Origin: Escherichia coli | GTDB taxonomy: Bacteria > Pseudomonadota > Gammaproteobacteria > Enterobacterales > Enterobacteriaceae | DNA length: 64,000 nucleotides | NCBI RefSeq assembly: GCF_024223415.1 | Contig: NZ_CP100500.1 | Direction: 5' to 3' (one strand) | Notes under the pieces: generated by a model | Told to the model about the DNA's origin: nothing | What the model saw: only the letters and a program-made list of their open reading frames with translations | Database searches by the model: none | Program-made: the position numbers and the translations under genes | Shown: one piece after another, positions 1 through 64,000 of the stretch | Numbering within the stretch: the first letter of the stretch is position 1 | Layout: every line of letters begins with the position of its first letter

Positions 1-207
1 ACGGTTCGACGAAAGAGGGCTTCCACAACTTGAGTGAAAGAAAATGTATGAGGCTTACCAGTGAAGCCGTTTTAAGTTATGGGTAACTTAATACACTCAC
101 TTAAGAGATTTCTACGGTTACTTTGCTGATGGCAATACGGTCAAGAAGTTATTAGCTCTGACGGTATATAACCCTCCATCTCCCCGGAAAATGCAAAACA
201 GCACTAT

Positions 208-1335
208 GTGTTGAATACCTTAAGCACAGCTACTCAGTTCATAGATGCCATCGCCTCCAGATACAGCACTTACCCTGCTCAGCCCAGACGCATCTTACTC
301 TGGTGCTGCCATAACCCTTGCCTGTTAACGAAAAATTTTGCCGAGTCTCAGCCTCCCTTCACAGTTCACATCAGCAGTATTCACAGGCGTTACAAAATTT
401 ACAACGTCAACTGGGATTAATAGCCGGAGGTGAGGCCGGGAAACAGGCAGCAACGGCAGTGGGGCTACGTTGCAGTGCTGATACTCTTCTTCGCAGGGTT
501 ATTAATACCCCGGAGACGAAACAGTCGGGCGCGCCTCATGTCGGTATTGATGAGTGGGCGTGGCATCGGGGCCACCATTACGGCACGTTAATCGTCAATC
601 TTGATACTCACCGTCCCCTCGTCCTGCTTCCCGGTTGCGATCAGAGTACGCTGGCGACCTGGTTCAGAAAATATCCGGAAATACAGGTTGTCTCACGTGA
701 CCGTGGCGGAGTCTATGCGACAGCAGCACGTGAAGGTGCACCTCAGGCCAGACAGATAGCTGATCGATGGCACCTGCTAAAAAATATTGGCGATGCGCCT
801 GAACGAATGATGTACAGACAGATGCCTCTGATACGTCTTGTTGCCAGTGGGTTGTCACCAAAGAAATCACCTAAGCCAGTACTGTCTGTGCCTGTAGCAT
901 CGCTCCGTCGTCCGGAACGCCTTAAACAGCAAACCCGCCAAAAACGGCATCAGCGTTGGACAGAGGTTATGGCACTACATAACAAGGGATGTGGGTTCAG
1001 GGGAAATATCCCGTATTACAGGCTTATCACGTGTGACAGTCAGTCTCTGGGTGTGTTCAGGAACATTCCCTGAAATGTCAACCCGGCCTCCAGAGCGAGG
1101 ACTTCTGGACCCATGGAGGGAGTGGTTAAAAGAGCAACGAGAAAGTGGTAACTTCGGCGCGTGGCTGCAAGGATGGCAGCTGATGCTGCGGCTATATGTG
1201 AGGCAATCAGCAGTCGCTGGAATAATGGGGGTTGTCGAAAGTCATGTAAATCGACTAAAAATGCTGAAAGGCCAGATGTATGGTCGAGCCGGATTTGAAC
1301 TACTCAGGCAGAGGGTCATGAGTCCACTGGCATGA
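208..1335 (+). pseudogene. ISL3-family transposase remnant, split over several frames
   Basis: ORF 318-1073 has the ISL3 transposase core (GIDEWAWHRGHHYGT...VVSRDRGGVYA...ADRWHLLKNIGD); the C-terminal part continues in another frame (991-1335) and an N-terminal-like piece lies in a third (208-420). Confidence 0.6.
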
Positions 1336-1378
1336 AAATCTCCATCCAGGTTGCGTAAGAGCCACTTTTCATCCGTCG

Positions 1379-1870
1379 TTGACATTTGTATGCCGTCACT
1401 GTGGCACTTCTCGGCCCACATTGTGTAAATGGTGGCGCAGATATCTGGCTCAGGGCATCGCTGGTCTGGAAAGCTACAGCCGTCGCTCCAAGCGTTCACC
1501 ATCAACGAAAACCAGCACTTGCGAAGTCGCTCTGATTCTGGAAGTTACGTTCTCAGCGAAATCTGGGTGCAAGACGTATTCAAAGCGAGTTAAAACGACT
1601 TCATTCAATCTCACTGGCAATAGTGCGTATTACCGTGAAGGAGATCGGTGAGTAACGGCGTTTTTCAAGGTAGTTGTCGCCTGATGTAATAAAGGTTGGA
1701 CGTTCCCAAAAGACAGACAAAGCTGAGTTTTACGCTACCGTAGATCTTTCTGCTGATGACCTGAAGGGATTGCTAGCAGAATGGTAGCATTACTATAACA
1801 GGGAACGTCCTCATAGCGCTCACAACGGTAAAACTCCGATGGAACGCTACTTTGAACTTGCTGAGAAAAC
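1379..1870 (+). pseudogene. IS481-family transposase remnant
   Basis: ORF 1379-1651 has a transposase-type HTH N-terminus; around 1790-1870 an unlinked frame encodes ...YYNRERPHSAHNGKTPMERYFELAEK, a typical integrase-core C-terminus. The middle of the gene is missing. Confidence 0.5.
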
Positions 1871-2175
1871 ACCATACTCCGATGCCGTTCATGCAAACTA
1901 TCAGCCCAATGAAGAGCATATACAGGAACAGAATTACAAGCCTGAACTTGAACTGAGAAAATTGAAACGATGTCTATGAATCACACATTTTATTACAAGG
2001 CAACAACTACCTTGAAGCTCTATGTTGAGCCTGTTTACCATTCTGTGTAATATGCATTTTCTTTAAAGTGACCGTCAGGACGGTCACTGATTACCCATTC
2101 TGAAGAGACTGTAATTAAAATTGTGTAATTGCCTGTTTTTGATATGTTCACTCCAACAACGGAGACAGGCAAACG

Positions 2176-3336
2176 ATGGACGAAAAGAAACTTAAAGTCC
2201 TTGCGGCTGAACTGGCCAAAGGCCTTAAAACCGAAGCCGACCTCAACCAGTTTTCACGCATGTTGACAAAGCTTACCGTCGAAACGGCGCTCAATGCAGA
2301 ACTGACTGACCATCTAGGTCATGAGAAAAATGCTCCTAAATCAGGCTCTAATACCCGTAATGGCTACTCGTCAAAAACGGTATTGTGCGATGATGGCGAG
2401 ATCGAACTTAACACGCCGCGTGACCGTGAAAATACCTTCGAACCACAACTGGTGAAGAAAAATCAGACCCGCATTACCGGCATGGACAACCAGATCCTGG
2501 CGCTGTATGCCAGAGGGATGACTACCCGCGAAATTACCTCAGCCTTCAAAGAAATGTACGACGCCGATGTCTCGCCCACGCTGATATCCAAAGTGACCGA
2601 TGCGGTTAAAGAACAGGTCTCTGAATGGCAAAACCGACCGTTGGATGCACTGTATCCCATTGTTTATCTTGACTGTATTGTGGTTAAGGTTCGTCACAGC
2701 GGGAGTGTCATTAACAAAGCGGTGTTCCTCGCGCTGGGCATCAATACCGACGGTCAGAAAGAGCTGCTGGATATGTGGCTGGCCGAAAATGAAGGTGCAA
2801 AGTTCTGGCTGAATGTACTGACGGAACTGAAAAATCGCGGCCTGAACGATATCCTTATCGCCTTCGTGGACGGCCTGAAAGGCTTCCCGGAAGCGATAAA
2901 TAGCGTGTACCCGCAGACGCATATTCAGCTCTGCATCATCCATATGGTGCGCAACAGCCTGAAATTCGTGTCGTGGAAGGATTACAAAGCCGTCACCAGC
3001 GGGCTGAAAGCGGTATATCAGGCCCCGACAGAGGAAGCGGCGTTGATGGCGTTGGATAAGTTTGCAGGCGTCTGGGATGAAAAATACCCGCAAATCAGCA
3101 AGAGCTGGCGCACACACTGGGAAAATCTCAACACCTTCTTCGGTTACCCACCGGATATCCGCAAGGCCATCTACACGACGAATGCCATCGAATCGCTGAA
3201 CAGTGTCATTCGGCAGGCGATAAAGAAGCGCAAGGTGTTCCCAACGGACGACTCGGTGCGAAAAGTGATTTATCTGGCGATACAGTCGGCGTCAAAAAAT
3301 GGAGTATGCCAATCCAGAACTGGCGGCTGGCAATGA
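2176..3336 (+). CDS. IS256-family transposase with C-terminal frameshift
   Basis: 386-aa ORF with IS256/mutator-type transposase similarity. The frame breaks in an A-run near 3295-3300; the +1 frame continues KKWSMPIQNWRLAMSRFIIEFGDRLSEHL to a stop at 3381-3383, the expected transposase C-terminus. Confidence 0.85.
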   Translation: MDEKKLKVLAAELAKGLKTEADLNQFSRMLTKLTVETALNAELTDHLGHEKNAPKSGSNTRNGYSSKTVLCDDGEIELNTPRDRENTFEPQLVKKNQTRITGMDNQILALYARGMTTREITSAFKEMYDADVSPTLISKVTDAVKEQVSEWQNRPLDALYPIVYLDCIVVKVRHSGSVINKAVFLALGINTDGQKELLDMWLAENEGAKFWLNVLTELKNRGLNDILIAFVDGLKGFPEAINSVYPQTHIQLCIIHMVRNSLKFVSWKDYKAVTSGLKAVYQAPTEEAALMALDKFAGVWDEKYPQISKSWRTHWENLNTFFGYPPDIRKAIYTTNAIESLNSVIRQAIKKRKVFPTDDSVRKVIYLAIQSASKNGVCQSRTGGWQ

Positions 3337-3699
3337 GCCGTTTTATTATCGAGTTCGGTGACCGCCTTAGCGAGCACCTTTAATACGGCGGCAGTTACAC
3401 AGAATTATTTACAGGGTCATTCTGAATTCAGTGCAGAATTAAAACATGTGTGCAAAATAATTTAATTCAGACAGATTTTTATTTCACTATGGCTATCCCA
3501 GAACAATCAGTACAAATAATAAAAGACATATCACAGCAACACTCCACACTGACAGCGCAAAAATAAATGCCGCCTTTGTTATCTTCATATACAAGCAACC
3601 TGTCCTGATAATCACCAACTCATGTTTTATTCTTAACCATTCGTCACAAATACAACAAAAAATAACAGCAGCAGCACCGATATCACAATATAAGATACA

Positions 3700-4155
3700 T
3701 TATTCAACACCTGAATCCCCCGCAGCTTCTCTCCCCTTTATAAAACGCCCCTTCCGGAATCCAGACCGCTGCAGTGCACGACGAAGATGACCGTATACCG
3801 TCTTGTCATTCTGCCCCGTCTCTTCTGTAATCTCCGCAATACTTAAACCTCTGTAATACCGGTTCAGTACCGCTCTGCGCTCTTCCAGCGTCAACACACC
3901 TCCGGCCGCTCTCAGATTCAGCATCGACTTATTCAGAATACAGCAGGCCTCTCCGGTAAAAAGAATACGAACAATATCTGTATACTCATCATCACAGAAT
4001 ACAAAATAATATCTGAATGACCTGCCTGACTGCACCCTTCTTCTGTCTGATATGGCATCTTCTATATATCTGATTCGACTGCTTACGGTTCCAAATATCT
4101 CTCGCAGGGCTTTTTCAAAATAAATATCTCTCGTCGCCAGGATTATATCCAGCAT
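3700..4155 (-). CDS. small HTH protein with sigma-70 region-4-like C-terminus
   Basis: 151-aa ORF directly downstream of the adhesin on the same strand; C-terminal LTLEERRAVLNRYYRGLSIAEITEETGQNDKTVYGHLRRAL resembles a sigma-70 region 4 / LuxR-type HTH. Family unassigned. Confidence 0.5.
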   Translation of the reverse strand: MLDIILATRDIYFEKALREIFGTVSSRIRYIEDAISDRRRVQSGRSFRYYFVFCDDEYTDIVRILFTGEACCILNKSMLNLRAAGGVLTLEERRAVLNRYYRGLSIAEITEETGQNDKTVYGHLRRALQRSGFRKGRFIKGREAAGDSGVE

Positions 4156-4215
4156 CTCTGTACCTCATTATATCCCGGGGGACTCCCCCGGGACAGATAT
4201 CTAAATCCTGACCTG

Positions 4216-5358
4216 TCAGAACTCAAAATTCACACCAGCATTCCACGATGCGGATGACCCACCTGCAGCAACTGCAACTTTTCCTGCCACATTCTCTGTG
4301 AAACGGTAGCCCACGCCCACCGCAATGGCCTGCTCATCACGGTAACCACCAACGGCTGCTGTCGCGTTAAATTTTCCAACACTGTATGGCTGGAAAAGAC
4401 CGGCCAGTGCCGCGCTCTGGGCTGCACTCTCCCTTAACTCCTTCCGGTTCTCTTTAATCTGCTCCTGCATATTATTCATTCTCTCTGTCGCCATCTTCTG
4501 CCAGGCTTCCGTCAAATCCAGACGATGACTGTTATTCCTTATCGCTGCTGTATTTGAGGCTATTGCTGCATCCGTCTGCGCCCTGTTCTTCACAAGCACA
4601 TCGCTGAGATGTTCTGCCTGGCTTTTCGCTTCTTTACGGACATCCCGTACACTTTTATCTGTATAAGCCCGGGAAACCTGAACTGTTTCATCCGCTTTTT
4701 CTTTTATTTCATCCTGAAGAGCAAGAGAAGATGCATCCGTATACGCCACCGCTGCCGATGTGCCTGCAATAATATCCCTGCTGAGTTCATCACGTACTGC
4801 TGTAACCTGACTGTCAGTATGAGCACGGGCATCTCTGTATACACCACCTATCTCACCACGCAGACTGTCTCCCGACACCCGTACAGCATCTGCAATGGCG
4901 TTGTCCATCTGTCCTTTTGTGGCCGCATCACTATCCTTAACACCATCTGAAACATTTATAATCCGGCGGGTTTCCGGTGCACCATCAACTGAAACTCCAT
5001 ATCCTGAAGGACCGGCCCCTACAGAAAGTACATTGTTTTCTCCATTCACCTGAGAGCCATACCCCAGAGCGACACTGTTGTCTGCATTAAAAACAGCTGT
5101 CTTATTTCCCACTGCCATGGATTTATCCGCATCCAGAATTGCTGCACCACTACCTACGGCAAAATTATATCCTGTATCATTTAGTTGACGGTCAATCACA
5201 GCTACTTTTTCAACTGACTGACCGCCACCATCAATCCAGATAATACCCGCCGATGACTCAGTAAGTGTTTTATGAGCCAAAGCCTGAGATGAGAGCAGCA
5301 GGGCCACACTCACTGCCAGCGCGCTTTTCTTTAAAAAAGCATCACGTCTTTTAAGCAT
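4216..5358 (-). CDS. YadA-like trimeric autotransporter adhesin (Eib/YadA type)
   Basis: Start taken at the internal Met (MLKRRD...) followed by a signal-peptide-like stretch; repetitive head/stalk motifs, coiled-coil-like region, and C-terminal beta-barrel anchor ending ...[16 protein letters not shown]. Confidence 0.75.
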
Positions 5359-5844
5359 TCTGTTATTCTCCTGTATTATTACTTCACCAGCCAGAACGGT
5401 AGTGCGGAGCAAAAATACAGTGATAAGAATCCTCTTTTATTAATTTAATAATGCCAGGAATATTATTGTGTATAATATGCGCCCTCAATTTAAGCAGCAG
5501 AAAAGCAATGACGCGAAAATCATTAAAATACATACAGATAAAACATCATAACTATAATTATAATAAGCGCGCTTATTTTAGCATCTGAACATTTAAAGTA
5601 CTGCTATCACAAAACAATAAAAATCCTGGTTAATATCTCTGATGATTGAATGAGAAATTCACGATGTCTGGTGAGAATTCTGTTCAAAACGAGGAATGCA
5701 GACGTACACGTGGCAGGTATGGACTTCCACCGATTTAACTTTTTTCCTTCCTTGTATTTACACATCACACATTTTGCGCTACAAAAATTTCACGTGGCAC
5801 GCACCACGTGATCCGTAGAAAAGCCTCTTGTTACGAATTTCGTA

Positions 5845-5879
5845 AACCGCACGTCTGTCTGGTCGTGCGGATTTTTTAT
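5845..5879 (+). terminator. intrinsic-terminator-like hairpin
   Basis: Stem ccgcacg/cgtgcgg with a 10-nt loop, followed by attttttat; no plus-strand ORF of 60 aa or more upstream. Confidence 0.4.
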
Positions 5880-6072
5880 CCGTCAACTTCACATGAAACC
5901 CGCCAGAGCACTGTTTCCGGATTCAGACATCAGGCATATTATCATCCACGATGTCGTGAACAAGATCACACTTTTGCAATTCCTTTATTGATCGAAAGCA
6001 GTTAATCACGGAAATTAATTACCGGAGTGAAAGCATTACTGCATCGTAAATATCTACCATTTTTGACTACAC

Positions 6073-6101
6073 CCTCTGACAGAATTTTCAGAGGGTTTTT
6101 T
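6073..6101 (+). terminator. intrinsic-terminator-like hairpin
   Basis: Perfect 8-bp stem ccctctga/tcagaggg with a 7-nt loop, followed by tttttt. Confidence 0.5.
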
Positions 6102-6185
6102 ATCAGTTTCACCATCCAACCCTGTACGCCAGAATGGTTTCACTGTCACTCAGTTCTGCTATTGCCTTTTTCATCTCCCTTTACC

Positions 6186-6400
6186 TTACGTTCTGCCAGA
6201 GTCTGAGCCATTTGAACAGGAGGTTATCATTGATATCGTGTTCCCGGGCAATACGGGCAACAGAGGCTCCTGGTTGCAAAGCCAGTTTAACCATTTGAAG
6301 TTTAACTCATTTGAAAATGATCTGCGGGGTTCTGCGGATAATGTTTTTGCTCCATAACAGGCGCCCACCAGTTTGAAAAGGTGGGCACCTACGTTACCAA
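6186..6400 (-). pseudogene. IS3-family orfA-like remnant (frameshifted)
   Basis: Minus-strand frames encode ...RRSFSNELNFKW... and MVKLALQPGASVARIAREHDINDNLLFKW..., resembling the HTH region of IS2/IS3-type OrfA; split across frames. Confidence 0.4.
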
Positions 6401-6556
6401 TACTGGCTTAATGGATACATACGGCGGTCGGTTCTTACGGTAAAACGACACAACCAAACGCTTCTTATCCTGCAATGAACTGCTTTATTACCGAGTTTAG
6501 TGACCGCACAGACACTCACTTTTAAGAAAAACAGAATGGTAAACAAACTCCATGAA

Positions 6557-6745
6557 TTACAATAGCTCTCTGGCTGCCGCCACAATAGCTTGCGCGGTTA
6601 ACCCGTACTCTCTCTGTAAAAAGTCCTGAGTTTCAACCTGGCCATACCGCTCTTTAACCCCCACCCGACGCATGGGCACAGGACAAGTTTCTACAAGCAC
6701 TTCAGCAACTGCTGAACCTAATCCATTATGAATACGGTAATGACT
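6557..6745 (-). pseudogene. 3' fragment of a transketolase-like (TPP enzyme) C-terminal-subunit gene, truncated at the IS1 end
   Basis: Minus-strand translation ...HNGLGSAVAEVLVETCPVPMRRVGVKERYGQVETQDFLQREYGLTAQAIVAAARELL then stop (6557-6559); the frame runs straight into the IS1-like inverted repeat at 6745. Confidence 0.5.
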
Positions 6746-6812
6746 CCAATTAGTTGAATTAGGAGTATAATAGCCACTTTTAAGGTTCTTTCATGGTCAC
6801 AGTTAACCTTCA

Positions 6813-7064
6813 TTGCTCCTGTTGCCAGTCCGTTCAGGTTTACCGTCACGGGAAGAACCCAAAGGACATGATCGATTTCGCTGCCGTGACTGTCATCGAG
6901 TGCTTCAGCTCACTTACCGTTACGAGGCCCGTAAACCGGGAGTTAAAGAGCAAATCACTGAAATGGCTTTCAACGGTGCCGGAGTTCGCGATACTGCCCG
7001 TACGCTGAAAATCGGCATTAATACTGTCATCCGGACTTTAAAAAACTCTCGCCACGAAGAATAA
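6813..7064 (+). CDS. insA: IS1-family InsA-like protein
   Basis: 83-aa ORF with Cys-rich N-terminus (CRDCHRVLQL) and InsA-like HTH (ITEMAFNGAGVRDTARTLKIGINTVIRTLKNS); divergent from canonical IS1 InsA. Confidence 0.7.
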   Translation: MLLLPVRSGLPSREEPKGHDRFRCRDCHRVLQLTYRYEARKPGVKEQITEMAFNGAGVRDTARTLKIGINTVIRTLKNSRHEE

Positions 7065-7082
7065 CGTCATACCCGGTCGCTC

Positions 7083-7377
7083 ATGCTGATATGGCACTCA
7101 TCTGCGAACTTGATGAGCAATGGAGTTTTGTCGGCAGTAAAGCGCGACAGCACTGGCTCTGGTACACGTACAACACGAAAACTGGTGGCGTTCTGGCCTA
7201 CACTTTTGGCCTACGGACTGATTAAACCTGTCGTGAATTGCTGGCGCTGCTTGCCCTTTTACCATCGGTATGTTGACCACTGACGAATGGGGTAGTTACA
7301 CCAGAGAGTTACCGAAGGAGAAGCATCTGACTGGTAAGATTTTTACTCAGCGCATTGAGCGCAACATCTACCTCTGA
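7083..7377 (+). pseudogene. insB: IS1-family InsB-like transposase, interrupted
   Basis: Pieces ...DEQWSFVGSKARQHWLWYTYNTKTGGVLAYTFG... and ...DEWGSYTRELPKEKHLTGKIFTQRIERN... match InsB but lie in different frames with stops. Confidence 0.6.
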
Positions 7378-8019
7378 GAACCCGAATCAAACGTCTGGCC
7401 CGCAGAACTATCTGTTTCTCGCGCTCTGTAGAACTTCATGAAAAAGTCATCGGTGCCTTTATCGAAAAATATATGTTCTACTAATTGGAGTCACCACCTT
7501 CGTTTGTTTAAAGAACCTGCTGGTCCTGCCATTAATATTACCTGCTGATTGCTTCACATCCGGATTCCTCGCACTGCGCGCGGGTTATTGTTTCGTTTTC
7601 GGCCACGGGGTCGCCAGGGCTCTGTTTGCAGGCCATGATGGCCTGACCTGTACTGTTTCTCAGGCACTGAGATGTCCGTTTACGCCATTTGTTCCCTGCC
7701 CCTCTGTCTGATAACGAATACGCTCACAACGCACAGTACTGAACAATACCGACAACAACATGTCTTACATGAAATTCGCTGTAACATCCACCGGAAAACA
7801 TTTTCAGATATCGGATGAGGTACTACTTCCATTGACAGCGCGAGGTAACAAAATTGATGGTAACTCTGACCATTAACCGTAAACCGCAGGGTATTTTCAG
7901 TAAATCACCGGCAACGCCGCTGCAGGATAAAACGGACACAGCATACAAAATGAAGGCCGGTGACCAGATACCACAGTTGAACGATAAACAGAAACCTGCT
8001 GATAAAACACCGTGGCGAC

Positions 8020-8365
8020 ATGACAAAACGCCAGAGCAAAAACCGTAAGCGCATTATTCGTCTTGTGGAACTCTGGCCTGAGTCATTCAACCGGGAAAAA
8101 AACAAAACCACTTAAAGTGGGGATACCTGACGACCTGATACAGGATATCGCCATCCGAGAACTGGCGTTTGGCGCTGGTACATTACATGCAGCAGTGGCG
8201 TCTTATGTGCAGTCTCCGCGCTATTACCGTGCGTTAATAGCAGGTGGCGCCCGTTACAACCTGAACGGTCAGCCGTGCGGGGAAGTGACACCACAGGAAC
8301 AGAAAGAGGCAGAGACCCGTTTAATGATGCTGAATGACCGACGAAAAGACAGAAAACCTCGTTGA
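8020..8365 (+). CDS. FinO/ProQ-domain RNA-binding protein, frameshifted in an A7 run
   Basis: Frame from ATG 8020 gives MTKRQSKNRKRIIRLVELWPESFNREK then a stop; the next frame continues KPLKVGIPDDLIQDIAIRELAFGAGTLHAAVASYVQSPRYYRALIAGGARYNLNGQPCGEVTPQEQKEAE, matching the ProQ N-terminal/FinO domain signature. The frames join if the A7 run at 8096-8102 is A6. Confidence 0.6.
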
Positions 8366-8382
8366 CTGCACAACAGCGCTGT

Positions 8383-9135
8383 TCACTGAGCTGTAATCAA
8401 TGTACAGCGCTGTACCGGGCGATGGGTAATACCGGTCACAACCGGTAACCCCAGAGACAATGCAACTGTTTTTAACGCAATATACTGGCCGGATGTATCA
8501 CCCCGGGCAGCCTGAAAACACCTTTCCACCCGGCATTGTCCGTCAGCACTTATCACCCGCCATGTCTGTTGCAATAAATCCACCCGTTGCGAACATTCTT
8601 CATCAACCGTGGCACTGACCCGTGGATGGCAAATGCTCGTCTGGCTGAGCAGCAACAGGCATCGCATTGTTGCTCCTCCATGTTGTTCCCGCAACCAGCG
8701 TAATACCACCGGTGGTGCTGGACTGGCCGTGTGATTACGTTCAGTAATACGCTCGTGCACCTGTCGGTAAAAGGAAGTACAGAATGCATGAATCTGTTGT
8801 CCGTTGATGTTTCCTTCTGCCGAATGGAGTGTGAAGTGGACGGCCAGCAGACGCGGCCAGTGATCCACCGCCTGCTGAATAAAACGCCGGATTTCCACCG
8901 GCTCTGAAAGTACGGTTTCGGTTATTTGCACGATTTGATCCCCTTGAATGTTGCTGAACCGGTGTCGGTACGCAGGAAAGCACGCCGAGACCGGTACGAT
9001 GCCTGTTACAGCGAAGAACGAGGAATGACAGACGGGGGCAGCAGGTCGCCAGCACCAGGGACAGGGCTGATTTCCACAATACCAACGCTGGTATTTTGCA
9101 CATTGCCAGCGTACCGGCATTACAACACGTTTCAT
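8383..9135 (-). CDS. Gp2-family (YagK/YfjJ-like) island protein, third paralog, possibly degenerate
   Basis: Shares a motif pattern with the two upstream paralogs (LLAVHFTLHS..., VLRWLREQHGG...MRCLLLLS). Start uncertain; the Met at 9135 would overlap the alpA stop in an ATGA arrangement. The N-terminal region is low-complexity. Confidence 0.45.
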   Translation of the reverse strand: MKRVVMPVRWQCAKYQRWYCGNQPCPWCWRPAAPVCHSSFFAVTGIVPVSACFPAYRHRFSNIQGDQIVQITETVLSEPVEIRRFIQQAVDHWPRLLAVHFTLHSAEGNINGQQIHAFCTSFYRQVHERITERNHTASPAPPVVLRWLREQHGGATMRCLLLLSQTSICHPRVSATVDEECSQRVDLLQQTWRVISADGQCRVERCFQAARGDTSGQYIALKTVALSLGLPVVTGITHRPVQRCTLITAQ

Positions 9136-9368
9136 GCTGCTGCCCCTCGTGATGCCTCGATTCGTTGCTGCATCCACTGCTCCACTTCACTTTTGTACCA
9201 GCGGCTGCTGCGCCCCAGTTTGATGGGTTTAGGGAAATGGCCTTCACTGATCAGCTTGTAAAACCATTTGTCGGTCATACCAGTGAAGCTGGTGATGTAG
9301 TTCATGTCGATCAGGGGATCGTCGGCACGCAGCAATACGCTGTCGTGACCTGTCATTGAGGTCAACAT
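9132..9368 (-). CDS. alpA: AlpA-family phage/island transcriptional regulator
   Basis: Small ORF with the AlpA-type HTH (MTDKWFYKLISEGHFPKPIKLGRSSRWYKSEVEQW); the true start may be an internal Met. Confidence 0.75.
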   Translation of the reverse strand: MLTSMTGHDSVLLRADDPLIDMNYITSFTGMTDKWFYKLISEGHFPKPIKLGRSSRWYKSEVEQWMQQRIEASRGAAA

Positions 9369-9436
9369 GGTCAGAATGTCCTCTGTGAGATTTATGAATG
9401 TTGGGCAAATGCGGGTGAATCTGCTGAGCTGAGCTT

Positions 9437-10039
9437 TCAGAGCTGGCCTGCTACGGGATACCAGGGATTACCGGCGAGGTAACGGGCTTCCGGATCGCGC
9501 ACACCACGACGATCGCGGGCGAAATCACTGAACGCCCATATCAGCTCTTTGAGTCTCTCTTCGCAGTCCGGTGAACAACTGTCCAGCGCCACATCCCGGG
9601 TTATCTGTTTCTGGTACGGTGCCGCTTCACCCGGTGACGCGAAGCCCAGTACGTTGCTCCAGGCATCCAGAATCAGCCGATCCAGTTCAGGGCCGTCGAA
9701 ATACTCCTGTCTGACGCACAGCACCACGTGGTATTCCGGTTTTTCAGGATGACGAGTCAGGAGCCAGCAGAGGTCACGTCCGGGTGTTGCATTCATCAGC
9801 GCACTGACGGTTTCGATAAAGGCCATACCGAACCAGGTTTTTCTGTCGCTGAAGATGTTGCCATGTTCCCCCGGCAGACGAAGCAGGATCCGCCGTATTC
9901 GGGAGCAGGACTGCTCGCGCAACACACGGTTGAGAACGCCGATGATTTTGTTCTGATAAGATGGCCAGAAGGGCGCCATGCTATAGTCGAAATAAGGGAT
10001 AGCATTCATAAGATATGTTCCGTTATACGCAGCCCACAA
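9437..10039 (-). CDS. Gp2-family (YagK/YfjJ-like) island protein
   Basis: 200-aa ORF paralogous to 10366-11097 (e.g. ...KPEYHVVLCVRQEYFDGPELDRLILDAWSNVLG); belongs to the family common in CP4-type islands. Confidence 0.6.
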   Translation of the reverse strand: MWAAYNGTYLMNAIPYFDYSMAPFWPSYQNKIIGVLNRVLREQSCSRIRRILLRLPGEHGNIFSDRKTWFGMAFIETVSALMNATPGRDLCWLLTRHPEKPEYHVVLCVRQEYFDGPELDRLILDAWSNVLGFASPGEAAPYQKQITRDVALDSCSPDCEERLKELIWAFSDFARDRRGVRDPEARYLAGNPWYPVAGQL

Positions 10040-10365
10040 CGCGTCCTGCCCGTGGATGCGCTGACGTGTTATGGCTTGCGTATGGGGTTGATGGAATAAG
10101 TGAAAAACCGCGGCAGAACGGGAAGATCAGGTAACCGACAAGGGACAGAACACCGGATGCAGGTTCAGAATGAATGATCTCCGTTGACTTCGGTTCACAT
10201 CATTAAGCAGGACAGTAAGGTTTTACCGACGGAGTGTTTCCAGGAGCGAAAGCAGAGAAAAATACCGTTGCATGACTTCAGGACGACTTTTTCAGAAAAC
10301 GAGCTAAGGGCGTCAGCCAACGTCCTGTAGCATAAGCTCAGGCACCGGATGTCGTTTTACAGGGC

Positions 10366-11097
10366 TCACCTGCCATCCAGCAGACGCCCCGGCCCACGAC
10401 TGCAACCATAATTACGTTGCCCGGAACCGTCATGCTGCTTCGTCTCATATTTCACGAGATAACTGGCTCTGTTCCGGGCTTTCTGCAGCGCTTCCACATC
10501 ACCACGCTTGATCCAGAGAACAGCGGCTTCACCCGGCTTTTTTTCTGAAGCCTTCCTGGTATCAGAACATCCACCCGACAAAGGCGTGTCATCGGAAGAA
10601 GGGCGAGCATCAGACGATGCTGGTTTACGGGAAGGCGTCCACCTGGAAAAATGGGCCAGGCCATCGCCTTGCCAGGCCTCAAGATGCAGGGCGCTGCACC
10701 ATGCCTCCAGGATCATCGTCGCCAGCGAAGATGGTTCGCTGAAATCCCCTGGCGAGCACCAGGTATCTTTGTTGAGCAGCAATATCACGTGATAATGTTT
10801 CCTGCCTTTTTCCTTGCCAAACTCCCGACACCAGAAATAACGCAGAGTGGTTGCACGCACACGCTTGTTGGCACGTCGTTTTTTCCGCTGGTAAGCCTGG
10901 ATTTTGGCTTTCAGGGATTCGAAAAAACGAGAAATCACCGCTGAATCCGGATCGGGATCCATGATGGTGACAGGCATATACTCAGGGAAACGTAAATCCA
11001 CCCGGATTAACGAGACGGCACGGTGCTGCGACAGGGCACTGTCGAGAAGGCTGTCAAAACGGGATAACCAGTAAGCATTGTGTATTGGTTGATTCAT
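10366..11097 (-). CDS. Gp2-family (YagK/YfjJ-like) island protein
   Basis: 243-aa ORF (...RKHYHVILLLNKDTWCSPGDFSEPSSLATMILEAWCSAL...); its upstream leader shares a motif with the leader of 9437-10039. Confidence 0.6.
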   Translation of the reverse strand: MNQPIHNAYWLSRFDSLLDSALSQHRAVSLIRVDLRFPEYMPVTIMDPDPDSAVISRFFESLKAKIQAYQRKKRRANKRVRATTLRYFWCREFGKEKGRKHYHVILLLNKDTWCSPGDFSEPSSLATMILEAWCSALHLEAWQGDGLAHFSRWTPSRKPASSDARPSSDDTPLSGGCSDTRKASEKKPGEAAVLWIKRGDVEALQKARNRASYLVKYETKQHDGSGQRNYGCSRGPGRLLDGR

Positions 11098-12755
11098 GAT
11101 GAGAGATCTCCGTTGATTTGGATTGACTTCACATCATTAATCACCGCGGTAAAACTTTACGGCATCATGTCATTAAGCAATGCTACAACTCTCTGATTAA
11201 GAGTGATTGAAACGGAACAAACCATCCCGGAACGAAAAGATAATCCTGCACACAGCAGCAAAACACGCAACAACAGCATGAATGGATTTAAAAACGACAT
11301 GGACGACGAGAAAAGCCTGAAGGGAAAAGGATCCACAGAACATTCGAACAAAACACCAGAAACGCAACCAGAACGCTTCCTGGCAATGCAAATCAACAAC
11401 AACGCCAAAACCTACAGCTTAATCACACAACTCAATCACGAATGCGAATGACACGTTTAAAACCTGTTTACAGATAACGCCGTAACACGATCATCCCCAT
11501 CACCATCAGAATCGATTTTCTCATCCCGAAAATGTTACGTTTCACTACTCACCATAAAAACGATTAACCATCGATAACGTAAATCTCATCTGAATCAAAA
11601 AACCAAAACCAATCATCACACTTTCGCAATGCAAGAAGAAAAACCACATCATGACGAAAACAATGACCTTACATGAAAAAGCAAAACGTCAGGAATCGTT
11701 AATGCCTCAATCTGATTGTTATCAAAACATCCAGAAAGTCGTTTAACAGAATCGTCGTAAGCACATCGAAAAGAACGTCAGATCACCTCAGGAAAGTTCG
11801 GGTTGATTTAGCGTAAAGATACTTTTCTCAGCTTAACGTCGAAACACAAACCAAAAACCACAAACAACCAAAGCTCAGGAAAGGTTAAACGTCACATCAG
11901 TAAAATCGAATAGCAGATTGATTGCTTAAACAGGAAGGATTGTTTTACAGCAGCATTAAACTGATTTAGTTAACGTAAAATCAGAACTGACAGGTTTACT
12001 AACTTGGATGTGTATCAGTTCAAAAATGTGTACAGCAATGCGTAATGAAACACATTTAAAGGAGATTAATGGGAAAAGTGTGTAAATGCGTAAACAGGCA
12101 CTAATGAATCACTGGAGGAATACATACAAAACGACTTAATGAAAACATAAAAGGACCTAATGGAAAAGGTGTATATAATACCATATCCGACATTCTCAAC
12201 ATCTTAAGACATCCATGCAGACTGAATGTTGGTTTCAGTTTTTCACGGTAAGCATGAATCTTTTCTGTTCAAAAGCAGAGCAGATTTACTCTGGAATTAT
12301 TTTTCTTACTCCGTATTCTGTACAGCAAAAACTTGTGCTAACTTTACAGCAAACCATCATAATCAGCGTCTGTAGTCCCATCGCTTTACCCCATGAAAGT
12401 GAATCCATATGATGTGAGAGAGATAAGTCATCGTATCCGGTAAACACTGCTTACTATAACATAAGATCATTCAGTCAGTTTTATCTCTGAACTGACGATT
12501 ATGGCATGCTCATTTATATGGCTCACAGAGGAGTGTTATTATCCGTAAGCTTTAATCATCAAATCACATGACCATACCAAACTGGCGCTATATCAGCTCA
12601 TTTGACGCTCATTCCCTTTAGATTTCTTTATGTGTTTTTTGTCGATAATTAAAATGTAATATAAATTTAATATTTTCACATCATAAACACCATTTAAAAC
12701 CATCATCCTGAACATCATACAACAATATATTTTTACTAAAGCATGAATTGTATAT

Positions 12756-13904
12756 TTATATTAATTCAGGAAAATTATCAGGATTCACCTTTAAATTCAA
12801 CTGAATGTTACACTTAATTTCACTCAGCAGTTCTTCATGCGTGGATTTTATTATCCCTTTATCATAATCTATAAATACACACATGTTTTTCATGAATTCA
12901 AACCCTTTTCCTGTATACAGTTTGATGAATGCCACAAGAGCAAACATTTCAAGATGCAGCCATAATGCCACGTGAGTTTTTCGCAAAGTATAAAAAATTG
13001 AATTCGCCACTTTTTTACTTATTGCTCTTTTGTACTGTGAGTGCGCCAGATTCAGTAGTGGCAATTCTCTCTCGATAAATGAAAGTGAAAAAGGCGGGTA
13101 AATTGATGTCGGAAATATTTCAGGTCTTATGATATTTTCGATTTCCACCATAAATCTATCCATAGAACGAAAATCATTTTCTTTTTTTATTCTGGTATAG
13201 AGACCGCCTTTATTCCTTACTGCGACTTTTTTTCGTGCTATCCCCCCCAACATTTCCTCTAATTGTTTATTTATCTTCGTATCATTAAATACAACCATTC
13301 TTCTTATCATCCTGGGAAGGATGATAATATCAGAGCTTGAATCACTTGAACGGCAATTATTATTGATCCATGCAACTTCAAGTTGAAGTATCGGAACATT
13401 AAATTCTCTGGGGTTAATAACTCTCTGATATTGTTTTTTGTATGCGTTTTCATTAAGATATTCTCTGCTGTAGAGAAACTTATAGCAATATAATCTGACA
13501 ATATCCTTTATGTAAGATTTAAATGAGTCACCTGTAACAGATATATTTTTTCTTCTCAGTAACTCCTGTGTATTGAGCCATTCCCGTGACCGGAGTACTC
13601 CATTATGAAGACTTTTTCTTACTTGCTTTGAATTGCGCAATTGATGTAATATTTTTGCGTCCTCAACAATTCTCTTTCCCGTTTGATTTCTTGCAGCATC
13701 TATTACTCTGTCAAATATCTCCCGGTCCAGACTTTTGTCATATTTACTGATTATACGACAAATATTCCTGACCCGACGGTTCTCTTTATTTCGTTTCCAT
13801 AACTGATAATGATCATCACATAACCTCAGGGCATTTGCCTCATCAAATTCTGAAACAGGATTGCTGCATTTTTTATTCCGACAGATACCTTTGTTTTTAG
13901 CCAT
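12756..13904 (-). CDS. hypothetical protein, orphan AT-rich island cargo gene, function unknown
   Basis: Uninterrupted 382-aa ORF, visibly AT-rich against the flanking genes; N-terminal Cys/His cluster (CRNKKCSN...LCDDHYQLW), K/R-rich, no long hydrophobic segments. No family recognised by me. Divergent from the YeeP-like gene across a 100-bp intergenic region. Confidence 0.6.
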   Translation of the reverse strand: MAKNKGICRNKKCSNPVSEFDEANALRLCDDHYQLWKRNKENRRVRNICRIISKYDKSLDREIFDRVIDAARNQTGKRIVEDAKILHQLRNSKQVRKSLHNGVLRSREWLNTQELLRRKNISVTGDSFKSYIKDIVRLYCYKFLYSREYLNENAYKKQYQRVINPREFNVPILQLEVAWINNNCRSSDSSSDIIILPRMIRRMVVFNDTKINKQLEEMLGGIARKKVAVRNKGGLYTRIKKENDFRSMDRFMVEIENIIRPEIFPTSIYPPFSLSFIERELPLLNLAHSQYKRAISKKVANSIFYTLRKTHVALWLHLEMFALVAFIKLYTGKGFEFMKNMCVFIDYDKGIIKSTHEELLSEIKCNIQLNLKVNPDNFPELI

Positions 13905-14004
13905 ACTCTTCTTCCCGTCAATGGAAAAATTTTCACGTCCATATTACCTGACTGATAGGCCGGATTAATGTGATCCGGTTCAGTGAAATCAACAGGATAA
14001 CGGT

Positions 14005-14889
14005 ATGTCATTCAGCCATTCTTCCCTCTCCGCACACGTAAAGTCACATCTGACCTTTCTTCCTGAAGAAATTCGCCAGAAAATCCTTGAACATCTTCGC
14101 AGCGTCATTCAGTACGAACCCGTTATTGGCATTATGGGTAAATCCGGTGCCGGAAAAAGCAGCCTGTGCAATGCCATTTTTCAGTCCCGTGTCTGCGCCA
14201 CGCATCCGCTGAACGGCTGCACCCGTCAGGCTCATCGTCTTACCTTTCAGCCCGGTGAACGAAGAATGACGCTGGTCGATCTGCCCGGCACTGGCGAAAC
14301 ACCACAGCATGATCAGGAATACCGGGCACTTTACAGTCAGTTACTGCCCGAACTGGATCTGATTATCTGGATCCTGCGGGCTGATGAACGTGCGTATGCT
14401 GCCGACATCGCCATGCATCAGTTTTTACTGAATGAAGGTGCCGATCCCTCGCGTTTTCTGTTTGTTCTCAGCCATGCCGATCGCATCCACCCGGCTGAAG
14501 AATGGAACAACCAGAGCAGCACGCCATCCCGTCAGCAGGAACTCTCACTGGCGACGGTGACAGCCCGGGTGGCAACCCTGTTCCCTTCATCATTTCCGGT
14601 ACTCCCCATAGCCGCCCCTGCCGGCTGGAATCTTCCGGCATTTGTGTCTCTGATGATCCACGCCCTGCCACCACAGGCAACCAGCGCGGTTTATTCGCAT
14701 ATCCGGAATGAAAAGCGCACTGCGCAGGATCAGCAACACGCACAGCAGGCTTTTGGTGACGCCATCGGCCAGAGTTTTGACGCTGCCATTGCCCGGTTCA
14801 GCTTTCCGGCCTGGATGCTGCAGCTTCTGCGCAAAGCCCGTGATCGCATTATCCGCCTGCTGATCACACTGTGGGATCGCCTGTTCTGA
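14005..14889 (+). CDS. YeeP/YfjP/YkfA-family GTPase
   Basis: 294-aa ORF with P-loop GIMGKSGAGKSSLCNAIF and DLPGTGE motif; typical first gene of the CP4-type conserved module. Confidence 0.8.
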   Translation: MSFSHSSLSAHVKSHLTFLPEEIRQKILEHLRSVIQYEPVIGIMGKSGAGKSSLCNAIFQSRVCATHPLNGCTRQAHRLTFQPGERRMTLVDLPGTGETPQHDQEYRALYSQLLPELDLIIWILRADERAYAADIAMHQFLLNEGADPSRFLFVLSHADRIHPAEEWNNQSSTPSRQQELSLATVTARVATLFPSSFPVLPIAAPAGWNLPAFVSLMIHALPPQATSAVYSHIRNEKRTAQDQQHAQQAFGDAIGQSFDAAIARFSFPAWMLQLLRKARDRIIRLLITLWDRLF

Positions 14890-15074
14890 ATGTCCCCGCT
14901 TTTTGACCGGCCCCGGCGATAACCAGGAAACGCATTTCCGGTTGCGTCACCACAATGCTGAAGGGCTTCGGTAAACCCTCATTCATTTCATCCATCAGGC
15001 CGCGTCTTCTCCGTGAGACGCGGCTTTTTCATTGATTACGTCATTCAGTCTTAACCACTGATAAGGAGCAAAGT

Positions 15075-15893
15075 ATGCGATTAGCCAGTCGTTTTGGTTA
15101 TGCGAACCAGATACGCCGTGACCGTCCGCTGACCCGTGAAGAGCTGATGCACCATGTGCCCGGGATTTTCGGGGAAGATAAACACACCTCCCGGAGCCGG
15201 AACTATACATACATCCCCACCATCACCGTGCTGGAAAGCCTGCAGCGGGAAGGCTTTCAGCCATTCTTCGCCTGCCAGACCCGCGTACGTGACCCGGGCC
15301 GCCGGGGGTATACCAAACACATGCTGCGTCTGCGCCGTGACGGGGAGATAAACGGACAACATGTCCCTGAAATTATTCTGCTCAACTCTCATGACGGTAC
15401 CTCCAGCTACCAGATGCTGCCGGGTTACTTCAGGTTCGTCTGCCAGAACGGATGCGTCTGCGGTCAGTCTCTGGGGGAAGTGCGTGTTCCGCACCGGGGA
15501 AATGTGGTGGACAGAGTCATTGAAGGGGCTTACGAGGTGGTGGGCGTGTTTGACCGGATAGAGGAGAAGCGTGATGCCATGCAGTCGCTGGTCCTGCCGC
15601 CACCGGCACGCCAGGCGCTGGCACAGGCGGCACTGACTTACCGTTATGGTGACGAACATCAGCCCGTCACCACCGCCGACATTCTGACGCCGCGACGCCG
15701 GGAGGATTACGGTAAGGACCTGTGGAGCGCATATCAGACCATCCAGGAGAATATGCTGAAAGGCGGGATTTCCGGTCGCAGTGCAAAAGGAAAACGTATC
15801 CATACCCGGGCCATTCACAGCATTGATACCGACATTAAGCTCAATCGCGCATTGTGGGTGATGGCAGAAACGATGCTGGAGAGCCTGCGCTGA
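15075..15893 (+). CDS. DUF932-family protein (YfjQ/YafZ-like)
   Basis: 272-aa ORF closely resembling remembered YfjQ/YafZ sequences (MRLASRFGY...ILLNSHDGTSSYQ...). Confidence 0.8.
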   Translation: MRLASRFGYANQIRRDRPLTREELMHHVPGIFGEDKHTSRSRNYTYIPTITVLESLQREGFQPFFACQTRVRDPGRRGYTKHMLRLRRDGEINGQHVPEIILLNSHDGTSSYQMLPGYFRFVCQNGCVCGQSLGEVRVPHRGNVVDRVIEGAYEVVGVFDRIEEKRDAMQSLVLPPPARQALAQAALTYRYGDEHQPVTTADILTPRRREDYGKDLWSAYQTIQENMLKGGISGRSAKGKRIHTRAIHSIDTDIKLNRALWVMAETMLESLR

Positions 15894-15974
15894 TGCCGTT
15901 TCCCTGAGTGAGGGAATCATTCAGCTTTCGTTCCTGAAAAACACACATTTATTTGTTATTTAAGGAGTTATCTC

Positions 15975-16454
15975 ATGAAAACCGTTTCTCAGAATACCCC
16001 CACAATTTATTCAGCTACAACACCAGAGAATAATCCGCCTCAGTTGGTTGCCAGCCTCGTCCCTGATGAACAGCGCATCAGCTTCTGGCCGCAGCACTTT
16101 GGCCTCATTCCACAGTGGGTGGCCCTGGAGCCCCGTGTCTTCGGCTGGATGGACCGTCTGTGTGAAGACTACTGCGGTGGTATCTGGAATCTGTACACCC
16201 TGAACAACGGCGGGGCATTTATGGCACCCGAACCGGATGACGATGATGACGAAACATGGGTACTGTTCAATGCCATGAACGGTAACCGCGCTGAAATGAG
16301 TCCGGAAGCTGCCGGCATTGCTGCCTGTCTGATGACGTACAGTCATCACGCCTGTCGTACGGAGTGTTATGCCATGACGGTCCATTATTACCGGCTGCGG
16401 GATTACGCCCTGCAGCATCCGGAATGCAGCGCCATTATGCGCATCATCGACTGA
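15975..16454 (+). CDS. antirestriction protein, KlcA/ArdB-like (YfjX/YafX family)
   Basis: 159-aa ORF with an acidic stretch (PEPDDDDDE), position and sequence typical of the island antirestriction proteins. Confidence 0.75.
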   Translation: MKTVSQNTPTIYSATTPENNPPQLVASLVPDEQRISFWPQHFGLIPQWVALEPRVFGWMDRLCEDYCGGIWNLYTLNNGGAFMAPEPDDDDDETWVLFNAMNGNRAEMSPEAAGIAACLMTYSHHACRTECYAMTVHYYRLRDYALQHPECSAIMRIID

Positions 16455-16946
16455 ATGGAGGCAGGGACAATGCAGCAGCTTTCCTTTCTGCCCGGAGAGA
16501 TGACGCCCGGCGAGCGCAGTCTCATTCTGCGGGCCCTGAAAACTCTGGACCGCCATCTTCATGAACCCGGCGTGGCCTTCACCTCCACCCGTGCGGCACG
16601 GGAATGGCTGATTCTGAACATGGCGGGACTGGAGCGTGAAGAATTCCGGGTGCTGTATCTGAATAACCAGAATCAACTGATTGCCGGTGAAACCCTCTTC
16701 ACCGGCACCATCAACCGCACGGAAGTCCATCCCCGGGAAGTGATTAAACGCGCCCTGTACCACAATGCCGCTGCCGTGGTGCTGGCGCACAATCACCCGT
16801 CCGGTGAAGTCACACCCAGCAAGGCAGACCGCCTTATCACGGAACGTCTGGTACAGGCACTGGGCCTGGTGGATATCCGGGTGCCGGACCATCTGATAGT
16901 CGGTGGCAACCAGGTTTTCTCCTTTGCCGAACATGGTCTGCTTTAA
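16455..16946 (+). CDS. RadC-like JAB-domain protein (YeeS/YfjY/YkfG family)
   Basis: JAB/MPN motif HNHPSGEVTPSKADRLITERL; start may be the internal Met (MQQLSF..., 16470). Confidence 0.8.
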   Translation: MEAGTMQQLSFLPGEMTPGERSLILRALKTLDRHLHEPGVAFTSTRAAREWLILNMAGLEREEFRVLYLNNQNQLIAGETLFTGTINRTEVHPREVIKRALYHNAAAVVLAHNHPSGEVTPSKADRLITERLVQALGLVDIRVPDHLIVGGNQVFSFAEHGLL

Positions 16947-17008
16947 CCCGTCACAACCACATCACGCTTGTTTGCACTTTTATCTTCTGTCTTCAGAGGT
17001 ATCACACT

Positions 17009-17230
17009 ATGAAAATCATCACCCGTGGTGAAGCCATGCGTATTCACCAACAACATCCGGCATCCCGTCTTTTTCCTTTCTGTACCGGCAAATACCGCTG
17101 GCACGGCAGTGCTGAGGCGTATACCGGTCGTGAAGTGCAGGATATTCCCGGTGTGCTGGCCGTGTTTGCTGAACGCCGTAAGGACAGTTTTGGCCCGTAT
17201 GTCCGGCTGATGAACGTCACTCTGAACTGA
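17009..17230 (+). CDS. yeeT: DUF987 protein (YeeT/YkfH-like)
   Basis: 73-aa ORF, near-identical to remembered YeeT (MKIITRGEAMRIHQQHP...). Confidence 0.8.
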   Translation: MKIITRGEAMRIHQQHPASRLFPFCTGKYRWHGSAEAYTGREVQDIPGVLAVFAERRKDSFGPYVRLMNVTLN

Positions 17231-17248
17231 GTCAGTAAGGGCACTCTG

Positions 17249-17880
17249 ATGAGCAGAATTATCACCATCACAGTGTATACGCTGGATGAACTTTCCTGCC
17301 CGGCACGGGAAAAAGCCCGCGACGGGTACCGTCAGCATCATGCTGACAGCAACTGGTATGAAAACGTGTATGAGGACGTCAGGGAGGTCTGTGGCATTTT
17401 CGGAATTGACCTCTGCCAGCGTGTTATCCGTCTCAGCAACGGCAGGTTTATGGAAGAGCCGTGCATCTGGTTCAGCGGATTCTGCAGCCAGGGACGGAGC
17501 CTGTTTTGAAGGACGCTGGCACTGGCAGTCAGCAACAACCAGGAGAGTCCGGGAGTATGCCCCGCAGAACCGTGAGCTTCATCGTATCGCGGATGCCCTG
17601 CAGGCGGTGCAGAAACGTAACTTCTGGCAACTGCAGGCTGAAATCCACCACCGGGGACGTTACTGCCATCCGTTATCACTGTTACCCGGAACAGTCCGAC
17701 TGGTCAGGCTATGACAGCCGATGCGGAAGCCGCTGTCAGCGAAGCCCTGCGCGACCTGGCCTTCTGGCTGTACCGTCAACTGGAAAACGAGTACGACCAG
17801 ATGACCTCAGACGCCGCTGTGGATGAGGCCATTCTCATCAATGCATACATCTTCACCGAAACCGGTCAGCGCACCGGCTG
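17249..17880 (+). pseudogene. island ORF split across frames, family unknown
   Basis: Protein-like translation runs in one frame (17249-17509), shifts to a second (to 17714), then returns to the first (ATG 17711 to stop 17878-17880, ...AVSEALRDLAFWLYRQLENEYDQ...). Two frame changes would be needed for a single product. Confidence 0.45.
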
Positions 17881-17930
17881 ACCTGTCATCGTTAAACCAT
17901 TCTTAACCACTTTTCAGAGAGGATTTTATC

Positions 17931-18299
17931 GTGTCAGACACACTCTCCGGGATAACTCATCCCGACGACAATCACGACCGCCCCTGGTGGGGGCTTCCCT
18001 GCACAGTGAGGCCCTGTTTTGGCGCCCGTCTGGTGCAGGAGGGTAACCGCCTGCATTACCTTGCCGACCGCGCCGGCATCAGAGGCCGGTTCAGCGATGC
18101 GGATGCATACCATCTGGACCAGGCCTTTCCGCTGCTGATGAAACAACTGGAACTCATGCTCACCAGCGGTGAACTGAATCCCCGCCATCAGCATACCGTC
18201 ACGCTGTATGCAAAAGGGCTGACCTGCGAAGCCGACACCCTCGGCAGTTGTGGTTACGTTTATCTGGCTGTTTATCCGACGCCCGAAACGAAAAAGTAA
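17931..18299 (+). CDS. cbeA: type IV toxin-antitoxin antitoxin CbeA (YeeU family)
   Basis: 122-aa ORF near-identical to remembered CbeA/YeeU (MSDTL...NHDRPWWGLPCTV...). Confidence 0.85.
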   Translation: MSDTLSGITHPDDNHDRPWWGLPCTVRPCFGARLVQEGNRLHYLADRAGIRGRFSDADAYHLDQAFPLLMKQLELMLTSGELNPRHQHTVTLYAKGLTCEADTLGSCGYVYLAVYPTPETKK

Positions 18300-18389
18300 A
18301 CCACCGGAATAACCTTCTGCTCCGGCCAGGTGTTTTCACCACGCCACTCTCCCCATAATTTAATCTCTCATATCAGGAAAATCTTCAGT

Positions 18390-18800
18390 ATGAAATTATT
18401 ACCCGACACACATGTACGGGAGGCATCGTGCTGCCCGTCTCCCGTCACCATCTGGCAGACACTGCTCATCCGTCTGCTGGACCAGCACTATGGCCTCACA
18501 CTGAATGACACACCGTTCGCTGATGAACGTGTGATTGAGCAGCATATTGAGGCCGGCATTTCACTGTGCGATGCGGTGAACTTTCTCGTTGAAAAATACG
18601 CACTGGTACGTACCGACCAGCCGGGATTCAGCGCAGGAGCCCCGTCGCAGTTAATCAACAGCATCGATATTCTCCGGGCCCGCCGGGCAACAGGCCTGAT
18701 GACACGTAATAACTACAGAATGGTAAATAACATTACCCTGGGTAGCATCCGGGGGCGAAACGATGAAACTTTCCCTGACGCTGGAAGCCGACAGCGTTAA
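18390..18800 (+). CDS. cbtA: type IV toxin-antitoxin toxin CbtA (YeeV family), divergent extended C-terminus
   Basis: From the internal Met MKLLPD..., strong match to CbtA through ...MVNNITLG, then a different 18-residue tail that overlaps the next ORF by 38 nt. Confidence 0.75.
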
Positions 18801-19185
18801 CGTACAGGCGCTGAACATGGGGCGAATTGTCGTTGACATTGATGGTGTTGAGCTCACTGAACTGATTAACAAGGTCGCTGAAAACGGTTATTCACTCCGC
18901 GTGGTGGATGAACGTGACGCTACCGAAACACCGGCGACTTCTGCCAGCTCTCATCAGTTGCCGGAAGACAATACAGTGATACAGAGCGTGATGCCATTAA
19001 CCACTGAAACAGCGCTGGATATCCTCATTGCGTGGCTGCAGGACAATATCGACTGCGGGTCCGGAATTATTTTCGACAACGATGAGGATAAAACGGATTC
19101 GGCAGCACTGCTGCCCTGTATTGAACAGGCCAGGGAGGATATCCGTACCCTGCACCAACTGCAACTTCTGCACCAGAACCGGTGA
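18763..19185 (+). CDS. YeeW-like protein
   Basis: 140-aa ORF immediately after cbtA, as in CP4-type islands; identity is from recollection of yeeW-like genes, moderate certainty. Confidence 0.5.
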
Positions 19186-19269
19186 ATCTCACTCACCAGA
19201 CTTCATTCTCCTGACGCCAGCCTGAACAGAGCTGGCGTTTTCGTTTATAAACAGAAAGGAAACCCCATA

Positions 19270-19833
19270 ATGTCATATATCACAATCCCCCACCCGAACG
19301 CGGTCAACGGACATACAGCCGTTATCTGTTCCACAAGTATCCGCCACATTCTGGCTGTACGAAAGAGTACACTGCTGCAAATCGACACACTTATCCGGCA
19401 ACTGGCTGAAATATCAGCAATGACAGAAAGTATTGGCGGTAAAGCCGCCCCGGGCTGGGCCATGAAACAGGATTTTCGCTGCGGCTGCTGGCTGATGGAG
19501 AAACCGGAAACCGCAATGAAAGCCATCACACGCAATCTCGATCGCGAAATCTGGCGTGACCTGATGCAACGTTCAGGGATGCTTTCCTTAATGGATGCAC
19601 AGGCCCGTGATACATGGTACCGGTCACTGGAGTACGATAATTTTCCGGAAATCAGCGAAGCGAACATTCTGAGCACATTTAAACAACTGCACCAGAATAA
19701 GGATGAGCTGTTTGAGCGGGGGGAGATCAACGTCTTCAGAGGACTGAGCCGGGATTACAAAACCAGGTCGCCCTGCAAATTTAGTAATAAAATTATCATC
19801 AACAACCTGGTGAGGTGGGACCAGTGGGGATAA
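19270..19833 (+). CDS. hypothetical protein, terminal ORF of the island (possibly DUF4942-like)
   Basis: 187-aa ORF, last gene before the island boundary; family assignment uncertain. Confidence 0.45.
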   Translation: MSYITIPHPNAVNGHTAVICSTSIRHILAVRKSTLLQIDTLIRQLAEISAMTESIGGKAAPGWAMKQDFRCGCWLMEKPETAMKAITRNLDREIWRDLMQRSGMLSLMDAQARDTWYRSLEYDNFPEISEANILSTFKQLHQNKDELFERGEINVFRGLSRDYKTRSPCKFSNKIIINNLVRWDQWG

Positions 19834-20028
19834 TGAGATGGTTCCCCCCCACCTTAACAGCAGTACGCTGTTAAGGTGAATCCCTTTATGCTTCCCCCCT
19901 TTCACCTCATCTTCCAACACCCGGGTTTGATTCCTTTTTCACAGCAAAAGGGACTGAGGGTACAAAAGAGGGTATATTTTTCACCAAACCAAACAAAACA
20001 AACAAATATCAACATGATAGAAGAAATC

Positions 20029-20050
20029 TTCGATTCCGAGTCCGGCACCA
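20029..20050 (+). repeat. partial direct repeat of the tRNA-Phe 3' end (att site of the pheU island)
   Basis: ttcgattccgagtccggcacca matches the 3' end of E. coli tRNA-Phe (GGTTCGATTCCGAGTCCGGGCACCA) except for one missing G; no full tRNA gene is present, so this is the distal repeat. Confidence 0.75.
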
Positions 20051-20061
20051 AATTCATATAA

Positions 20062-20088
20062 ACGGACCTCCACGGAGGTCCGTTTTTC
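20062..20088 (+). terminator. intrinsic terminator (pheU-type) after the att repeat
   Basis: Hairpin acggacctcc/ggaggtccgt followed by a T-run. Confidence 0.6.
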
Positions 20089-20666
20089 GTTTCAGGACGC
20101 CACGATTTAAGCGTTCTGCCGCCAAATCAATTCTACCGAACTCAACCAGATTCTCCCCACATCACCAGCAATTTGCGGGCATATCCCAATTCGGGAAAAT
20201 TTGCTCCTTAGCTATAGCACTAACTGACGTGAAATGTCGTGCGGCCCCGTGATGCTGTTGAACGTCAAATGACGTCATCAGGAGCGTAACGCATCCATAA
20301 AGCACAACACCGGTCTGAACGGCGACTGATGAGATTTTCTGAATGAGAACAAAGAGAAATGTATCAGTCCGCTTGCTCATGCAAAGACTAACAATCCATT
20401 AAAATAGTAAGCGCTCCGGACAATTTTCCATGGATTATTTTCTGAACATTTTTCTTTGGCAAAGATGATGAATTTTGATGGTAAGGAATATTACTTCTGG
20501 TTCTCAGTAAAATCCTTTCGTAATACTATGTAATCAAGAAGTTTATGGCTGGTAAAAATAACGTCTTGCATCCACCAATAATATGTAAATAAACCCATCT
20601 ATAGATGGTAAAAATAGGTTGTGGCAATTATCATTGCATCATTCCCTTTTCGAATGAGTTTCTATT

Positions 20667-22205
20667 ATGCAACAACCTGTAGTTCGCGTTGGCGAATGGC
20701 TTGTTACTCCGTCCATAAACCAAATTAGCCGCAATGGGCGTCAACTTACCCTTGAGCCGAGATTAATCGATCTTCTGGTTTTCTTTGCTCAACACAGTGG
20801 CGAAGTACTTAGCAGGGATGAACTTATCGATAATGTCTGGAAGAGAAGTATTGTCACCAATCACGTTGTGACGCAGAGTATCTCAGAACTACGTAAGTCA
20901 TTAAAAGATAATGATGAAGATAGTCCTGTCTATATCGCTACTGTACCAAAGCGCGGCTATAAATTAATGGTGCCGGTTATCTGGTACAGCGAAGAAGAGG
21001 GAGAGGAAATAATGCTATCTTCGCCTCCCCCTATACCAGAGGCGGTTCCTGCCACAGATTCTCCCTCCCACAGTCTTAACATTCAAAACACCGCAACGCC
21101 ACCTGAACAATCCCCAGTTAAAAGCAAACGATTCACTACCTTTTGGGTATGGTTTTTTTTCCTGTTGTCCTTAGGTATCTGTGTAGCACTGGTAGCGTTT
21201 TCAAGTCTTGATACACGTCTTCCGATGAGCAAATCGCGTATTTTGCTCAATCCACGCGATATTGACATTAATATGGTAAATAAAAGTTGTAACAGCTGGA
21301 GTTCCCCGTATCAGCTCTCTTACGCGATAGGCGTGGGTGATTTGGTGGCGACATCACTTAACACCTTCTCCACCTTTATGGTGCATGACAAAATCAACTA
21401 CAACATTGATGAACCGAGCAGTTCCGGTAAAACATTATCTATTGCGTTTGTTAATCAGCGCCAATACCGTGCTCAACAATGCTTTATGTCGATAAAATTG
21501 GTAGACAATGCAGATGGTTCAACCATGCTGGATAAACGTTATGTCATCACTAACGGTAATCAGCTGGCGATTCAAAATGATTTACTGGAGAGTTTATCAA
21601 AAGCGTTAAACCAACCGTGGCCACAACGAATGCAGGAGACGCTCCAGCAAATTTTGCCTCATCGTGGTGCGTTATTAACTAATTTTTATCAGGCACATGA
21701 TTATTTACTGCATGGCGATGATAAATCATTGAACCGTGCGAGTGAATTATTAGGTGAGATTGTTCAATCATCCCCAGAATTTACCTACGCGAGAGCAGAA
21801 AAAGCATTAGTTGATATCGTGCGCCATTCTCAACACCCTTTAGATGAAAAACAATTAGCAGCACTGAACACAGAAATAGACAACATTGTTACACTACCGG
21901 AATTGAATAACCTGTCCATTATATATCAAATAAAAGCGGTCAGTGCTCTGGTAAAAGGTAAAACAGATGAGTCTTACCAGGCGATAAATACTGGTATTGA
22001 TCTTGAAATGTCCTGGCTAAATTATGTGTTGCTTGGCAAGGTTTATGAAATGAAGGGGATGAACCGGGAAGCAGCTGATGCATATCTCACCGCCTTTAAT
22101 TTACGCCCAGGGGCAAACACCCTTTACTGGATTGAAAATGGTATATTCCAGACTTCTGTTCCTTATGTTGTACCTTATCTCGACAAATTTCTCGCTTCAG
22201 AATAA
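20667..22205 (+). CDS. cadC: CadC, membrane-bound ToxR-like activator of cadBA
   Basis: 512-aa ORF matching CadC (N-terminal winged-helix DNA-binding domain, single TM segment, periplasmic sensor). Confidence 0.95.
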   Translation: MQQPVVRVGEWLVTPSINQISRNGRQLTLEPRLIDLLVFFAQHSGEVLSRDELIDNVWKRSIVTNHVVTQSISELRKSLKDNDEDSPVYIATVPKRGYKLMVPVIWYSEEEGEEIMLSSPPPIPEAVPATDSPSHSLNIQNTATPPEQSPVKSKRFTTFWVWFFFLLSLGICVALVAFSSLDTRLPMSKSRILLNPRDIDINMVNKSCNSWSSPYQLSYAIGVGDLVATSLNTFSTFMVHDKINYNIDEPSSSGKTLSIAFVNQRQYRAQQCFMSIKLVDNADGSTMLDKRYVITNGNQLAIQNDLLESLSKALNQPWPQRMQETLQQILPHRGALLTNFYQAHDYLLHGDDKSLNRASELLGEIVQSSPEFTYARAEKALVDIVRHSQHPLDEKQLAALNTEIDNIVTLPELNNLSIIYQIKAVSALVKGKTDESYQAINTGIDLEMSWLNYVLLGKVYEMKGMNREAADAYLTAFNLRPGANTLYWIENGIFQTSVPYVVPYLDKFLASE

Positions 22206-22570
22206 GTAACCCCCGGGTTGATTCATGCTCGGGAATATTTGTTGTTGAGTTTTTGTATGTTCCTGTTGGTATGATATGTTGCGGCAATTTATTTGCCGCA
22301 TAATTTTTATTACATAAATTTAACCAGAAGACGTCACGCAATCTATTGTAAACATTGAATGTTTATCTTTTCATGATATCAACTTGCGATCCTGATGTGT
22401 TAATAAAAAACCTCAAGTTCTCACTTACAGAAACTTTTGTGTTATTTCACCTAATCTTTAGGATTAATCCTTTTTTCGTGAGTAATCTTAGCGCCAGTTT
22501 GGTCTGGTCAGGAAATAGTTATACATCATGACCCGGACTCCAAATTCAAAAATGAAATTAGGAGAAGAGC
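22206..22570 (+). promoter_or_regulatory. cadC-cadB intergenic region containing the cadBA promoter (Pcad)
   Basis: Position inferred from the conserved cad operon organisation; specific binding sites not mapped here. Confidence 0.5.
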
Positions 22571-23905
22571 ATGAGTTCTGCCAAGAAGATCGGGCTATTT
22601 GCCTGTACCGGTGTTGTTGCCGGTAATATGATGGGGAGCGGTATTGCATTATTACCTGCGAACCTAGCAAGTATCGGTGGTATTGCTATCTGGGGTTGGA
22701 TTATCTCTATTATTGGTGCAATGTCGCTGGCGTATGTATATGCCCGACTGGCAACAAAAAACCCGCAACAAGGTGGCCCAATTGCTTATGCCGGAGAAAT
22801 TTCTCCTGCATTTGGTTTTCAGACAGGTGTTCTTTATTACCATGCTAACTGGATTGGTAACCTGGCGATTGGTATTACCGCTGTATCTTATCTTTCCACC
22901 TTCTTCCCAGTATTAAATGATCCTGTTCCGGCGGGTATCGCCTGTATTGCTATCGTCTGGGTATTTACCTTTGTAAATATGCTCGGCGGTACCTGGGTAA
23001 GCCGTTTAACCACTATTGGTCTGGTGCTGGTTCTTATTCCTGTGGTGATGACTGCTATTGTTGGCTGGCATTGGTTTGATGCGGCAACTTATGCAGCTAA
23101 CTGGAATACTGCGGATACCACTGATGGTCATGCGATCATTAAAAGTATTCTGCTCTGCCTGTGGGCCTTCGTGGGTGTTGAATCCGCAGCAGTAAGTACT
23201 GGTATGGTTAAAAACCCGAAACGTACCGTTCCGCTGGCAACCATGCTGGGTACTGGTTTAGCAGGTATTGTTTATATCGCTGCGACTCAGGTGCTTTCCG
23301 GTATGTATCCGTCTTCTGTTATGGCGGCTTCCGGTGCTCCGTTTGCAATCAGTGCTTCAACTATCCTCGGTAACTGGGCTGCGCCGCTGGTTTCTGCATT
23401 CACCGCCTTTGCGTGCCTGACTTCTCTGGGCTCCTGGATGATGTTGGTAGGCCAGGCAGGTGTACGTGCCGCTAACGACGGTAACTTCCCGAAAGTTTAT
23501 GGTGAAGTCGACAGCAACGGTATTCCGAAAAAAGGTCTGCTGCTGGCTGCAGTGAAAATGACTGCCCTGATGATCCTCATCACTCTGATGAACTCTGCCG
23601 GTGGTAAAGCATCTGACCTGTTCGGTGAACTGACCGGTATCGCAGTACTGCTGACTATGCTGCCGTACTTCTACTCTTGCGTTGACCTGATTCGTTTTGA
23701 AGGCGTTAACATCCGCAACTTTGTCAGCCTGATCTGCTCTGTACTGGGTTGCGTGTTCTGCTTCATCGCGCTGATGGGCGCAAGCTCCTTCGAGCTGGCA
23801 GGTACCTTCATCGTCAGCCTGATTATCCTGATGTTCTACGCTCGCAAAATGCACGAGCGCCAGAGCCACTCAATGGATAACCAAACAGCGTCTAACGCAC
23901 ATTAA
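22571..23905 (+). CDS. cadB: lysine/cadaverine antiporter
   Basis: 444-aa APC-family transporter matching CadB, upstream of cadA. Confidence 0.95.
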   Translation: MSSAKKIGLFACTGVVAGNMMGSGIALLPANLASIGGIAIWGWIISIIGAMSLAYVYARLATKNPQQGGPIAYAGEISPAFGFQTGVLYYHANWIGNLAIGITAVSYLSTFFPVLNDPVPAGIACIAIVWVFTFVNMLGGTWVSRLTTIGLVLVLIPVVMTAIVGWHWFDAATYAANWNTADTTDGHAIIKSILLCLWAFVGVESAAVSTGMVKNPKRTVPLATMLGTGLAGIVYIAATQVLSGMYPSSVMAASGAPFAISASTILGNWAAPLVSAFTAFACLTSLGSWMMLVGQAGVRAANDGNFPKVYGEVDSNGIPKKGLLLAAVKMTALMILITLMNSAGGKASDLFGELTGIAVLLTMLPYFYSCVDLIRFEGVNIRNFVSLICSVLGCVFCFIALMGASSFELAGTFIVSLIILMFYARKMHERQSHSMDNQTASNAH

Positions 23906-23984
23906 TTAAAAGTATTTTCCGAGGCTCCTCCTTTCATTTTGTCCCATGTGTTGGGAGGGGCCTTTTTTACCTGGAGATATGACT

Positions 23985-26132
23985 ATGAACGTTATTGCAA
24001 TATTGAATCACATGGGGGTTTATTTTAAAGAAGAACCCATCCGTGAACTTCATCGCGCGCTTGAACGTCTGAACTTCCAGATTGTTTACCCGAACGACCG
24101 TGACGACTTATTAAAACTGATCGAAAACAATGCGCGTCTGTGCGGCGTTATTTTTGACTGGGATAAATATAATCTCGAGCTGTGCGAAGAAATTAGCAAA
24201 ATGAATGAGAACCTGCCGTTGTACGCGTTCGCTAATACGTATTCCACTCTCGATGTAAGCCTGAATGACCTGCGTTTACAGATTAGCTTCTTTGAATATG
24301 CGCTAGGTGCTGCTGAAGATATTGCTAATAAGATCAAGCAGACCACTGACGAATATATCAACACTATTCTGCCTCCGCTGACTAAAGCACTGTTTAAATA
24401 TGTTCGTGAAGGTAAATATACTTTCTGTACTCCTGGTCACATGGGCGGTACTGCATTCCAGAAAAGCCCGGTAGGTAGCCTGTTCTATGATTTCTTTGGT
24501 CCGAATACCATGAAATCTGATATTTCCATTTCAGTATCTGAACTGGGTTCTCTGCTGGATCACAGTGGTCCACACAAAGAAGCAGAACAGTATATCGCTC
24601 GCGTCTTTAACGCAGACCGCAGCTACATGGTGACCAACGGTACTTCCACTGCGAACAAAATTGTTGGTATGTACTCTGCTCCGGCAGGCAGCACCATTCT
24701 GATTGACCGTAACTGCCATAAATCGCTGACCCACCTGATGATGATGAGCGATGTTACGCCAATCTATTTCCGCCCGACCCGTAACGCTTACGGTATTCTT
24801 GGTGGTATCCCACAGAGTGAATTCCAGCACGCTACCATTGCTAAGCGCGTGAAAGAAACACCAAACGCAACCTGGCCGGTACATGCTGTAATTACCAACT
24901 CTACCTATGATGGTCTGCTGTACAACACCGACTTCATCAAGAAAACACTGGATGTGAAATCCATCCACTTTGACTCCGCGTGGGTGCCTTACACCAACTT
25001 CTCACCGATTTACGAAGGTAAATGCGGTATGAGCGGTGGCCGTGTGGAAGGGAAAGTGATTTACGAAACCCAGTCCACTCACAAACTGCTGGCGGCGTTC
25101 TCTCAGGCTTCCATGATCCACGTTAAAGGTGACGTAAACGAAGAAACCTTTAACGAAGCCTACATGATGCACACCACCACTTCTCCGCACTACGGTATCG
25201 TGGCGTCCACTGAAACCGCTGCGGCGATGATGAAAGGCAATGCAGGTAAGCGTCTGATCAACGGTTCCATTGAACGTGCGATCAAATTCCGTAAAGAGAT
25301 CAAACGTCTGAGAACAGAATCTGATGGCTGGTTCTTTGATGTATGGCAGCCGGATCATATCGATACGACTGAATGCTGGCCGCTGCGTTCTGACAGCACC
25401 TGGCACGGCTTCAAAAACATCGATAACGAGCACATGTATCTTGACCCGATCAAAGTCACCCTGCTGACTCCGGGGATGGAAAAAGACGGCACCATGAGCG
25501 ACTTTGGTATTCCGGCCAGCATCGTGGCGAAATACCTCGACGAACATGGCATCGTTGTTGAGAAAACCGGTCCGTATAACCTGCTGTTCCTGTTCAGCAT
25601 CGGTATCGATAAGACCAAAGCACTGAGCCTGCTGCGTGCTCTGACTGACTTCAAACGTGCGTTCGACCTGAACCTGCGTGTGAAAAACATGCTGCCGTCT
25701 CTGTATCGTGAAGATCCTGAATTCTATGAAAACATGCGTATTCAGGAACTGGCTCAGAATATCCACAAACTGATTGTTCACCACAATCTGCCGGATCTGA
25801 TGTATCGCGCATTTGAAGTGCTGCCGACGATGGTAATGACTCCGTATGCTGCGTTCCAGAAAGAGCTGCACGGTATGACCGAAGAAGTTTACCTCGACGA
25901 AATGGTAGGTCGTATTAACGCCAATATGATCCTTCCATATCCGCCGGGAGTTCCTCTGGTAATGCCGGGTGAAATGATCACCGAAGAAAGCCGTCCGGTT
26001 CTGGAGTTCCTGCAGATGCTGTGTGAAATCGGCGCTCACTATCCGGGCTTTGAAACCGATATTCACGGTGCATACCGTCAGGCTGATGGCCGCTATACCG
26101 TTAAGGTATTGAAAGAAGAAAGCAAAAAATAA
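23985..26132 (+). CDS. cadA: inducible lysine decarboxylase
   Basis: Start taken at MNVIAILNHMG (715 aa), matching CadA; the listed ORF begins 13 codons upstream. Confidence 0.95.
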   Translation: MNVIAILNHMGVYFKEEPIRELHRALERLNFQIVYPNDRDDLLKLIENNARLCGVIFDWDKYNLELCEEISKMNENLPLYAFANTYSTLDVSLNDLRLQISFFEYALGAAEDIANKIKQTTDEYINTILPPLTKALFKYVREGKYTFCTPGHMGGTAFQKSPVGSLFYDFFGPNTMKSDISISVSELGSLLDHSGPHKEAEQYIARVFNADRSYMVTNGTSTANKIVGMYSAPAGSTILIDRNCHKSLTHLMMMSDVTPIYFRPTRNAYGILGGIPQSEFQHATIAKRVKETPNATWPVHAVITNSTYDGLLYNTDFIKKTLDVKSIHFDSAWVPYTNFSPIYEGKCGMSGGRVEGKVIYETQSTHKLLAAFSQASMIHVKGDVNEETFNEAYMMHTTTSPHYGIVASTETAAAMMKGNAGKRLINGSIERAIKFRKEIKRLRTESDGWFFDVWQPDHIDTTECWPLRSDSTWHGFKNIDNEHMYLDPIKVTLLTPGMEKDGTMSDFGIPASIVAKYLDEHGIVVEKTGPYNLLFLFSIGIDKTKALSLLRALTDFKRAFDLNLRVKNMLPSLYREDPEFYENMRIQELAQNIHKLIVHHNLPDLMYRAFEVLPTMVMTPYAAFQKELHGMTEEVYLDEMVGRINANMILPYPPGVPLVMPGEMITEESRPVLEFLQMLCEIGAHYPGFETDIHGAYRQADGRYTVKVLKEESKK

Positions 26133-26145
26133 TTAGCTCGTACAA

Positions 26146-26173
26146 GGGAAGTGGCTTGCCACTTCCCTTTTTT
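26146..26173 (+). terminator. intrinsic terminator after cadA
   Basis: Hairpin gggaagtggc/ccacttccc followed by a T-run. Confidence 0.7.
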
Positions 26174-26190
26174 GCTCATAAGGAGAACAC

Positions 26191-27648
26191 ATGAAAACAC
26201 CCTCACAGCCGCGCGCGATATACTATATCGTGGCGATCCAAATCTGGGAGTACTTCAGTTTTTACGGCATGCGTGCCTTACTCATTCTCTATCTCACCCA
26301 TCAGCTTGGTTTTGATGATAACCATGCCATCAGCCTGTTCAGCGCATATGCTTCTCTGGTTTACGTTACCCCTATTCTCGGCGGCTGGCTTGCCGACCGC
26401 CTGCTCGGCAACCGCACTGCAGTGATTGCCGGCGCGCTGTTAATGACCCTTGGCCATGTGGTGCTGGGCATTGATACAAATTCAACCTTTAGCCTGTATC
26501 TGGCGCTGGCAATCATTATTTGTGGCTACGGTTTATTCAAATCAAACATCAGCTGTTTGCTTGGCGAGCTCTACGACGAGAACGATCATCGACGTGATGG
26601 CGGTTTTTCGCTGCTGTATGCTGCGGGCAATATCGGTTCTATCGCCGCCCCCATCGCCTGCGGCCTGGCTGCTCAGTGGTATGGATGGCATGTTGGCTTT
26701 GCCCTTGCGGGTGGCGGCATGTTTATCGGTTTGTTGATTTTCTTAAGCGGTCATCGTCATTTCCAGTCCACGCGTAGTATGGATAAAAAAGCGCTCACTA
26801 GCGTGAAATTTGCCTTACCAGTATGGAGCTGGTTAGTGGTGATGCTCTGTTTAGCCCCAGTATTTTTTACCCTGCTGCTGGAGAACGACTGGTCCGGATA
26901 TTTGCTGGCGATCGTTTGCCTCATTGCCGCACAAATCATTGCCCGCATGATGATCAAATTCCCCGAACACCGCCGTGCTCTTTGGCAAATTGTATTGTTG
27001 ATGTTTGTCGGGACATTGTTCTGGGTACTGGCACAACAGGGCGGCAGTACCATCAGTCTGTTTATCGATCGCTTTGTGAATCGTCAGGCATTCAATATTG
27101 AAGTACCTACTGCACTATTCCAGTCGGTGAATGCAATTGCGGTGATGCTCGCTGGGGTTGTTCTGGCCTGGCTGGCGTCGCCAGAAAGCCACGGCAACTC
27201 AACATTGCGCGTCTGGCTGAAGTTTGCCTTTGGCTTACTGCTGATGGCTTGTGGCTTTATGTTGCTGGCATTTGATGCCCGACATGCAGCAGCTGACGGT
27301 CAAGCGTCAATGGGCGTGATGGTATCCGGGCTGGCGCTAATGGGCTTTGCCGAACTCTTTATTGACCCGGTGGCGATTGCGCAAATCACGCGTCTGAAAA
27401 TGTCTGGCGTATTAACCGGGATTTATATGCTGGCAACAGGCGCGGTCGCCAACTGGCTGGCAGGCGTAGTGGCACAGCAGACGACAGAGTCGCAAATTAG
27501 CGGTATGGCAATTGCAGCTTACCAGCGATTCTTTTCTCAGATGGGAGAGTGGACGTTGGCTTGTGTCGCGATCATCGTCGTATTGGCCTTTGCTACCCGT
27601 TTCCTGTTTAGCACGCCGACGAATATGGTACAGGAGAGCAACGATTAA
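26191..27648 (+). CDS. dtpC: dipeptide/tripeptide:H+ symporter DtpC (YjdL)
   Basis: 485-aa POT-family transporter matching YjdL; conserved position between cadA and lysU. Confidence 0.9.
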
Positions 27649-27884
27649 CTGTCGTAAAAACAATTGGTTATGAATAAATTAACTTTCAGTTTATCACACT
27701 AGTAAATCGAGATTAATAAGTCATTTAAACCATTTTGATGGTTATTTATTAGTGATATCAACTTGAGGTAAGCGTTAGTTTCGATAAGATAAACTGAGTT
27801 ATTAATAGTCGAGGCAGATAATACAGTGTACCGATCTGTCTCTTTATCTACGCTAAATTGAAAGCTGGATTTAGAGGAACCAAA

Positions 27885-29402
27885 ATGTCTGAACAAGAAA
27901 CACGGGGAGCCAATGAGGCTATTGATTTTAACGATGAACTGAGAAATCGCCGCGAAAAACTGGCGGCACTACGTCAGCAAGGTGTGGCGTTTCCCAATGA
28001 TTTTCGCCGCGACCATACCTCTGACCAGTTGCACGAAGAGTTTGATGCGAAGGATAACCAGGAACTGGAATCCTTAAACATTGAAGTCTCGGTTGCTGGC
28101 CGAATGATGACCCGTCGTATCATGGGGAAAGCCTCCTTTGTAACGTTGCAGGATGTCGGTGGCCGTATTCAACTGTACGTCGCACGAGATAGCCTGCCAG
28201 AAGGTGTTTATAACGATCAGTTTAAAAAATGGGATCTGGGTGACATTATCGGTGCCCGCGGTACGCTGTTTAAGACGCAAACGGGTGAGCTTTCCATTCA
28301 CTGTACTGAGTTGCGCCTGCTGACAAAAGCACTACGTCCTTTACCAGATAAATTCCATGGTCTGCAGGATCAGGAAGTCCGTTATCGTCAACGTTATCTG
28401 GACCTCATCGCTAACGATAAATCCCGTCAAACGTTTGTTATCCGTTCAAAAATTCTGGCCGCTATCCGCCAGTTCATGGTCGCGCGCGGCTTTATGGAAG
28501 TAGAAACCCCGATGATGCAGGTAATTCCAGGTGGGGCATCTGCTCGCCCGTTTATTACCCATCATAACGCTCTGGATTTAGATATGTATCTGCGTATCGC
28601 GCCGGAGCTGTATCTGAAACGTCTGGTTGTAGGCGGTTTTGAACGGGTATTCGAAATCAACCGTAACTTCCGTAATGAAGGTATTTCTGTTCGCCATAAT
28701 CCTGAGTTCACAATGATGGAACTCTACATGGCGTATGCGGATTACCACGATTTGATTGAACTGACAGAGTCCCTGTTCCGCACTCTGGCACAAGAGGTTC
28801 TGGGTACCACTAAAGTCACTTATGGCGAGCATGTGTTTGATTTCGGCAAACCGTTTGAAAAACTCACCATGCGCGAAGCAATCAAAAAATATCGTCCAGA
28901 AACCGATATGGCCGACCTGGATAATTTTGATGCTGCTAAAGCATTAGCTGAATCTATCGGTATTACGGTAGAGAAAAGCTGGGGGCTGGGACGTATTGTC
29001 ACGGAGATCTTTGATGAAGTGGCAGAAGCACATCTGATTCAGCCAACCTTTATTACGGAATATCCGGCAGAAGTGTCACCGCTGGCACGCCGTAATGATG
29101 TTAACCCGGAAATCACCGACCGTTTTGAATTCTTCATCGGTGGTCGTGAAATCGGTAATGGTTTTAGCGAATTAAACGACGCAGAAGATCAGGCTGAACG
29201 TTTCCAGGAACAGGTTAACGCTAAAGCTGCAGGTGACGACGAAGCCATGTTCTATGACGAAGATTACGTGACTGCGCTGGAATATGGTCTGCCGCCAACC
29301 GCTGGTCTGGGTATTGGTATCGACCGAATGATTATGCTGTTTACAAACAGTCATACTATTCGCGACGTTATTCTCTTCCCGGCGATGCGCCCACAGAAAT
29401 AA
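27885..29402 (+). CDS. lysU: lysyl-tRNA synthetase, inducible isoform
   Basis: Start at MSEQETRG (505 aa); class II aaRS motifs; the position next to the cad operon indicates lysU rather than lysS. Confidence 0.9.
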
Positions 29403-29414
29403 ATTTCACTTTAA

Positions 29415-29446
29415 TGAACGAAGCAGTCAGGCGACTGCTTCGTTCA
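29415..29446. terminator. hairpin between convergent lysU and ghoT (possible bidirectional terminator)
   Basis: 14-bp stem tgaacgaagcagtc/gactgcttcgttca with a 4-nt loop; no strong T-run on either side. Confidence 0.45.
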
Positions 29447-29520
29447 TCGATCCGCAAATCCAGTTTTGAGGAGAGACGCTTCGTTTCACGATAACCAGCG
29501 GGTCCACTCAACTACAGCTC

Positions 29521-29694
29521 CTAAAAGAGAGAAAAAAGTAATGCCACAGGCAGACTCATTGGCCAGGTTATTCCGACCAGGAATGCACTAAGTAAACGAA
29601 TATGTGTTTTCTCATGTGAGATAAACCAGATAATGACAAAGGATATGTTCACACCAATCACATAAAAAATTAATATTTTAGAGAATAGTGCCAT
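29521..29694 (-). CDS. ghoT: type V toxin-antitoxin small membrane toxin GhoT
   Basis: 57-aa ORF below the ORF-track cutoff, found by manual translation: MALFSKILIFYVIGVNISFVIIWFISHEKTHIRLLSAFLVGITWPMSLPVALLFSLF. Confidence 0.85.
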   Translation of the reverse strand: MALFSKILIFYVIGVNISFVIIWFISHEKTHIRLLSAFLVGITWPMSLPVALLFSLF

Positions 29695-29721
29695 TTTTTA
29701 TGTTCTTCTTATCCTTCCTGG

Positions 29722-30018
29722 CTACTTGTAAAACTGACGGAAATAGTCATCAACTGTCATAATGTTGAGGTCAAAGTCAATATCCGGTAAGTCTAAGCAT
29801 TTAAGCCTGATTAAATCTTCGATTTCACTTGCGGCTAACGATGTCGTTATTGCGAAGGAGTTTTCATTCAATTGTCGTGGTATCCCATATTCATCAGCCA
29901 CGATAGAGGAGAAATTCATATCATACATCAATGATCTTAACCTTAAGAACACTGAGGAATAAGATGATGGATAATCAAAAGAAACAACATAAGTATTGAA
30001 CTTGTTTTTACCTTCCAT
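29722..30018 (-). CDS. ghoS: type V toxin-antitoxin antitoxin GhoS (RNase)
   Basis: Start at MEGKNKFNTYVV (98 aa), matching GhoS; directly upstream of ghoT. Confidence 0.85.
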   Translation of the reverse strand: MEGKNKFNTYVVSFDYPSSYSSVFLRLRSLMYDMNFSSIVADEYGIPRQLNENSFAITTSLAASEIEDLIRLKCLDLPDIDFDLNIMTVDDYFRQFYK

Positions 30019-30244
30019 AATATGACTCCTATCAATATTGAACACTCTGGGGACGCAAAACTTATTAACCCCGATTGATGATTCTCATATAGGAGATATT
30101 CTTTTTTTTGCTCAGTAAAGGGGATGACTTGGGACAAAAAAACGCGCTCTCTGCCCATTCTTTGTGCATCCCCCTACCCTTCAGATGCTCTCCTGCATCA
30201 CACCGTGGAGAGCATGAAAAATATCGTGAATCTGTACTCTCCCA

Positions 30245-30517
30245 TCAACTGCGAATATCATCATACTCCCGCGTTTTATCAAATTCGTGTTTCGCAAATG
30301 GGCATAGTGGGATAATTTTTCGTTTTTCCCGACGCATTTTTTCCACGACTTTCGCAACCAGCTGTTTACCAATCCCTTGCCCTTTCAAGCTTTCATCGAC
30401 ATCGGTATGTTCGATAATTGCTAAATTCTCTCCGGTCGGTACAAAGACAATTTCAGCGATTTGCTTGCCTTGTTCGTCATTAATGTAAAATTTATTGTAG
30501 CCTTCGCGTATTTCCAT
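30245..30517 (-). CDS. yjdJ: GNAT-family acetyltransferase YjdJ
   Basis: 90-aa ORF in the conserved position; GNAT-like motif (QGIGKQLV). Confidence 0.8.
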
Positions 30518-30528
30518 TTTACCCTCGC

Positions 30529-30759
30529 TTATTTATGACGGTATTTCAGCGCGCCGCTCGGGCACGTATCAATCACTTTAACCACAGTGGCAACGTCGAC
30601 TTCATCCGGCATGATCCACGGCTTTCGTTTGAGATTAAATAACTTGCCGTTGCCACGTACGCAATTGCCAGAATGCTGACATATCGCAGTGTTGAAATAG
30701 ACATCGATCTTTTCGCCGGTATAACAGCGATAACCCCCGTCCAGTAGCGCCTGATCCAT
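30529..30759 (-). CDS. yjdI: small Cys-containing protein YjdI
   Basis: 76-aa ORF in the conserved position upstream of yjdJ. Confidence 0.75.
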
Positions 30760-30939
30760 GACCTTCCCTCTCTCATCAGTATGGTTTTCACTATAAGCAT
30801 AGCCCTGGAATCTTCATACAGCACTGGCAGTTTCCGTTGCCAGAGTCTCTTCCCCTATATAGCCAATCATTCTTACTCCCTTTGAATTACCCGCCTCATC
30901 AGAGATAATGCTTAAGAAATTTGTCACACAAGGAAGCTG

Positions 30940-32571
30940 ATGAGACATTCATTGCCCTACCGCATGTTACGCAAACGTCCGATGAAATTGAGTACCACAG
31001 TGATCTTAATGGTCAGCGCGGTACTGTTCTCGGTGCTATTGGTGGTGCATCTGATTTACTTCTCGCAAATCAGTGATATGACGCGAGACGGGCTAGCCAA
31101 CAAGGCACTGGCAGTGGCGCGTACTCTCGCCGACTCGCCGGAAATCCGTCAGGGCTTGCAGAAAAAACCGCAGGAGAGCGGCATCCAGGCCATCGCGGAA
31201 GCCGTGCGCAAACGCAACGATCTGCTGTTTATTGTCGTTACCGATATGCAAAGTCTTCGCTACTCGCATCCTGAAGCCCAGCGTATTGGTCAGCCATTTA
31301 AAGGTGATGACATCCTTAAAGCGCTGAAGGGCGAAGAAAATGTCGCTATCAATCGCGGTTTTCTGGCGCAGGCTTTACGCGTATTTACCCCCATCTATGA
31401 TGAAAATCATAAACAAATTGGCGTGGTGGCGATCGGCCTTGAGTTAAGCCGCGTGACCCAACAGATCAATGACAGTCGCTGGAGCATTATCTGGTCAGTA
31501 TTATTTGGCATGCTGGTCGGACTGATTGGCACCTGCATTCTGGTTAAAGTACTGAAAAAAATCCTTTTCGGCCTGGAACCCTACGAAATCTCCACGCTGT
31601 TTGAGCAACGCCAGGCCATGTTGCAGTCTATCAAAGAAGGCGTCGTTGCCGTGGACGATCGCGGCGAGGTCACGCTGATCAACGATGCCGCACAAGAATT
31701 GCTGAATTACCGTAAGTCGCAGGACGATGAGAAACTGTCGACGCTCAGCCACTCGTGGTCACAGGTGGTAGATGTCTCGGAAGTGTTACGCGACGGTACC
31801 CCGCGCCGCGACGAAGAGATTACGATTAAAGATCGGCTATTACTGATCAACACCGTTCCGGTGCGCAGTAATGGCGTTATCATCGGTGCCATTTCAACCT
31901 TCAGGGACAAAACTGAAGTACGTAAACTGATGCAGCGACTCGATGGTCTGGTCAACTATGCTGACGCACTTCGTGAACGATCCCACGAATTTATGAATAA
32001 ATTGCATGTGATTCTCGGATTATTGCATCTGAAGAGTTATAAGCAGTTGGAAGATTACATTCTCAAAACAGCCAATAACTATCAGGAAGAGATTGGCTCT
32101 CTGCTGGGTAAGATCAAATCTCCGGTTATCGCTGGTTTTTTAATCAGCAAGATTAACCGCGCGACCGATTTAGGCCATACGCTGATTTTAAACAGTGAAA
32201 GCCAGCTGCCAGACAGCGGCAGTGAGGACCAGGTCGCGACGCTGATTACCACATTGGGAAATCTGATAGAAAACGCGCTGGAAGCATTAGGGCCGGAACC
32301 CGGTGGCGAAATTAGCGTAACATTGCACTACCGTCACGGCTGGCTGCACTGCGAAGTTAACGATGATGGACCGGGGATCGCACCCGACAAAATCGATCAC
32401 ATTTTTGACAAAGGTGTCTCGACAAAAGGAAGCGAGCGAGGCGTCGGTTTAGCACTTGTCAAACAACAGGTAGAAAATCTCGGCGGCAGCATCGCCGTGG
32501 AATCGGAACCCGGGATTTTCACACAATTTTTTGTCCAGATACCCTGGGACGGGGAGAGGTCGAACAGATGA
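30940..32571 (+). CDS. dcuS: C4-dicarboxylate sensor histidine kinase
   Basis: 543-aa ORF matching DcuS (two TM segments, periplasmic domain, PAS and kinase domains); overlaps dcuR by 4 nt. Confidence 0.95.
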   Translation: MRHSLPYRMLRKRPMKLSTTVILMVSAVLFSVLLVVHLIYFSQISDMTRDGLANKALAVARTLADSPEIRQGLQKKPQESGIQAIAEAVRKRNDLLFIVVTDMQSLRYSHPEAQRIGQPFKGDDILKALKGEENVAINRGFLAQALRVFTPIYDENHKQIGVVAIGLELSRVTQQINDSRWSIIWSVLFGMLVGLIGTCILVKVLKKILFGLEPYEISTLFEQRQAMLQSIKEGVVAVDDRGEVTLINDAAQELLNYRKSQDDEKLSTLSHSWSQVVDVSEVLRDGTPRRDEEITIKDRLLLINTVPVRSNGVIIGAISTFRDKTEVRKLMQRLDGLVNYADALRERSHEFMNKLHVILGLLHLKSYKQLEDYILKTANNYQEEIGSLLGKIKSPVIAGFLISKINRATDLGHTLILNSESQLPDSGSEDQVATLITTLGNLIENALEALGPEPGGEISVTLHYRHGWLHCEVNDDGPGIAPDKIDHIFDKGVSTKGSERGVGLALVKQQVENLGGSIAVESEPGIFTQFFVQIPWDGERSNR

Positions 32572-33287
32572 TCAATGTATTAATTATCGATGACGACGCA
32601 ATGGTTGCGGAGCTGAATCGCCGATACGTAGCACAAATCCCAGGCTTTCAATGCTGTGGAACAGCCTCGACGCTGGAGAAAGCCAAAGAGATTATCTTCA
32701 ATAGCGATACGCCTATCGACCTGATATTGCTCGATATCTATATGCAAAAAGAGAACGGGCTCGATTTACTGCCTGTCCTGCATAACGCGCGTTGCAAAAG
32801 TGATGTGATTGTCATCTCCTCCGCAGCCGATGCGGCAACCATTAAAGATTCGCTGCATTACGGTGTCGTGGATTACCTGATCAAACCCTTCCAGGCTTCC
32901 CGCTTTGAAGAGGCGCTCACCGGCTGGCGGCAAAAGAAAATGGCGCTGGAAAAACATCAGTATTATGACCAGGCCGAGCTTGATCAGTTAATCCACGGCA
33001 GCAGCTCCAACGAGCAGGATCCTCGTCGCTTGCCAAAAGGCTTAACGCCGCAGACGTTACGCACGCTGTGCCAGTGGATTGACGCGCATCAGGACTATGA
33101 GTTTTCAACCGACGAGCTGGCTAACGAGGTTAACATCTCGCGTGTTTCCTGCCGTAAATACCTCATCTGGCTGGTCAACTGCCACATCTTGTTCACCAGT
33201 ATCCATTATGGCGTCACGGGGCGTCCGGTTTACCGTTACCGTATTCAGGCAGAACACTACTCACTACTGAAACAATATTGCCAATAA
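32568..33287 (+). CDS. dcuR: response regulator DcuR
   Basis: 239-aa CitB-family response regulator matching DcuR. Confidence 0.95.
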   Translation: MINVLIIDDDAMVAELNRRYVAQIPGFQCCGTASTLEKAKEIIFNSDTPIDLILLDIYMQKENGLDLLPVLHNARCKSDVIVISSAADAATIKDSLHYGVVDYLIKPFQASRFEEALTGWRQKKMALEKHQYYDQAELDQLIHGSSSNEQDPRRLPKGLTPQTLRTLCQWIDAHQDYEFSTDELANEVNISRVSCRKYLIWLVNCHILFTSIHYGVTGRPVYRYRIQAEHYSLLKQYCQ

Positions 33288-33857
33288 CGGATCGCTGGTT
33301 ATCTGTAAGTAATAATTATTACCGTAATGCAAAATACCCCTGGCACAAGTTACATCCTTCATCAGTAAAACTTGTGCCAGATCAAATATAATTATCCCTC
33401 CATCATCGCTAAAAATTAATATCTCTTCAGGTGAACGGTGTTTTTAATTTCAAAACGCTAACAAAAGTTAATTAACTATTATGTCACCCGCATTATGTGT
33501 ATTTTTACCCACAAATGGGTAGATCAGATTAATCTATAAACCTAATGACATCTGCCCTGAGAACAAAAAATAGACCGATAAATATCAATAAGATAACAGC
33601 AAACAAAACATTAACATCTGCGCAGTACAAACTATAAACCCATCGCCAGAGAGTCTTTCTCTCTGAAAAAGCCGCTTATCACAGTGCATAAATTTGCCGC
33701 TGCTTTAATCAGCCAATATTCACTGTGAGGTATTTGCTAAAGCCGGTAACGACCAAACGGATATTTAGTCAGGCTCTGAAAACAGTTCATACAAAACAGA
33801 ACGTGACTGTGATCTATTCAGCAAAAATTTAAATAGGATTATCGCGAGGGTTCACAC

Positions 33858-35198
33858 ATGTTATTTACTATCCAACTTATCATAATACTGATATGTCTGT
33901 TTTATGGTGCCAGAAAGGGTGGTATCGCGCTGGGTTTATTAGGCGGTATCGGTCTGGTCATTCTGGTCTTCGTCTTCCACCTTCAACCAGGTAAACCACC
34001 GGTTGATGTCATGCTGGTTATCATTGCGGTGGTTGCGGCATCGGCGACCTTGCAAGCTTCGGGCGGTCTTGATGTCATGCTGCAAATTGCCGAGAAGCTG
34101 CTGCGCCGCAACCCGAAATATGTCTCAATTGTCGCGCCGTTTGTGACCTGTACGCTGACCATTCTTTGCGGTACGGGTCATGTGGTTTACACCATTCTGC
34201 CGATCATCTACGACGTCGCCATTAAGAACAACATCCGTCCGGAACGTCCGATGGCGGCAAGTTCTATCGGTGCACAGATGGGGATTATCGCCAGTCCGGT
34301 GTCGGTTGCGGTCGTGTCTCTGGTTGCAATGCTGGGTAATGTCACCTTTGATGGTCGCCATCTTGAGTTCCTCGACCTGCTGGCAATCACCATTCCATCG
34401 ACGTTAATCGGTATCCTGGCGATCGGTATCTTCAGCTGGTTCCGCGGTAAAGATCTGGATAAAGACGAAGAGTTCCAGAAATTCATCTCAGTACCGGAAA
34501 ACCGTGAGTATGTTTACGGTGATACCGCGACGCTGCTCGATAAAAAACTGCCGAAAAGCAACTGGCTGGCAATGTGGATTTTCCTCGGTGCAATCGCTGT
34601 AGTCGCACTTCTTGGTGCTGATTCGGACCTGCGTCCATCCTTCGGCGGCAAACCGCTGTCGATGGTACTGGTTATTCAGATGTTTATGCTGCTGACGGGG
34701 GCGCTGATTATTATCCTGACCAAAACCAATCCCGCGTCTATCTCAAAAAACGAAGTCTTCCGTTCCGGTATGATCGCCATCGTGGCGGTGTACGGTATCG
34801 CATGGATGGCAGAAACCATGTTCGGTGCGCATATGTCTGAAATTCAGGGCGTACTGGGTGAAATGGTGAAAGAGTATCCGTGGGCCTATGCCATTGTTCT
34901 GCTGCTGGTTTCCAAGTTTGTAAACTCTCAGGCTGCGGCGCTGGCGGCGATTGTTCCGGTCGCGCTAGCGATCGGCGTTGATCCGGCATACATCGTGGCT
35001 TCAGCACCGGCTTGCTACGGTTATTACATCCTGCCGACTTATCCGAGCGATCTGGCAGCGATTCAGTTTGACCGTTCCGGCACCACCCACATCGGTCGCT
35101 TCGTCATCAACCACAGCTTTATTCTGCCGGGGTTGATTGGTGTGAGCGTATCGTGCGTCTTCGGCTGGATCTTCGCCGCGATGTACGGGTTCTTATAA
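33858..35198 (+). CDS. dcuB: anaerobic C4-dicarboxylate transporter
   Basis: 446-aa polytopic membrane protein matching DcuB; conserved position upstream of fumB. Confidence 0.95.
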
Positions 35199-35275
35199 AT
35201 GCACTTTGCGTGCCGCCCGTGACTACGCGGCACGCCATTTTCGAATAACAAATACAGAGTTACAGGCTGGAAGCT

Positions 35276-36922
35276 ATGTCAAACAAACCCTTTATCTACC
35301 AGGCACCTTTCCCGATGGGGAAAGACAATACCGAATACTATCTACTCACTTCCGATTACGTTAGCGTTGCCGACTTCGACGGCGAAACCATCCTGAAAGT
35401 GGAACCAGAAGCCCTGACCCTGCTGGCGCAGCAAGCCTTTCACGACGCTTCTTTCATGCTCCGTCCGGCACACCAGAAACAGGTTGCGGCTATTCTTCAC
35501 GATCCAGAAGCCAGCGAAAACGACAAGTACGTGGCACTGCAATTCTTAAGAAACTCCGAAATCGCCGCCAAAGGCGTGCTGCCGACCTGCCAGGATACCG
35601 GCACCGCGATCATCGTCGGTAAAAAAGGCCAGCGCGTGTGGACCGGTGGCGGTGATGAAGAAGCGCTGTCGAAAGGCGTCTATAACACCTATATCGAGGA
35701 TAACCTGCGCTACTCGCAAAACGCGGCGCTGGACATGTACAAAGAGGTCAACACCGGCACTAACCTGCCTGCACAAATCGACCTGTACGCGGTAGATGGC
35801 GATGAGTACAAATTCCTTTGCGTTGCGAAAGGCGGCGGCTCTGCCAACAAAACCTATCTCTACCAGGAAACCAAAGCCCTGCTGACTCCCGGCAAACTGA
35901 AAAACTTCCTCGTCGAGAAAATGCGTACCCTCGGTACTGCAGCCTGCCCGCCGTACCATATCGCGTTTGTGATTGGCGGTACGTCTGCGGAAACCAACCT
36001 GAAAACCGTCAAGTTAGCAAGCGCTCACTATTACGATGAACTGCCGACGGAAGGGAACGAACATGGTCAGGCGTTCCGCGATGTCCAGCTGGAACAGGAA
36101 CTGCTGGAAGAGGCCCAGAAACTCGGTCTTGGCGCGCAGTTTGGCGGTAAATACTTCGCGCACGACATTCGCGTTATCCGTCTGCCACGTCACGGCGCAT
36201 CCTGCCCGGTAGGCATGGGCGTCTCCTGCTCCGCTGACCGTAACATTAAAGCGAAAATCAACCGCGAAGGTATCTGGATCGAAAAACTGGAACACAATCC
36301 AGGTCAGTACATTCCACAAGAACTGCGCCAGGCCGGTGAAGGCGAAGCGGTGAAGGTCGATCTTAACCGCCCGATGAAAGAGATCCTCGCCCAGCTTTCG
36401 CAATATCCGGTTTCCACACGTTTGTCGCTCACCGGCACCATTATCGTGGGCCGAGATATTGCACACGCCAAGCTGAAAGAGCTGATTGACGCCGGTAAAG
36501 AACTTCCGCAGTACATCAAAGATCACCCGATCTACTACGCGGGTCCGGCGAAAACCCCTGCCGGTTATCCATCAGGTTCACTTGGCCCAACCACCGCAGG
36601 TCGTATGGACTCCTACGTGGATCTGCTGCAATCCCACGGCGGCAGCATGATCATGCTAGCGAAAGGTAACCGCAGTCAGCAGGTTACCGACGCGTGTCAT
36701 AAACACGGCGGCTTCTACCTCGGTAGCATCGGCGGTCCGGCGGCGGTACTGGCGCAGCAGAGCATCAAGCATCTGGAATGCGTCGCTTATCCGGAGCTGG
36801 GTATGGAAGCTATCTGGAAAATCGAAGTAGAAGATTTCCCGGCGTTTATCCTGGTCGATGACAAAGGTAACGACTTCTTCCAGCAAATCGTCAACAAACA
36901 GTGCGCGAACTGCACTAAGTAA
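35276..36922 (+). CDS. fumB: class I fumarate hydratase, anaerobic isoform
   Basis: 548-aa ORF matching the Fe-S class I fumarase; its position after dcuB indicates fumB. Confidence 0.95.
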
Positions 36923-37044
36923 CCTCTTCGGCCCAGCGCCTGGCAGCATGCTGCCAGGTGATCCCCCTGGGCCACCTCTTTTGCGATTGTAATTTCACGC
37001 TTGCTGGTGAATAGTCAGTATTTTCCCTGACTTGCGAACTCACC

Positions 37045-37674
37045 ATGACCCGCACACTCAAGCCGTTAATTCTTAACACCGGCGCACTGGCGCTAACGTT
37101 AATCCTGATTTATACCGGCATTTCGGCCCATGACAAACTCACCTGGCTGATGGAAGTGACACCGGTGATTATTGTCGTGCCGCTACTGCTTGCCACCGCG
37201 AAACGTTATCCGTTAACGCCGCTGCTCTATACGCTCATTTTCTTTCACGCCATCATCCTGATGGTCGGCGGGCAATACACCTACGCGAAAGTCCCCATCG
37301 GTTTTGAGGTGCAGGAATGGCTGGGGTTGAGCCGTAATCCGTATGACAAGCTGGGGCATTTTTTCCAGGGGCTGGTGCCTGCACTGGTGGCACGAGAGAT
37401 CCTTGTGCGCGGGATGTACGTGCGCGGACGTAAAATGGTGGCGTTTCTGGTCTGCTGCGTGGCGCTGGCGATAAGCGCGATGTATGAATTAATCGAGTGG
37501 TGGGCGGCGCTGGCAATGGGCCAGGGAGCGGATGATTTTCTCGGCACCCAGGGCGACCAGTGGGACACGCAATCCGATATGTTCTGCGCGCTGCTTGGCG
37601 CATTAACGACGGTGATATTCCTCGCTCGCTTTCATTGCCGCCAGCTACGGCGCTTTGGCTTGATAACCGGATAA
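37045..37674 (+). CDS. yjdF: inner-membrane protein YjdF
   Basis: 209-aa hydrophobic ORF in the conserved position. Confidence 0.85.
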   Translation: MTRTLKPLILNTGALALTLILIYTGISAHDKLTWLMEVTPVIIVVPLLLATAKRYPLTPLLYTLIFFHAIILMVGGQYTYAKVPIGFEVQEWLGLSRNPYDKLGHFFQGLVPALVAREILVRGMYVRGRKMVAFLVCCVALAISAMYELIEWWAALAMGQGADDFLGTQGDQWDTQSDMFCALLGALTTVIFLARFHCRQLRRFGLITG

Positions 37675-37690
37675 CAACGTGCACTTTGTT

Positions 37691-37789
37691 GATGCCGGAT
37701 GCGGCGTGAATTCCTTATCCGGTCTACAAAATTTGCAAATCCAAAGCATTACATTAAGACGTGGCCTGATAAACATATCGCATCAGGCC
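37691..37789. repeat. REP-type palindromic units between convergent yjdF and melB
   Basis: gatgccggatgcggcgtgaa...ccttatccggtctac and ggcctgat...atcaggcc palindromes typical of E. coli REP/BIME. Confidence 0.6.
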
Positions 37790-37812
37790 ATTTTCGTTAG
37801 CTATTGTCCACG

Positions 37813-39234
37813 TCAGGCTTTCACATCACTCACTGCACCGACCGGAATATCAGCATGAACAGGCTCGGGCGGTACTTTGCGATATTTATCCAGCAGATGA
37901 ATCTGGATCCTGCGCAGCGTGTCGCCATTGAGGCGATAGAAACGGAAGTAGAGAATCAGCGTTACCATGAAAAACAGAGTCGGTAGAGCAATCATAATAA
38001 ACTGCATACCTAATAGGGCTTGCGTAGACTGTTCAACATTCGGTACATAGCCAATCATCCCTAACACAACCGCAATGAAAAAAGCCGCAAAGGCTGAACC
38101 GCCCTTCACCACCATAGTCTGCACGGAGTAAGCGATGCTTTCACAGCGTACGTGCAGTTTATATTCACCGTAATCAACGGTATCTGCCACCATGATGACC
38201 TGTAATACCCAGAAAAGCGCCGTTCCCACATTCAGCAAAATACCCGCAATCACAATGAGGACGACGTTGTGATAGCTCATTAATGCCATTAACAGGAGAA
38301 CACCACAGCTTAACACCGGAAGAATAGATGCTCCGGCCCATAAAATGCGTCGGGATAATGATTTAACTAAGCGTGGGAAGAATACTAACGTCACCAGGTT
38401 AGCAGCTCCCGCATACGACAGATAATAGGGGAACAAATCCGCATCACCGATAACATATGAGAAATAATAGATAGCAAAGCCGGTAATAATGTTGCTGGCT
38501 ACATTATAAGCAAGAGCCATACCCAAGAGGCATGAAAGCTGATCGTTTTTATAAATAAGCGCAACGATGGCTTTAAGTGTCAGATGGCTTCCTTCAGCAG
38601 ACGGTTGATTGTCTGACGAAAAGACTTCATGCACATTGCGCAGAGTGATGATGGTTGAAACAATAAAAAAGGCGATCAGTACCAGTGTGAACATCTGAAA
38701 GCCAAATCCCCGATCGCCACCGCCGACATAATTAACAAATGGTAGCGTCACACCTGCCGTAACAAAGCCCGCCAGACTGGCAAAAAAACGCGGATAAGGA
38801 ACCAGTTGTTCACGCTCACGTTTATCGAGCGTGATGGTTGGAACCAGCGACCAGAAGGGAATATCCATAATGGTGTAAGTCATGCCCCAGAGGATGTAGG
38901 TCACGCAAACAAAGACAATCTGAGTAGTACCTTCAAACAGATGCGCACTAAAGAGGAGAAATAAGATTACAGAGTTTGCCAACGTACCGATCAGGATCCA
39001 GGGTTTGAACTTACCCCATCGCGATCGCGTAGCATTTACAATCCATCCCATAATCGGATCGTTAATAGCATCCCAGATCCTCGCCACCAGAAACAAAGTA
39101 CCGACCAAACCCACAGACAGCCCGACGACATCGGTGTAGTAATACATGAGGTACATATACACAATGCCGATCGCAAAATCCTTCCCGAACGCTCCAAATC
39201 CATAACTGAGTTTTGTAGTCATTGAAATGCTCAT
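37813..39234 (-). CDS. melB: melibiose:cation symporter
   Basis: Start at [20 protein letters not shown] (473 aa), matching MelB. Confidence 0.95.
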
Positions 39235-39336
39235 AGGGTATCGGGTCGCTGTTACCAACGCCCGCCTTCTGTTATTGGTATCGTCAGAGGTGTGCGCCGG
39301 AATAAATCCCCCGGCGCAGTAGCGTTTAGTCGCGTT

Positions 39337-40692
39337 TTAACGGTGCAACCAGCCTGGCAGCCAGTCGCCGTGGGCGGCAATCAGGTCGTCAACAAGAGCA
39401 TATATTTCGTCAATGCCCAGCACGGCGGCAGTATGCGGGTCCATCATCGCGGCGTGGTAAACACGGTCGCGATTTTCCGTAAGAATAGCTTCGGTCAGCA
39501 GCGTCTGTACGTTAATGTTGGTTTGCATCAGGGCGGCCAGATGCGAAGGTAGCGTACCGACTTTGGTCGGCTGAATGCCATTAGCATCAACCAGACAGGC
39601 TACTTCCACGCAACATCCTTGTGGCAGGTTATCAATCAAACCATCGTTACGGACGTTGCCGTAAATCACACTCGGCTCGCCCGTCCAGATAGCGTTCATG
39701 ATTGTGCTGGCATATTCCCGTGACGGTTTAATATCAATCCGGGAGGCGTTCTTATACTCCTCCAGCTCTTTATGCCAGTTCGCCAGCTGCTCGACGCAGC
39801 GTTTCGGGTACTCATCCAGCGGTACTTTATAACGCTCAATCAAATCCTCACGACCTGGCTTAATAAACCACGGTGTGTACTCAGCAAAATGTTCTGACGA
39901 TTCCGTGACGAAATAGCCCAGCTTTTTGAACATTTCATAGCGCACAATATTCTGGCAGCGAGTATTGCCGTGAATATTCGGCTTCGGTGCCTGCCCTGCG
40001 TCATAAGCCGCCAGCAGTTCCGGGTAGAGATTCACGTAACTGCCGTCGGCGGTTTTACGCTCCAGCTCCAGGTAAAACGCCATATGGTTGATACCTGCGC
40101 AACGGTAACGCAGCGTAGCCGGGTCGATATTGAGGTCACGCGCCAGCTCTTCCGCCGTTCCCTGCACCGAATGGCACAGCCCGACCTGTTTGATATGCGG
40201 ATAGCGGGCATACATCGCCCAGGTATTCATCGCCATTGGGTTAACATAGTTGAGCATGGTGGCATCGGGGCAGACTTCTGTCATGTCCTCGCAAATTTGC
40301 CACAGATGCGGAATGGTACGTAGCGCGCGCATAATACCGCCCGGCCCCAACGTATCGGCAATGGTTTGTTCCAGACCATGCCGCTTACAGACCTCGAAAT
40401 CAGTCACCGTGCAAGGTTCATAACCGCCAATCTGAAATGCCACCACGACAAAATCGGCATCCTGTAAGGCTTCTTTCTGTTGGGTGTGGCAGGTGATTTT
40501 GCCGCTGGCCCCTGCTGAATCCATCAGCTTACGCACCACAATATGCGACTCTTCCAGGCGGGTGGGGTCAATGTCCATCAGGGCAATATGCGCCGTTTTC
40601 AGCGCCTCGCGATGGAACACATCACCAAGAATATTTTTAACGAAAATCGTCGAACCAGCGCCGATAAATGTAATTTTGGGTGCAGACATCAT
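39337..40692 (-). CDS. melA: alpha-galactosidase (NAD/Mn-dependent, GH4)
   Basis: 451-aa ORF matching MelA (MMSAPKITFIGAGSTIF...). Confidence 0.95.
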   Translation of the reverse strand: MMSAPKITFIGAGSTIFVKNILGDVFHREALKTAHIALMDIDPTRLEESHIVVRKLMDSAGASGKITCHTQQKEALQDADFVVVAFQIGGYEPCTVTDFEVCKRHGLEQTIADTLGPGGIMRALRTIPHLWQICEDMTEVCPDATMLNYVNPMAMNTWAMYARYPHIKQVGLCHSVQGTAEELARDLNIDPATLRYRCAGINHMAFYLELERKTADGSYVNLYPELLAAYDAGQAPKPNIHGNTRCQNIVRYEMFKKLGYFVTESSEHFAEYTPWFIKPGREDLIERYKVPLDEYPKRCVEQLANWHKELEEYKNASRIDIKPSREYASTIMNAIWTGEPSVIYGNVRNDGLIDNLPQGCCVEVACLVDANGIQPTKVGTLPSHLAALMQTNINVQTLLTEAILTENRDRVYHAAMMDPHTAAVLGIDEIYALVDDLIAAHGDWLPGWLHR

Positions 40693-40974
40693 GCAGATCT
40701 CCTGGCTTGCTTGAATAACTTCATCATGGCAGGCGAATCTGCAGAAAACCTCCGGCTTCCAGGTTGAGCATTCCCATAAACTCAGATCCTGCGTGAAGCA
40801 GCAGTAAATCTGAATTTATGGGAATAATTTACCTGAAAAGCAGAGTTTTCGGCCTCATGATGCTCGGACACTCCCCTCGCCCCTCTGGGAAGAGGGTGAA
40901 AACCGTGCTCCCACTCGCAGTCATCCTCCCTCACTCCTGCCATAATTCTGATATTCCAGGAAAGAGAGCCATCC

Positions 40975-41883
40975 ATGAATACAGATACGTTTATGTGCAG
41001 CAGCGACGAAAAACAGACCCGCAGCCCGCTGTCGCTGTATTCGGAATACCAGCGGATGGAGATTGAGTTTCGCGCACCGCATATCATGCCCACCAGCCAC
41101 TGGCATGGTCAGGTCGAAGTGAATGTGCCTTTCGATGGCGATGTGGAATACCTGATCAACAATGAAAAAGTGAATATCAATCAGGGACATATCACGCTGT
41201 TCTGGGCCTGTACACCGCACCAACTAACAGATACCGGAACCTGTCAGAGCATGGCGATTTTTAATCTGCCGATGCATCTGTTTCTCTCCTGGCCGCTGGA
41301 TAAAGACCTGATTAACCACGTCACTCACGGCATGGTGATCAAATCACTGGCTACACAGCAACTTAGCCCGTTTGAAGTGCGCCGCTGGCAGCAGGAATTG
41401 AACAGTCCGAATGAGCAAATTCGCCAGCTCGCCATTGATGAAATTGGCCTGATGCTCAAGCGATTTAGCCTCTCTGGCTGGGAACCGATTCTGGTCAATA
41501 AAACCTCGCGCACACACAAAAACAGCGTCTCGCGCCATGCGCAATTTTATGTTAGCCAGATGCTGGGCTTTATTGCCGAAAACTATGACCAGGCGCTGAC
41601 CATCAACGATGTGGCTGAGCACGTCAAACTTAACGCCAACTATGCAATGGGGATATTCCAGCGGGTCATGCAATTGACGATGAAACAGTACATTACCGCG
41701 ATGCGCATCAACCACGTTCGCGCGTTACTGAGCGATACCGATAAAAGTATTCTCGATATTGCCCTGACGGCAGGCTTTCGTTCAAGTAGTCGTTTTTACA
41801 GCACGTTCGGCAAATATGTCGGCATGTCGCCGCAACAATACCGCAAACTTAGCCAACAGCGCCGCCAGACGTTTCCCGGCTAA
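40975..41883 (+). CDS. melR: AraC-family activator of melAB
   Basis: 302-aa ORF matching MelR; divergent from melA. Confidence 0.95.
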   Translation: MNTDTFMCSSDEKQTRSPLSLYSEYQRMEIEFRAPHIMPTSHWHGQVEVNVPFDGDVEYLINNEKVNINQGHITLFWACTPHQLTDTGTCQSMAIFNLPMHLFLSWPLDKDLINHVTHGMVIKSLATQQLSPFEVRRWQQELNSPNEQIRQLAIDEIGLMLKRFSLSGWEPILVNKTSRTHKNSVSRHAQFYVSQMLGFIAENYDQALTINDVAEHVKLNANYAMGIFQRVMQLTMKQYITAMRINHVRALLSDTDKSILDIALTAGFRSSSRFYSTFGKYVGMSPQQYRKLSQQRRQTFPG

Positions 41884-42081
41884 AGACGATATCAGTATCA
41901 GCCAAAAAAATAGTTTAGCCGTCGATAATAAGCAGTGAAAATAATTTAAAATAATCACATAACATATTGTTTATAAAAACAAATATTTCAAAAATGTTTG
42001 TTTTTCACGCGCTTTACAGCCCGAAAAGGCCGGAAGATACTTGCCCGCAACGAAGATTCCTTCATAACCGGGTAAGCAATG

Positions 42082-44349
42082 ATGAAAGTATTAATTGTTG
42101 AAAGCGAGTTTCTCCATCAAGACACCTGGGTCGGTAACGCCGTTGAGCGTCTGGCAGATGCTTTAAGCCAGCAAAATGTTACCGTGATTAAATCCACCTC
42201 CTTTGATGATGGTTTTGCCATTCTCTCTTCAAACGAAGCCATTGACTGCCTGATGTTCAGCTATCAAATGGAACATCCGGACGAACATCAAAACGTCAGA
42301 CAATTGATCGGTAAGCTTCATGAGCGCCAACAAAACGTGCCGGTCTTCCTGTTGGGTGATCGGGAAAAAGCCCTCGCCGCAATGGATCGCGACCTGCTGG
42401 AGCTTGTCGATGAATTCGCCTGGATTCTGGAAGATACCGCCGACTTTATCGCCGGACGCGCCGTTGCCGCGATGACCCGCTACCGCCAGCAGCTGTTGCC
42501 GCCACTGTTCAGCGCGCTGATGAAATATAGCGACATCCATGAATATTCCTGGGCTGCGCCAGGCCACCAGGGCGGCGTTGGTTTTACCAAAACACCCGCC
42601 GGACGTTTCTACCATGACTACTATGGTGAAAATCTGTTCCGCACCGACATGGGCATCGAACGAACTTCCCTCGGTTCTTTGCTTGACCATACTGGCGCAT
42701 TTGGCGAAAGCGAAAAATATGCCGCACGCGTATTTGGTGCCGATCGCTCCTGGTCGGTAGTCGTCGGTACTTCCGGCTCTAACCGCACCATCATGCAGGC
42801 TTGCATGACCGATAACGATGTCGTGGTCGTTGACCGTAACTGCCATAAATCCATCGAACAAGGTTTGATGCTGACAGGCGCGAAACCGGTCTACATGGTG
42901 CCAAGCCGCAACCGCTATGGCATTATCGGGCCAATCTATCCGCAGGAAATACAACCTGAAACCTTGCAGAAGAAAATCAGTGAAAGCCCGCTGACCAAAG
43001 ACAAAGCCGGACAAAAACCGTCTTACTGCGTGGTGACCAACTGCACCTATGACGGCGTGTGTTATAACGCTAAAGAAGCGCAGGATCTGCTGGAAAAAAC
43101 CTCCGATCGTCTGCACTTTGACGAAGCCTGGTACGGCTATGCACGTTTCAACCCGATCTATGCCGATCACTATGCCATGCGCGGCGAACCTGGCGATCAC
43201 AACGGTCCTACTGTTTTCGCCACCCACTCCACCCACAAACTGCTGAATGCGCTTTCACAGGCTTCTTATATTCATGTACGTGAAGGTCGTGGGGCGATTA
43301 ACTTCTCCCGCTTCAACCAGGCCTACATGATGCATGCCACCACCTCCCCGCTGTATGCCATCTGCGCATCCAACGACGTGGCGGTGTCGATGATGGACGG
43401 CAACAGCGGCCTGTCACTGACGCAGGAAGTGATCGACGAAGCGGTTGATTTCCGTCAGGCGATGGCGCGGCTGTATAAAGAGTTCACCGCTGACGGTAGC
43501 TGGTTCTTCAAACCGTGGAACAAAGAAGTCGTCACCGACCCACAAACCGGCAAAACCTATGACTTTGCTGACGCACCAACCAAACTGCTGACCACCGTTC
43601 AGGACTGCTGGGTAATGCATCCGGGCGAAAGCTGGCACGGCTTCAAAGATATTCCGGATAACTGGAGTATGCTCGACCCGATTAAAGTCAGCATCCTTGC
43701 TCCGGGAATGGGTGAAGATGGTGAACTGGAAGAAACCGGTGTTCCGGCGGCGCTGGTCACTGCCTGGCTTGGTCGCCACGGCATTGTGCCTACCCGCACC
43801 ACTGACTTCCAAATTATGTTCCTGTTCTCTATGGGCGTAACCCGTGGGAAATGGGGGACTCTGGTTAACACCCTTTGCTCCTTCAAACGCCACTATGACG
43901 CCAACACACCGCTGGCGCAGGTGATGCCGGAACTTGTTGAACAATATCCTGACACTTATGCGAACATGGGGATTCACGATCTGGGTGACACTATGTTTGC
44001 CTGGCTGAAAGAAAACAACCCTGGCGCACGGTTGAACGAAGCCTATTCCGGCCTGCCGGTGGCGGAAATCACCCCGCGTGAAGCGTACAACGCGATTGTC
44101 GACAACAATGTCGAACTGGTATCCATTGAAAATCTGCCAGGACGTATCGCGGCAAACTCAGTTATCCCGTATCCGCCAGGAATCCCGATGCTGCTGTCTG
44201 GTGAAAACTTCGGCGATAAAAACAGTCCGCAAGTAAGTTATTTACGCTCGCTGCAATCCTGGGATCATCATTTCCCTGGATTTGAACACGAAACTGAAGG
44301 GACTGAAATTATTGACGGTATTTACCACGTTATGTGTGTGAAAGCGTAA
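42082..44349 (+). CDS. adiA: biodegradative arginine decarboxylase
   Basis: 755 aa from the second Met (MKVLIVESEF...); PLP-dependent fold I decarboxylase matching AdiA. Confidence 0.95.
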   Translation: MKVLIVESEFLHQDTWVGNAVERLADALSQQNVTVIKSTSFDDGFAILSSNEAIDCLMFSYQMEHPDEHQNVRQLIGKLHERQQNVPVFLLGDREKALAAMDRDLLELVDEFAWILEDTADFIAGRAVAAMTRYRQQLLPPLFSALMKYSDIHEYSWAAPGHQGGVGFTKTPAGRFYHDYYGENLFRTDMGIERTSLGSLLDHTGAFGESEKYAARVFGADRSWSVVVGTSGSNRTIMQACMTDNDVVVVDRNCHKSIEQGLMLTGAKPVYMVPSRNRYGIIGPIYPQEIQPETLQKKISESPLTKDKAGQKPSYCVVTNCTYDGVCYNAKEAQDLLEKTSDRLHFDEAWYGYARFNPIYADHYAMRGEPGDHNGPTVFATHSTHKLLNALSQASYIHVREGRGAINFSRFNQAYMMHATTSPLYAICASNDVAVSMMDGNSGLSLTQEVIDEAVDFRQAMARLYKEFTADGSWFFKPWNKEVVTDPQTGKTYDFADAPTKLLTTVQDCWVMHPGESWHGFKDIPDNWSMLDPIKVSILAPGMGEDGELEETGVPAALVTAWLGRHGIVPTRTTDFQIMFLFSMGVTRGKWGTLVNTLCSFKRHYDANTPLAQVMPELVEQYPDTYANMGIHDLGDTMFAWLKENNPGARLNEAYSGLPVAEITPREAYNAIVDNNVELVSIENLPGRIAANSVIPYPPGIPMLLSGENFGDKNSPQVSYLRSLQSWDHHFPGFEHETEGTEIIDGIYHVMCVKA

Positions 44350-44466
44350 CCACTATTCCGCTGAAGGCGTAATTGTTTAAATAACATTACGCCGCCTGGC
44401 CTTAGGCCTTTTGAGTATGGCAACGTTTTCATAAAAATTGCTGCAAACAAAAATGTCATACTTTTT

Positions 44467-44493
44467 GCGCGGCCCCACCCCGCGCTTTTTTTT
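44467..44493 (+). terminator. intrinsic terminator after adiA
   Basis: GC-rich stem gcgcgg/ccgcgc, 7-nt loop, then an 8-T run. Confidence 0.7.
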
Positions 44494-44673
44494 GCCTGTT
44501 ATTTACCCTGTAAAAAAATATGTACATGAGAAATTACTATAAAAATTTGTAATATTAGTAAAACTCGTTATTTTTATGCATGTTTATATTCATCATACAA
44601 TTATATAACCATTTCCCGGTATCGCTTTGCTTTAGCGAGAACTGGTCTTTTATTCGCACTCAGGAGTACATGT

Positions 44674-45435
44674 ATGAGGATTTGCAGCGACCAACCTTGT
44701 ATTGTTTTATTGACTGAAAAAGATGTCTGGATAAGGGTGAATGGGAAAGAACCTATTAGCCTTAAAGCTAACCATATGGCGTTATTAAATTGTGAAAATA
44801 ATATTATCGACGTCTCCTCTCTTAACAACACTTTGGTTGCTCATATTAGTCACGACATCATCAAAGATTACCTCCGGTTTCTGAATAAAGATCTCTCGCA
44901 AATACCAGTATGGCAACGTAGCGCTACGCCCATTCTCACCCTGCCATGCCTGACACCAGACGTCTTTCGCGTTGCCGCGCAACACAGCATGATGCCCGCA
45001 GAAACTGAGTCAGAAAAGGAACGAACACGCGCATTATTATTCACTGTGCTATCCCGTTTTCTCGACAGTAAAAAATTCCTTTCATTAATGATGTATATGT
45101 TACGTAATTGTGTAAGTGACAGCGTTTATCAAATTATTGAAAGCGATATTCACAAAGACTGGAATCTTAGTATGGTAGCCAGTTGTTTATGTCTTAGCCC
45201 AAGTCTGTTAAAGAAAAAGCTGAAAAGCGAAAACACCAGTTATAGCCAAATAATCACCACCTGCCGCATGCGTTATGCCGTAAATGAATTAATGATGGAC
45301 GGTAAAAATATCTCTCAGGTATCACAGTCCTGCGGCTACAACAGTACGTCGTACTTTATTTCTGTCTTTAAAGACTTCTACGGTATGACGCCGCTGCATT
45401 ATGTTAGTCAGCACAGAGAACGCACTGTCGCCTGA
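44674..45435 (+). CDS. adiY: AraC-family regulator AdiY
   Basis: 253-aa ORF matching AdiY between adiA and adiC. Confidence 0.9.
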   Translation: MRICSDQPCIVLLTEKDVWIRVNGKEPISLKANHMALLNCENNIIDVSSLNNTLVAHISHDIIKDYLRFLNKDLSQIPVWQRSATPILTLPCLTPDVFRVAAQHSMMPAETESEKERTRALLFTVLSRFLDSKKFLSLMMYMLRNCVSDSVYQIIESDIHKDWNLSMVASCLCLSPSLLKKKLKSENTSYSQIITTCRMRYAVNELMMDGKNISQVSQSCGYNSTSYFISVFKDFYGMTPLHYVSQHRERTVA

Positions 45436-45571
45436 TTTTTAACCTTAACGAAGAGCTATATTAATAACGGCATCAGCGATAACCCGGTCGATAATAATTC
45501 AACTATCGAATGCAGGCGTATGATATGACGTAATTTATTGTCACGAAGCTCGCCTTCGCAGGAGTTTAATT

Positions 45572-46909
45572 ATGTCTTCGGATGCTGATGCTCACAAAGT
45601 GGGCTTAATCCCCGTCACCCTGATGGTGTCGGGGAATATTATGGGGTCAGGTGTTTTTCTGTTACCTGCAAACCTGGCCTCCACTGGCGGGATTGCCATT
45701 TATGGATGGTTGGTGACGATTATCGGTGCGCTGGGGCTCTCGATGGTATACGCCAAAATGTCGTTCCTCGACCCAAGCCCTGGTGGTTCTTACGCTTACG
45801 CCCGCCGCTGCTTTGGCCCGTTTCTCGGTTATCAAACCAACGTCCTCTACTGGCTGGCCTGCTGGATCGGCAATATCGCCATGGTGGTCATTGGCGTAGG
45901 ATATTTAAGTTACTTCTTCCCGATTCTGAAAGATCCATTGGTATTAACCATCACCTGCGTCGTGGTGCTGTGGATCTTCGTCCTGCTGAACATTGTCGGT
46001 CCGAAAATGATCACCCGTGTGCAGGCCGTTGCCACCGTGCTGGCGCTGATCCCCATCGTCGGGATTGCCGTATTTGGCTGGTTCTGGTTCCGTGGTGAAA
46101 CCTATATGGCGGCATGGAACGTCAGCGGCCTGGGCACTTTCGGTGCAATTCAAAGTACCCTTAACGTTACGCTGTGGTCGTTCATCGGTGTGGAAAGTGC
46201 CTCCGTTGCCGCAGGTGTGGTGAAAAACCCGAAACGCAATGTCCCTATCGCCACCATCGGTGGGGTATTGATTGCCGCCGTTTGCTATGTGCTCTCCACC
46301 ACCGCGATTATGGGGATGATCCCTAATGCCGCACTGCGCGTTTCTGCCTCGCCATTCGGTGATGCCGCACGGATGGCGTTGGGTGACACCGCCGGGGCCA
46401 TTGTTTCCTTCTGCGCAGCTGCGGGTTGCTTAGGTTCACTGGGCGGCTGGACATTGCTGGCGGGTCAAACGGCGAAAGCGGCTGCCGATGACGGACTGTT
46501 CCCACCGATTTTTGCCCGTGTAAATAAAGCGGGTACGCCAGTGGCGGGGCTGATTATCGTCGGTATTTTGATGACCATCTTCCAGCTCAGCAGCATTTCA
46601 CCAAACGCGACCAAAGAATTCGGTCTGGTGTCTTCCGTCTCGGTCATCTTTACACTGGTGCCATATCTTTACACCTGTGCGGCGTTACTGCTGCTCGGAC
46701 ACGGTCACTTTGGTAAAGCACGCCCGGCATATCTGGCAGTTACTACCATTGCCTTCCTCTACTGCATCTGGGCCGTGGTGGGGTCCGGGGCGAAAGAGGT
46801 TATGTGGTCATTTGTCACCCTGATGGTCATCACCGCCATGTATGCGCTGAATTACAACCGGCTGCATAAAAACCCGTATCCCTTAGATGCACCAATAAGC
46901 AAAGATTAA
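45572..46909 (+). CDS. adiC: arginine:agmatine antiporter
   Basis: 445-aa APC-family transporter matching AdiC. Confidence 0.95.
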
Positions 46910-47012
46910 TTCCCCTTAATCCAGCAAAGATAAAAGCCAACCTTAAGAACTTAAGGTTGGCTTAATTTTGCTTTGCGAGCATATGCGCACTTTGTTCGAT
47001 GGAAACACCGTG

Positions 47013-48656
47013 ATGTTGAAGCGCCTACTAAAAAGACCCTCTTTGAATTTACTCGCCTGGCTATTGTTGGCCGCTTTTTATATCTCTATCTGCCTGAATA
47101 TTGCCTTTTTTAAACAGGTGTTGCAGACGCTGCCGCTGGACTCGCTGCATAACGTACTGGTTTTCTTGTCGATGCCGGTCGTCGCCTTCAGCGTGATTAA
47201 TATTGTCCTGACACTAAGCTCTTTCTTATGGCTTAATCGACCGCTGGCCTGCCTGTTTATTCTGGTTGGCGCGGCTGCACAATATTTCATAATGACTTAC
47301 GGCATCGTCATCGACCGCTCGATGATTGCCAATATTATTGATACCACTCCGGCAGAAAGCTATGCGCTGATGACACCGCAAATGTTATTAACGCTGGGAT
47401 TCAGCGGCGTGCTTGCTGCGCTGATTGCCTGCTGGATTAAAATCAAACCTGCCACCTCGCGTCTGCGCAGTGTTCTTTTCCGTGGAGCCAATATTCTGGT
47501 TTCTGTACTGCTGATTTTGCTGGTCGCCGCACTATTTTATAAAGACTACGCCTCGTTGTTCCGCAACAACAAAGAGCTGGTGAAGTCCTTAAGCCCCTCT
47601 AACAGCATTGTTGCCAGCTGGTCATGGTACTCCCATCAGCGACTGGCAAATCTGCCGCTGGTGCGAATTGGTGAAGACGCGCACCGCAACCCATTAATGC
47701 AGAACGAAAAACGTAAAAATTTGACCATCTTGATTGTCGGCGAAACCTCGCGGGCGGAGAACTTCTCCCTCAACGGCTACCCGCGTGAAACTAACCCGCG
47801 GCTGGCGAAAGATAACGTGGTCTATTTCCCTAATACCGCATCTTGCGGCACGGCAACGGCAGTTTCAGTACCGTGCATGTTCTCGGATATGCCGCGAGAG
47901 CACTACAAAGAAGAGCTGGCACAGCACCAGGAAGGCGTGCTGGATATCATTCAGCGAGCGGGCATCAACGTGCTGTGGAATGACAACGATGGCGGCTGTA
48001 AAGGTGCCTGCGACCGCGTGCCTCACCAGAATGTCACCGCGCTGAATCTGCCTGATCAGTGCATCAACGGCGAATGCTATGACGAAGTGTTGTTCCACGG
48101 GCTGGAAGAGTACGTCAATAACCTGCAGGGTGATGGCGTGATTGTCTTACACACCATCGGCAGCCACGGTCCGACCTATTACAACCGCTATCCGCCGCAG
48201 TTCAGGAAATTTACCCCAACCTGCGACACCAATGAGATCCAGACCTGTACCAAAGAGCAACTGGTGAACACTTACGACAACACGCTGGTTTACGTCGACT
48301 ATATTGTTGATAAAGCGATTAATCTGCTGAAAGAACATCAGGATAAATTTACCACCAGCCTGGTTTATCTTTCTGACCACGGTGAATCGTTAGGTGAAAA
48401 TGGCATCTATCTGCACGGTCTGCCTTATGCCATCGCCCCGGATAGCCAAAAACAGGTGCCGATGCTGCTGTGGCTGTCGGAGGATTATCAAAAACGGTAT
48501 CAGGTTGACCAGAACTGCCTGCAAAAACAGGCGCAAACGCAACACTATTCACAAGACAATTTATTCTCCACGCTATTGGGATTAACTGGCGTTGAGACGA
48601 AGTATTACCAGGCTGCGGATGATATTCTGCAAACTTGCAGGAGAGTGAGTGAATGA
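47013..48656 (+). CDS. eptA: lipid A phosphoethanolamine transferase EptA (PmrC)
   Basis: Start at [18 protein letters not shown] (547 aa); sulfatase-type domain; overlaps basR by 4 nt. Confidence 0.9.
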
Positions 48657-49321
48657 AAATTCTGATTGTTGAAGACGATACGCTGTTATTGCAGGGACTG
48701 ATTCTGGCGGCGCAAACCGAAGGCTACGCGTGCGATGGCGTGACAACCGCGCGGATGGCGGAACAAAGCCTTGAGGCAGGTCATTACAGCCTGGTGGTAC
48801 TGGATTTAGGGTTACCCGACGAAGATGGACTGCATTTTCTCGCCCGTATCCGGCAGAAAAAATATACCCTGCCGGTACTGATCCTCACCGCTCGCGATAC
48901 GCTGACCGACAAAATCGCCGGGCTGGATGTCGGTGCCGATGACTATCTGGTGAAGCCTTTTGCGCTGGAAGAGTTACACGCCCGTATCCGCGCCCTGCTA
49001 CGACGCCATAATAATCAGGGCGAAAGTGAGCTGATTGTTGGCAATCTGACGCTGAATATGGGTCGCCGTCAGGTATGGATGGGCGGTGAAGAGTTGATTC
49101 TGACGCCCAAAGAATATGCTCTGCTGTCACGGTTAATGCTCAAAGCAGGCAGTCCGGTGCATCGGGAAATTCTCTACAACGACATCTATAACTGGGACAA
49201 TGAACCCTCGACCAACACCCTGGAAGTGCATATCCACAATCTGCGCGACAAAGTGGGCAAAGCCCGTATCCGCACCGTGCGCGGCTTTGGCTATATGCTT
49301 GTCGCGAATGAGGAAAACTAA
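48653..49321 (+). CDS. basR: response regulator BasR (PmrA)
   Basis: 222-aa OmpR-family regulator matching BasR. Confidence 0.95.
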
Positions 49322-49330
49322 TTGAATCTG

Positions 49331-50422
49331 ATGCGTTTTCTGCGCCGACCAATATCGCTGCGCCAACGGCTGATATTGACCATCGGGGCCATTTTGTTGG
49401 TGTTTGAGCTGATTAGCGTCTTCTGGCTATGGCATGAAAGTACCGAGCAGATTCAGCTGTTTGAGCAGGCGCTACGCGACAATCGCAACAACGATCGCCA
49501 CATCATGCGTGAGATCCGCGAGGCGGTCGCCAGCCTGATTGTCCCCGGCGTCTTTATGGTCAGCCTGACGCTATTTATCTGCTATCAGGCGGTACGCCGC
49601 ATCACCCGCCCGCTGGCGGAGCTGCAAAAAGAGCTGGAAGCGCGCACCGCCGACAACTTAACGCCCATTGCCATTCACAGCGCCACCCTCGAAATCGAAG
49701 CGGTGGTTTCGGCGTTGAACGATCTGGTCAGTCGCCTGACCAGCACGCTGGATAACGAAAGGTTATTTACCGCTGACGTCGCGCACGAACTGCGAACGCC
49801 ACTGGCGGGGGTGCGTTTGCATCTGGAACTGCTGGCGAAAACGCATCACATTGATGTAGCACCGTTAGTGGCACGGCTTGATCAGATGATGGAGAGCGTC
49901 TCCCAGCTGCTGCAACTGGCGCGTGCCGGACAGTCATTTTCTTCCGGTAATTATCAACATGTAAAACTGCTGGAAGATGTCATTCTCCCCTCGTATGACG
50001 AACTCAGTACCATGCTCGACCAGCGACAGCAAACCCTGCTATTGCCAGAGAGCGCCGCCGACATCACCGTTCAGGGTGATGCAACCCTGCTGCGGATGTT
50101 ATTGCGAAACCTGGTAGAAAACGCCCATCGTTACAGCCCGCAAGGCAGCAACATTATGATTAAGCTGCAAGAAGATGGCGGAGCGGTCATGGCCGTTGAA
50201 GATGAAGGACCAGGTATTGATGAGAGTAAATGCGGGGAGTTGAGTAAAGCGTTTGTACGTATGGACAGCCGTTATGGCGGGATTGGTCTGGGGTTAAGTA
50301 TTGTCAGCCGCATTACACAGTTGCATCACGGGCAGTTTTTCCTGCAAAACCGGCAAGAGACTTCCGGCACGCGGGCCTGGGTACGGCTGAAGAAAGATCA
50401 GTACGTGGCAAACCAGATATAA
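49331..50422 (+). CDS. basS: sensor kinase BasS (PmrB)
   Basis: Start at ATG 49331 (MRFLRRPISL..., 363 aa) matching BasS; the ORF track begins at an upstream TTG. Confidence 0.9.
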   Translation: MRFLRRPISLRQRLILTIGAILLVFELISVFWLWHESTEQIQLFEQALRDNRNNDRHIMREIREAVASLIVPGVFMVSLTLFICYQAVRRITRPLAELQKELEARTADNLTPIAIHSATLEIEAVVSALNDLVSRLTSTLDNERLFTADVAHELRTPLAGVRLHLELLAKTHHIDVAPLVARLDQMMESVSQLLQLARAGQSFSSGNYQHVKLLEDVILPSYDELSTMLDQRQQTLLLPESAADITVQGDATLLRMLLRNLVENAHRYSPQGSNIMIKLQEDGGAVMAVEDEGPGIDESKCGELSKAFVRMDSRYGGIGLGLSIVSRITQLHHGQFFLQNRQETSGTRAWVRLKKDQYVANQI

Positions 50423-50487
50423 AGAAAGCTGCTGACCACCAGCACGCTGAACACGGTAGTTAAACTTTCATAAACACGGTTTTTCAT
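50398..50487 (-). CDS. pmrR: small membrane protein PmrR
   Basis: 29-aa ORF found manually: MKNRVYESLTTVFSVLVVSSFLYIWFATY, with a GGAGG Shine-Dalgarno upstream; overlaps the 3' end of basS on the opposite strand. Confidence 0.6.
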   Translation of the reverse strand: MKNRVYESLTTVFSVLVVSSFLYIWFATY

Positions 50488-50601
50488 TGCACTCTCCTCC
50501 GTTAATCTGGAGGAGAGTATGCGCGGCAGAGATTAAGTGAACCTTAAGAGTTCAATTGTTGGTCTGATAAGACAGCGTCACATCAGGCCATCCGTTTCAG
50601 C

Positions 50602-52104
50602 TTATTCATCAATTCGCGGATGTTGCTGCACCAGGCGGGTACGTTTCGCCTGCAAATCGGCAATCTCGTGGTCAATATCATCGATTTTCTGCTCGATATT
50701 ATCGTAATGCTCGACGAGAATTTCCTTCGCTTCCTGTATATCTGACGCCGCCGGTGTCGCACCTTTCAACGGACGATTTGCCGTCTCTTTCATGGTTACG
50801 CCGGTGATTAAACCAATCACCGCCACTACCATCAGGTAATAGGCAGGCATCATCAGATTCTGCGAGCTTTCGACCAGCCAGGCCGCCAGTGTTGGCGTCA
50901 GACCGGCAACCAGCACCGAAATATTAAATGCCGCCGCCAGCGCGCTGTATCGGATATGCGTCGGGAACATCGCTGGCAAGGTAGAAGCCATAACGCCCGT
51001 AAAGCAGTTAAGGATCACCGCCAGCATCAGTAACCCGGCAAAAATCAGGCCGATGACGTTACTGTTAATCAGAATAAACGCCGGGATCGCCAACACAAAC
51101 AGTGCAACACTACCAAGTAGCACAAACGGACGACGGCCAAAACGGTCACTCAGCAAGCCCATCACCGGCTGGACAAACAGCATACCGATCATAATGGCGA
51201 TAATAATCAGCACCCCGTGGTCTTCGGAGTAATGCAGGTTATGCGACAAATAACTCGGCATATAGGTCAGCAACATGTAGTAAGTCACGTTGGTGGCAAT
51301 TACCAGACCAATACATGTCAACAGGCTGCGCCAGTATTTAGTGGCAATCTCTTTAAACGAGACTTTCGGGCCATCCTGCAAACCTTCGCGGTCGCCCTGT
51401 TCCAGTTTATCAACATGCTGCTGGAACGCCGGAGTTTCTTCCAGCGCATGGCGCAGGTAAAGCCCGATAATCCCTAACGGCAGAGCAATAAAGAACGGAA
51501 TACGCCAGCCCCAGTCGAGGAAGTTCGCTTCGCCGACAATGGTCGAAATTAACACCACCACGCCCGCACCCAGCACAAACCCGGCAATAGAACCGAAGTC
51601 CAGCCAGCTGCCCATAAAGCCACGTTTACGGTCAGGGGAGTATTCCGCAACAAATATCGACGCCCCGGTATATTCACCGCCGACCGAGAAACCTTGTGCC
51701 ATCTTACAGATCAACAGCAGAATCGGTGCCCAAATACCAATCGTGTCGTAGGACGGTATTAAGCCAATACAGAACGTACTGATCGACATAATCACAATAG
51801 TGATAGCGAGGATCTTCTGGCGACCATATTTATCGCCCAACATACCAAAGAAGAGTCCGCCAAGCGGTCGAATCAGAAAGGGAACGGAGAACGTGGCAAG
51901 TGCAGCAACCATCTGCACGCTGGGGTCAGCCCCCGGGAAAAAAACTTTACCTAATGCGTAAGCAACAAAACCATAAACACCAAAATCAAACCATTCCATT
52001 GCATTACCCAGTGATGCTGCGGTAATGGCTTTACGCAGTTTACCGTCATCAATAATGGTGACATCACGAAGGGTAATCGGTTTTACTTTTTTCCTTTTCA
52101 GCAT
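50602..52104 (-). CDS. proP: proline/glycine betaine:H+ symporter
   Basis: Start at MLKRKKVKPITL (500 aa); MFS transporter with C-terminal coiled-coil (IDDIDHEIADLQAKRTRL). Confidence 0.95.
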   Translation of the reverse strand: MLKRKKVKPITLRDVTIIDDGKLRKAITAASLGNAMEWFDFGVYGFVAYALGKVFFPGADPSVQMVAALATFSVPFLIRPLGGLFFGMLGDKYGRQKILAITIVIMSISTFCIGLIPSYDTIGIWAPILLLICKMAQGFSVGGEYTGASIFVAEYSPDRKRGFMGSWLDFGSIAGFVLGAGVVVLISTIVGEANFLDWGWRIPFFIALPLGIIGLYLRHALEETPAFQQHVDKLEQGDREGLQDGPKVSFKEIATKYWRSLLTCIGLVIATNVTYYMLLTYMPSYLSHNLHYSEDHGVLIIIAIMIGMLFVQPVMGLLSDRFGRRPFVLLGSVALFVLAIPAFILINSNVIGLIFAGLLMLAVILNCFTGVMASTLPAMFPTHIRYSALAAAFNISVLVAGLTPTLAAWLVESSQNLMMPAYYLMVVAVIGLITGVTMKETANRPLKGATPAASDIQEAKEILVEHYDNIEQKIDDIDHEIADLQAKRTRLVQQHPRIDE

Positions 52105-52367
52105 AGCTTTCCTCGCAGAGTTGGCCCATTTCCGCAAACGCCAGAAAAATCAGCGCGACGGCCGCAAAAGGGGAGCGGGAATTGCAGGATGCAATCTCTG
52201 TAACAAGCGTAGCGGGTTTGCTTACACCCTCCGGTTAAGGAATGTACAATCAAACCAGTTGACGCCTGAATTGGGCAGTTAATGACCTTTTTACCCTACC
52301 AGCGTTTAAATTTGTGATCAACTTCACACATGAATTTCGTTTAGGACTCATTGATGTAACTGATTAT

Positions 52368-53246
52368 TTACACCAAATTTACAGAGAAGATTTCCTCGAG
52401 CATTGCCCCCGCCAGACGCTGCGCTGAACAGAGTCGTGGCATCCCCAGCGCGACAGTTTGCCAGCGTTGGGTCACTGACCAGCAAACGGGTTGTTTATCT
52501 GCCGTGGACCACTTTCCCAGCCAACTTAAAAAATCAGCATGATCCCCGCCCGTCGGAACGGTCGAAGAGGCAAACCACTGATGGTAATAGTGACGCGTGG
52601 TCGGGGCCGCATTGATACTCTCTGCCAGATGTTGTGTCGCTTTCACGCGCAAATCACCCAGCAACAACGCCACCGCTTGCGGGCTTCCCAGACGGCAGGC
52701 ATCGCCAAATGCACCCCAACGCAACTCTTCGAGAACGATAAAACAGCGCCCAGGCAACGACCAGGCGTTATACGCCCCAGCACGCCAGCGGGTAAAAATT
52801 TGCTCGCTCTGTTCACCTGCCTGCACCAGTAGGCCCCGTTGCGTTAACGCCTTTTCCTTCCAGCGACAACGGGCTGAAAACCACTCATACAAGGCGGCAA
52901 TTTGCTGGGGGAGCTCCGGGAAAGCAGAGTGCTGGCGGTGATCCATTTTTTGCAGCAGCGCCAGATGTTGCGCGATCTGCATCAGTGCCAGATGACCGGG
53001 ATCCAGCATCGACGCCAGTTTTTCCACCAATGTCAAACGCAGGCTAAGCGGCGCATTTAACATTCCGCCGTTCGTCCATGTCTGAAGCTGCACGCGCGCA
53101 AGAAGTTCCTGCATCAGTCGTTCACGAAACTGCTGCTGATGGGCTTGTGGAAGGCGGGCATCATCGCCCTGCGCCAGATCCACTAAAAAGCGCGGATGAA
53201 CCGACTCCAGCACGCGACCGGGGCCGTCCAGTAACGTCTTGGTCAA
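52368..53246 (-). CDS. yjcZ: YjcZ, partner of CrfC
   Basis: 292-aa ORF overlapping the crfC stop by 4 nt; conserved crfC-yjcZ arrangement. Confidence 0.85.
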   Translation of the reverse strand: MTKTLLDGPGRVLESVHPRFLVDLAQGDDARLPQAHQQQFRERLMQELLARVQLQTWTNGGMLNAPLSLRLTLVEKLASMLDPGHLALMQIAQHLALLQKMDHRQHSAFPELPQQIAALYEWFSARCRWKEKALTQRGLLVQAGEQSEQIFTRWRAGAYNAWSLPGRCFIVLEELRWGAFGDACRLGSPQAVALLLGDLRVKATQHLAESINAAPTTRHYYHQWFASSTVPTGGDHADFLSWLGKWSTADKQPVCWSVTQRWQTVALGMPRLCSAQRLAGAMLEEIFSVNLV

Positions 53247-55471
53247 TATCGTTCTGCCGTGAAAAGTGTTTGAATATCATCGCGTAACAGCTGGGCGTCG
53301 GTGTAAATCCAGCCGTGAGTCATCACAGTCTGCTGCAATTGCTGCTGCATCAGCCTGACCACCGATTCATTTTGTTGACGCAGAGCCAGACTTTCGCGTA
53401 AACGCGTCTGTAATTCCGTCAAACATGAAGCGAACTCAGCGAAAAAAGTATTCATGCCTGCCGTAACAGATTCATCGACCTGCTCTGCCAGAACTTTAGC
53501 CATTTGTTGGCAATAGAGATCGACTTCTGCGCTTAATGCTCGTTGCAACACACTGTAATCAACCGTTTCTGTCGGGGATTTCTCATTCCCCCGTCCCCAG
53601 TCGGGCTGATTCAACCAGCGCGAAAAAGTCTCACGCACAACGCCTAAACGCGTGCTCTGCTCGTCCGTTGCTTCCTGGCGCGAAATGACTTCACTGAACA
53701 GCTGGCGAGTGTTGAAGTGGGGAACTACGCCGTGAAAAACAGGAAAATGAAACCCAAGACGAAACCCTGACTCGCTCAATTCCATTTTGACTTGTTGCTC
53801 AATGGGGCGAATAACATCGGTTAACACCCGGCAAAGGGTGGATTCAAGCTCGGCAAAACGCAGCGTAAAGTCGCGACTGATGGTGTTCTGCGCCGTCTGT
53901 AACAGTGTCTCACAGCGGGTACGAATCTCGCTTAATGACCCCGAATCATCCTGAAACAACGCGGCTAACTGCGCATTCAGCGCATCTTGCTGTTGACGCA
54001 GAAAGTGGTTGGCGGAGGTCAGGGCCAGCTCGATTTCATGTTTAATCTCGCCGCTCACCTGCGCCTGATTGAGTTGCAATAGCTGCAAACTTTCTTCGAC
54101 CTGATGGATATTTTGCCGCAATTGTTCACAAGCGACGTTTAACCCGTGCGCACGAAAATCCAGGTATTCCCGCGCCTGCTGCGCGTAATTCAACAGTTTA
54201 TGCGCGGCAGATCGCAGAGCATACAACGAGGCGTTAGCGTAAGCGGCATGAAGCAACGCCTGAATTGGCTGGGCGAACAGCGAATCTTCCCACAACTGAT
54301 CGGCAGCATGACGAATATGTTCGAGGTCCGCCAGATCGGCATGACGCCAGCGCCTGCCGAGCGCGGCATGGGCAAAATCTTCCACCCAGCGTTGTTGCTC
54401 TGGCGGTGGTAACTTACCGTTGTTGGCTAACTCATGGCGCGCCCGATTCGCCAGGTAGCCCCACATCGACGACACCGGAAATATCTGCTGTGGCGTAATA
54501 CAGCCTTTCATCAGCGTCCCGGAAATCAGTGCCCGCACCTGGTCGGCGTCGTCACTGTTACGATCCTGTTGATCGAACTTATTGACCAGCACATACAGCG
54601 GCACCGATTGCCCCACCGCCAAAATCGCCTCACGGACCTCTTCATCGGAGATCGATTTCAGTTGCGTATAATCCAGCACCGCCAGTACCGCCGAGGCGCG
54701 TGCCAGCTGCTGGTTAAGCATTTTTTGCAGATGCGGTTGCCCGGCTTCATTTGGCCCGGGGGTATCCAGTAACGTCAACTGACCGGGATAACTCTCCAGC
54801 CCCGCCAGATGGACAAACTCCACTTCAATCACGGGAATATGCTCAATGGCGGCGTAAGCAGAAAAAGGAAAATCGACGTCCAGCGCCTTCGCCAGTCGCA
54901 CCAAATCATTCAAACTTTTCAGACAATGAAAAATAGGCTGGGCACCCAGATAATATTTTTCGAAAGCGACGCCATTTTCGATCCGCTGCATAAGCGCACG
55001 CATATCTTTATCTATTTCCAGCACATCGGTCAGATGCTTAATATCGCAATCACGCAGGCGCTGTTGTAATTTTTGAATTAAACAATCGATTGGCGCGACA
55101 TGTGAAAAATGCAGTACCGGTTCTTTTTGCCCGGGTGTATGGCGAATAAGCGTCGGCAGCGCAGTCATTGGGCGATTGCGATTAGGCAGTACCTCCGTAC
55201 CAACAATGGCATTAATGGTGGTTGATTTCCCTGCTTTCATGGTACCGACAATCGCCAGCACCATTTCCAGTCGGGAAATTTTACGCAACTCATTATTCAG
55301 CATCGCGTGACGTTCGGCGATATTAGGCTGACTCCAGGGTAAAGCCCGTTGTGGCGCATCGTCTCCGGGTACAGAGAGAGGCATTTTTTCCAGTAACTGC
55401 AACTGTTGGCGAGAAAGCTGTAACAGGCGTTCAGCCTCCTGACTTAACTCATACAGGGTCTGTGTGTACAT
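53243..55471 (-). CDS. crfC: dynamin-like GTPase CrfC (YjdA)
   Basis: 742-aa ORF matching CrfC/YjdA, with dynamin-type GTPase N-terminal region. Confidence 0.9.
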   Translation of the reverse strand: MYTQTLYELSQEAERLLQLSRQQLQLLEKMPLSVPGDDAPQRALPWSQPNIAERHAMLNNELRKISRLEMVLAIVGTMKAGKSTTINAIVGTEVLPNRNRPMTALPTLIRHTPGQKEPVLHFSHVAPIDCLIQKLQQRLRDCDIKHLTDVLEIDKDMRALMQRIENGVAFEKYYLGAQPIFHCLKSLNDLVRLAKALDVDFPFSAYAAIEHIPVIEVEFVHLAGLESYPGQLTLLDTPGPNEAGQPHLQKMLNQQLARASAVLAVLDYTQLKSISDEEVREAILAVGQSVPLYVLVNKFDQQDRNSDDADQVRALISGTLMKGCITPQQIFPVSSMWGYLANRARHELANNGKLPPPEQQRWVEDFAHAALGRRWRHADLADLEHIRHAADQLWEDSLFAQPIQALLHAAYANASLYALRSAAHKLLNYAQQAREYLDFRAHGLNVACEQLRQNIHQVEESLQLLQLNQAQVSGEIKHEIELALTSANHFLRQQQDALNAQLAALFQDDSGSLSEIRTRCETLLQTAQNTISRDFTLRFAELESTLCRVLTDVIRPIEQQVKMELSESGFRLGFHFPVFHGVVPHFNTRQLFSEVISRQEATDEQSTRLGVVRETFSRWLNQPDWGRGNEKSPTETVDYSVLQRALSAEVDLYCQQMAKVLAEQVDESVTAGMNTFFAEFASCLTELQTRLRESLALRQQNESVVRLMQQQLQQTVMTHGWIYTDAQLLRDDIQTLFTAERY

Positions 55472-55872
55472 AGAAAATTCTTCCTTAAAGCAAATTTTAT
55501 TACTTTTATTTAGCCAGATTGTTTTTGAGTTCTGTTTTCGGCTTTTATAATTACTGCAAGAAATAATTTTATATTTAGAGTGTTGTTTTTTATTAGAATA
55601 AATAACATCTTCCGATACGTTTAAAACGTCAGAAAGATAAAAATATCATGTGAATAAAAAAAAGAACAAGTAGAGCATTAACCTTATCTTAAATAATAAA
55701 TGGAGGCAAAAAGATTATTTTCTTTTTGCGTTTCCTTTCAAATGAAAACGATCGTCGTCTAAAATCAGCAGTACCCCCGACAAACTCAGGGATTTTGTGT
55801 ATAATTGCGGCCTTTTTCGGCAATCTGCCGTTTTTTGGCGCTTTTGCCCTGCTGACTTTTGAGGAAATCCAC

Positions 55873-56208
55873 ATGTCATTACCACACTGCCCAAAATGCA
55901 ACTCCGAATACACCTACGAAGATAACGGCATGTACATCTGCCCGGAATGTGCCTACGAATGGAACGACGCAGAACCTGCACAGGAAAGCGACGAGCTGAT
56001 CGTTAAAGATGCTAACGGCAATCTGCTGGCTGACGGCGACAGCGTTACCATCATTAAAGATCTGAAGGTGAAAGGTAGCTCTTCGATGCTGAAAATTGGC
56101 ACCAAAGTGAAAAACATCCGCCTGGTTGAAGGCGACCATAACATCGATTGCAAAATCGACGGTTTTGGTCCGATGAAACTGAAATCTGAGTTTGTGAAAA
56201 AGAACTGA
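55873..56208 (+). CDS. phnA: PhnA (YjdM), zinc-ribbon protein
   Basis: Start at [13 protein letters not shown] (111 aa); two CxxC motifs. Confidence 0.9.
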
Positions 56209-56221
56209 TTGTATTGTGATC

Positions 56222-56287
56222 GGTAAGCCGGATAAGGCGCTCGCGCCGCATCCGGCAACGGTGCCAGATGCCTGATGCGACGCTTGC
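56222..56287. repeat. REP palindromic unit abutting the IS left end
   Basis: gccggataaggcgctcgcgccgcatccggc and gcctgatgcgacgc, typical REP sequences. Confidence 0.65.
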
Positions 56288-57146
<859 letters not shown>

Positions 57147-57150
<4 letters not shown>

Positions 57151-57677
57151 GCTCTGGATGACTTTCGTTTTTTCTCCAGCTCCTGGCGCTTTTTTTCCAG
57201 GAGATGCTCCTGCATGGCTTTCAGATATGCATTTTCTGCGCGAAGATAACGCAGCTCATTCTTCATCTCTTCCGGCGTCATGTTTGCCTCGTTTTCATGG
57301 GTATCATCAGAACGGGTCATGCTTTTCTCCTTCCTGCGCCTGATAAAGGCCTCATTACCAGATTTGCGGTAGCCTTTTATCCAGTTTTTAACCATGTTGT
57401 GGCTGGGAATGTTAAACCGGGCAGCTACCCGGGGTAGAGACTCAGAATGCCCGAGAGCATAAAGAACCACGCAAAGTTTATCTTCAGGAGAATAGCTACG
57501 CTTGTGTCTGCAATCCAGTGCCTGAGGACCGTGAAGAAGAAAAAGATTAATCCAGTGTGAGAGGCTGGTGTGAGAAAGTTGAAAGAGTTTTGCCGTAGAA
57601 ATGATGCCTGCATGACCGGCCAGGTAATGATTTACAGCGGCAAGTTTTACTTCAAATGAATGTTTCATAAACTGCAC
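57147..57677 (-). CDS. IS3-family transposase OrfA (HTH, leucine-zipper-like C-terminus)
   Basis: 176-aa ORF with HTH and a K/E/L-rich C-terminal region; A-rich slippery stretches near the 3' end. Confidence 0.8.
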
Positions 57678-57719
57678 CTTCAGATGTCAGATTATGTCCA
57701 ACATTTGGGGTGCAGTTCA

Positions 57720-57850
57720 TGGTGCGTCTTATCAGGCCTACGTCAGACAGCGCAATAGCCTGATTTAGCGTGATTTTGTAGGTCGGATAAGGCGTTTACG
57801 CCGCATCCGACATCAACGCCTGATGCGACGCTTAACGCGTCTTATCAGGC
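57720..57850. repeat. REP/BIME cluster on the right of the IS, downstream of yjcO
   Basis: Several palindromic units (gcgtcttatcaggcctac; aggtcggataaggcgtttacgccgcatccgaca; gcctgatgcgacgcttaacgcgtcttatcaggcctac). Confidence 0.65.
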
Positions 57851-57855
57851 CTACC

Positions 57856-58545
57856 TTAACCGTTAGTTAATTTTTCAAACTCTTCACACCCGGTATCAAA
57901 CCCTTCCATACAGCTCAGGTTCAACCAGTGCAGCGCCTTTTGCTTGTTCTTCTCGATAAAACCTTCTTCACCGTTTAAGAACATCATTCCCGCCCAGTAC
58001 TCGGAATAACCGGTTCGGGAAATTGCAGAGCTGCGTTTGAAATACCAGGTTGCCTTGTCATCGTCGGCCTTAATGCCCACGCCGTTGGCGTAAATCAAAC
58101 CAAGCAGCATTTGGGCATCGACGGCAGAGTCGTTCTCCAGATCTTCCGAGGCGTTTTCTAACAGCGAAATCGCCTTTGGATAATCCGGTTTACCCGCTTG
58201 AGTATTTACCAGAATATGCGCCAGCGTTACTTCACCTTCTTTACTGCCCGCTTGCGCCGCTTTCTCTGCAAGAACTTTTGCTTGTGGATAGTCCAGACTG
58301 ACCGGATTGGTGATTTTGATCTACGCCAACAGCGCGCAGGCATCAGCATCACCGCTGTCGGCGGCTTTCTGTGCCCAATATTCGGCTTTGCTCAAATCGC
58401 CGGAGCTAAACCAGCTGTCGGCAAGAAAATATTGTGCGCGTCGGTCCCCGGCCTCTGCTGCCTTTAAATACTGGCTGCCAGGCTCGGAGTCGTTGGCGTG
58501 GGCAAAGAATGTCAAAAACAACATCAATGCGATAATTTTTTTCAT
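57856..58545 (-). pseudogene. yjcO: yjcO (Sel1-repeat protein) with an in-frame amber stop at 58320-58322
   Basis: N-terminal ORF 58321-58545 and C-terminal ORF 57856-58110 are in the same frame; the intervening sequence reads ...ACALLA-TAG-IKITNPVSLDY where remembered YjcO has Gln (ACALLAQIKITNPV). Confidence 0.7.
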
Positions 58546-58638
58546 TTTGATAATACGATTGGGTAGGGAGTAACCAGTATAAAGAGTTCGAATGGATAAA
58601 AAAACAGCCTCCGAAAGGAGGCTGTAGAAAGGACTGTA

Positions 58639-60786
58639 TTACGCCAGTGCCGCTTCGCGCAGGCGAGTTTTCAACTTGTTGTACTCGTCAATCACGTACT
58701 GCTCGGCGGCGCGCTGATCGGCGATCGGCTCGACGCGCACGGCGCAGTATTTGTATTCCGGCGTTTTCGTAATCGGGCTTAAGTTTTCGGTAACCAGCTC
58801 GTTACAGGCACCAATCCACCACTGGTAGGTCATATAAATCGCCCCTTTGTTCGGACGATCGCTGACCTGCGCACGGGTGATAATTTTGCCTTTACGCGAG
58901 TGCACCCAAACCAATGCCTCATCTTCAATACCCAGACGTTTGGCGTCTTCGGTATTGATTTGTGCGTAGCCAGGTTCATCCGCCAGCGCCGCCAGTGCCG
59001 CACAGTTACCGGTCATCGAACGGCAAGAGTAGTGACCAACTTCACGCACCGTTGACAGTACCATCGGGTACTCGTCGGTGAGTTTGTCGATTGGCGCTAC
59101 CCAGTCGCAGGTGAAGAACTGCGCCAGACCGTTCGGGGTATCAAACTTCTCTTTAAACAGATAAGAAGTCCCCTGATCGGCATCTGAAGTATCGCGGCAA
59201 GGCCACTGAATGAAGCCCAGTTCGCCCATTTTCTCGTAAGTCGCACCGTAGAAATCCGGGCACAGATGACGCAACTCATCCCAGATCTCCTGGGTGTTGT
59301 TGTAGTGCATCGGATAACCCATACGGGTGGCGATTTCACTGATGATTTGCCAGTCCGTTTTCAGATCCCATTTCGGTTCAACTGCTTTGAAGAAACGCTG
59401 GAAGCCACGGTCAGCCGCAGTAAACACGCCTTCATGCTCGCCCCACGACGTTGACGGTAAAATAACATCCGCCGCCGACGCGGTTTTGGTCATAAAGATG
59501 TCCTGAACGATAACCAGTTCCAGATCTTCAAAGGCTTTACGTACTGCCGACAGCTCCGCGTCAGTTTGTAGCGGATCTTCGCCCATAATGTACGCGGCAC
59601 GCACTTCGCCATGCGCTGCGCGGTGCGGCAGCTCGCTGATGCGATAACCGGTATGAGCAGGCAGGCTTTCCACGCCCCAGGCTTTGGCGAATTTCTCGCG
59701 GTTAGCCGGATCTTTCACGTACTGGTATCCCGGATACGTATCCGGCAGCGCGCCCATATCGCAGGCACCCTGCACGTTGTTCTGACCACGAACCGGGTTT
59801 ACACCCGCATGCGGCTTACCGAGGTTACCGGTCAGCATCGCGAGGCTGGTCAGAGAACGCACGGTTTCCACGCCCTGGTAGAACTGGGTTACACCCATGC
59901 CCCACAGGATGGCGGCGCTTTTCGCCTGGGCATACATCCGTGCCGCCTGACGAATCTCACTGGCGCTGACGCCGGTGATATCTTCAACCGACTCCGGCGT
60001 GTAGCCTTCAACGATTTTACGATACTCTTCAAAGCCTTCTGTACGTGAAGCGACGAACGCTTTGTCGTACAGATTTTCTTCAATAATGACATGGCCCATC
60101 GCATTCAACAGCGCGATGTTCGAGCCGTTTTTCAGTGCAATGTGCATGTCAGCAATGCGCGCGGTTTCAATTTTGCGCGGATCGCAGACGATAATTTTCG
60201 CCCCGTTACGTTTAGCGTTAATTACGTGATTCGCCACGATTGGGTGGGAATCCGCCGGGTTGTACCCGAAAACGAACACTAAATCGGTATTATCAATTTC
60301 GTTAATAGCATTGCTCATTGCGCCATTACCGACCGATTGGTGCAGACCTGCAACCGATGGGCCGTGTCAGACACGAGCGCAGCAGTCAACGTTATTGGTA
60401 CCAATAACGGCGCGCGCAAATTTTTGCATTACATAGTTGGTTTCGTTACCCGTACCACGCGAGGAGCCGGTCGTCTGGATGGCATCCGGACCGTACTTCT
60501 CTTTGATGGCGCTCAGGCGCTCGGCAACGTAATTCAGTGCCTCATCCCAGGAAACAGGTTCGAGTTTGCCGCCACGCTGGCGACGGATCATGGGGGTTTT
60601 CAGGCGCGGGGTCAGGATCTGGGTATCGTTAATGAAATCCCAGCCATAATAACCCTTCAGACACAGGGTACCCTGGTTGGTTTTCCCCTGCGCTGCCTCC
60701 GCCCGGACGATTTTGCCGTTATCGACGACCAGGTTGATTTTGCAACCTGATGCGCAATAGGGGCAAACCGTGACGACTTTTTTCAT
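58639..60786 (-). CDS. fdhF: formate dehydrogenase H, selenocysteine-containing (UGA-Sec at 60367-60369)
   Basis: ORFs 60367-60786 and 58639-60318 are in the same frame separated only by TGA; the junction reads ...VDCCARV-U-HGPSVAGLHQSVGNG as in FdhF Sec140. Total 715 codons. Confidence 0.9.
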
Positions 60787-60983
60787 CGGTCTCGCTCCAG
60801 TTAATCAAATCACGCATACGCGCTCTCGACTACAGTATGCATCTTTTATGCCACATTTTATTTGGGGTCATTCCCTGATATTACGGGCACTATTTATTCA
60901 AAACTCTGACGAAAAACAGGCTGTCGTCAGTTTTGACGTGACGAAACGAAATACCGCGTGACGGCCATCACGCGGCAGACATT

Positions 60984-62450
60984 TTATTTTTTCTCGACGA
61001 CGGGAGCCGCCTGATACCCGCCGCCCAGCGATTTCATCAACTGAATGCTTTGGATCACCCGGCGGCTGTCCAGCATCAGTAATGACATCTCTTCGGCAAG
61101 CACCGGCAACCGGGCTTCGGTAGCCTGTAAGCGGCTGGTTAAGCCGCGCTGATAGGCGGCCTCGGCAGCGCGCTGGGTGAAGCGCGTTGCTTCCACGCGT
61201 TCAGCCTGCATCTCTCGCTCGTCGTTGAGCGTTTGCAGACGCGTGCCGTTGACGGCAACGTCACGCACCGCGTTCAGTACTGACTGGTTGTAACGTTCAA
61301 TCATCATGTTGCTGGCGGCGCGCGTGCCTTCGAGATTGGCATTCAACCGTCCACCGTCAAACAGCGGCAATTTCAGACCCGGGATAAAGTTGAACTGGCG
61401 ACTGGTTTTTTTGAATAAGGTATCCAGGTGGATGGCATCAAGGCCGAAAAACGCTTTGATATCAAAGCTCGGGTAGAACAGCGCCCGCGCGGAATCCACC
61501 TGATCTAATGACGCCTGAACATACCAGCGCATGGCTTGCAGATCCGGGCGTCTGGCGAGCAACTCATAAGAGAGCGTCGCCGGAATGCCGGTCTGTACTT
61601 GCGGTAATGCCACCGCTTTGATCTCCGGCATATCGCTGGCTCCCGCGCCAATCAATGCACGCAGGGATTCTCGCGTTTCGGTGATTTGCCCTTTAACGGC
61701 AGCAATTTGTTTATCGACCGCCAGAATCTGTGCCCGCGCGCCGTGGAAAGGCACTTGCGCTTCCAGACCGTGCGCCACTTTACTTTGGTGCGCTTTCACC
61801 GCGTAATCAATCACATCGCGAGTTTGTTCTAACAGATCGAGCATCTGATAGCTGGCCTGCATACTGTAATAAAGCTGCGCTACGCCCGTGGTCAGCGATA
61901 GCTCTACTGCTGCGGTTTCTGCCAGCGCGGCATTATGCGCGCCAATGGCGGCGGCAACCGCTGAGCGATGCACACCCCACAAATCAAGATCCAGTCCGGC
62001 AAACAAACCTACTGTGGCTTCCGTATAGTACGGCCCGTCCATACCCAGTGCTGGCGCATCCATCGCATAAGGGCTTAAAAAGCCGTTCGCCGAGACGCGT
62101 TGGCGGTTGAGCATCCCTAACGCTGCGACCTGTAATTGTGAACCGGCATCTAACAAATCGGCCTGGGACTGCGCTTTTTCTTCCCGCAGTTTCGCTTCGG
62201 CGAGGGTGTGTGAACCACTTAGCGTCCGTTGGATCAGCGCATCCAGCTGCGGGTCATTGAGTTGTTTCCACCACTGCGCCTGCGGCCAGCCGGAGCTGGC
62301 AAGATGAATATCATCGGCCAGTTTGATTTGTTCCGGTTTGAGCTGTTGATTAGGCGCAGAATCCTTGCGTACCAGGGCACAGCCGGAAATCAGCGTCGTG
62401 CTGCCGAGAATGCTGCACAACAGCAGACGTGAAAGTTGACGATTGATCAT
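60984..62450 (-). CDS. mdtP: outer-membrane efflux factor MdtP (YjcP)
   Basis: 488-aa OMF-family lipoprotein (lipobox LISGC) matching MdtP; overlaps the mdtO stop by 4 nt. Confidence 0.9.
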   Translation of the reverse strand: MINRQLSRLLLCSILGSTTLISGCALVRKDSAPNQQLKPEQIKLADDIHLASSGWPQAQWWKQLNDPQLDALIQRTLSGSHTLAEAKLREEKAQSQADLLDAGSQLQVAALGMLNRQRVSANGFLSPYAMDAPALGMDGPYYTEATVGLFAGLDLDLWGVHRSAVAAAIGAHNAALAETAAVELSLTTGVAQLYYSMQASYQMLDLLEQTRDVIDYAVKAHQSKVAHGLEAQVPFHGARAQILAVDKQIAAVKGQITETRESLRALIGAGASDMPEIKAVALPQVQTGIPATLSYELLARRPDLQAMRWYVQASLDQVDSARALFYPSFDIKAFFGLDAIHLDTLFKKTSRQFNFIPGLKLPLFDGGRLNANLEGTRAASNMMIERYNQSVLNAVRDVAVNGTRLQTLNDEREMQAERVEATRFTQRAAEAAYQRGLTSRLQATEARLPVLAEEMSLLMLDSRRVIQSIQLMKSLGGGYQAAPVVEKK

Positions 62451-64000
62451 TGCGTGGCTCCTTGTGCCTGTTCCGTGGCGGGCGTTAATGCCGGGGCTGT
62501 CCAGTCTGGCAAGCGGGCGAAAAGCTGGCAGACGTGTTGCTCCTGTTTTAATAAGGTGGGCAGGATGGCCTGCGAGGCGGGTGTCTCTTCAAGCGTTATT
62601 TGAGGAGAACGGCTGAGTGCGGTTGCCAGACCGGCAGCGTATTTTTCCAGAGCGTCGGCAAACTGACCTGCTCTGTCCGGCTGTAGTGCGTTATCCAGCG
62701 CCTGCGCCGAGTTCCAGGTGGCATCCCAGGCGTGAAGAAGATCGCGGCCCTGACGAATAACCGTTTGCGAACGTTCAATCAGTAAGGCGCGTTCTTCGCT
62801 GTCCAGTTGACGCTCCAGCGCCACGCGTTGGCACATCTCTTCACAGGCATTAAACGCCGCATGCAGACCTATACGAATTTGCAGATAAGTGCGCAGAGCC
62901 GTGACTTCCTGCTGGCGTGGGATCCGCATTACTTTACTTAGCATACCCAGCGCACCGGCCAGTTTTTGCGGCAGCGTGCGCGCTTCACTTTCAGGCCAGA
63001 CAAAGGTGTAAATCACCGCAGACACCACGGTACCAATGATGATACCCAGGGCGCGATCGCGAATTTCCACCAGGTCGTACACCGGACCAAAAACGTTTTC
63101 GAGCGTGGCGAGCGCGAAGGTGACCACCATCTGTGTGCCGATATAAGAAGAGCGTTCAGAGCTGGTGGCAATCCATGCGCCCAACAGGAAAATCGGTGCC
63201 AGCACAAACAGCAATTCGACAATATTGTCCAGCCAGGGCATGACCAGTAGCGTGAATAACAGCGCCAGAATCGCGCCGCAAAAGGCCCCGCCAAAACGCA
63301 GCACCATCTTCTGGTACGATGAACCGACATTCGGATTAGCGACGATCACGCAGGTCAGCATACAGGTGTGAATGCCTTCCCAGTCCACGCCGCTGTAGAA
63401 GGTGTAACAGATCAAACAGGCGAGCAGCGTTTTTACCGCGTAGCGCATATAGTCTGGATTGGTAAAAGCATCGGCGGCCATTGATGGCGGTTTGGCTGCG
63501 GGCGTTGGCGGCGTATTCGGGTCCATCTGACCCAGTTGTAACAACGTCTGGCAGATATTCTCCAGGTTACATTCCCGTGCCGCCATCGCTTCACTTTCAC
63601 TGATCCGCCAGTCGCTTTGCCAGCACTGACCTTCGGTAATGGCATGCTGCAGCTTGTTGATTTCTGAAGCTAATTTTTGTCGGAATTCAATAATTGCCTG
63701 AGAATCAGCAAAAGAGGTGGGATCGTAGCGATTCAGTGTCGAGTAAATGTAGGTTACCGTTGCCACGCAGCTTTGCCACCATGCACTCTGGGTTCGCCAG
63801 TTGGCATCGTCCGCGAGGCAAAAGACATTGAGTTTTTGCAGCGCCAGCGCCTCTCTTTCAATCCGCGTTTCGGGTAGCGGTGCGAGGCTGTCCGTCAGGT
63901 GGCTAATGGCATCATCAAGCCGATCATTAAGCACCTGATGCATTTGCGTAATGGCACGACTGGGAAACCACAGTACGCCGATTAACGTCATTAATAACGT
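62447..64000 (-). CDS. mdtO: efflux system membrane protein MdtO (YjcQ), 5' end beyond the window
   Basis: Frame open to the window edge; matches the C-terminal region of MdtO; conserved mdtO-mdtP order. Confidence 0.85.
   Translation of the reverse strand, partial: TLLMTLIGVLWFPSRAITQMHQVLNDRLDDAISHLTDSLAPLPETRIEREALALQKLNVFCLADDANWRTQSAWWQSCVATVTYIYSTLNRYDPTSFADSQAIIEFRQKLASEINKLQHAITEGQCWQSDWRISESEAMAARECNLENICQTLLQLGQMDPNTPPTPAAKPPSMAADAFTNPDYMRYAVKTLLACLICYTFYSGVDWEGIHTCMLTCVIVANPNVGSSYQKMVLRFGGAFCGAILALLFTLLVMPWLDNIVELLFVLAPIFLLGAWIATSSERSSYIGTQMVVTFALATLENVFGPVYDLVEIRDRALGIIIGTVVSAVIYTFVWPESEARTLPQKLAGALGMLSKVMRIPRQQEVTALRTYLQIRIGLHAAFNACEEMCQRVALERQLDSEERALLIERSQTVIRQGRDLLHAWDATWNSAQALDNALQPDRAGQFADALEKYAAGLATALSRSPQITLEETPASQAILPTLLKQEQHVCQLFARLPDWTAPALTPATEQAQGATQ

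Follow-up and report, generated by a model that had tools for sequence, protein, structure and literature searches.

The window, i.e., the whole stretch of 64,000 nucleotides of Escherichia coli DNA that was analysed, is divided in two by a short sequence corresponding to the 3' end of a tRNA-Phe gene. This 22-bp direct repeat is found on the + strand at positions 20029-20050, where the sequence is TTCGATTCCGAGTCCGGCACCA, and it terminates in CCA. To its left lies the distal (right-hand) 20 kb of a genomic island (positions 1-20028, no strand assigned), whose last 45 bp, CCAAACCAAACAAAACAAACAAATATCAACATGATAGAAGAAATC (19984-20028, + strand), directly adjoin the repeat and will be referred to as the right arm. 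To its right follow a 133-bp flank (20051-20183, + strand) containing a terminator-like hairpin (20060-20092, + strand), the scar of a P4-type integrase gene (20214-20407, + strand), and cadC (20667-22205, + strand). The latter was recognised as an open reading frame with 100% DNA identity to the annotated cadC of strain KV7, and is the first backbone gene in the rightward direction; cadB, cadA, dtpC, and lysU come after it.

The DNA at 1-20028 differs from what precedes pheU in strains that lack an island. When it was compared to 30 kb of the KV7 backbone upstream of pheU no match was obtained, and dicD, dsbD, and cutA are all absent from it. It matches an island located at pheV in strain E41 at 99.2% identity along 99% of its length, and only 29 complete E. 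coli genomes out of 5,426 cover at least 80% of it at one place, which marks it as accessory and strain-variable. The proposal in the earlier note that everything from position 1 to about 20028 is island DNA of at least 20 kb is thus borne out both by the missing backbone and by the match to accessory DNA in E41. The cargo is a mosaic of remnants of ISL3, IS256, and IS1 together with a CP4-like "yee" module. The - strand encodes a sigma-like helix-turn-helix protein (3700-4155), a YadA-like trimeric autotransporter adhesin identified by family match (4216-5412), and an inovirus Gp2/YfjJ-like protein (10366-11097).

The conserved yee module makes up the right end of the island (14005-19833, + strand). 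It starts with genes for a GTPase (14005-14889), a DUF932 protein (15075-15893), an antirestriction protein (15975-16454), RadC (16455-16946), and YeeT/DUF987 (17009-17230), continues with the YeeU/CbeA antitoxin (17931-18299), a frameshifted CbtA, and DUF5983/DUF957, and ends with a C-terminally truncated DUF4942 gene (19270-19833), all of them on the + strand. The module was delimited from the open reading frames and from the RefSeq annotation of the 99% identical DNA of E41, and also of strains L26 and AR_0085. A search of ten island reading frames against NCBIfam named the YadA-like protein, the GTPase, and RadC only, and the other names are those that RefSeq has given to the near-identical DNA. 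Some differences from E41 were seen within the island. One reading frame of 140 amino acids spans 18763-19185, where E41 has a truncated DUF5983 pseudogene and a separate DUF957 gene; this may be an in-frame fusion or reflect a differing start call. E41 further contains an IS421 insertion of about 1.3 kb beside the YadA-like gene (positions 18189-19527 of the E41 sequence L003), which is absent at the corresponding site of the window (4178-4189). Past this site the identity to E41 falls to 97.5% for approximately 490 bp, and a stretch of some 160 bp (4666-4828) is unaligned.

A G+C content that deviates from the backbone is a classical, although non-essential, criterion for genomic islands. 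The G+C content is 48.2% for positions 1-20028 vs 49.5% for positions 20051-64000. This contrast is too small to discriminate the boundary, and base composition was consequently rejected as a boundary marker.

Compared to the intact pheU of KV7 (GCCCGG...GGTTCGATTCCGAGTCCGGGCACCA), the repeat is equal to the terminal 23 nt of the gene less one G of a GGG run. It thus agrees with the 3' end of tRNA-Phe at 22 of 23 nt, and it is unique within the window: TTCGATTCCGAGTCCGGCACCA occurs once in the 64 kb when two mismatches are permitted, while no occurrence is expected from shuffled sequences. The 45 bp on its 5' side display no similarity to the tRNA body of KV7 pheU. ARAGORN found no tRNA gene in the whole 64-kb window, and a search of positions 19000-21000 against Rfam returned no tRNA-like match at E<=1, its sole return being a spurious sub-threshold match to a eukaryotic lncRNA. 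What the window contains of the gene is its last 22 nt, without a complete cloverleaf or an anticodon, and this is therefore not a functional tRNA gene. The alignment to KV7, the tRNA scan, and the Rfam search all agree with the earlier description of the sequence as a tRNA-Phe 3' end with one G missing and no tRNA body upstream. No second tRNA-Phe-derived repeat was found in the window, either with TTCGATTCCGAGTCCGGCACCA at two mismatches or with the intP4.1-type variant TTTCATTCCGATTCCGGGCACCA at three mismatches, the end of the older scar described below being included in the search. Just inside the right arm, at 19984-20007, there is an A/C-rich tract of CAAAC-like units (CCAAACCAAACAAAACAAACAAAT). 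The tract is kept in every pheU and pheV island compared, and might be a candidate binding region of the arm type for an integrase or for an accessory factor.

The first base after the repeat, 20051, aligns with the first base after the CCA of pheU in the island-free strain KV7, and from there the two sequences are 100% identical over 1867 bp. The window remains collinear with KV7 up to 57741 at 99.98% identity, and over 20051-40000 several complete E. coli chromosomes, among them those of KV7, S51, O78 strain 3, and NCTC10444, agree with it at 100%. The empty site of KV7 has the order dsbD, dicD, tRNA-Phe, integrase pseudogene, and cadC, with no island. The ATG of cadC is found at 20667, so that 616 nt separate it from the repeat (a coordinate difference of 617). 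The distance is identical in K-12 MG1655, where the 3' end of pheU is at 4362551 and the start of cadC at 4361934; the spacing of about 617 bp that the earlier note gave for K-12 is therefore exact.

The collinearity with KV7 ends near the right end of the window, close to a copy of IS1397 at approximately 56320-57750. Beyond it are found fdhF (58639-60318), yjcO, mdtP (60984-62450), and mdtO (62447-63991), with fdhF, mdtP, and mdtO on the - strand and yjcO situated between fdhF and mdtP, while KV7 has yjdN and the phn operon in this position. The stretch from fdhF to mdtO is matched at 100% in KV7 and the other closest backbones, where it is found in reverse orientation, approximately 32 kb farther along and beside a second IS1397. 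Either an inversion between two inverted copies of IS1397 or a misassembly would account for the arrangement of 56320-64000.

Three other island-bearing genomes were compared in order along the chromosome. The island of E41 is approximately 90 kb and is bordered on one side by yqgA, the tRNA-Phe gene pheV, and an integrase gene, and on the other by a 23-bp tRNA-Phe repeat next to yghD and the gsp genes. The counterpart of positions 1-20028 is the distal 20 kb of this island, and genes for aerobactin, sit, and iha are found just to the left of the matching part. In L26 the island is located at pheU, and the order is dicD, intact pheU, a gap of 198 bp, a gene for a 420-aa tyrosine integrase, an island of about 52.8 kb, the repeat lacking one G, the hairpin, the integrase scar, and cadC. 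The tRNA-Phe gene, the 198-bp gap, and the 420-aa integrase are thus found at the far end both in L26, at pheU, and in E41, at pheV. All four islands, those of the window, AR_0085, and L26 at pheU and that of E41 at pheV, have the same 45-bp right arm without a single difference, and in each of them it joins the tRNA-derived sequence at one and the same nucleotide. The DNA on the 3' side of the repeat varies with the locus: it is the pheU flank at pheU and, in E41, the flank of pheV, which is unrelated and carries another hairpin. The G-less repeat is also found by cadC in AR_0085, but there the island adjoins yjgR/lptG/lptF/pepA at its far side, by a copy of ISVsa5, and no pheU was found within about 70 kb (NZ_CP029741.1, 2762246-2852900). 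This indicates that AR_0085 carries a large IS-associated rearrangement.

The junction is common. A 69-bp probe made up of 27 bp of the arm, the repeat, and 20 bp of the flank was matched at a coverage of at least 80% in 1,190 of the 5,426 complete E. coli genomes (22%). The span matched was of the length that lacks the G in every full-length junction match that was sampled. The exact junction of the window was not found among the complete RefSeq E. coli genomes, the best identity being 97.7%. The left junction, consisting of dicD, pheU, and the integrase gene, was present in 10 of 40 evenly sampled rows, i.e., in about a quarter of the genomes, which is similar to the 22% for the right junction. 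At pheV, many genomes have a 42-bp match, which is not annotated as a tRNA, to a 43-bp query of repeat plus flank. The possibility that the lack of the G is peculiar to pheU was rejected, given that repeats without it occur at the right ends of pheV islands as well, both among these 42-bp matches and in a published table (PMC11537424). The attR "TTCGATTCCGAGTCCGG-CACCA" is tabulated there for GI-pheV of APEC O1, S88, ED1a, H10407, 12009, 55989, O104:H4 strains, and others (PMC11537424, Table 1). According to another paper, a 22-bp direct repeat of the tRNA gene, shifted by one base relative to K-12, terminates the insertions at both pheU and pheV (PMC6174562). Since the G-less 22-mer has already been published as attR (PMC11537424; PMC6174562), the feature has been described before, the missing base included.

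The best explanation, to which we assign a probability of about 93%, is that a P4-type tyrosine integrase inserted a genomic or pathogenicity island at the 3' end of pheU, and that the 22-mer represents the attR core of this island. Insertion at tRNA 3' ends by such integrases, and the attL and attR that it gives rise to, have been reviewed (PMC7545054). A copy of the tRNA 3' end forms part of the attP of the island; this attP would recombine with the tRNA gene, and the intact tRNA would stay at the integrase-proximal attL, while a partial copy of the 3' end would remain at the distal attR beside the original downstream DNA. The junction in the window would have been made by such an integrase-mediated recombination. 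Judged from the layout of L26 and from the arm in E41, it is, as far as sequences can tell, the textbook attL/attR outcome of an integrase insertion in the 3' end of a tRNA gene. The most direct argument for this is the presence of the same arm and a tRNA-Phe repeat at a second locus, pheV in E41; site-specific integration into an identical tRNA 3' end is the only origin from which such a pattern would be expected. The view taken in the earlier note, that the sequence is the distal direct repeat of an island inserted at pheU, agrees with all of this: the junction coincides with that of KV7 at the exact nucleotide, the spacing to cadC is that of K-12, the DNA on the left is accessory, and the same arm is found at pheV.

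The intact pheU and the integrase gene lie outside the window, and their position has to be read from the layouts of L26 and E41. It is very likely that the source genome has this standard layout, with both of them to the left. The intact pheU is then probably found tens of kb to the left of the window, or around 70 kb to the left of base 1 if the island is similar to that of E41. AR_0085 is the counterpoint, since its right junction persists even though the other end has been rearranged away. The alternative that survives best builds on this genome: the right junction would be genuine, and its left neighbour would be something other than simply an intact pheU, owing to an inversion or deletion mediated by IS copies of the island or to a tandem array that arose when the island entered an attR already present. 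In either case the expectation of the earlier note that the intact tRNA and the integrase lie beyond the left edge would not hold for this genome. The island behind the G-less cadC junction of AR_0085 has its far side at yjgR/lptG/pepA, IS remnants are abundant in the island part of the window, and the apparent IS1397-associated inversion at 57.8 kb belongs to the same stretch; moreover, a repeat lacking one G beside an island otherwise identical to that of E41, which has GGG, would fit an origin by integration at, or by recombination with, a pheU attR that was already there. L26 and E41 nevertheless both display the standard layout, and the dicD-pheU-integrase junction is about as frequent among genomes as the right junction, so that such a rearranged left end is unlikely here.

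Considerably less probable is the idea that the 22-mer is what remains of a pheU gene destroyed by a deletion or an insertion, rather than a duplicate produced by integration. The absence of the tRNA body and of one G would be in keeping with a remnant, but both E41 (pheV) and L26 (pheU) have the same 45-bp arm joined at the same nucleotide, in each case with an intact tRNA-Phe gene at the other end, and the junction recurs in 1,190 genomes and has been published as attR in identical form. We regard such a remnant as very improbable. Chance resemblance or an assembly artefact is refuted by the lack of matches in shuffled sequences, by the exact pheU downstream flank following the CCA, and by the recurrence of the junction in independent complete genomes.

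The attR core is followed, beginning ten bases past the CCA, by a hairpin that resembles an intrinsic terminator. Its 11-bp stem (20060-20070 paired to 20075-20085) has six G-C pairs and encloses the 4-nt loop CACG, and a T-rich tail with five T's follows. The folding energy is -18.4 kcal/mol (z = -4.5 vs shuffled sequences), and with a G+C-rich hairpin and a subsequent U-run the element is a predicted Rho-independent terminator. The same hairpin is found on the 3' side of the intact tRNA-Phe in KV7, L26, and E41. Strains with an island thus contain two copies of it, of which one follows the intact tRNA at the integrase end and the other follows attR. The copy after attR probably insulates cadC from transcriptional read-through from the island.

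Even the DNA between pheU and cadC that appears to be native bears signs of an earlier insertion. The 133 bp at 20051-20183 are 100% identical to the DNA directly after pheU in KV7, and blastn gave 91.7-92.5% identity over all 133 bp to the DNA after the intact tRNA-Phe at the integrase end in L26 (pheU) and E41 (pheV). Then follows the integrase scar, which was located by tblastn with the L26 integrase. Amino acids 1-11 gave a weak match at 20214-20246 (E 0.075), while amino acids 359-391 and 397-420 gave clear matches at 20248-20407 (E 2e-10). Approximately 11 N-terminal codons are thus joined to the last 62 or so, and codons from about 12 to 358 are missing, which corresponds to an internal deletion of roughly 1 kb. 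The scar carries a frameshift and an internal stop as well. The blastn homology to the island DNA downstream of the integrase gene reaches approximately 20524 (nt 474 of the spacer), about 120 bp past the scar, and no second tRNA-derived repeat marks the right end of the old scar. RefSeq has annotated an integrase pseudogene at the same spot in KV7, L26, and AR_0085, and in K-12 the same conserved scar is the pseudogene yjdQ (b4654), which is equivalent to positions 20248-20407 and has the same 198-bp offset from the 3' end of pheU. A limited literature search found no paper on yjdQ. A spacer of the scar type was found in all E. coli examined, K-12 included.

Judged from these alignments, the "native" pheU-cadC spacer is a scar of about 470 bp, left by an older member of the same island family and made up of the 133-bp flank with its terminator and then the internally deleted integrase gene. 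The window accordingly shows successive occupation of one tRNA site, pheU having been occupied at least twice. The hairpin had previously been called a retained terminator. This holds in that the hairpin is indeed found after pheU where the site is empty; it is, however, part of the older scar, and hence not backbone in the deep sense.

The missing G of attR has several possible origins. The window has GG where E41 has GGG, though no difference separates the two islands in the 2.7 kb that precede the repeat. The last 330 bp or so are identical in the window, AR_0085, L26, and E41, and the search for a recombination breakpoint behind the difference showed identity only, both over the 2.7 kb shared with E41 and over the approximately 330 bp shared by all four. 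The missing base may go back to slippage in the homopolymer, to homologous recombination with a resident pheU junction somewhere in the last 330 bp, or to integration next to a pre-existing attR that already lacked the G.

The missing base might also matter for the stability of the island. It has been noted that mismatches between the flanking repeats can greatly lower the deletion of an island (PMC11537424). A stabilising role is therefore possible for the missing G, and as the repeat is imperfect the copy in the window may be a poor substrate for excision. One may accordingly ask whether the deletion of the single G is a conserved, heritable feature of the island family, residing for example in the island arm, or has been selected because an imperfect attR would make excision rarer and hold the island in its site. 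The form without the G is universal in the sampled pheU junctions and common at pheV, and the E41 island has GGG; this proposal is considered unlikely. In effect, the flanking repeat extends over about 155 bp and is imperfect, comprising the 23 nt and the 133-bp flank at approximately 92% identity. This longer repeat may act jointly with the missing G, and could permit integrase-independent loss of the island by homologous recombination.

The junction is a real, ordinary, and well-documented feature of E. coli that was already known, and it opens no new question. It marks the border between acquired DNA and the core chromosome, and in this way aids the annotation of the source genome. The closest relatives are the GI-pheV islands with intP4 (PMC11537424), which share the attR sequence as well as the architecture of tRNA-Phe, intP4, mosaic cargo, yee module, and attR. 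They differ in that the locus in the window is pheU by cadC and not pheV by yghD, the comparison being made from the distal end of the island alone. The insertions at pheU and pheV in LEE-negative STEC (PMC6174562) have the same 22-bp repeat with a one-base shift; the strains and the cargo are different, and the likeness is one by description. Phage P4 and the cryptic prophages of the CP4 type likewise have an integrase gene beside a tRNA gene, a core from the tRNA 3' end, and a yee-type module with RadC, YeeT, YeeU/CbtA, and an antirestriction protein, while the window has no phage structural or replication genes and the element is a mosaic island.

Several named islands are located at pheU, among them PAI-CFT073-pheU, PAI-S88-pheU, PAI-ED1a-pheU with Iha and aerobactin, SHI-3, and the LEE when situated at pheU (PMC7545054), and these share both integration site and element class with the island described here. 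As the window spans only the distal 20 kb, the YadA-like adhesin gene is the sole virulence cargo visible in it. The aerobactin and iha cargo of PAI-ED1a-pheU recurs outside the window, in the DNA to the left of the window-matching part of the E41 island.

Follow-up and report, generated by a model that had tools for sequence, protein, structure and literature searches.

The closest described relatives of the small genes considered here are the type V toxin-antitoxin system GhoST and the LpxT modulator PmrR. GhoS has been characterised as an endoribonuclease that cleaves the ghoT mRNA, GhoT as a peptide that lyses or depolarises the membrane, and MqsR as a GCU-specific RNase that spares ghoT (PMC4344625). 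PmrR has been reported to bind and inhibit LpxT, and in Escherichia coli PmrR function is lost when the PmrA box is deleted, and the resulting polymyxin B phenotype depends on lpxT (PMC8129183). The E. coli peptide has also been detected by Ribo-RET and found in membrane fractions, its complementation requires the start codon, and deletion of pmrR causes a growth defect in low Mg2+ that does not depend on lpxT; a reporter with the sequence immediately ahead of pmrR gave no response to low Mg2+ (PMC11429745). On the opposite side of the same locus, Xu et al. (2021) observed that pmrB conferred no colistin resistance when followed by 86 bp of downstream DNA (+86), partial resistance at +103 and full resistance at +126 (PMC8004244).

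In the window analysed here, a 64,000-nt stretch of E. coli DNA (contig NZ_CP100500.1), an initial annotation had recovered both genes by translation, placing ghoT downstream of ghoS and pmrR antisense to the 3' end of basS (pmrB), and had remarked that these known genes would be missed by a 60-aa cutoff. The ORF listing and the K-12 identities bear this out: ATG-initiated ORFs of 57 aa (29521..29694) and 29 aa (50398..50487), both on the minus strand and with stop codons included, occupy these sites and, being shorter than 60 aa, are lost at such a cutoff. As 25 ORFs of at least 20 aa overlap the 1.3-kb stretch around ghoT, an ORF of this size carries little weight on its own, and the case therefore rests on identity to known genes, family models and cross-genus conservation. 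Both coding sequences are 100% identical, in DNA and protein, to b4559 (ghoT) and b4703 (pmrR) of E. coli K-12 MG1655, so that the peptide mismatch named beforehand as grounds for rejecting the assignment was not seen. RefSeq annotates ghoT, ghoS and pmrR at the corresponding positions of strain S51, which is ~99.95% identical to window positions 20029-57741, and among 5426 complete E. coli genomes the ghoST region was found in 5333 and the pmrR region in 5408. Judged from sequence, the two ORFs are almost certainly the chromosomal E. coli genes ghoT and pmrR. Neither gene is new, and the finding, though correct, is an ordinary one: two genes with annotation and functional characterisation drop out at an ORF cutoff of 60 aa, a limit familiar for cutoffs of this kind. 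The identities themselves carry little importance, and modest practical value lies in the side observations.

The ghoST locus closely follows its K-12 counterpart. GhoT (PF10753, Toxin_GhoT_OrtT; 90.4 bits against a cut-off of 22.1, E-value 8.9e-26) is preceded on the same strand by the 98-aa antitoxin endoribonuclease gene ghoS (29722..30018, counted from the annotated ATG; PF11080, 138.8 bits, 6.1e-41), whose product is identical to K-12 b4128. The presence of ghoS directly upstream and in the same orientation sets the toxin apart as GhoT and not the orphan homologue OrtT. The two genes are separated by a 27-nt spacer (29695..29721, minus strand) with a purine-rich AGGAAGGA/AAGAAG stretch, and their shared orientation and short spacing fit a single operon. 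Gene order, spacer length, the flanking lysU-type and yjdJ genes and the asymmetry in GCU triplets described below are all as in K-12 (b4559/b4128); the locus departs from K-12 at three synonymous positions of ghoS and by a few SNPs in the flanks.

The features of the locus agree with the published mechanism, from which the activities below are taken. GhoT is strongly hydrophobic (GRAVY 1.50), with hydrophobic windows at residues 1-27 and 34-54 and the residues HEKTHIR between them, as would suit a small two-helix peptide that damages the inner membrane. Cleavage of the ghoT mRNA by GhoS would normally keep the toxin from being made. Under stress, MqsR would remove the ghoS part of the transcript, and ghoT would escape because it lacks a GCU site: no GCU triplet occurs in ghoT (2.15 expected from base composition) and three occur in ghoS, in agreement with the reported specificity of MqsR. 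Between ghoT and the convergent lysU-type lysyl-tRNA synthetase gene lies a perfect 15-bp hairpin (29414..29447), which folds on both strands (z -3.5 and -4.9); the terminator scan made no call there, since the hairpin is not followed by a T run. It is probably a 3'-end structure common to the two genes.

The pmrR coding sequence likewise reproduces the K-12 gene. Transcribed from a PmrA-dependent promoter between proP and basS, the 29-residue inner-membrane peptide inhibits, on the activity known from the literature, the lipid A phosphotransferase LpxT, and thereby favours phosphoethanolamine addition by EptA and polymyxin resistance. The peptide aligns over residues 1-29 of 29 to the NCBIfam equivalog NF033224 (74.2 bits against a cut-off of 30) and shows one hydrophobic segment, in keeping with a single-helix membrane peptide that modulates LpxT; no match was obtained in the copy of Pfam-A searched, and a PmrR family, PF28106, is nonetheless on record for orthologues. 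Since basS ends at 50422 on the plus strand, the antisense 3' overlap of the two genes is 25 nt (50398..50422). As had been stated in the initial annotation, a GGAGG Shine-Dalgarno sequence precedes the gene, here located at 50500..50496 on the minus strand, 8 nt before the ATG. Coding sequence, peptide, site between proP and basS, PmrA box, leader hairpin and Shine-Dalgarno sequence are the same as in K-12 (b4703), and the locus differs by one change in the spacer between the box and the -10 element and one in the hairpin loop. A REP-like palindrome after the proP stop (50555-50601, minus strand) differs from that of K-12 by one G-to-A substitution and 3 inserted nucleotides, which weaken its stem. 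Across 50250-50700, no more than 26 of the 5409 E. coli records that match reach 99% identity, and most fall between 95 and 99%; the 3' ends of basS and proP are thus relatively polymorphic, though the pmrR coding sequence is identical to that of K-12.

For a wider comparison, pmrR loci of Salmonella, E. fergusonii, E. albertii, about 15 Citrobacter species and Intestinirhabdus were gathered through BasS orthologues and one DNA-pattern scan of species-representative genomes; the scan returned no representative of E. coli or Salmonella enterica, and absence from Klebsiella or Enterobacter is not to be read from it. A BasS homologue at 68% identity was set aside, being non-syntenic and devoid of pmrR, and a Saccharibacteria match of the pattern scan was dismissed as a chance hit with no ORF. 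The gene lies between proP and pmrB/basS, convergent with the latter, in Salmonella, Citrobacter, E. fergusonii and Intestinirhabdus as it does here, and its overlap with basS amounts to 25 nt in Escherichia and 4-7 nt in Salmonella and Citrobacter and is absent in Intestinirhabdus. In 22 sequences from four genera the ORF retains its length of 29 codons, with 14, 5 and 24 variable columns at the first, second and third codon positions, respectively. The Salmonella peptide reads MKTRIYESLTTVFSLLIVSSFLYVWVSSY, and its leader has the same architecture as that found here.

Upstream of the gene, a PmrA (BasR) box, CTTAAGGTTCACTTAAT, was located at 50532..50548 on the minus strand by motif scan and conservation. 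The pattern YTTAAK-N5-YTTAAK occurs twice in the 64 kb (0.21 matches expected), at the pmrR promoter and at that of eptA-basRS (46950..46966, plus strand) only, the latter serving as a positive control for the motif. The box begins 61 nt before the ATG here and 60-61 nt before it throughout the 22 sequences compared, all of which share one leader order: the box, a variable 10-nt spacer, a (C/T)A-N-ACT hexamer, a stem, a loop of variable sequence, the Shine-Dalgarno sequence and the ATG. The hexamer stands 10 nt after the box in every species, the sequence of the intervening spacer is not conserved, and the local copy, CATACT (50516..50521, minus strand), is accordingly put forward from its conservation as a candidate -10 element. 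A sigma-70 promoter scan made no call upstream of pmrR; this miss is expected where an activator box stands in for the -35 element, as PmrA boxes have been described to do (PMC10570014). Given such a replacement, and with the sole conserved -10-like hexamer extending into the beginning of the stem's 5' arm, the PmrA-dependent transcript is expected to start at about 50508-50511, that is, inside the hairpin.

The stem in question is a perfect 10-bp hairpin, ACUCUCCUCC-N8-GGAGGAGAGU (50491..50518, minus strand), whose 3' arm holds the Shine-Dalgarno sequence and whose 5' arm comprises the end of the candidate -10 element and the discriminator. Its predicted free energy is -19.4 kcal/mol (z -6.1), and an RNA beginning at 50508 is predicted to be unstructured. 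In an alignment of 21 distinct sequences from four genera, 99.5% of stem cells are paired, as against 51-69% when the partner is slid; the 3' arm, GGAGG included, is invariant, and variation is confined to the 5' arm, where five cells change from C to U, giving G.U pairs in the pmrR- or proP-sense RNA and what would be A.C mismatches in the basS sense. Two-sided compensatory covariation was found nowhere across the 21 aligned sequences, so that support for the hairpin comes from conservation and from this asymmetry between the strands. The stem is followed by GCAAUGAAAAAC in the proP sense and by AUGCGCGG in the basS sense; lacking a U tract, it is not a canonical intrinsic terminator, and it was not called by the terminator scan.

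A bearing on its function is provided by published 3'-end mapping in K-12. In the portion of TRS Supplementary Data 2 that covers pmrR, a terminus of proP-sense RNA is placed at 4332112-4332120, with 4332117 dominant, which, when carried onto the window via the pmrR start, corresponds to 50483..50491 on the minus strand, at the pmrR start codon and 0-8 nt past the stem; according to the authors' summary of their SEnd-seq data, transcription of the upstream gene terminates at the start of pmrR (PMC10687069). On this entry, the full stem would be present in proP transcripts, which would end just beyond it, and, as no U tract is present, their 3' ends could come from trimming instead of termination. 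The small hairpin within pmrR (50444..50430) had been considered as the site of an intragenic terminator and was dropped, the same entry putting the 3' end at the start codon after the Shine-Dalgarno hairpin. A literature search returned no paper linking pmrR with a leader hairpin.

These observations can be drawn together in a tentative reading, to which slightly less than an even chance is given, in which the hairpin is a built-in insulator common to two transcription units, the downstream region of Xu et al. (2021) is pmrR with its promoter, and the enterobacterial RNA family STnc630, considered below, is the pmrR mRNA. RNA arriving from proP would form the stem and end just after it, with the Shine-Dalgarno sequence masked, and PmrR would not be translated from it. 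RNA initiated at the PmrA-dependent promoter between proP and basS would begin within the stem and lack its 5' arm, leaving the Shine-Dalgarno sequence free, and would escape insulation because of this start site. Such an arrangement, if true, would be a compact means of shielding a stress-specific small protein from the transcription of a highly expressed upstream neighbour.

Two other roles for the hairpin have to be weighed against insulation. It might belong to the pmrR mRNA itself, with transcription starting upstream of the 5' arm, and act as a translational repressor or 5' stabiliser that needs to be opened. The complete enclosure of the Shine-Dalgarno sequence in so stable a stem, the retention of pairing by the C-to-U changes only in the pmrR-sense RNA, an Rfam model of the region that begins upstream of the box and the indication that PmrR levels need tight control (PMC11429745) would all suit such an element; the position of the sole conserved -10-like hexamer, which overlaps the 5' arm and is preceded by an unconserved spacer, and the replacement of the -35 element by the box instead place the start inside the stem, and the mapped 3' end, in the K-12 entry cited above, indicates that it is RNA started further upstream that carries the hairpin. 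A leader element of the pmrR mRNA is accordingly regarded as unlikely. Less probable again is a role on the opposite strand, as a 3'-end structure of the eptA-basRS mRNA. The hairpin does lie 69-96 nt after the basS stop, and in the experiments of Xu et al. pmrB mRNA was ~315-fold lower from an insert ending at +86, inside the loop, than from one ending at +126 (PMC8004244); the half-life of that mRNA was unchanged, however (PMC8004244), the five C-to-U variants are mismatches in basS-sense RNA, and no basS-sense 3' terminus stands beside the pmrR entry in the portion of the TRS table covering it (PMC10687069). The cut points also admit a different interpretation: counted from the basS stop, +86, +103 and +126 fall at window positions 50508, 50525 and 50548, so that the first insert contains pmrR without a promoter, the second adds the -10 element only and the third the -10 element with the complete PmrA box. 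The pmrR promoter thereby offers a simple reading of the puzzle of why the colistin resistance that BL21 pmrB confers needs 103-126 bp of downstream DNA.

The same stretch bears a competing label in Rfam. RF02052, 'STnc630', matches at full length (50391..50556, minus strand; 178.1 bits against a gathering score of 55) and is typed as a non-coding 'Gene; sRNA', which would favour a non-coding small RNA in which the 29-codon ORF is incidental. The match, however, spans the PmrA box, the hairpin and the whole pmrR coding sequence, the main helix of the family is the Shine-Dalgarno hairpin, and the PmrA box, a DNA site, forms part of the consensus itself, along with the Shine-Dalgarno sequence, the AUG and the UGA, so that the family amounts to the pmrR gene. 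A purely non-coding identity is also at odds with the constant ORF length across 22 sequences and four genera and its excess of variable third positions, with the protein models held by NCBIfam and Pfam, and with the detection of the E. coli protein in membranes and the failure of a start-codon mutant to complement (PMC11429745), and is considered highly improbable. The region is not a non-coding RNA, as it holds a conserved, translated 29-codon ORF (PMC11429745); it comprises the promoter, leader and coding sequence of pmrR, and may act as a dual-function RNA. STnc630 thus seems to represent the gene or mRNA of pmrR, a mismatch between databases in which an "sRNA" family covers a small-protein gene; the literature search returned no paper mentioning STnc630. 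This mis-typing and the arrangement of hairpin, promoter and 3' end at pmrR are the only points here that are perhaps worth a small experiment.

A further claim of the initial annotation, that the window contains two toxin-antitoxin loci of different types, holds at the level of families, with GhoST of type V and CbtA/CbeA of type IV, and is weakened by the state of the cbtA toxin gene. The 122-aa antitoxin gene of the cbeA/yeeU family (17931..18299, plus strand; PF06154, 7.8e-55; annotated as cbeA in strain E41) is intact. The cbtA-family gene that follows (18390..18800, plus strand; 136 aa) retains a complete Pfam domain (PF06755, 1.6e-59 over 1-112 of 112); alignment to the S51 and E41 alleles shows that it has lost one nucleotide at codon 119 of 125 in comparison with the S51 homologue. 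The frameshift replaces the last residues by an 18-residue tail and abolishes the ATGA overlap with the downstream DUF5983 gene, and PGAP treats the identical allele of strain E41 as a pseudogene, labelled 'frameshifted'. Compared with the CbtA/CbeA (YeeV/YeeU) pairs of CP4-type islands, the pair shares full-domain matches to PF06755 and PF06154 and the same neighbours (DUF932, antirestriction, RadC, DUF987, DUF5983 and DUF4942); it differs in the frameshift of its toxin gene, the alternative tail and the absence of the ATGA overlap. On this reading of the sequence, the integrity of the type IV toxin CbtA is uncertain.

The pair is carried on a CP4-type genomic island that fills positions 1-20028, adjoins cadC, contains IS fragments and encodes a GTPase, DUF932, antirestriction, RadC, DUF987, CbeA/CbtA and DUF4942 proteins. 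S51 has a different island at this site, matching in pieces at 88-96% identity, and an island at another location in strain E41 is 99.2% identical to the present one. In that near-identical island, the stretch upstream of cbeA holds a frameshifted pseudogene that PGAP names 'antitoxin of toxin-antitoxin stability system' and that corresponds to window positions ~17245-17880 (plus strand); the matching frames of the window gave no Pfam match.

At the other end of the window (56319-57741 and 57600-64000), the sequence runs past an IS1397 copy into yjcO-fdhF-mdtPO, a segment that in S51 and other genomes lies ~32 kb away on the opposite strand, where it adjoins a second IS1397. Such a placement suggests that an inversion bounded by IS1397 took place in the present strain, or that a recombination or assembly joint is present. 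Just past the IS1397 copy, an Rfam match to naRNA4, a nucleoid-associated ncRNA of REP325 type, was recorded at 57781-57851 (plus strand; 75 bits). Within the same segment, a SECIS_2 element (Rfam, 87 bits; 60320-60374, minus strand) marks the junction of the minus-strand ORFs 58639-60318 and 60367-60786, which together constitute the selenoprotein gene fdhF, split by the ORF track at its in-frame TGA.

Follow-up and report, generated by a model that had tools for sequence, protein, structure and literature searches.

Amber mutations at glutamine codons are well known in Escherichia coli, where the amber sites of lacI are classical changes of CAG to TAG and coincide with hot spots at Dcm-dependent 5-methylcytosines. 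An in-frame stop codon might also belong to the normal reading of a gene, as in fdhF, in which TGA is the selenocysteine codon of formate dehydrogenase H. Imperfect inverted repeats provide another described source of recurrent change, since template switching in quasipalindromes creates mutational hot spots in E. coli (PMC7202029). Finally, dispensable E. coli genes are found as lineage-specific nonsense and frameshift pseudogenes.

The locus described here is yjcO, a gene of the Sel1-repeat family to which no function is assigned in the literature. In the E. coli stretch of 64,000 nucleotides that was analysed (the window) its reading frame is interrupted by an amber codon. Comparison with other genomes indicates that yjcO is very probably a genuine, recent and lineage-specific nonsense pseudogene in this strain.

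Structure of the interrupted gene

The yjcO locus forms one continuous frame on the minus strand (Table 1), and its translation contains a sole internal stop, located between ...DADACALLA and IKITNPVSLDYP... (IKITNPV...). In a 761-base alignment with the yjcO locus of O157:H7 PV15-279, the sole mismatch is the base at window position 58323, where coding C is replaced by T. The change, C223T in gene numbering, turns the Gln75 codon CAG into amber TAG and is a G:C to A:T transition. When C was put back at 58323, the resulting 229-residue protein was identical to YjcO of K-12 (UniRef representative YJCO_ECOLI), a sequence that is present on at least 1000 contigs. The orthology to yjcO is supported by 99.9% identity to the annotated gene, as well as by synteny with fdhF-mdtP-mdtO upstream, as in O157:H7 and O78 strain 3.

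The first-pass annotation, which was made from the letters of the window, had noticed that the two pieces of yjcO lie in the same frame, had assumed an ancestral CAG (Gln) on the basis of the YjcO sequence, and had predicted a product of 74 residues. The translation bears out the common frame, and the O157:H7 alignment and the restored protein confirm the change of CAG to TAG. The assumed YjcO sequence was correct, as the restored protein matches YJCO_ECOLI exactly, and the predicted product corresponds to the 74-aa ORF (58321..58545) of the mechanical ORF list, which also contains an in-frame 84-aa ORF (57856..58110). The codon itself had been placed rightly on the minus strand but at 58320-58322, one base off its actual position.

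The base that follows the amber codon is A, and a GATC site overlaps it at 58318-58321. The first possible restart past the stop is ATG146, which opens the 84-aa ORF and would give a protein without a signal peptide; 668 blocks of public assemblies contain this C-terminal ORF. The ORF list also splits fdhF, by an in-frame TGA at 60367-60369 (minus strand). An Rfam match to SECIS_2 (60320-60374, 87 bits) lies immediately downstream of this TGA, which is therefore the selenocysteine codon already known from formate dehydrogenase H.

Table 1. Features of the yjcO region, in window coordinates
Feature	Position	Strand	Basis and remarks
yjcO, probable pseudogene	57856..58545	minus	229 codons and natural TAA stop; translation, identity to annotated yjcO
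Premature amber TAG, codon 75	58321..58323	minus	mutated base 58323, gene nt 223
Residual N-terminal frame, 74 codons	58324..58545	minus	signal peptide MKKIIALMLFLTFFAHA and about one Sel1/TPR-like repeat
yjcO codons 76-229 and stop	57856..58320	minus	in frame, otherwise unmutated; cut off from the yjcO start
Inverted-repeat arm 1	58314..58332	minus	gene nt 214-232; holds the mutated base
Inverted-repeat arm 2	58082..58100	minus	gene nt 446-464; 213 nt from arm 1
Intrinsic terminator hairpin after fdhF	58604..58625	minus	terminator scan; 9-bp stem, then T run
REP/BIME between yjcO and IS1397	57781..57851	plus	Rfam naRNA4 (REP-derived nucleoid-associated RNA), 75 bits (gathering score 59.5)
IS1397 (IS3 family, 1432 bp)	56288..57719	minus	annotation in matching genomes; terminal inverted repeats found

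Distribution of the amber allele

Of the 5,426 complete E. coli genomes in RefSeq, 5,418 contain yjcO. The region is intact in about 5,416 of them, with one to three mismatches to a 71-base probe centred on the TAG, and none matches this probe exactly, so that the TAG allele is absent from all of these genomes. Against this background the internal stop is a real departure and does not reflect a chance break of an ORF. The complete genomes nearest to the window, O78 strain 3, GPEC1446, NCTC10444, NCTC9112 and KV7, match positions 57742-64000 at 11553 bits, which over 6259 bases corresponds to one mismatch, and S51 and SCU-316 come next over the same interval with two or three mismatches. TAG is present in none of these seven near-identical genomes. 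The comparison with related strains that the first-pass annotation had suggested as a check has thus returned CAG in the nearest complete genomes, one base apart in 6.26 kb.

Over the backbone (19920-52687) the window is 99.94% identical to O78 strain 3, indicating that its source is a close relative of the O78 strain 3 group, and the yjcO stop is one of very few differences. The left third of the window (1-19900) forms a CP4-like island, which carries antirestriction, CbtA/CbeA-type and DUF genes and shares only 83-96% identity with its O78 strain 3 counterpart, in contrast to the backbone that begins at 19920.

Beyond the complete genomes, the allele was located by an exact look-up of the 74-aa product, half of whose hits came from contigs that carry the wild-type CAG and simply stop at nt 222-224 (L007-L011, L014-L020); these were excluded as evidence of the allele. 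TAG is present in GCA_900482235.1 (L003), whose contig matches the window without a single difference over 6431 bases and reaches 150 bases into the IS, and in the Logan assemblies SRR31140989 (L005) and SRR36098277 (L006), which differ from the window by two bases and one base, respectively, in 6175. With the source included, the allele therefore occurs in four data sets of one lineage, the three others being independent short-read assemblies. The truncated 74-aa product had already been deposited (SRA14585.1), and no published description of the yjcO Q75* allele was found. The presence of TAG in four data sets of this lineage and its absence from the nearest relatives indicate that it is inherited and is not an assembly error. 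It is highly likely, judging from this distribution, that the mutation arose in one E. coli lineage close to O78 strain 3, NCTC9112 and KV7.

In the lineage of O78 strain 3 (L012, 17231-26372) the place of the als operon beside yjcS is taken by another sugar-utilisation cluster, whose genes include those for a response regulator and a hybrid histidine kinase. This replacement explains the response-regulator gene found by yjcS in L003 (1-238), L005 and L006.

IS1397 and the adjoining inversion

The IS1397 element sits in a REP sequence, 136 bp downstream of the yjcO stop. The BIME between gltP and yjcO is a described element (PMC3333891), and palindromic units of this kind are known targets of IS1397 (PMC3333891 and references therein). 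O78 strain 3 has two inverted copies of IS1397, one between yjdM and yjdN and the other between yjcO and gltP; the region between them is un-inverted, and yjcO is intact. Window positions 52687-57741 are colinear with the first of these copies and its left flank, positions 56268-64000 align in reverse complement with the second copy and the sequence flanking it, and both alignments overlap over the IS of the window. Since the flanks align to two inverted copies, the window shows one junction of a ~32-kb inversion (yjdN-phn-...-mdtNOP-fdhF-yjcO), which, as the alignments indicate, arose by recombination between the two IS1397 copies.

Recurrence of C223T and the inverted repeat

The same substitution was also found on two other haplotype backgrounds, making three in all. 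One of them is represented by GCA_029947465.1 and GCA_029904165.1 (L002 and L004), which show 74 differences from the window over 6268 bases, one of them at nt 217, at a distance of six bases from the mutated base; the complete genomes nearest to L002 (BE2-5, 65COLEC and others) carry CAG and are one base apart in 6446. In the other, GCA_007648385.1 (L013), yjcO itself shows 17 differences and is separated from fdhF by an ABC-transporter island; the complete genome nearest to L013, EC12, carries CAG and is about three bases apart in 6622, as estimated from the bit score. The background differences nearest the site are nt 217 (6 bases off) and nt 201 and 273 (22 to 50 bases off). Recombination was considered as the source of the shared TAG and is unlikely, because the exchanged tracts would need to be shorter than ~70-160 bases; with flanking differences only 6 to 50 bases away, independent mutation is the likelier explanation.

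All six TAG-bearing loci examined keep G225, and a TAA allele, as expected from co-conversion of nt 225, was not seen in any of them. In JGI metagenome contigs, TGGCGTARATCAAAATCACCAATCC (TAG or TAA) was likewise looked for and not found.

The mutated base lies within the strongest imperfect inverted repeat of yjcO, whose arms match at 15 of 19 positions in the wild type and at 16 of 19 in the mutant, arm 2 specifying T at nt 223. Of the 2070 single-base changes possible in the gene, C223T is one of only two for which an inverted partner that matches 15 or more of 18 flanking bases supplies the new base; only 9% of shuffled sequences have any such templated site.

Other nonsense products accessible by transition were counted on contigs (97 aa on three, 115 aa on one; no contig of the collection has the products of 44, 56 or 58 aa), although these counts give no clean comparison of rates. 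The 87-aa product occurs on 110 contigs, but the named NCBI records among them are annotated 'partial' and represent contig ends. In a control set, four of nine arbitrary transitions were on record, suggesting that the sampling is so deep that three occurrences of one change fall within chance. Calibrated from these control transitions, the probability of two further hits at a given site is ~0.1-0.26.

Codon 75 is, in addition, a place where assemblies break. In many unrelated assemblies (L007-L011, L014-L020, L032-L041), which include Logan k31, MEGAHIT k119-141 and one NCBI draft, contigs with the wild-type CAG have their last base at nt 222-224 or their first at nt 224-226 (window 58320-58324), and they do so much more frequently here than at the codons nearby. 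By length of product, 74 aa is represented by 83 contigs, 73 and 75 aa by none, 72 aa by 11 and 76 aa by 17. Codon 75 showed no polymorphism in the complete genomes, and a common synonymous CAG/CAA polymorphism, considered as the cause of the breaks, was not found on the T217 background, where the CAA 71-mer gave no exact match. The GGC motif and inverted repeats have been named as causes of Illumina sequence-specific errors (PMC3141275). After GGC and the local 6-bp inverted repeat, such errors could give rise to false branches in the assembly graph at this codon; real minority variants may be an alternative cause.

Predicted product and dispensability of yjcO

Restored YjcO matches the Pfam Sel1 family at 72 bits, above the threshold, whereas the 74-aa fragment reaches 18.8 bits, below the cut-off of 30.7, and has one repeat left. 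The N-terminus is a Sec-type signal peptide with a cleavage site placed by eye. Ribosomes would terminate at UAG75 and release a precursor of 74 residues, of which signal-peptide cleavage would leave ~57, and this fragment, with one sub-threshold Sel1 repeat of the array, would probably have lost its function completely or nearly so. Termination at UAG75 with loss of function is the most likely outcome that can be predicted from the sequence. Near-cognate read-through of UAG by tRNA-Gln could still give a trace of wild-type protein.

The terminator after fdhF, together with the convergent orientation of gltP, the gene beyond yjcO in relatives, makes yjcO monocistronic, so that the stop has no downstream gene on which polarity could act. 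As the last gene before a convergent neighbour, yjcO is expected to cause no polar effect when interrupted.

Many other lesions of yjcO are present in public assemblies, as is seen from the 668 blocks that contain the 84-aa C-terminal ORF. A -1 deletion at nt 393 is common to five loci (L021 and L026-L029), and a +1 insertion at nt 411 was found in another (L022). In the long-term evolution experiment (LTEE), a 57.5-kb deletion fusing truncated yjcO to lysU swept in one lineage. Taken together, the many lesions and the LTEE deletion show that loss of yjcO is common and evidently tolerated, and that the gene is evidently dispensable and not essential. Among the remaining interrupted loci, one has an engineered TetR/GFP cassette upstream of yjcO nt 320 (L024), and three (L023, L025, L030) come from assemblies riddled with indels, where fdhF and gltP are split too.

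Alternative explanations of the stop

It is conceivable that the TAG is a sequencing or assembly error, for example a systematic miscall beside the Dam site GATC or after GGC and an inverted repeat. GATC does overlap the TAG codon, the site follows GGC (nt 219-221) and the local 6-bp inverted repeat, both being triggers of Illumina errors (PMC3141275), and contig breaks cluster at codon 75 in many assemblies. However, the same base is present in the three independently sequenced assemblies of the lineage (L003, L005 and L006), and is absent from all seven near-identical and all ~5,416 complete genomes; an error would not follow phylogeny in such a manner. Phasing-type miscalls, moreover, would be expected to yield G or A at the site, not T, and an error is highly improbable. 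Only a little less improbable is a stop that is read through by design or suppression, with full-length YjcO still made owing to a supE-like Gln-inserting suppressor (glnV/glnX) or to programmed recoding. Such a suppressor would restore the exact wild-type YjcO, UAG followed by A is generally not the strongest termination context, and the remainder of the ORF is still intact; yet the locus has no other differences from its relatives, so that a mutation as young as this one accounts for the undamaged frame downstream. The TAG is also unconserved among the ~5,416 genomes, and an Rfam search gave no match to a recoding RNA family at 58200-58400 at the gathering threshold, while the same search found SECIS_2 in fdhF, a positive control 2 kb away. 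There is no tRNA gene within the 64-kb window. Natural isolates rarely carry suppressors, and E. coli is not known to have a pyrrolysine system. The first-pass annotation had further pointed out that yjcO lies next to the IS and the synteny break, and the short distance between the element and the gene end, with the inversion junction at the same place, might suggest that the stop was caused by, or selected with, the insertion of IS1397 and the inversion. This is extremely unlikely, as O78 strain 3 and its relatives carry IS1397 at the same place beside an intact yjcO, L002 has the TAG allele with normal yjcO-gltP synteny and without the IS, and the element is outside and downstream of the coding region, lying in neither the gene nor its promoter. 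The proximity is real but coincidental, and IS1397 with the inversion on the one hand and the amber mutation on the other are best regarded as independent events.

The recurrence of C223T raises another possibility, namely that the site is a mutational hot spot at which template switching between the two arms copies T into nt 223, so that the amber allele arises repeatedly. The identical change on three backgrounds with recombination unlikely, the distance of one base in more than 6 kb to the nearest CAG genome on two of them (about three for L013 and EC12), and the position of C223T among so few templated changes, at a type of site that most shuffled sequences lack, are all consistent with it. 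Nevertheless, the analysis of the repeat was post hoc, the arms are much farther apart than in classical quasipalindromes, and neither the six TAG loci nor the JGI scan yielded TAA, the latter being without TAG as well. The reciprocal change A455G (Y152C), found on 3 contigs as compared with 1-11 for eight control Tyr-to-Cys variants, is not enriched, and with sampling this deep two further hits at one site have the calibrated probability given above. We regard the hot spot as rather unlikely. It is similarly doubtful that codon 75 is naturally hypermutable via template switching, which would place the same amber in unrelated lineages and perhaps produce minority variants within samples, explaining the contig breaks. 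The preferred explanation is a recent nonsense mutation that was inherited within one lineage.

With this amber allele, one E. coli clone would be naturally null or nearly null for yjcO. The allele is useful as a lineage marker, and it adds further evidence that the Sel1-repeat protein YjcO is dispensable. It is otherwise an ordinary event, and the allele was already present in public data. If homoplasy analysis were to confirm the recurrence of C223T at the best-templated position, yjcO would offer an example from nature of quasipalindrome mutagenesis acting over a long range.

Comparison with known systems

With the classical ambers of lacI, the yjcO stop shares a C to T change at a Gln codon that makes UAG, and a Gln-inserting suppressor would restore the wild type in both. 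A Dcm 5-methylcytosine hot spot was considered as its origin and rejected: unlike the lacI hot spots, the mutated C of yjcO is in GGCGCAGATC, outside any CCWGG site, so deamination of 5-methylcytosine does not apply. The UGA selenocysteine codon of fdhF resembles the yjcO stop in being an in-frame stop in a conserved ORF that splits the ORF list; however, the fdhF stop has SECIS_2 (87 bits) and a full-length annotation in relatives, whereas the yjcO stop is without such an element and is absent from the ~5,416 complete genomes. The E. coli quasipalindrome hot spots of template switching (PMC7202029) are alike in their imperfect inverted repeat, in a base specified by the partner arm and in arms that the mutation makes more similar. 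The yjcO case differs from them in arms 213 nt apart, in showing no co-conversion, in a reciprocal change that is not enriched and in a recurrence that does not exceed the calibrated background. Lineage-specific nonsense and frameshift pseudogenes of dispensable E. coli genes, other yjcO lesions included, likewise have a single point lesion in a syntenic orthologue within one clone. In comparison with those other yjcO lesions (-1 at nt 393, +1 at nt 411), the present allele differs only in the position of the lesion, being Q75* produced by a transition.

Follow-up and report, generated by a model that had tools for sequence, protein, structure and literature searches.

The minus-strand locus described here is almost certainly (probability about 0.98) fdhF, encoding one 715-residue selenoprotein in which UGA codon 140 is recoded as selenocysteine (Sec) by way of a SECIS element. 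Five kinds of observation bear on this assignment: a single reading frame, a match with the crystallised protein, a match with the SECIS covariance model, an association of the TGA codon with the hairpin across lineages, and a local constraint on synonymous sites. The recoding of the fdhF UGA is already known and is a textbook case of bacterial selenocysteine recoding. Throughout, the whole 64-kb stretch of DNA analysed is referred to as the window, and the coordinates of the features within it are collected in the table below.

When read through, positions 60786..58639 (−) give 716 codons in one frame, with a terminal TAA and a sole internal stop, TGA 60369..60367 (−), which alignment places at codon 140. 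The residues surrounding this stop are NNVDCCARV-(stop)-HGPSVAGLHQSVGNGAMSNAI, that is, CARV-(stop)-HGPSVAGL. The open reading frame (ORF) calls break the frame into two pieces, 60367..60786 (−; 139 residues, ending in NNVDCCARV) and 58639..60318 (−; 559 residues), which are in phase with each other (60786 − 60318 = 468 = 156 × 3). The initial annotation had held that the two pieces share a frame, a point confirmed by the continuous translation, and that they form a single CDS of 715 codons, with which translation, alignment to entries of the Protein Data Bank (PDB) and RefSeq all agree. Its description of the pieces as separated only by TGA is right in substance, the frame being open throughout, but is inexact in that the gap between the calls consists of the TGA plus 48 nt (60366..60319), because the ORF caller resumes at the next ATG, Met157 (60318).

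The identity of the encoded protein is supported at the level of single residues. With codon 140 entered as X in the protein queries, the translation aligns with the E. coli formate dehydrogenase H (FDH-H) chains 1AA6, 1FDI, 1FDO, 2IV2 and 7Z0T, the last from the formate hydrogenlyase (FHL) complex, in which FDH-H is the subunit that oxidises formate, at 715 of 715 positions with 0 mismatches and with X facing X at position 140. The protein is thus alike in every residue to that of E. coli K-12, which carries Sec at 140, and both the equation of TGA 60367–60369 with Sec140 and the alignment to FdhF proposed as a check of it are borne out. TIGR01591 (NCBIfam Fdh-alpha) matches the translation with 1089 bits (cut-off 666.25) over protein residues 6–685 and profile positions 1–672 of 672. 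In the same kind of profile search, FdhF lies far under every cut-off of the other molybdopterin oxidoreductase models; TIGR01553, for instance, reaches 248 bits only, against a cut-off of 814. Cys8, Cys11, Cys15, Cys42, His141 and Arg333 are all present; following the FDH-H structure, we take Sec140, His141 and Arg333 to be the active site and the cysteines to be those of the N-terminal 4Fe-4S cluster. To judge from its sequence, FdhF would here catalyse formate oxidation with Mo-bisMGD bound.

At the DNA level, fdhF is base-for-base identical to that of E. coli SCU-316, for which RefSeq gives a single 2148-nt fdhF CDS with yjcO and mdtP as neighbours, and the 2.6 kb around the gene shows 100% identity to several complete E. 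coli genomes. This 2.6-kb region is matched in 5419 of 5426 complete E. coli genomes, 1084 records matching at 95–99% identity only. By the initial annotation, a sense codon at position 140 would have counted against the Sec reading; what is found there is TGA, and over the 131 nt that surround it identity is 99% or more in 5419 of the 5420 E. coli records that match. As in other E. coli, fdhF has yjcO and mdtP as its neighbours. Compared with E. coli K-12, fdhF itself shows no differences, and only the wider context differs, by an IS1397 copy and by an apparent inversion of ~32 kb relative to the closest complete genome.

That wider context merits a separate description. The window joins yjdM, IS1397 and yjcO, and this junction is spanned by no complete genome. 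The closest genome has a segment of ~32 kb, running from yjcO to yjdN, that is bracketed by two copies of IS1397 in inverted orientation, and because the segment is bracketed in this way the arrangement in the window looks like an apparent inversion of it. In addition, yjcO is interrupted by a private amber codon (CAG to TAG at 58323; TAG 58323..58321), which occurs in 0 of 5426 complete E. coli genomes, the wild-type 41-mer being present in 2183.

Table. Coordinates of fdhF, its recoding element and its flanking signals in the 64-kb window.
Feature	Position	Strand	Basis or remark
fdhF CDS, 715 aa + TAA; FDH-H, the catalytic subunit of FHL	58639..60786	−	frame, PDB match, TIGR01591, RefSeq
UGA codon 140, Sec140	60367..60369	−	faces X140 of the crystallised FDH-H
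48 nt outside both ORF calls, codons 141–156 (HGPSVAGLHQSVGNGA)	60319..60366	−	coding, within SECIS
SECIS, 55 nt, full Rfam SECIS_2	60320..60374	−	RF01988 covariance-model match
Upper stem-loop, nt 15–31 counted from U of UGA	60339..60355	−	minimal SelB-binding hairpin according to PMC8659212
Bulged U17 of upper stem-loop	60353	−	sequence
Apical GGUC, nt 22–25	60348..60345	−	G23 = 60347, U24 = 60346
GGAG, putative ribosome-binding site, 8 nt 5′ of ATG 60786..60784	60795..60798	−	read from sequence
Putative sigma-54 (−24/−12 type) promoter-like TGGCATAAAAGATGCA, 5′ of fdhF	60838..60853	−	consensus with 2 mismatches
Intrinsic-terminator-like hairpin ACAGCCTCC-TTTC-GGAGGCTGT followed by TTTTTTT	58604..58625	−	14 nt past fdhF stop; 9 pairs, 6 G-C, T-run

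The Rfam model SECIS_2 (RF01988) matches the minus strand at the UGA over its full length (model positions 1–55 of 55) with a score of 87.1 bits (gathering score 70; E = 9.9e-19), in agreement with the SECIS that the initial annotation had predicted there. The element begins 5 nt 5′ of the UGA, which occupies model positions 6–8, in frame and within the coding sequence, and whose A forms a pair of the lower stem. The interval originally proposed for the site, 60340–60400, takes in the UGA together with the loop and the 5′ arm of the hairpin but misses part of the 3′ arm, which reaches 60320. The upper stem-loop starts 11 nt past the UGA, as the spacing rule of PMC8659212 has it, and nt 15–31 correspond to the minimal SelB-binding element of that review, in which U17, G23 and U24 are SelB contacts. 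The Rfam consensus, which represents the enterobacterial fdhF type, is the same as the sequence here except at 2 positions, which form one pair that is still standard.

The element is singular within the window and not a product of chance. The Rfam scan shows no second SECIS in the 64 kb, and of the 2542 TGA triplets that its two strands contain, a single one has GGTC at +22..25 along with 80% or more of the SECIS pairs. The TGA codons at 19183 (+), 16452 (+) and 25004 (−), each with at least 100 open codons on either side, show no SECIS features. Rfam matches to ZMP-ZTP, Atu_Ti3 and Yar_3 near fdhF have E > 1, lie far under their gathering scores and were set aside as chance; the Atu_Ti3 match overlaps the terminator hairpin of fdhF. 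Besides fdhF, E. coli has two selenoprotein genes, fdnG and fdoG, which encode periplasmic Tat-exported enzymes of ~1015 residues. Their mechanism is common to fdhF, each encoding a formate dehydrogenase alpha subunit in which the UGA is followed immediately by a hairpin that binds SelB, but hairpin sequence and protein architecture are different, and the SECIS_3 model scores the fdhF element at a sub-threshold 35.8 bits (gathering score 63).

Folding of the ~40 nt downstream of the UGA had been suggested as a check, and it returns essentially the expected structure: the minimum free energy (MFE) fold of 40–48 nt from the UGA differs from the SECIS_2 hairpin only in the bulged base, U17 versus U18. 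The check is nevertheless not discriminating on its own. Compared with dinucleotide shuffles, the stability of the hairpin is not significant (z = −0.7 for 48 nt, −1.3 for 40 nt and −1.8 for 101 nt), and among the loci listed from the species scan described below the mean unconstrained MFE is −14.0 kcal/mol for TGA copies versus −14.6 kcal/mol for copies with a Cys codon. Because the shuffle z-scores are weak and the Cys paralogues equally stable, hairpin stability alone cannot identify a SECIS; decisive are the covariance-model match and the comparison of Sec with Cys copies.

That comparison draws on a scan of the genomes of 100,044 species for the peptide context CARV-(TGA/TGC/TGT)-HGPxV, a pattern that is blind past nt 17. 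At least 120 loci with the CARV(U/C)HGP context were found in other genomes, and those listed comprise 51 with TGA, 40 with TGC and 29 with TGT; 4 loci were too short and were left out, so that 51 TGA copies (50 loci and the window) and 66 Cys copies were analysed. Among the loci listed, GGUC stands at nt 22–25 in 51/51 TGA copies versus 6/66 Cys copies, the mean fraction of SECIS pairs formed is 0.90 versus 0.54, and the median energy of the imposed SECIS structure is −11.9 versus +7.0 kcal/mol. The SECIS_2 gathering score is reached by 7/7 enterobacterial Sec copies and 0/7 Cys paralogues of the same species among these loci; the listed Sec copies of Pasteurellaceae, Budvicia and Coriobacteriales fall under it, and the position of GGUC is kept in the divergent hairpins of Coriobacteriales (L121) and Haemophilus among them. 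The Cys-type FdhF proteins (Enterobacterales paralogues, and homologues from Firmicutes and others) have the CARV-x-HGPxV context and the downstream residues in common with fdhF; they differ in a TGC or TGT sense codon, in the lack of a SECIS and in synonymous sites that are free to vary.

The last of these differences was quantified as synonymous-codon identity in the 24 species, among the loci listed, that have a Sec paralogue as well as a Cys one, a design that controls for phylogenetic depth. In these species, identity is indistinct between Sec and Cys copies at codons −45..−16 (0.543 and 0.544) and is 0.603 and 0.628 at codons +17..+32 and 0.602 and 0.510 at codons +33..+64. Over codons +1..+16, which hold the SECIS, it is 0.866 in Sec copies versus 0.413 in Cys copies, with amino-acid identities among the loci listed of 0.97 and 0.95, respectively. 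This constraint is the trace left by an RNA signal that overlies coding sequence, and it is seen in the UGA copies only. It may extend to the 15 codons 5′ of the UGA, where the corresponding values are 0.699 and 0.566 (0.70 versus 0.57 when rounded) and where 4 codons are fixed by the search pattern.

Base pairing within the hairpin was followed in the 30 distinct Sec-type sequences among the loci listed. RNAalifold did not recover the SECIS from these sequences and returned another, weak consensus (−4.55 kcal/mol) with no covarying pairs; it was set aside, and covariation was scored by counting pairs on the structures given by Rfam and by the literature. In this set, U17, G23 and U24 are invariant (30/30), and standard pairs fill 90–91% of cells, versus 23–49% for slid partners. 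Pair 15–31 (G-C) is replaced by U-A in 6 sequences and by U-G in 1, and pair 18–29, which forms when U17 is bulged, changes from U-A to A-U in 6. Changes on both sides occur at 3 pairs, in 14 cells versus 3.8 expected. These compensatory changes come mostly from one lineage, Pasteurellaceae, and may trace back to one or two events in evolution. In the register of Rfam and of the MFE fold, U17 is paired and U18 unpaired; the published bulged-U17 register is favoured over it because it adds the compensatory pair 18–29, a choice that concerns a detail of the model and not the locus.

Two other readings take the ORF calls at face value. If the TGA were a true nonsense mutation, fdhF would be a pseudogene yielding a 139-residue fragment only, as the call that stops at the TGA would have it; the amber codon of the neighbouring yjcO, a real nonsense codon, tells us that this strain does acquire inactivating mutations. 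The contrast between the two codons is instructive, however, since the yjcO TAG is absent from all complete genomes and has no SECIS features, whereas the fdhF TGA adjoins a full-length SECIS, lies in DNA shared with SCU-316 and conserved across the E. coli records, is followed by 575 intact codons that match the PDB sequence, and corresponds to Sec in the crystallised protein. A nonsense mutation is accordingly extremely improbable. The chance that the locus holds two genes, one for a 139-residue Fe-S protein and one for a 559-residue molybdopterin protein starting at ATG 60318, is extremely small. Each listed piece does have a start codon, but the intervening 48 nt are open, in frame and encode the conserved HGPSVAGL..., the solved structures contain one 715-residue chain, RefSeq has a single CDS, and in 69 homologous loci among those listed the site is a Cys sense codon inside one continuous gene.

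It is also very improbable that the UGA is read by a standard near-cognate tRNA (Trp or Cys), with the hairpin merely slowing the ribosome. SECIS-independent read-through of UGA does reach ~5–8% in E. coli reporters, but SECIS-dependent recoding in that system amounts to 30–40% and requires selenium (PMC4513850). Moreover, PDB entries of identical sequence carry Sec, the bases found invariant (U17, G23 and U24) are the reported SelB contacts and not those that would maximise stability, and the Cys paralogues, equally stable when folded, are without the GGUC motif, all of which favours recoding as selenocysteine through the SECIS.

The course of that recoding can be outlined from published work. 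A stretch of mRNA that begins 5 nt 5′ of the UGA and extends to ~50 nt 3′ of it folds into the bacterial SECIS, and SelB, with GTP and Sec-tRNA(Sec), would bind the upper stem-loop at nt 15–31, as described in the literature. The approaching ribosome would then melt the lower stem, and the tethered ternary complex would bring Sec-tRNA(Sec) to the UGA, by then in the A site, before release factor 2 (RF2) does its work. Kotini et al. 2015 (PMC4513850) found for the fdhF UGA and SECIS that SelB-GTP-Sec-tRNA(Sec) binds early and that the ribosome unwinds the lower stem; Sec is inserted by ~30–40% of ribosomes, RF2 terminates the remainder, and selenium is needed. Both SelB binding and selenium-dependent read-through were demonstrated there for this exact sequence. 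SelB binding, kinetics and Mo ligation are carried over from such literature and would presumably hold at this locus. An ORF finder, by reading the UGA as a stop, produces the 139-residue piece and the 559-residue piece that begins at Met157. In FDH-H, Sec140 ligates Mo, and here too it would become a ligand of the bis-MGD molybdenum in the active site, beside His141 and Arg333. The 64-kb window contains no tRNA gene and no selA, selB, selC or selD; of the 5426 complete E. coli genomes, 5424 have selC (tRNA-Sec), and the Sec-decoding machinery is, going by the species, probably present in this strain.

Published work has treated the lower stem as dispensable for SelB binding. Because the synonymous constraint in Sec copies spans all 16 codons, lower stem included, we tentatively raise the idea, on balance doubtful, that this lower helix, which encloses the UGA, has been selected for a separate function, perhaps to time the recruitment of SelB or to keep RF2 away from the UGA until the ribosome gets there.

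Matches to the sigma-54 consensus with 2 mismatches are not enriched in the 64-kb window (18 found versus 27.7 expected), and the pattern alone proves nothing for an fdhF promoter; the putative assignment draws instead on its position and on the published dependence of fdhF expression on FhlA/sigma-54 (PMC11291172).

For fdhF itself, the result matters for annotation only and brings no new biology: a naive ORF caller splits the gene and drops 48 coding nt, and pipelines should merge the pieces and record a Sec exception at codon 140. A role for the lower helix, if true, would extend the model of Kotini et al. 2015, with no new kind of element. More generally, the comparison of Sec and Cys paralogues clearly demonstrates that an RNA signal superimposed on coding sequence leaves a local footprint at synonymous sites.

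The fdhF hairpin that follows the selenocysteine (Sec) UGA can be drawn in two registers. In the alignment of Sec-type homologous sequences (A1), Pasteurellaceae show compensatory changes at two positions of the stem, with G15-C31 replaced by U-A and U18-A29 replaced by A-U (numbered from the U of the UGA). These covariations favour the drawing with a bulged U17, whereas in the Rfam consensus and the minimum free energy (MFE) fold U17 is paired and U18 is left out.

SECIS features are absent at the other in-frame stop codons considered in the window (see table). All three additional TGA codons lack them, with pair fractions of 0.33–0.67 and no GGUC, and none are present at the amber codon of yjcO. 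The latter arises through a single C>T change of codon 75 from CAG (Gln) to TAG, which is the sole difference between this yjcO and that of SCU-316, the closest complete E. coli genome. The 41-mer centred on the variant occurs in 0 of 5,426 complete E. coli genomes, and its wild-type counterpart is found in 2,183 of the same set. Either the yjcO TAG is a real nonsense mutation private to this strain, or it is a sequencing error.

Features of the window outside the Sec codon, and the upper stem of the fdhF hairpin
Feature	Position	Strand
TGA with at least 100 open codons on each side	16452	+
TGA with at least 100 open codons on each side	19183	+
TGA with at least 100 open codons on each side	25004	-
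sRNA STnc630 (Rfam, 178 bits, above gathering score)	50391-50556	-
yjdM, joined to IS1397	~55.9-56.2 kb	
IS1397 copy	~56250-57741	-
naRNA4 (Rfam, 75 bits, above gathering score)	57781-57851	+
yjcO, Sel1-repeat protein, 229 aa	57856-58545	-
In-frame TAG, codon 75 of yjcO	58321-58323	-
Upper stem, A1 columns 20-36	60355..60339	

Genes in the window are arranged as crfC-yjdM-IS1397-yjcO-fdhF-mdtP, and the naRNA4 match lies in the small interval that separates the end of IS1397 from the stop codon of yjcO. SCU-316 carries two inverted copies of IS1397, one between gltP and yjcO and the other between yjdN and yjdM, and relative to this placement the window corresponds to an inversion of the ~32-kb segment that runs from yjcO to yjdN, with fdhF inside it. 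The yjdM-IS1397-yjcO junction is not covered from end to end in any complete E. coli genome (best coverage 82% or 68%), and the inverted arrangement may reflect either a true IS-mediated inversion or an assembly error. Of 5,420 matches to the fdhF Sec-codon region in the complete E. coli genomes, 4 lie on records classed as plasmids rather than chromosomes.

Many Enterobacterales carry two types of fdhF together, a Sec type with TGA and SECIS and a Cys type with TGC or TGT and no SECIS, in at least 24 species pairs (for example L003/L004, L007/L008 and L010/L011 of the cross-species scan). Among the loci listed, Pluralibacter gergoviae (L047, L049, L048) and Cedecea neteri (L082, L083, L081) each hold two TGA copies and one Cys copy, and E. 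coli is represented there by the Sec copy only. Further afield, the L121:734 region of an uncultured Coriobacteriales MAG encodes a TGA-type homologue whose downstream sequence is quite unlike that of E. coli (60% of the E. coli pairs) and scores below the SECIS_2 gathering score of Rfam. It keeps GGUC at exactly nt 22–25 past the UGA, and this downstream element may represent a divergent SECIS built on the same plan.
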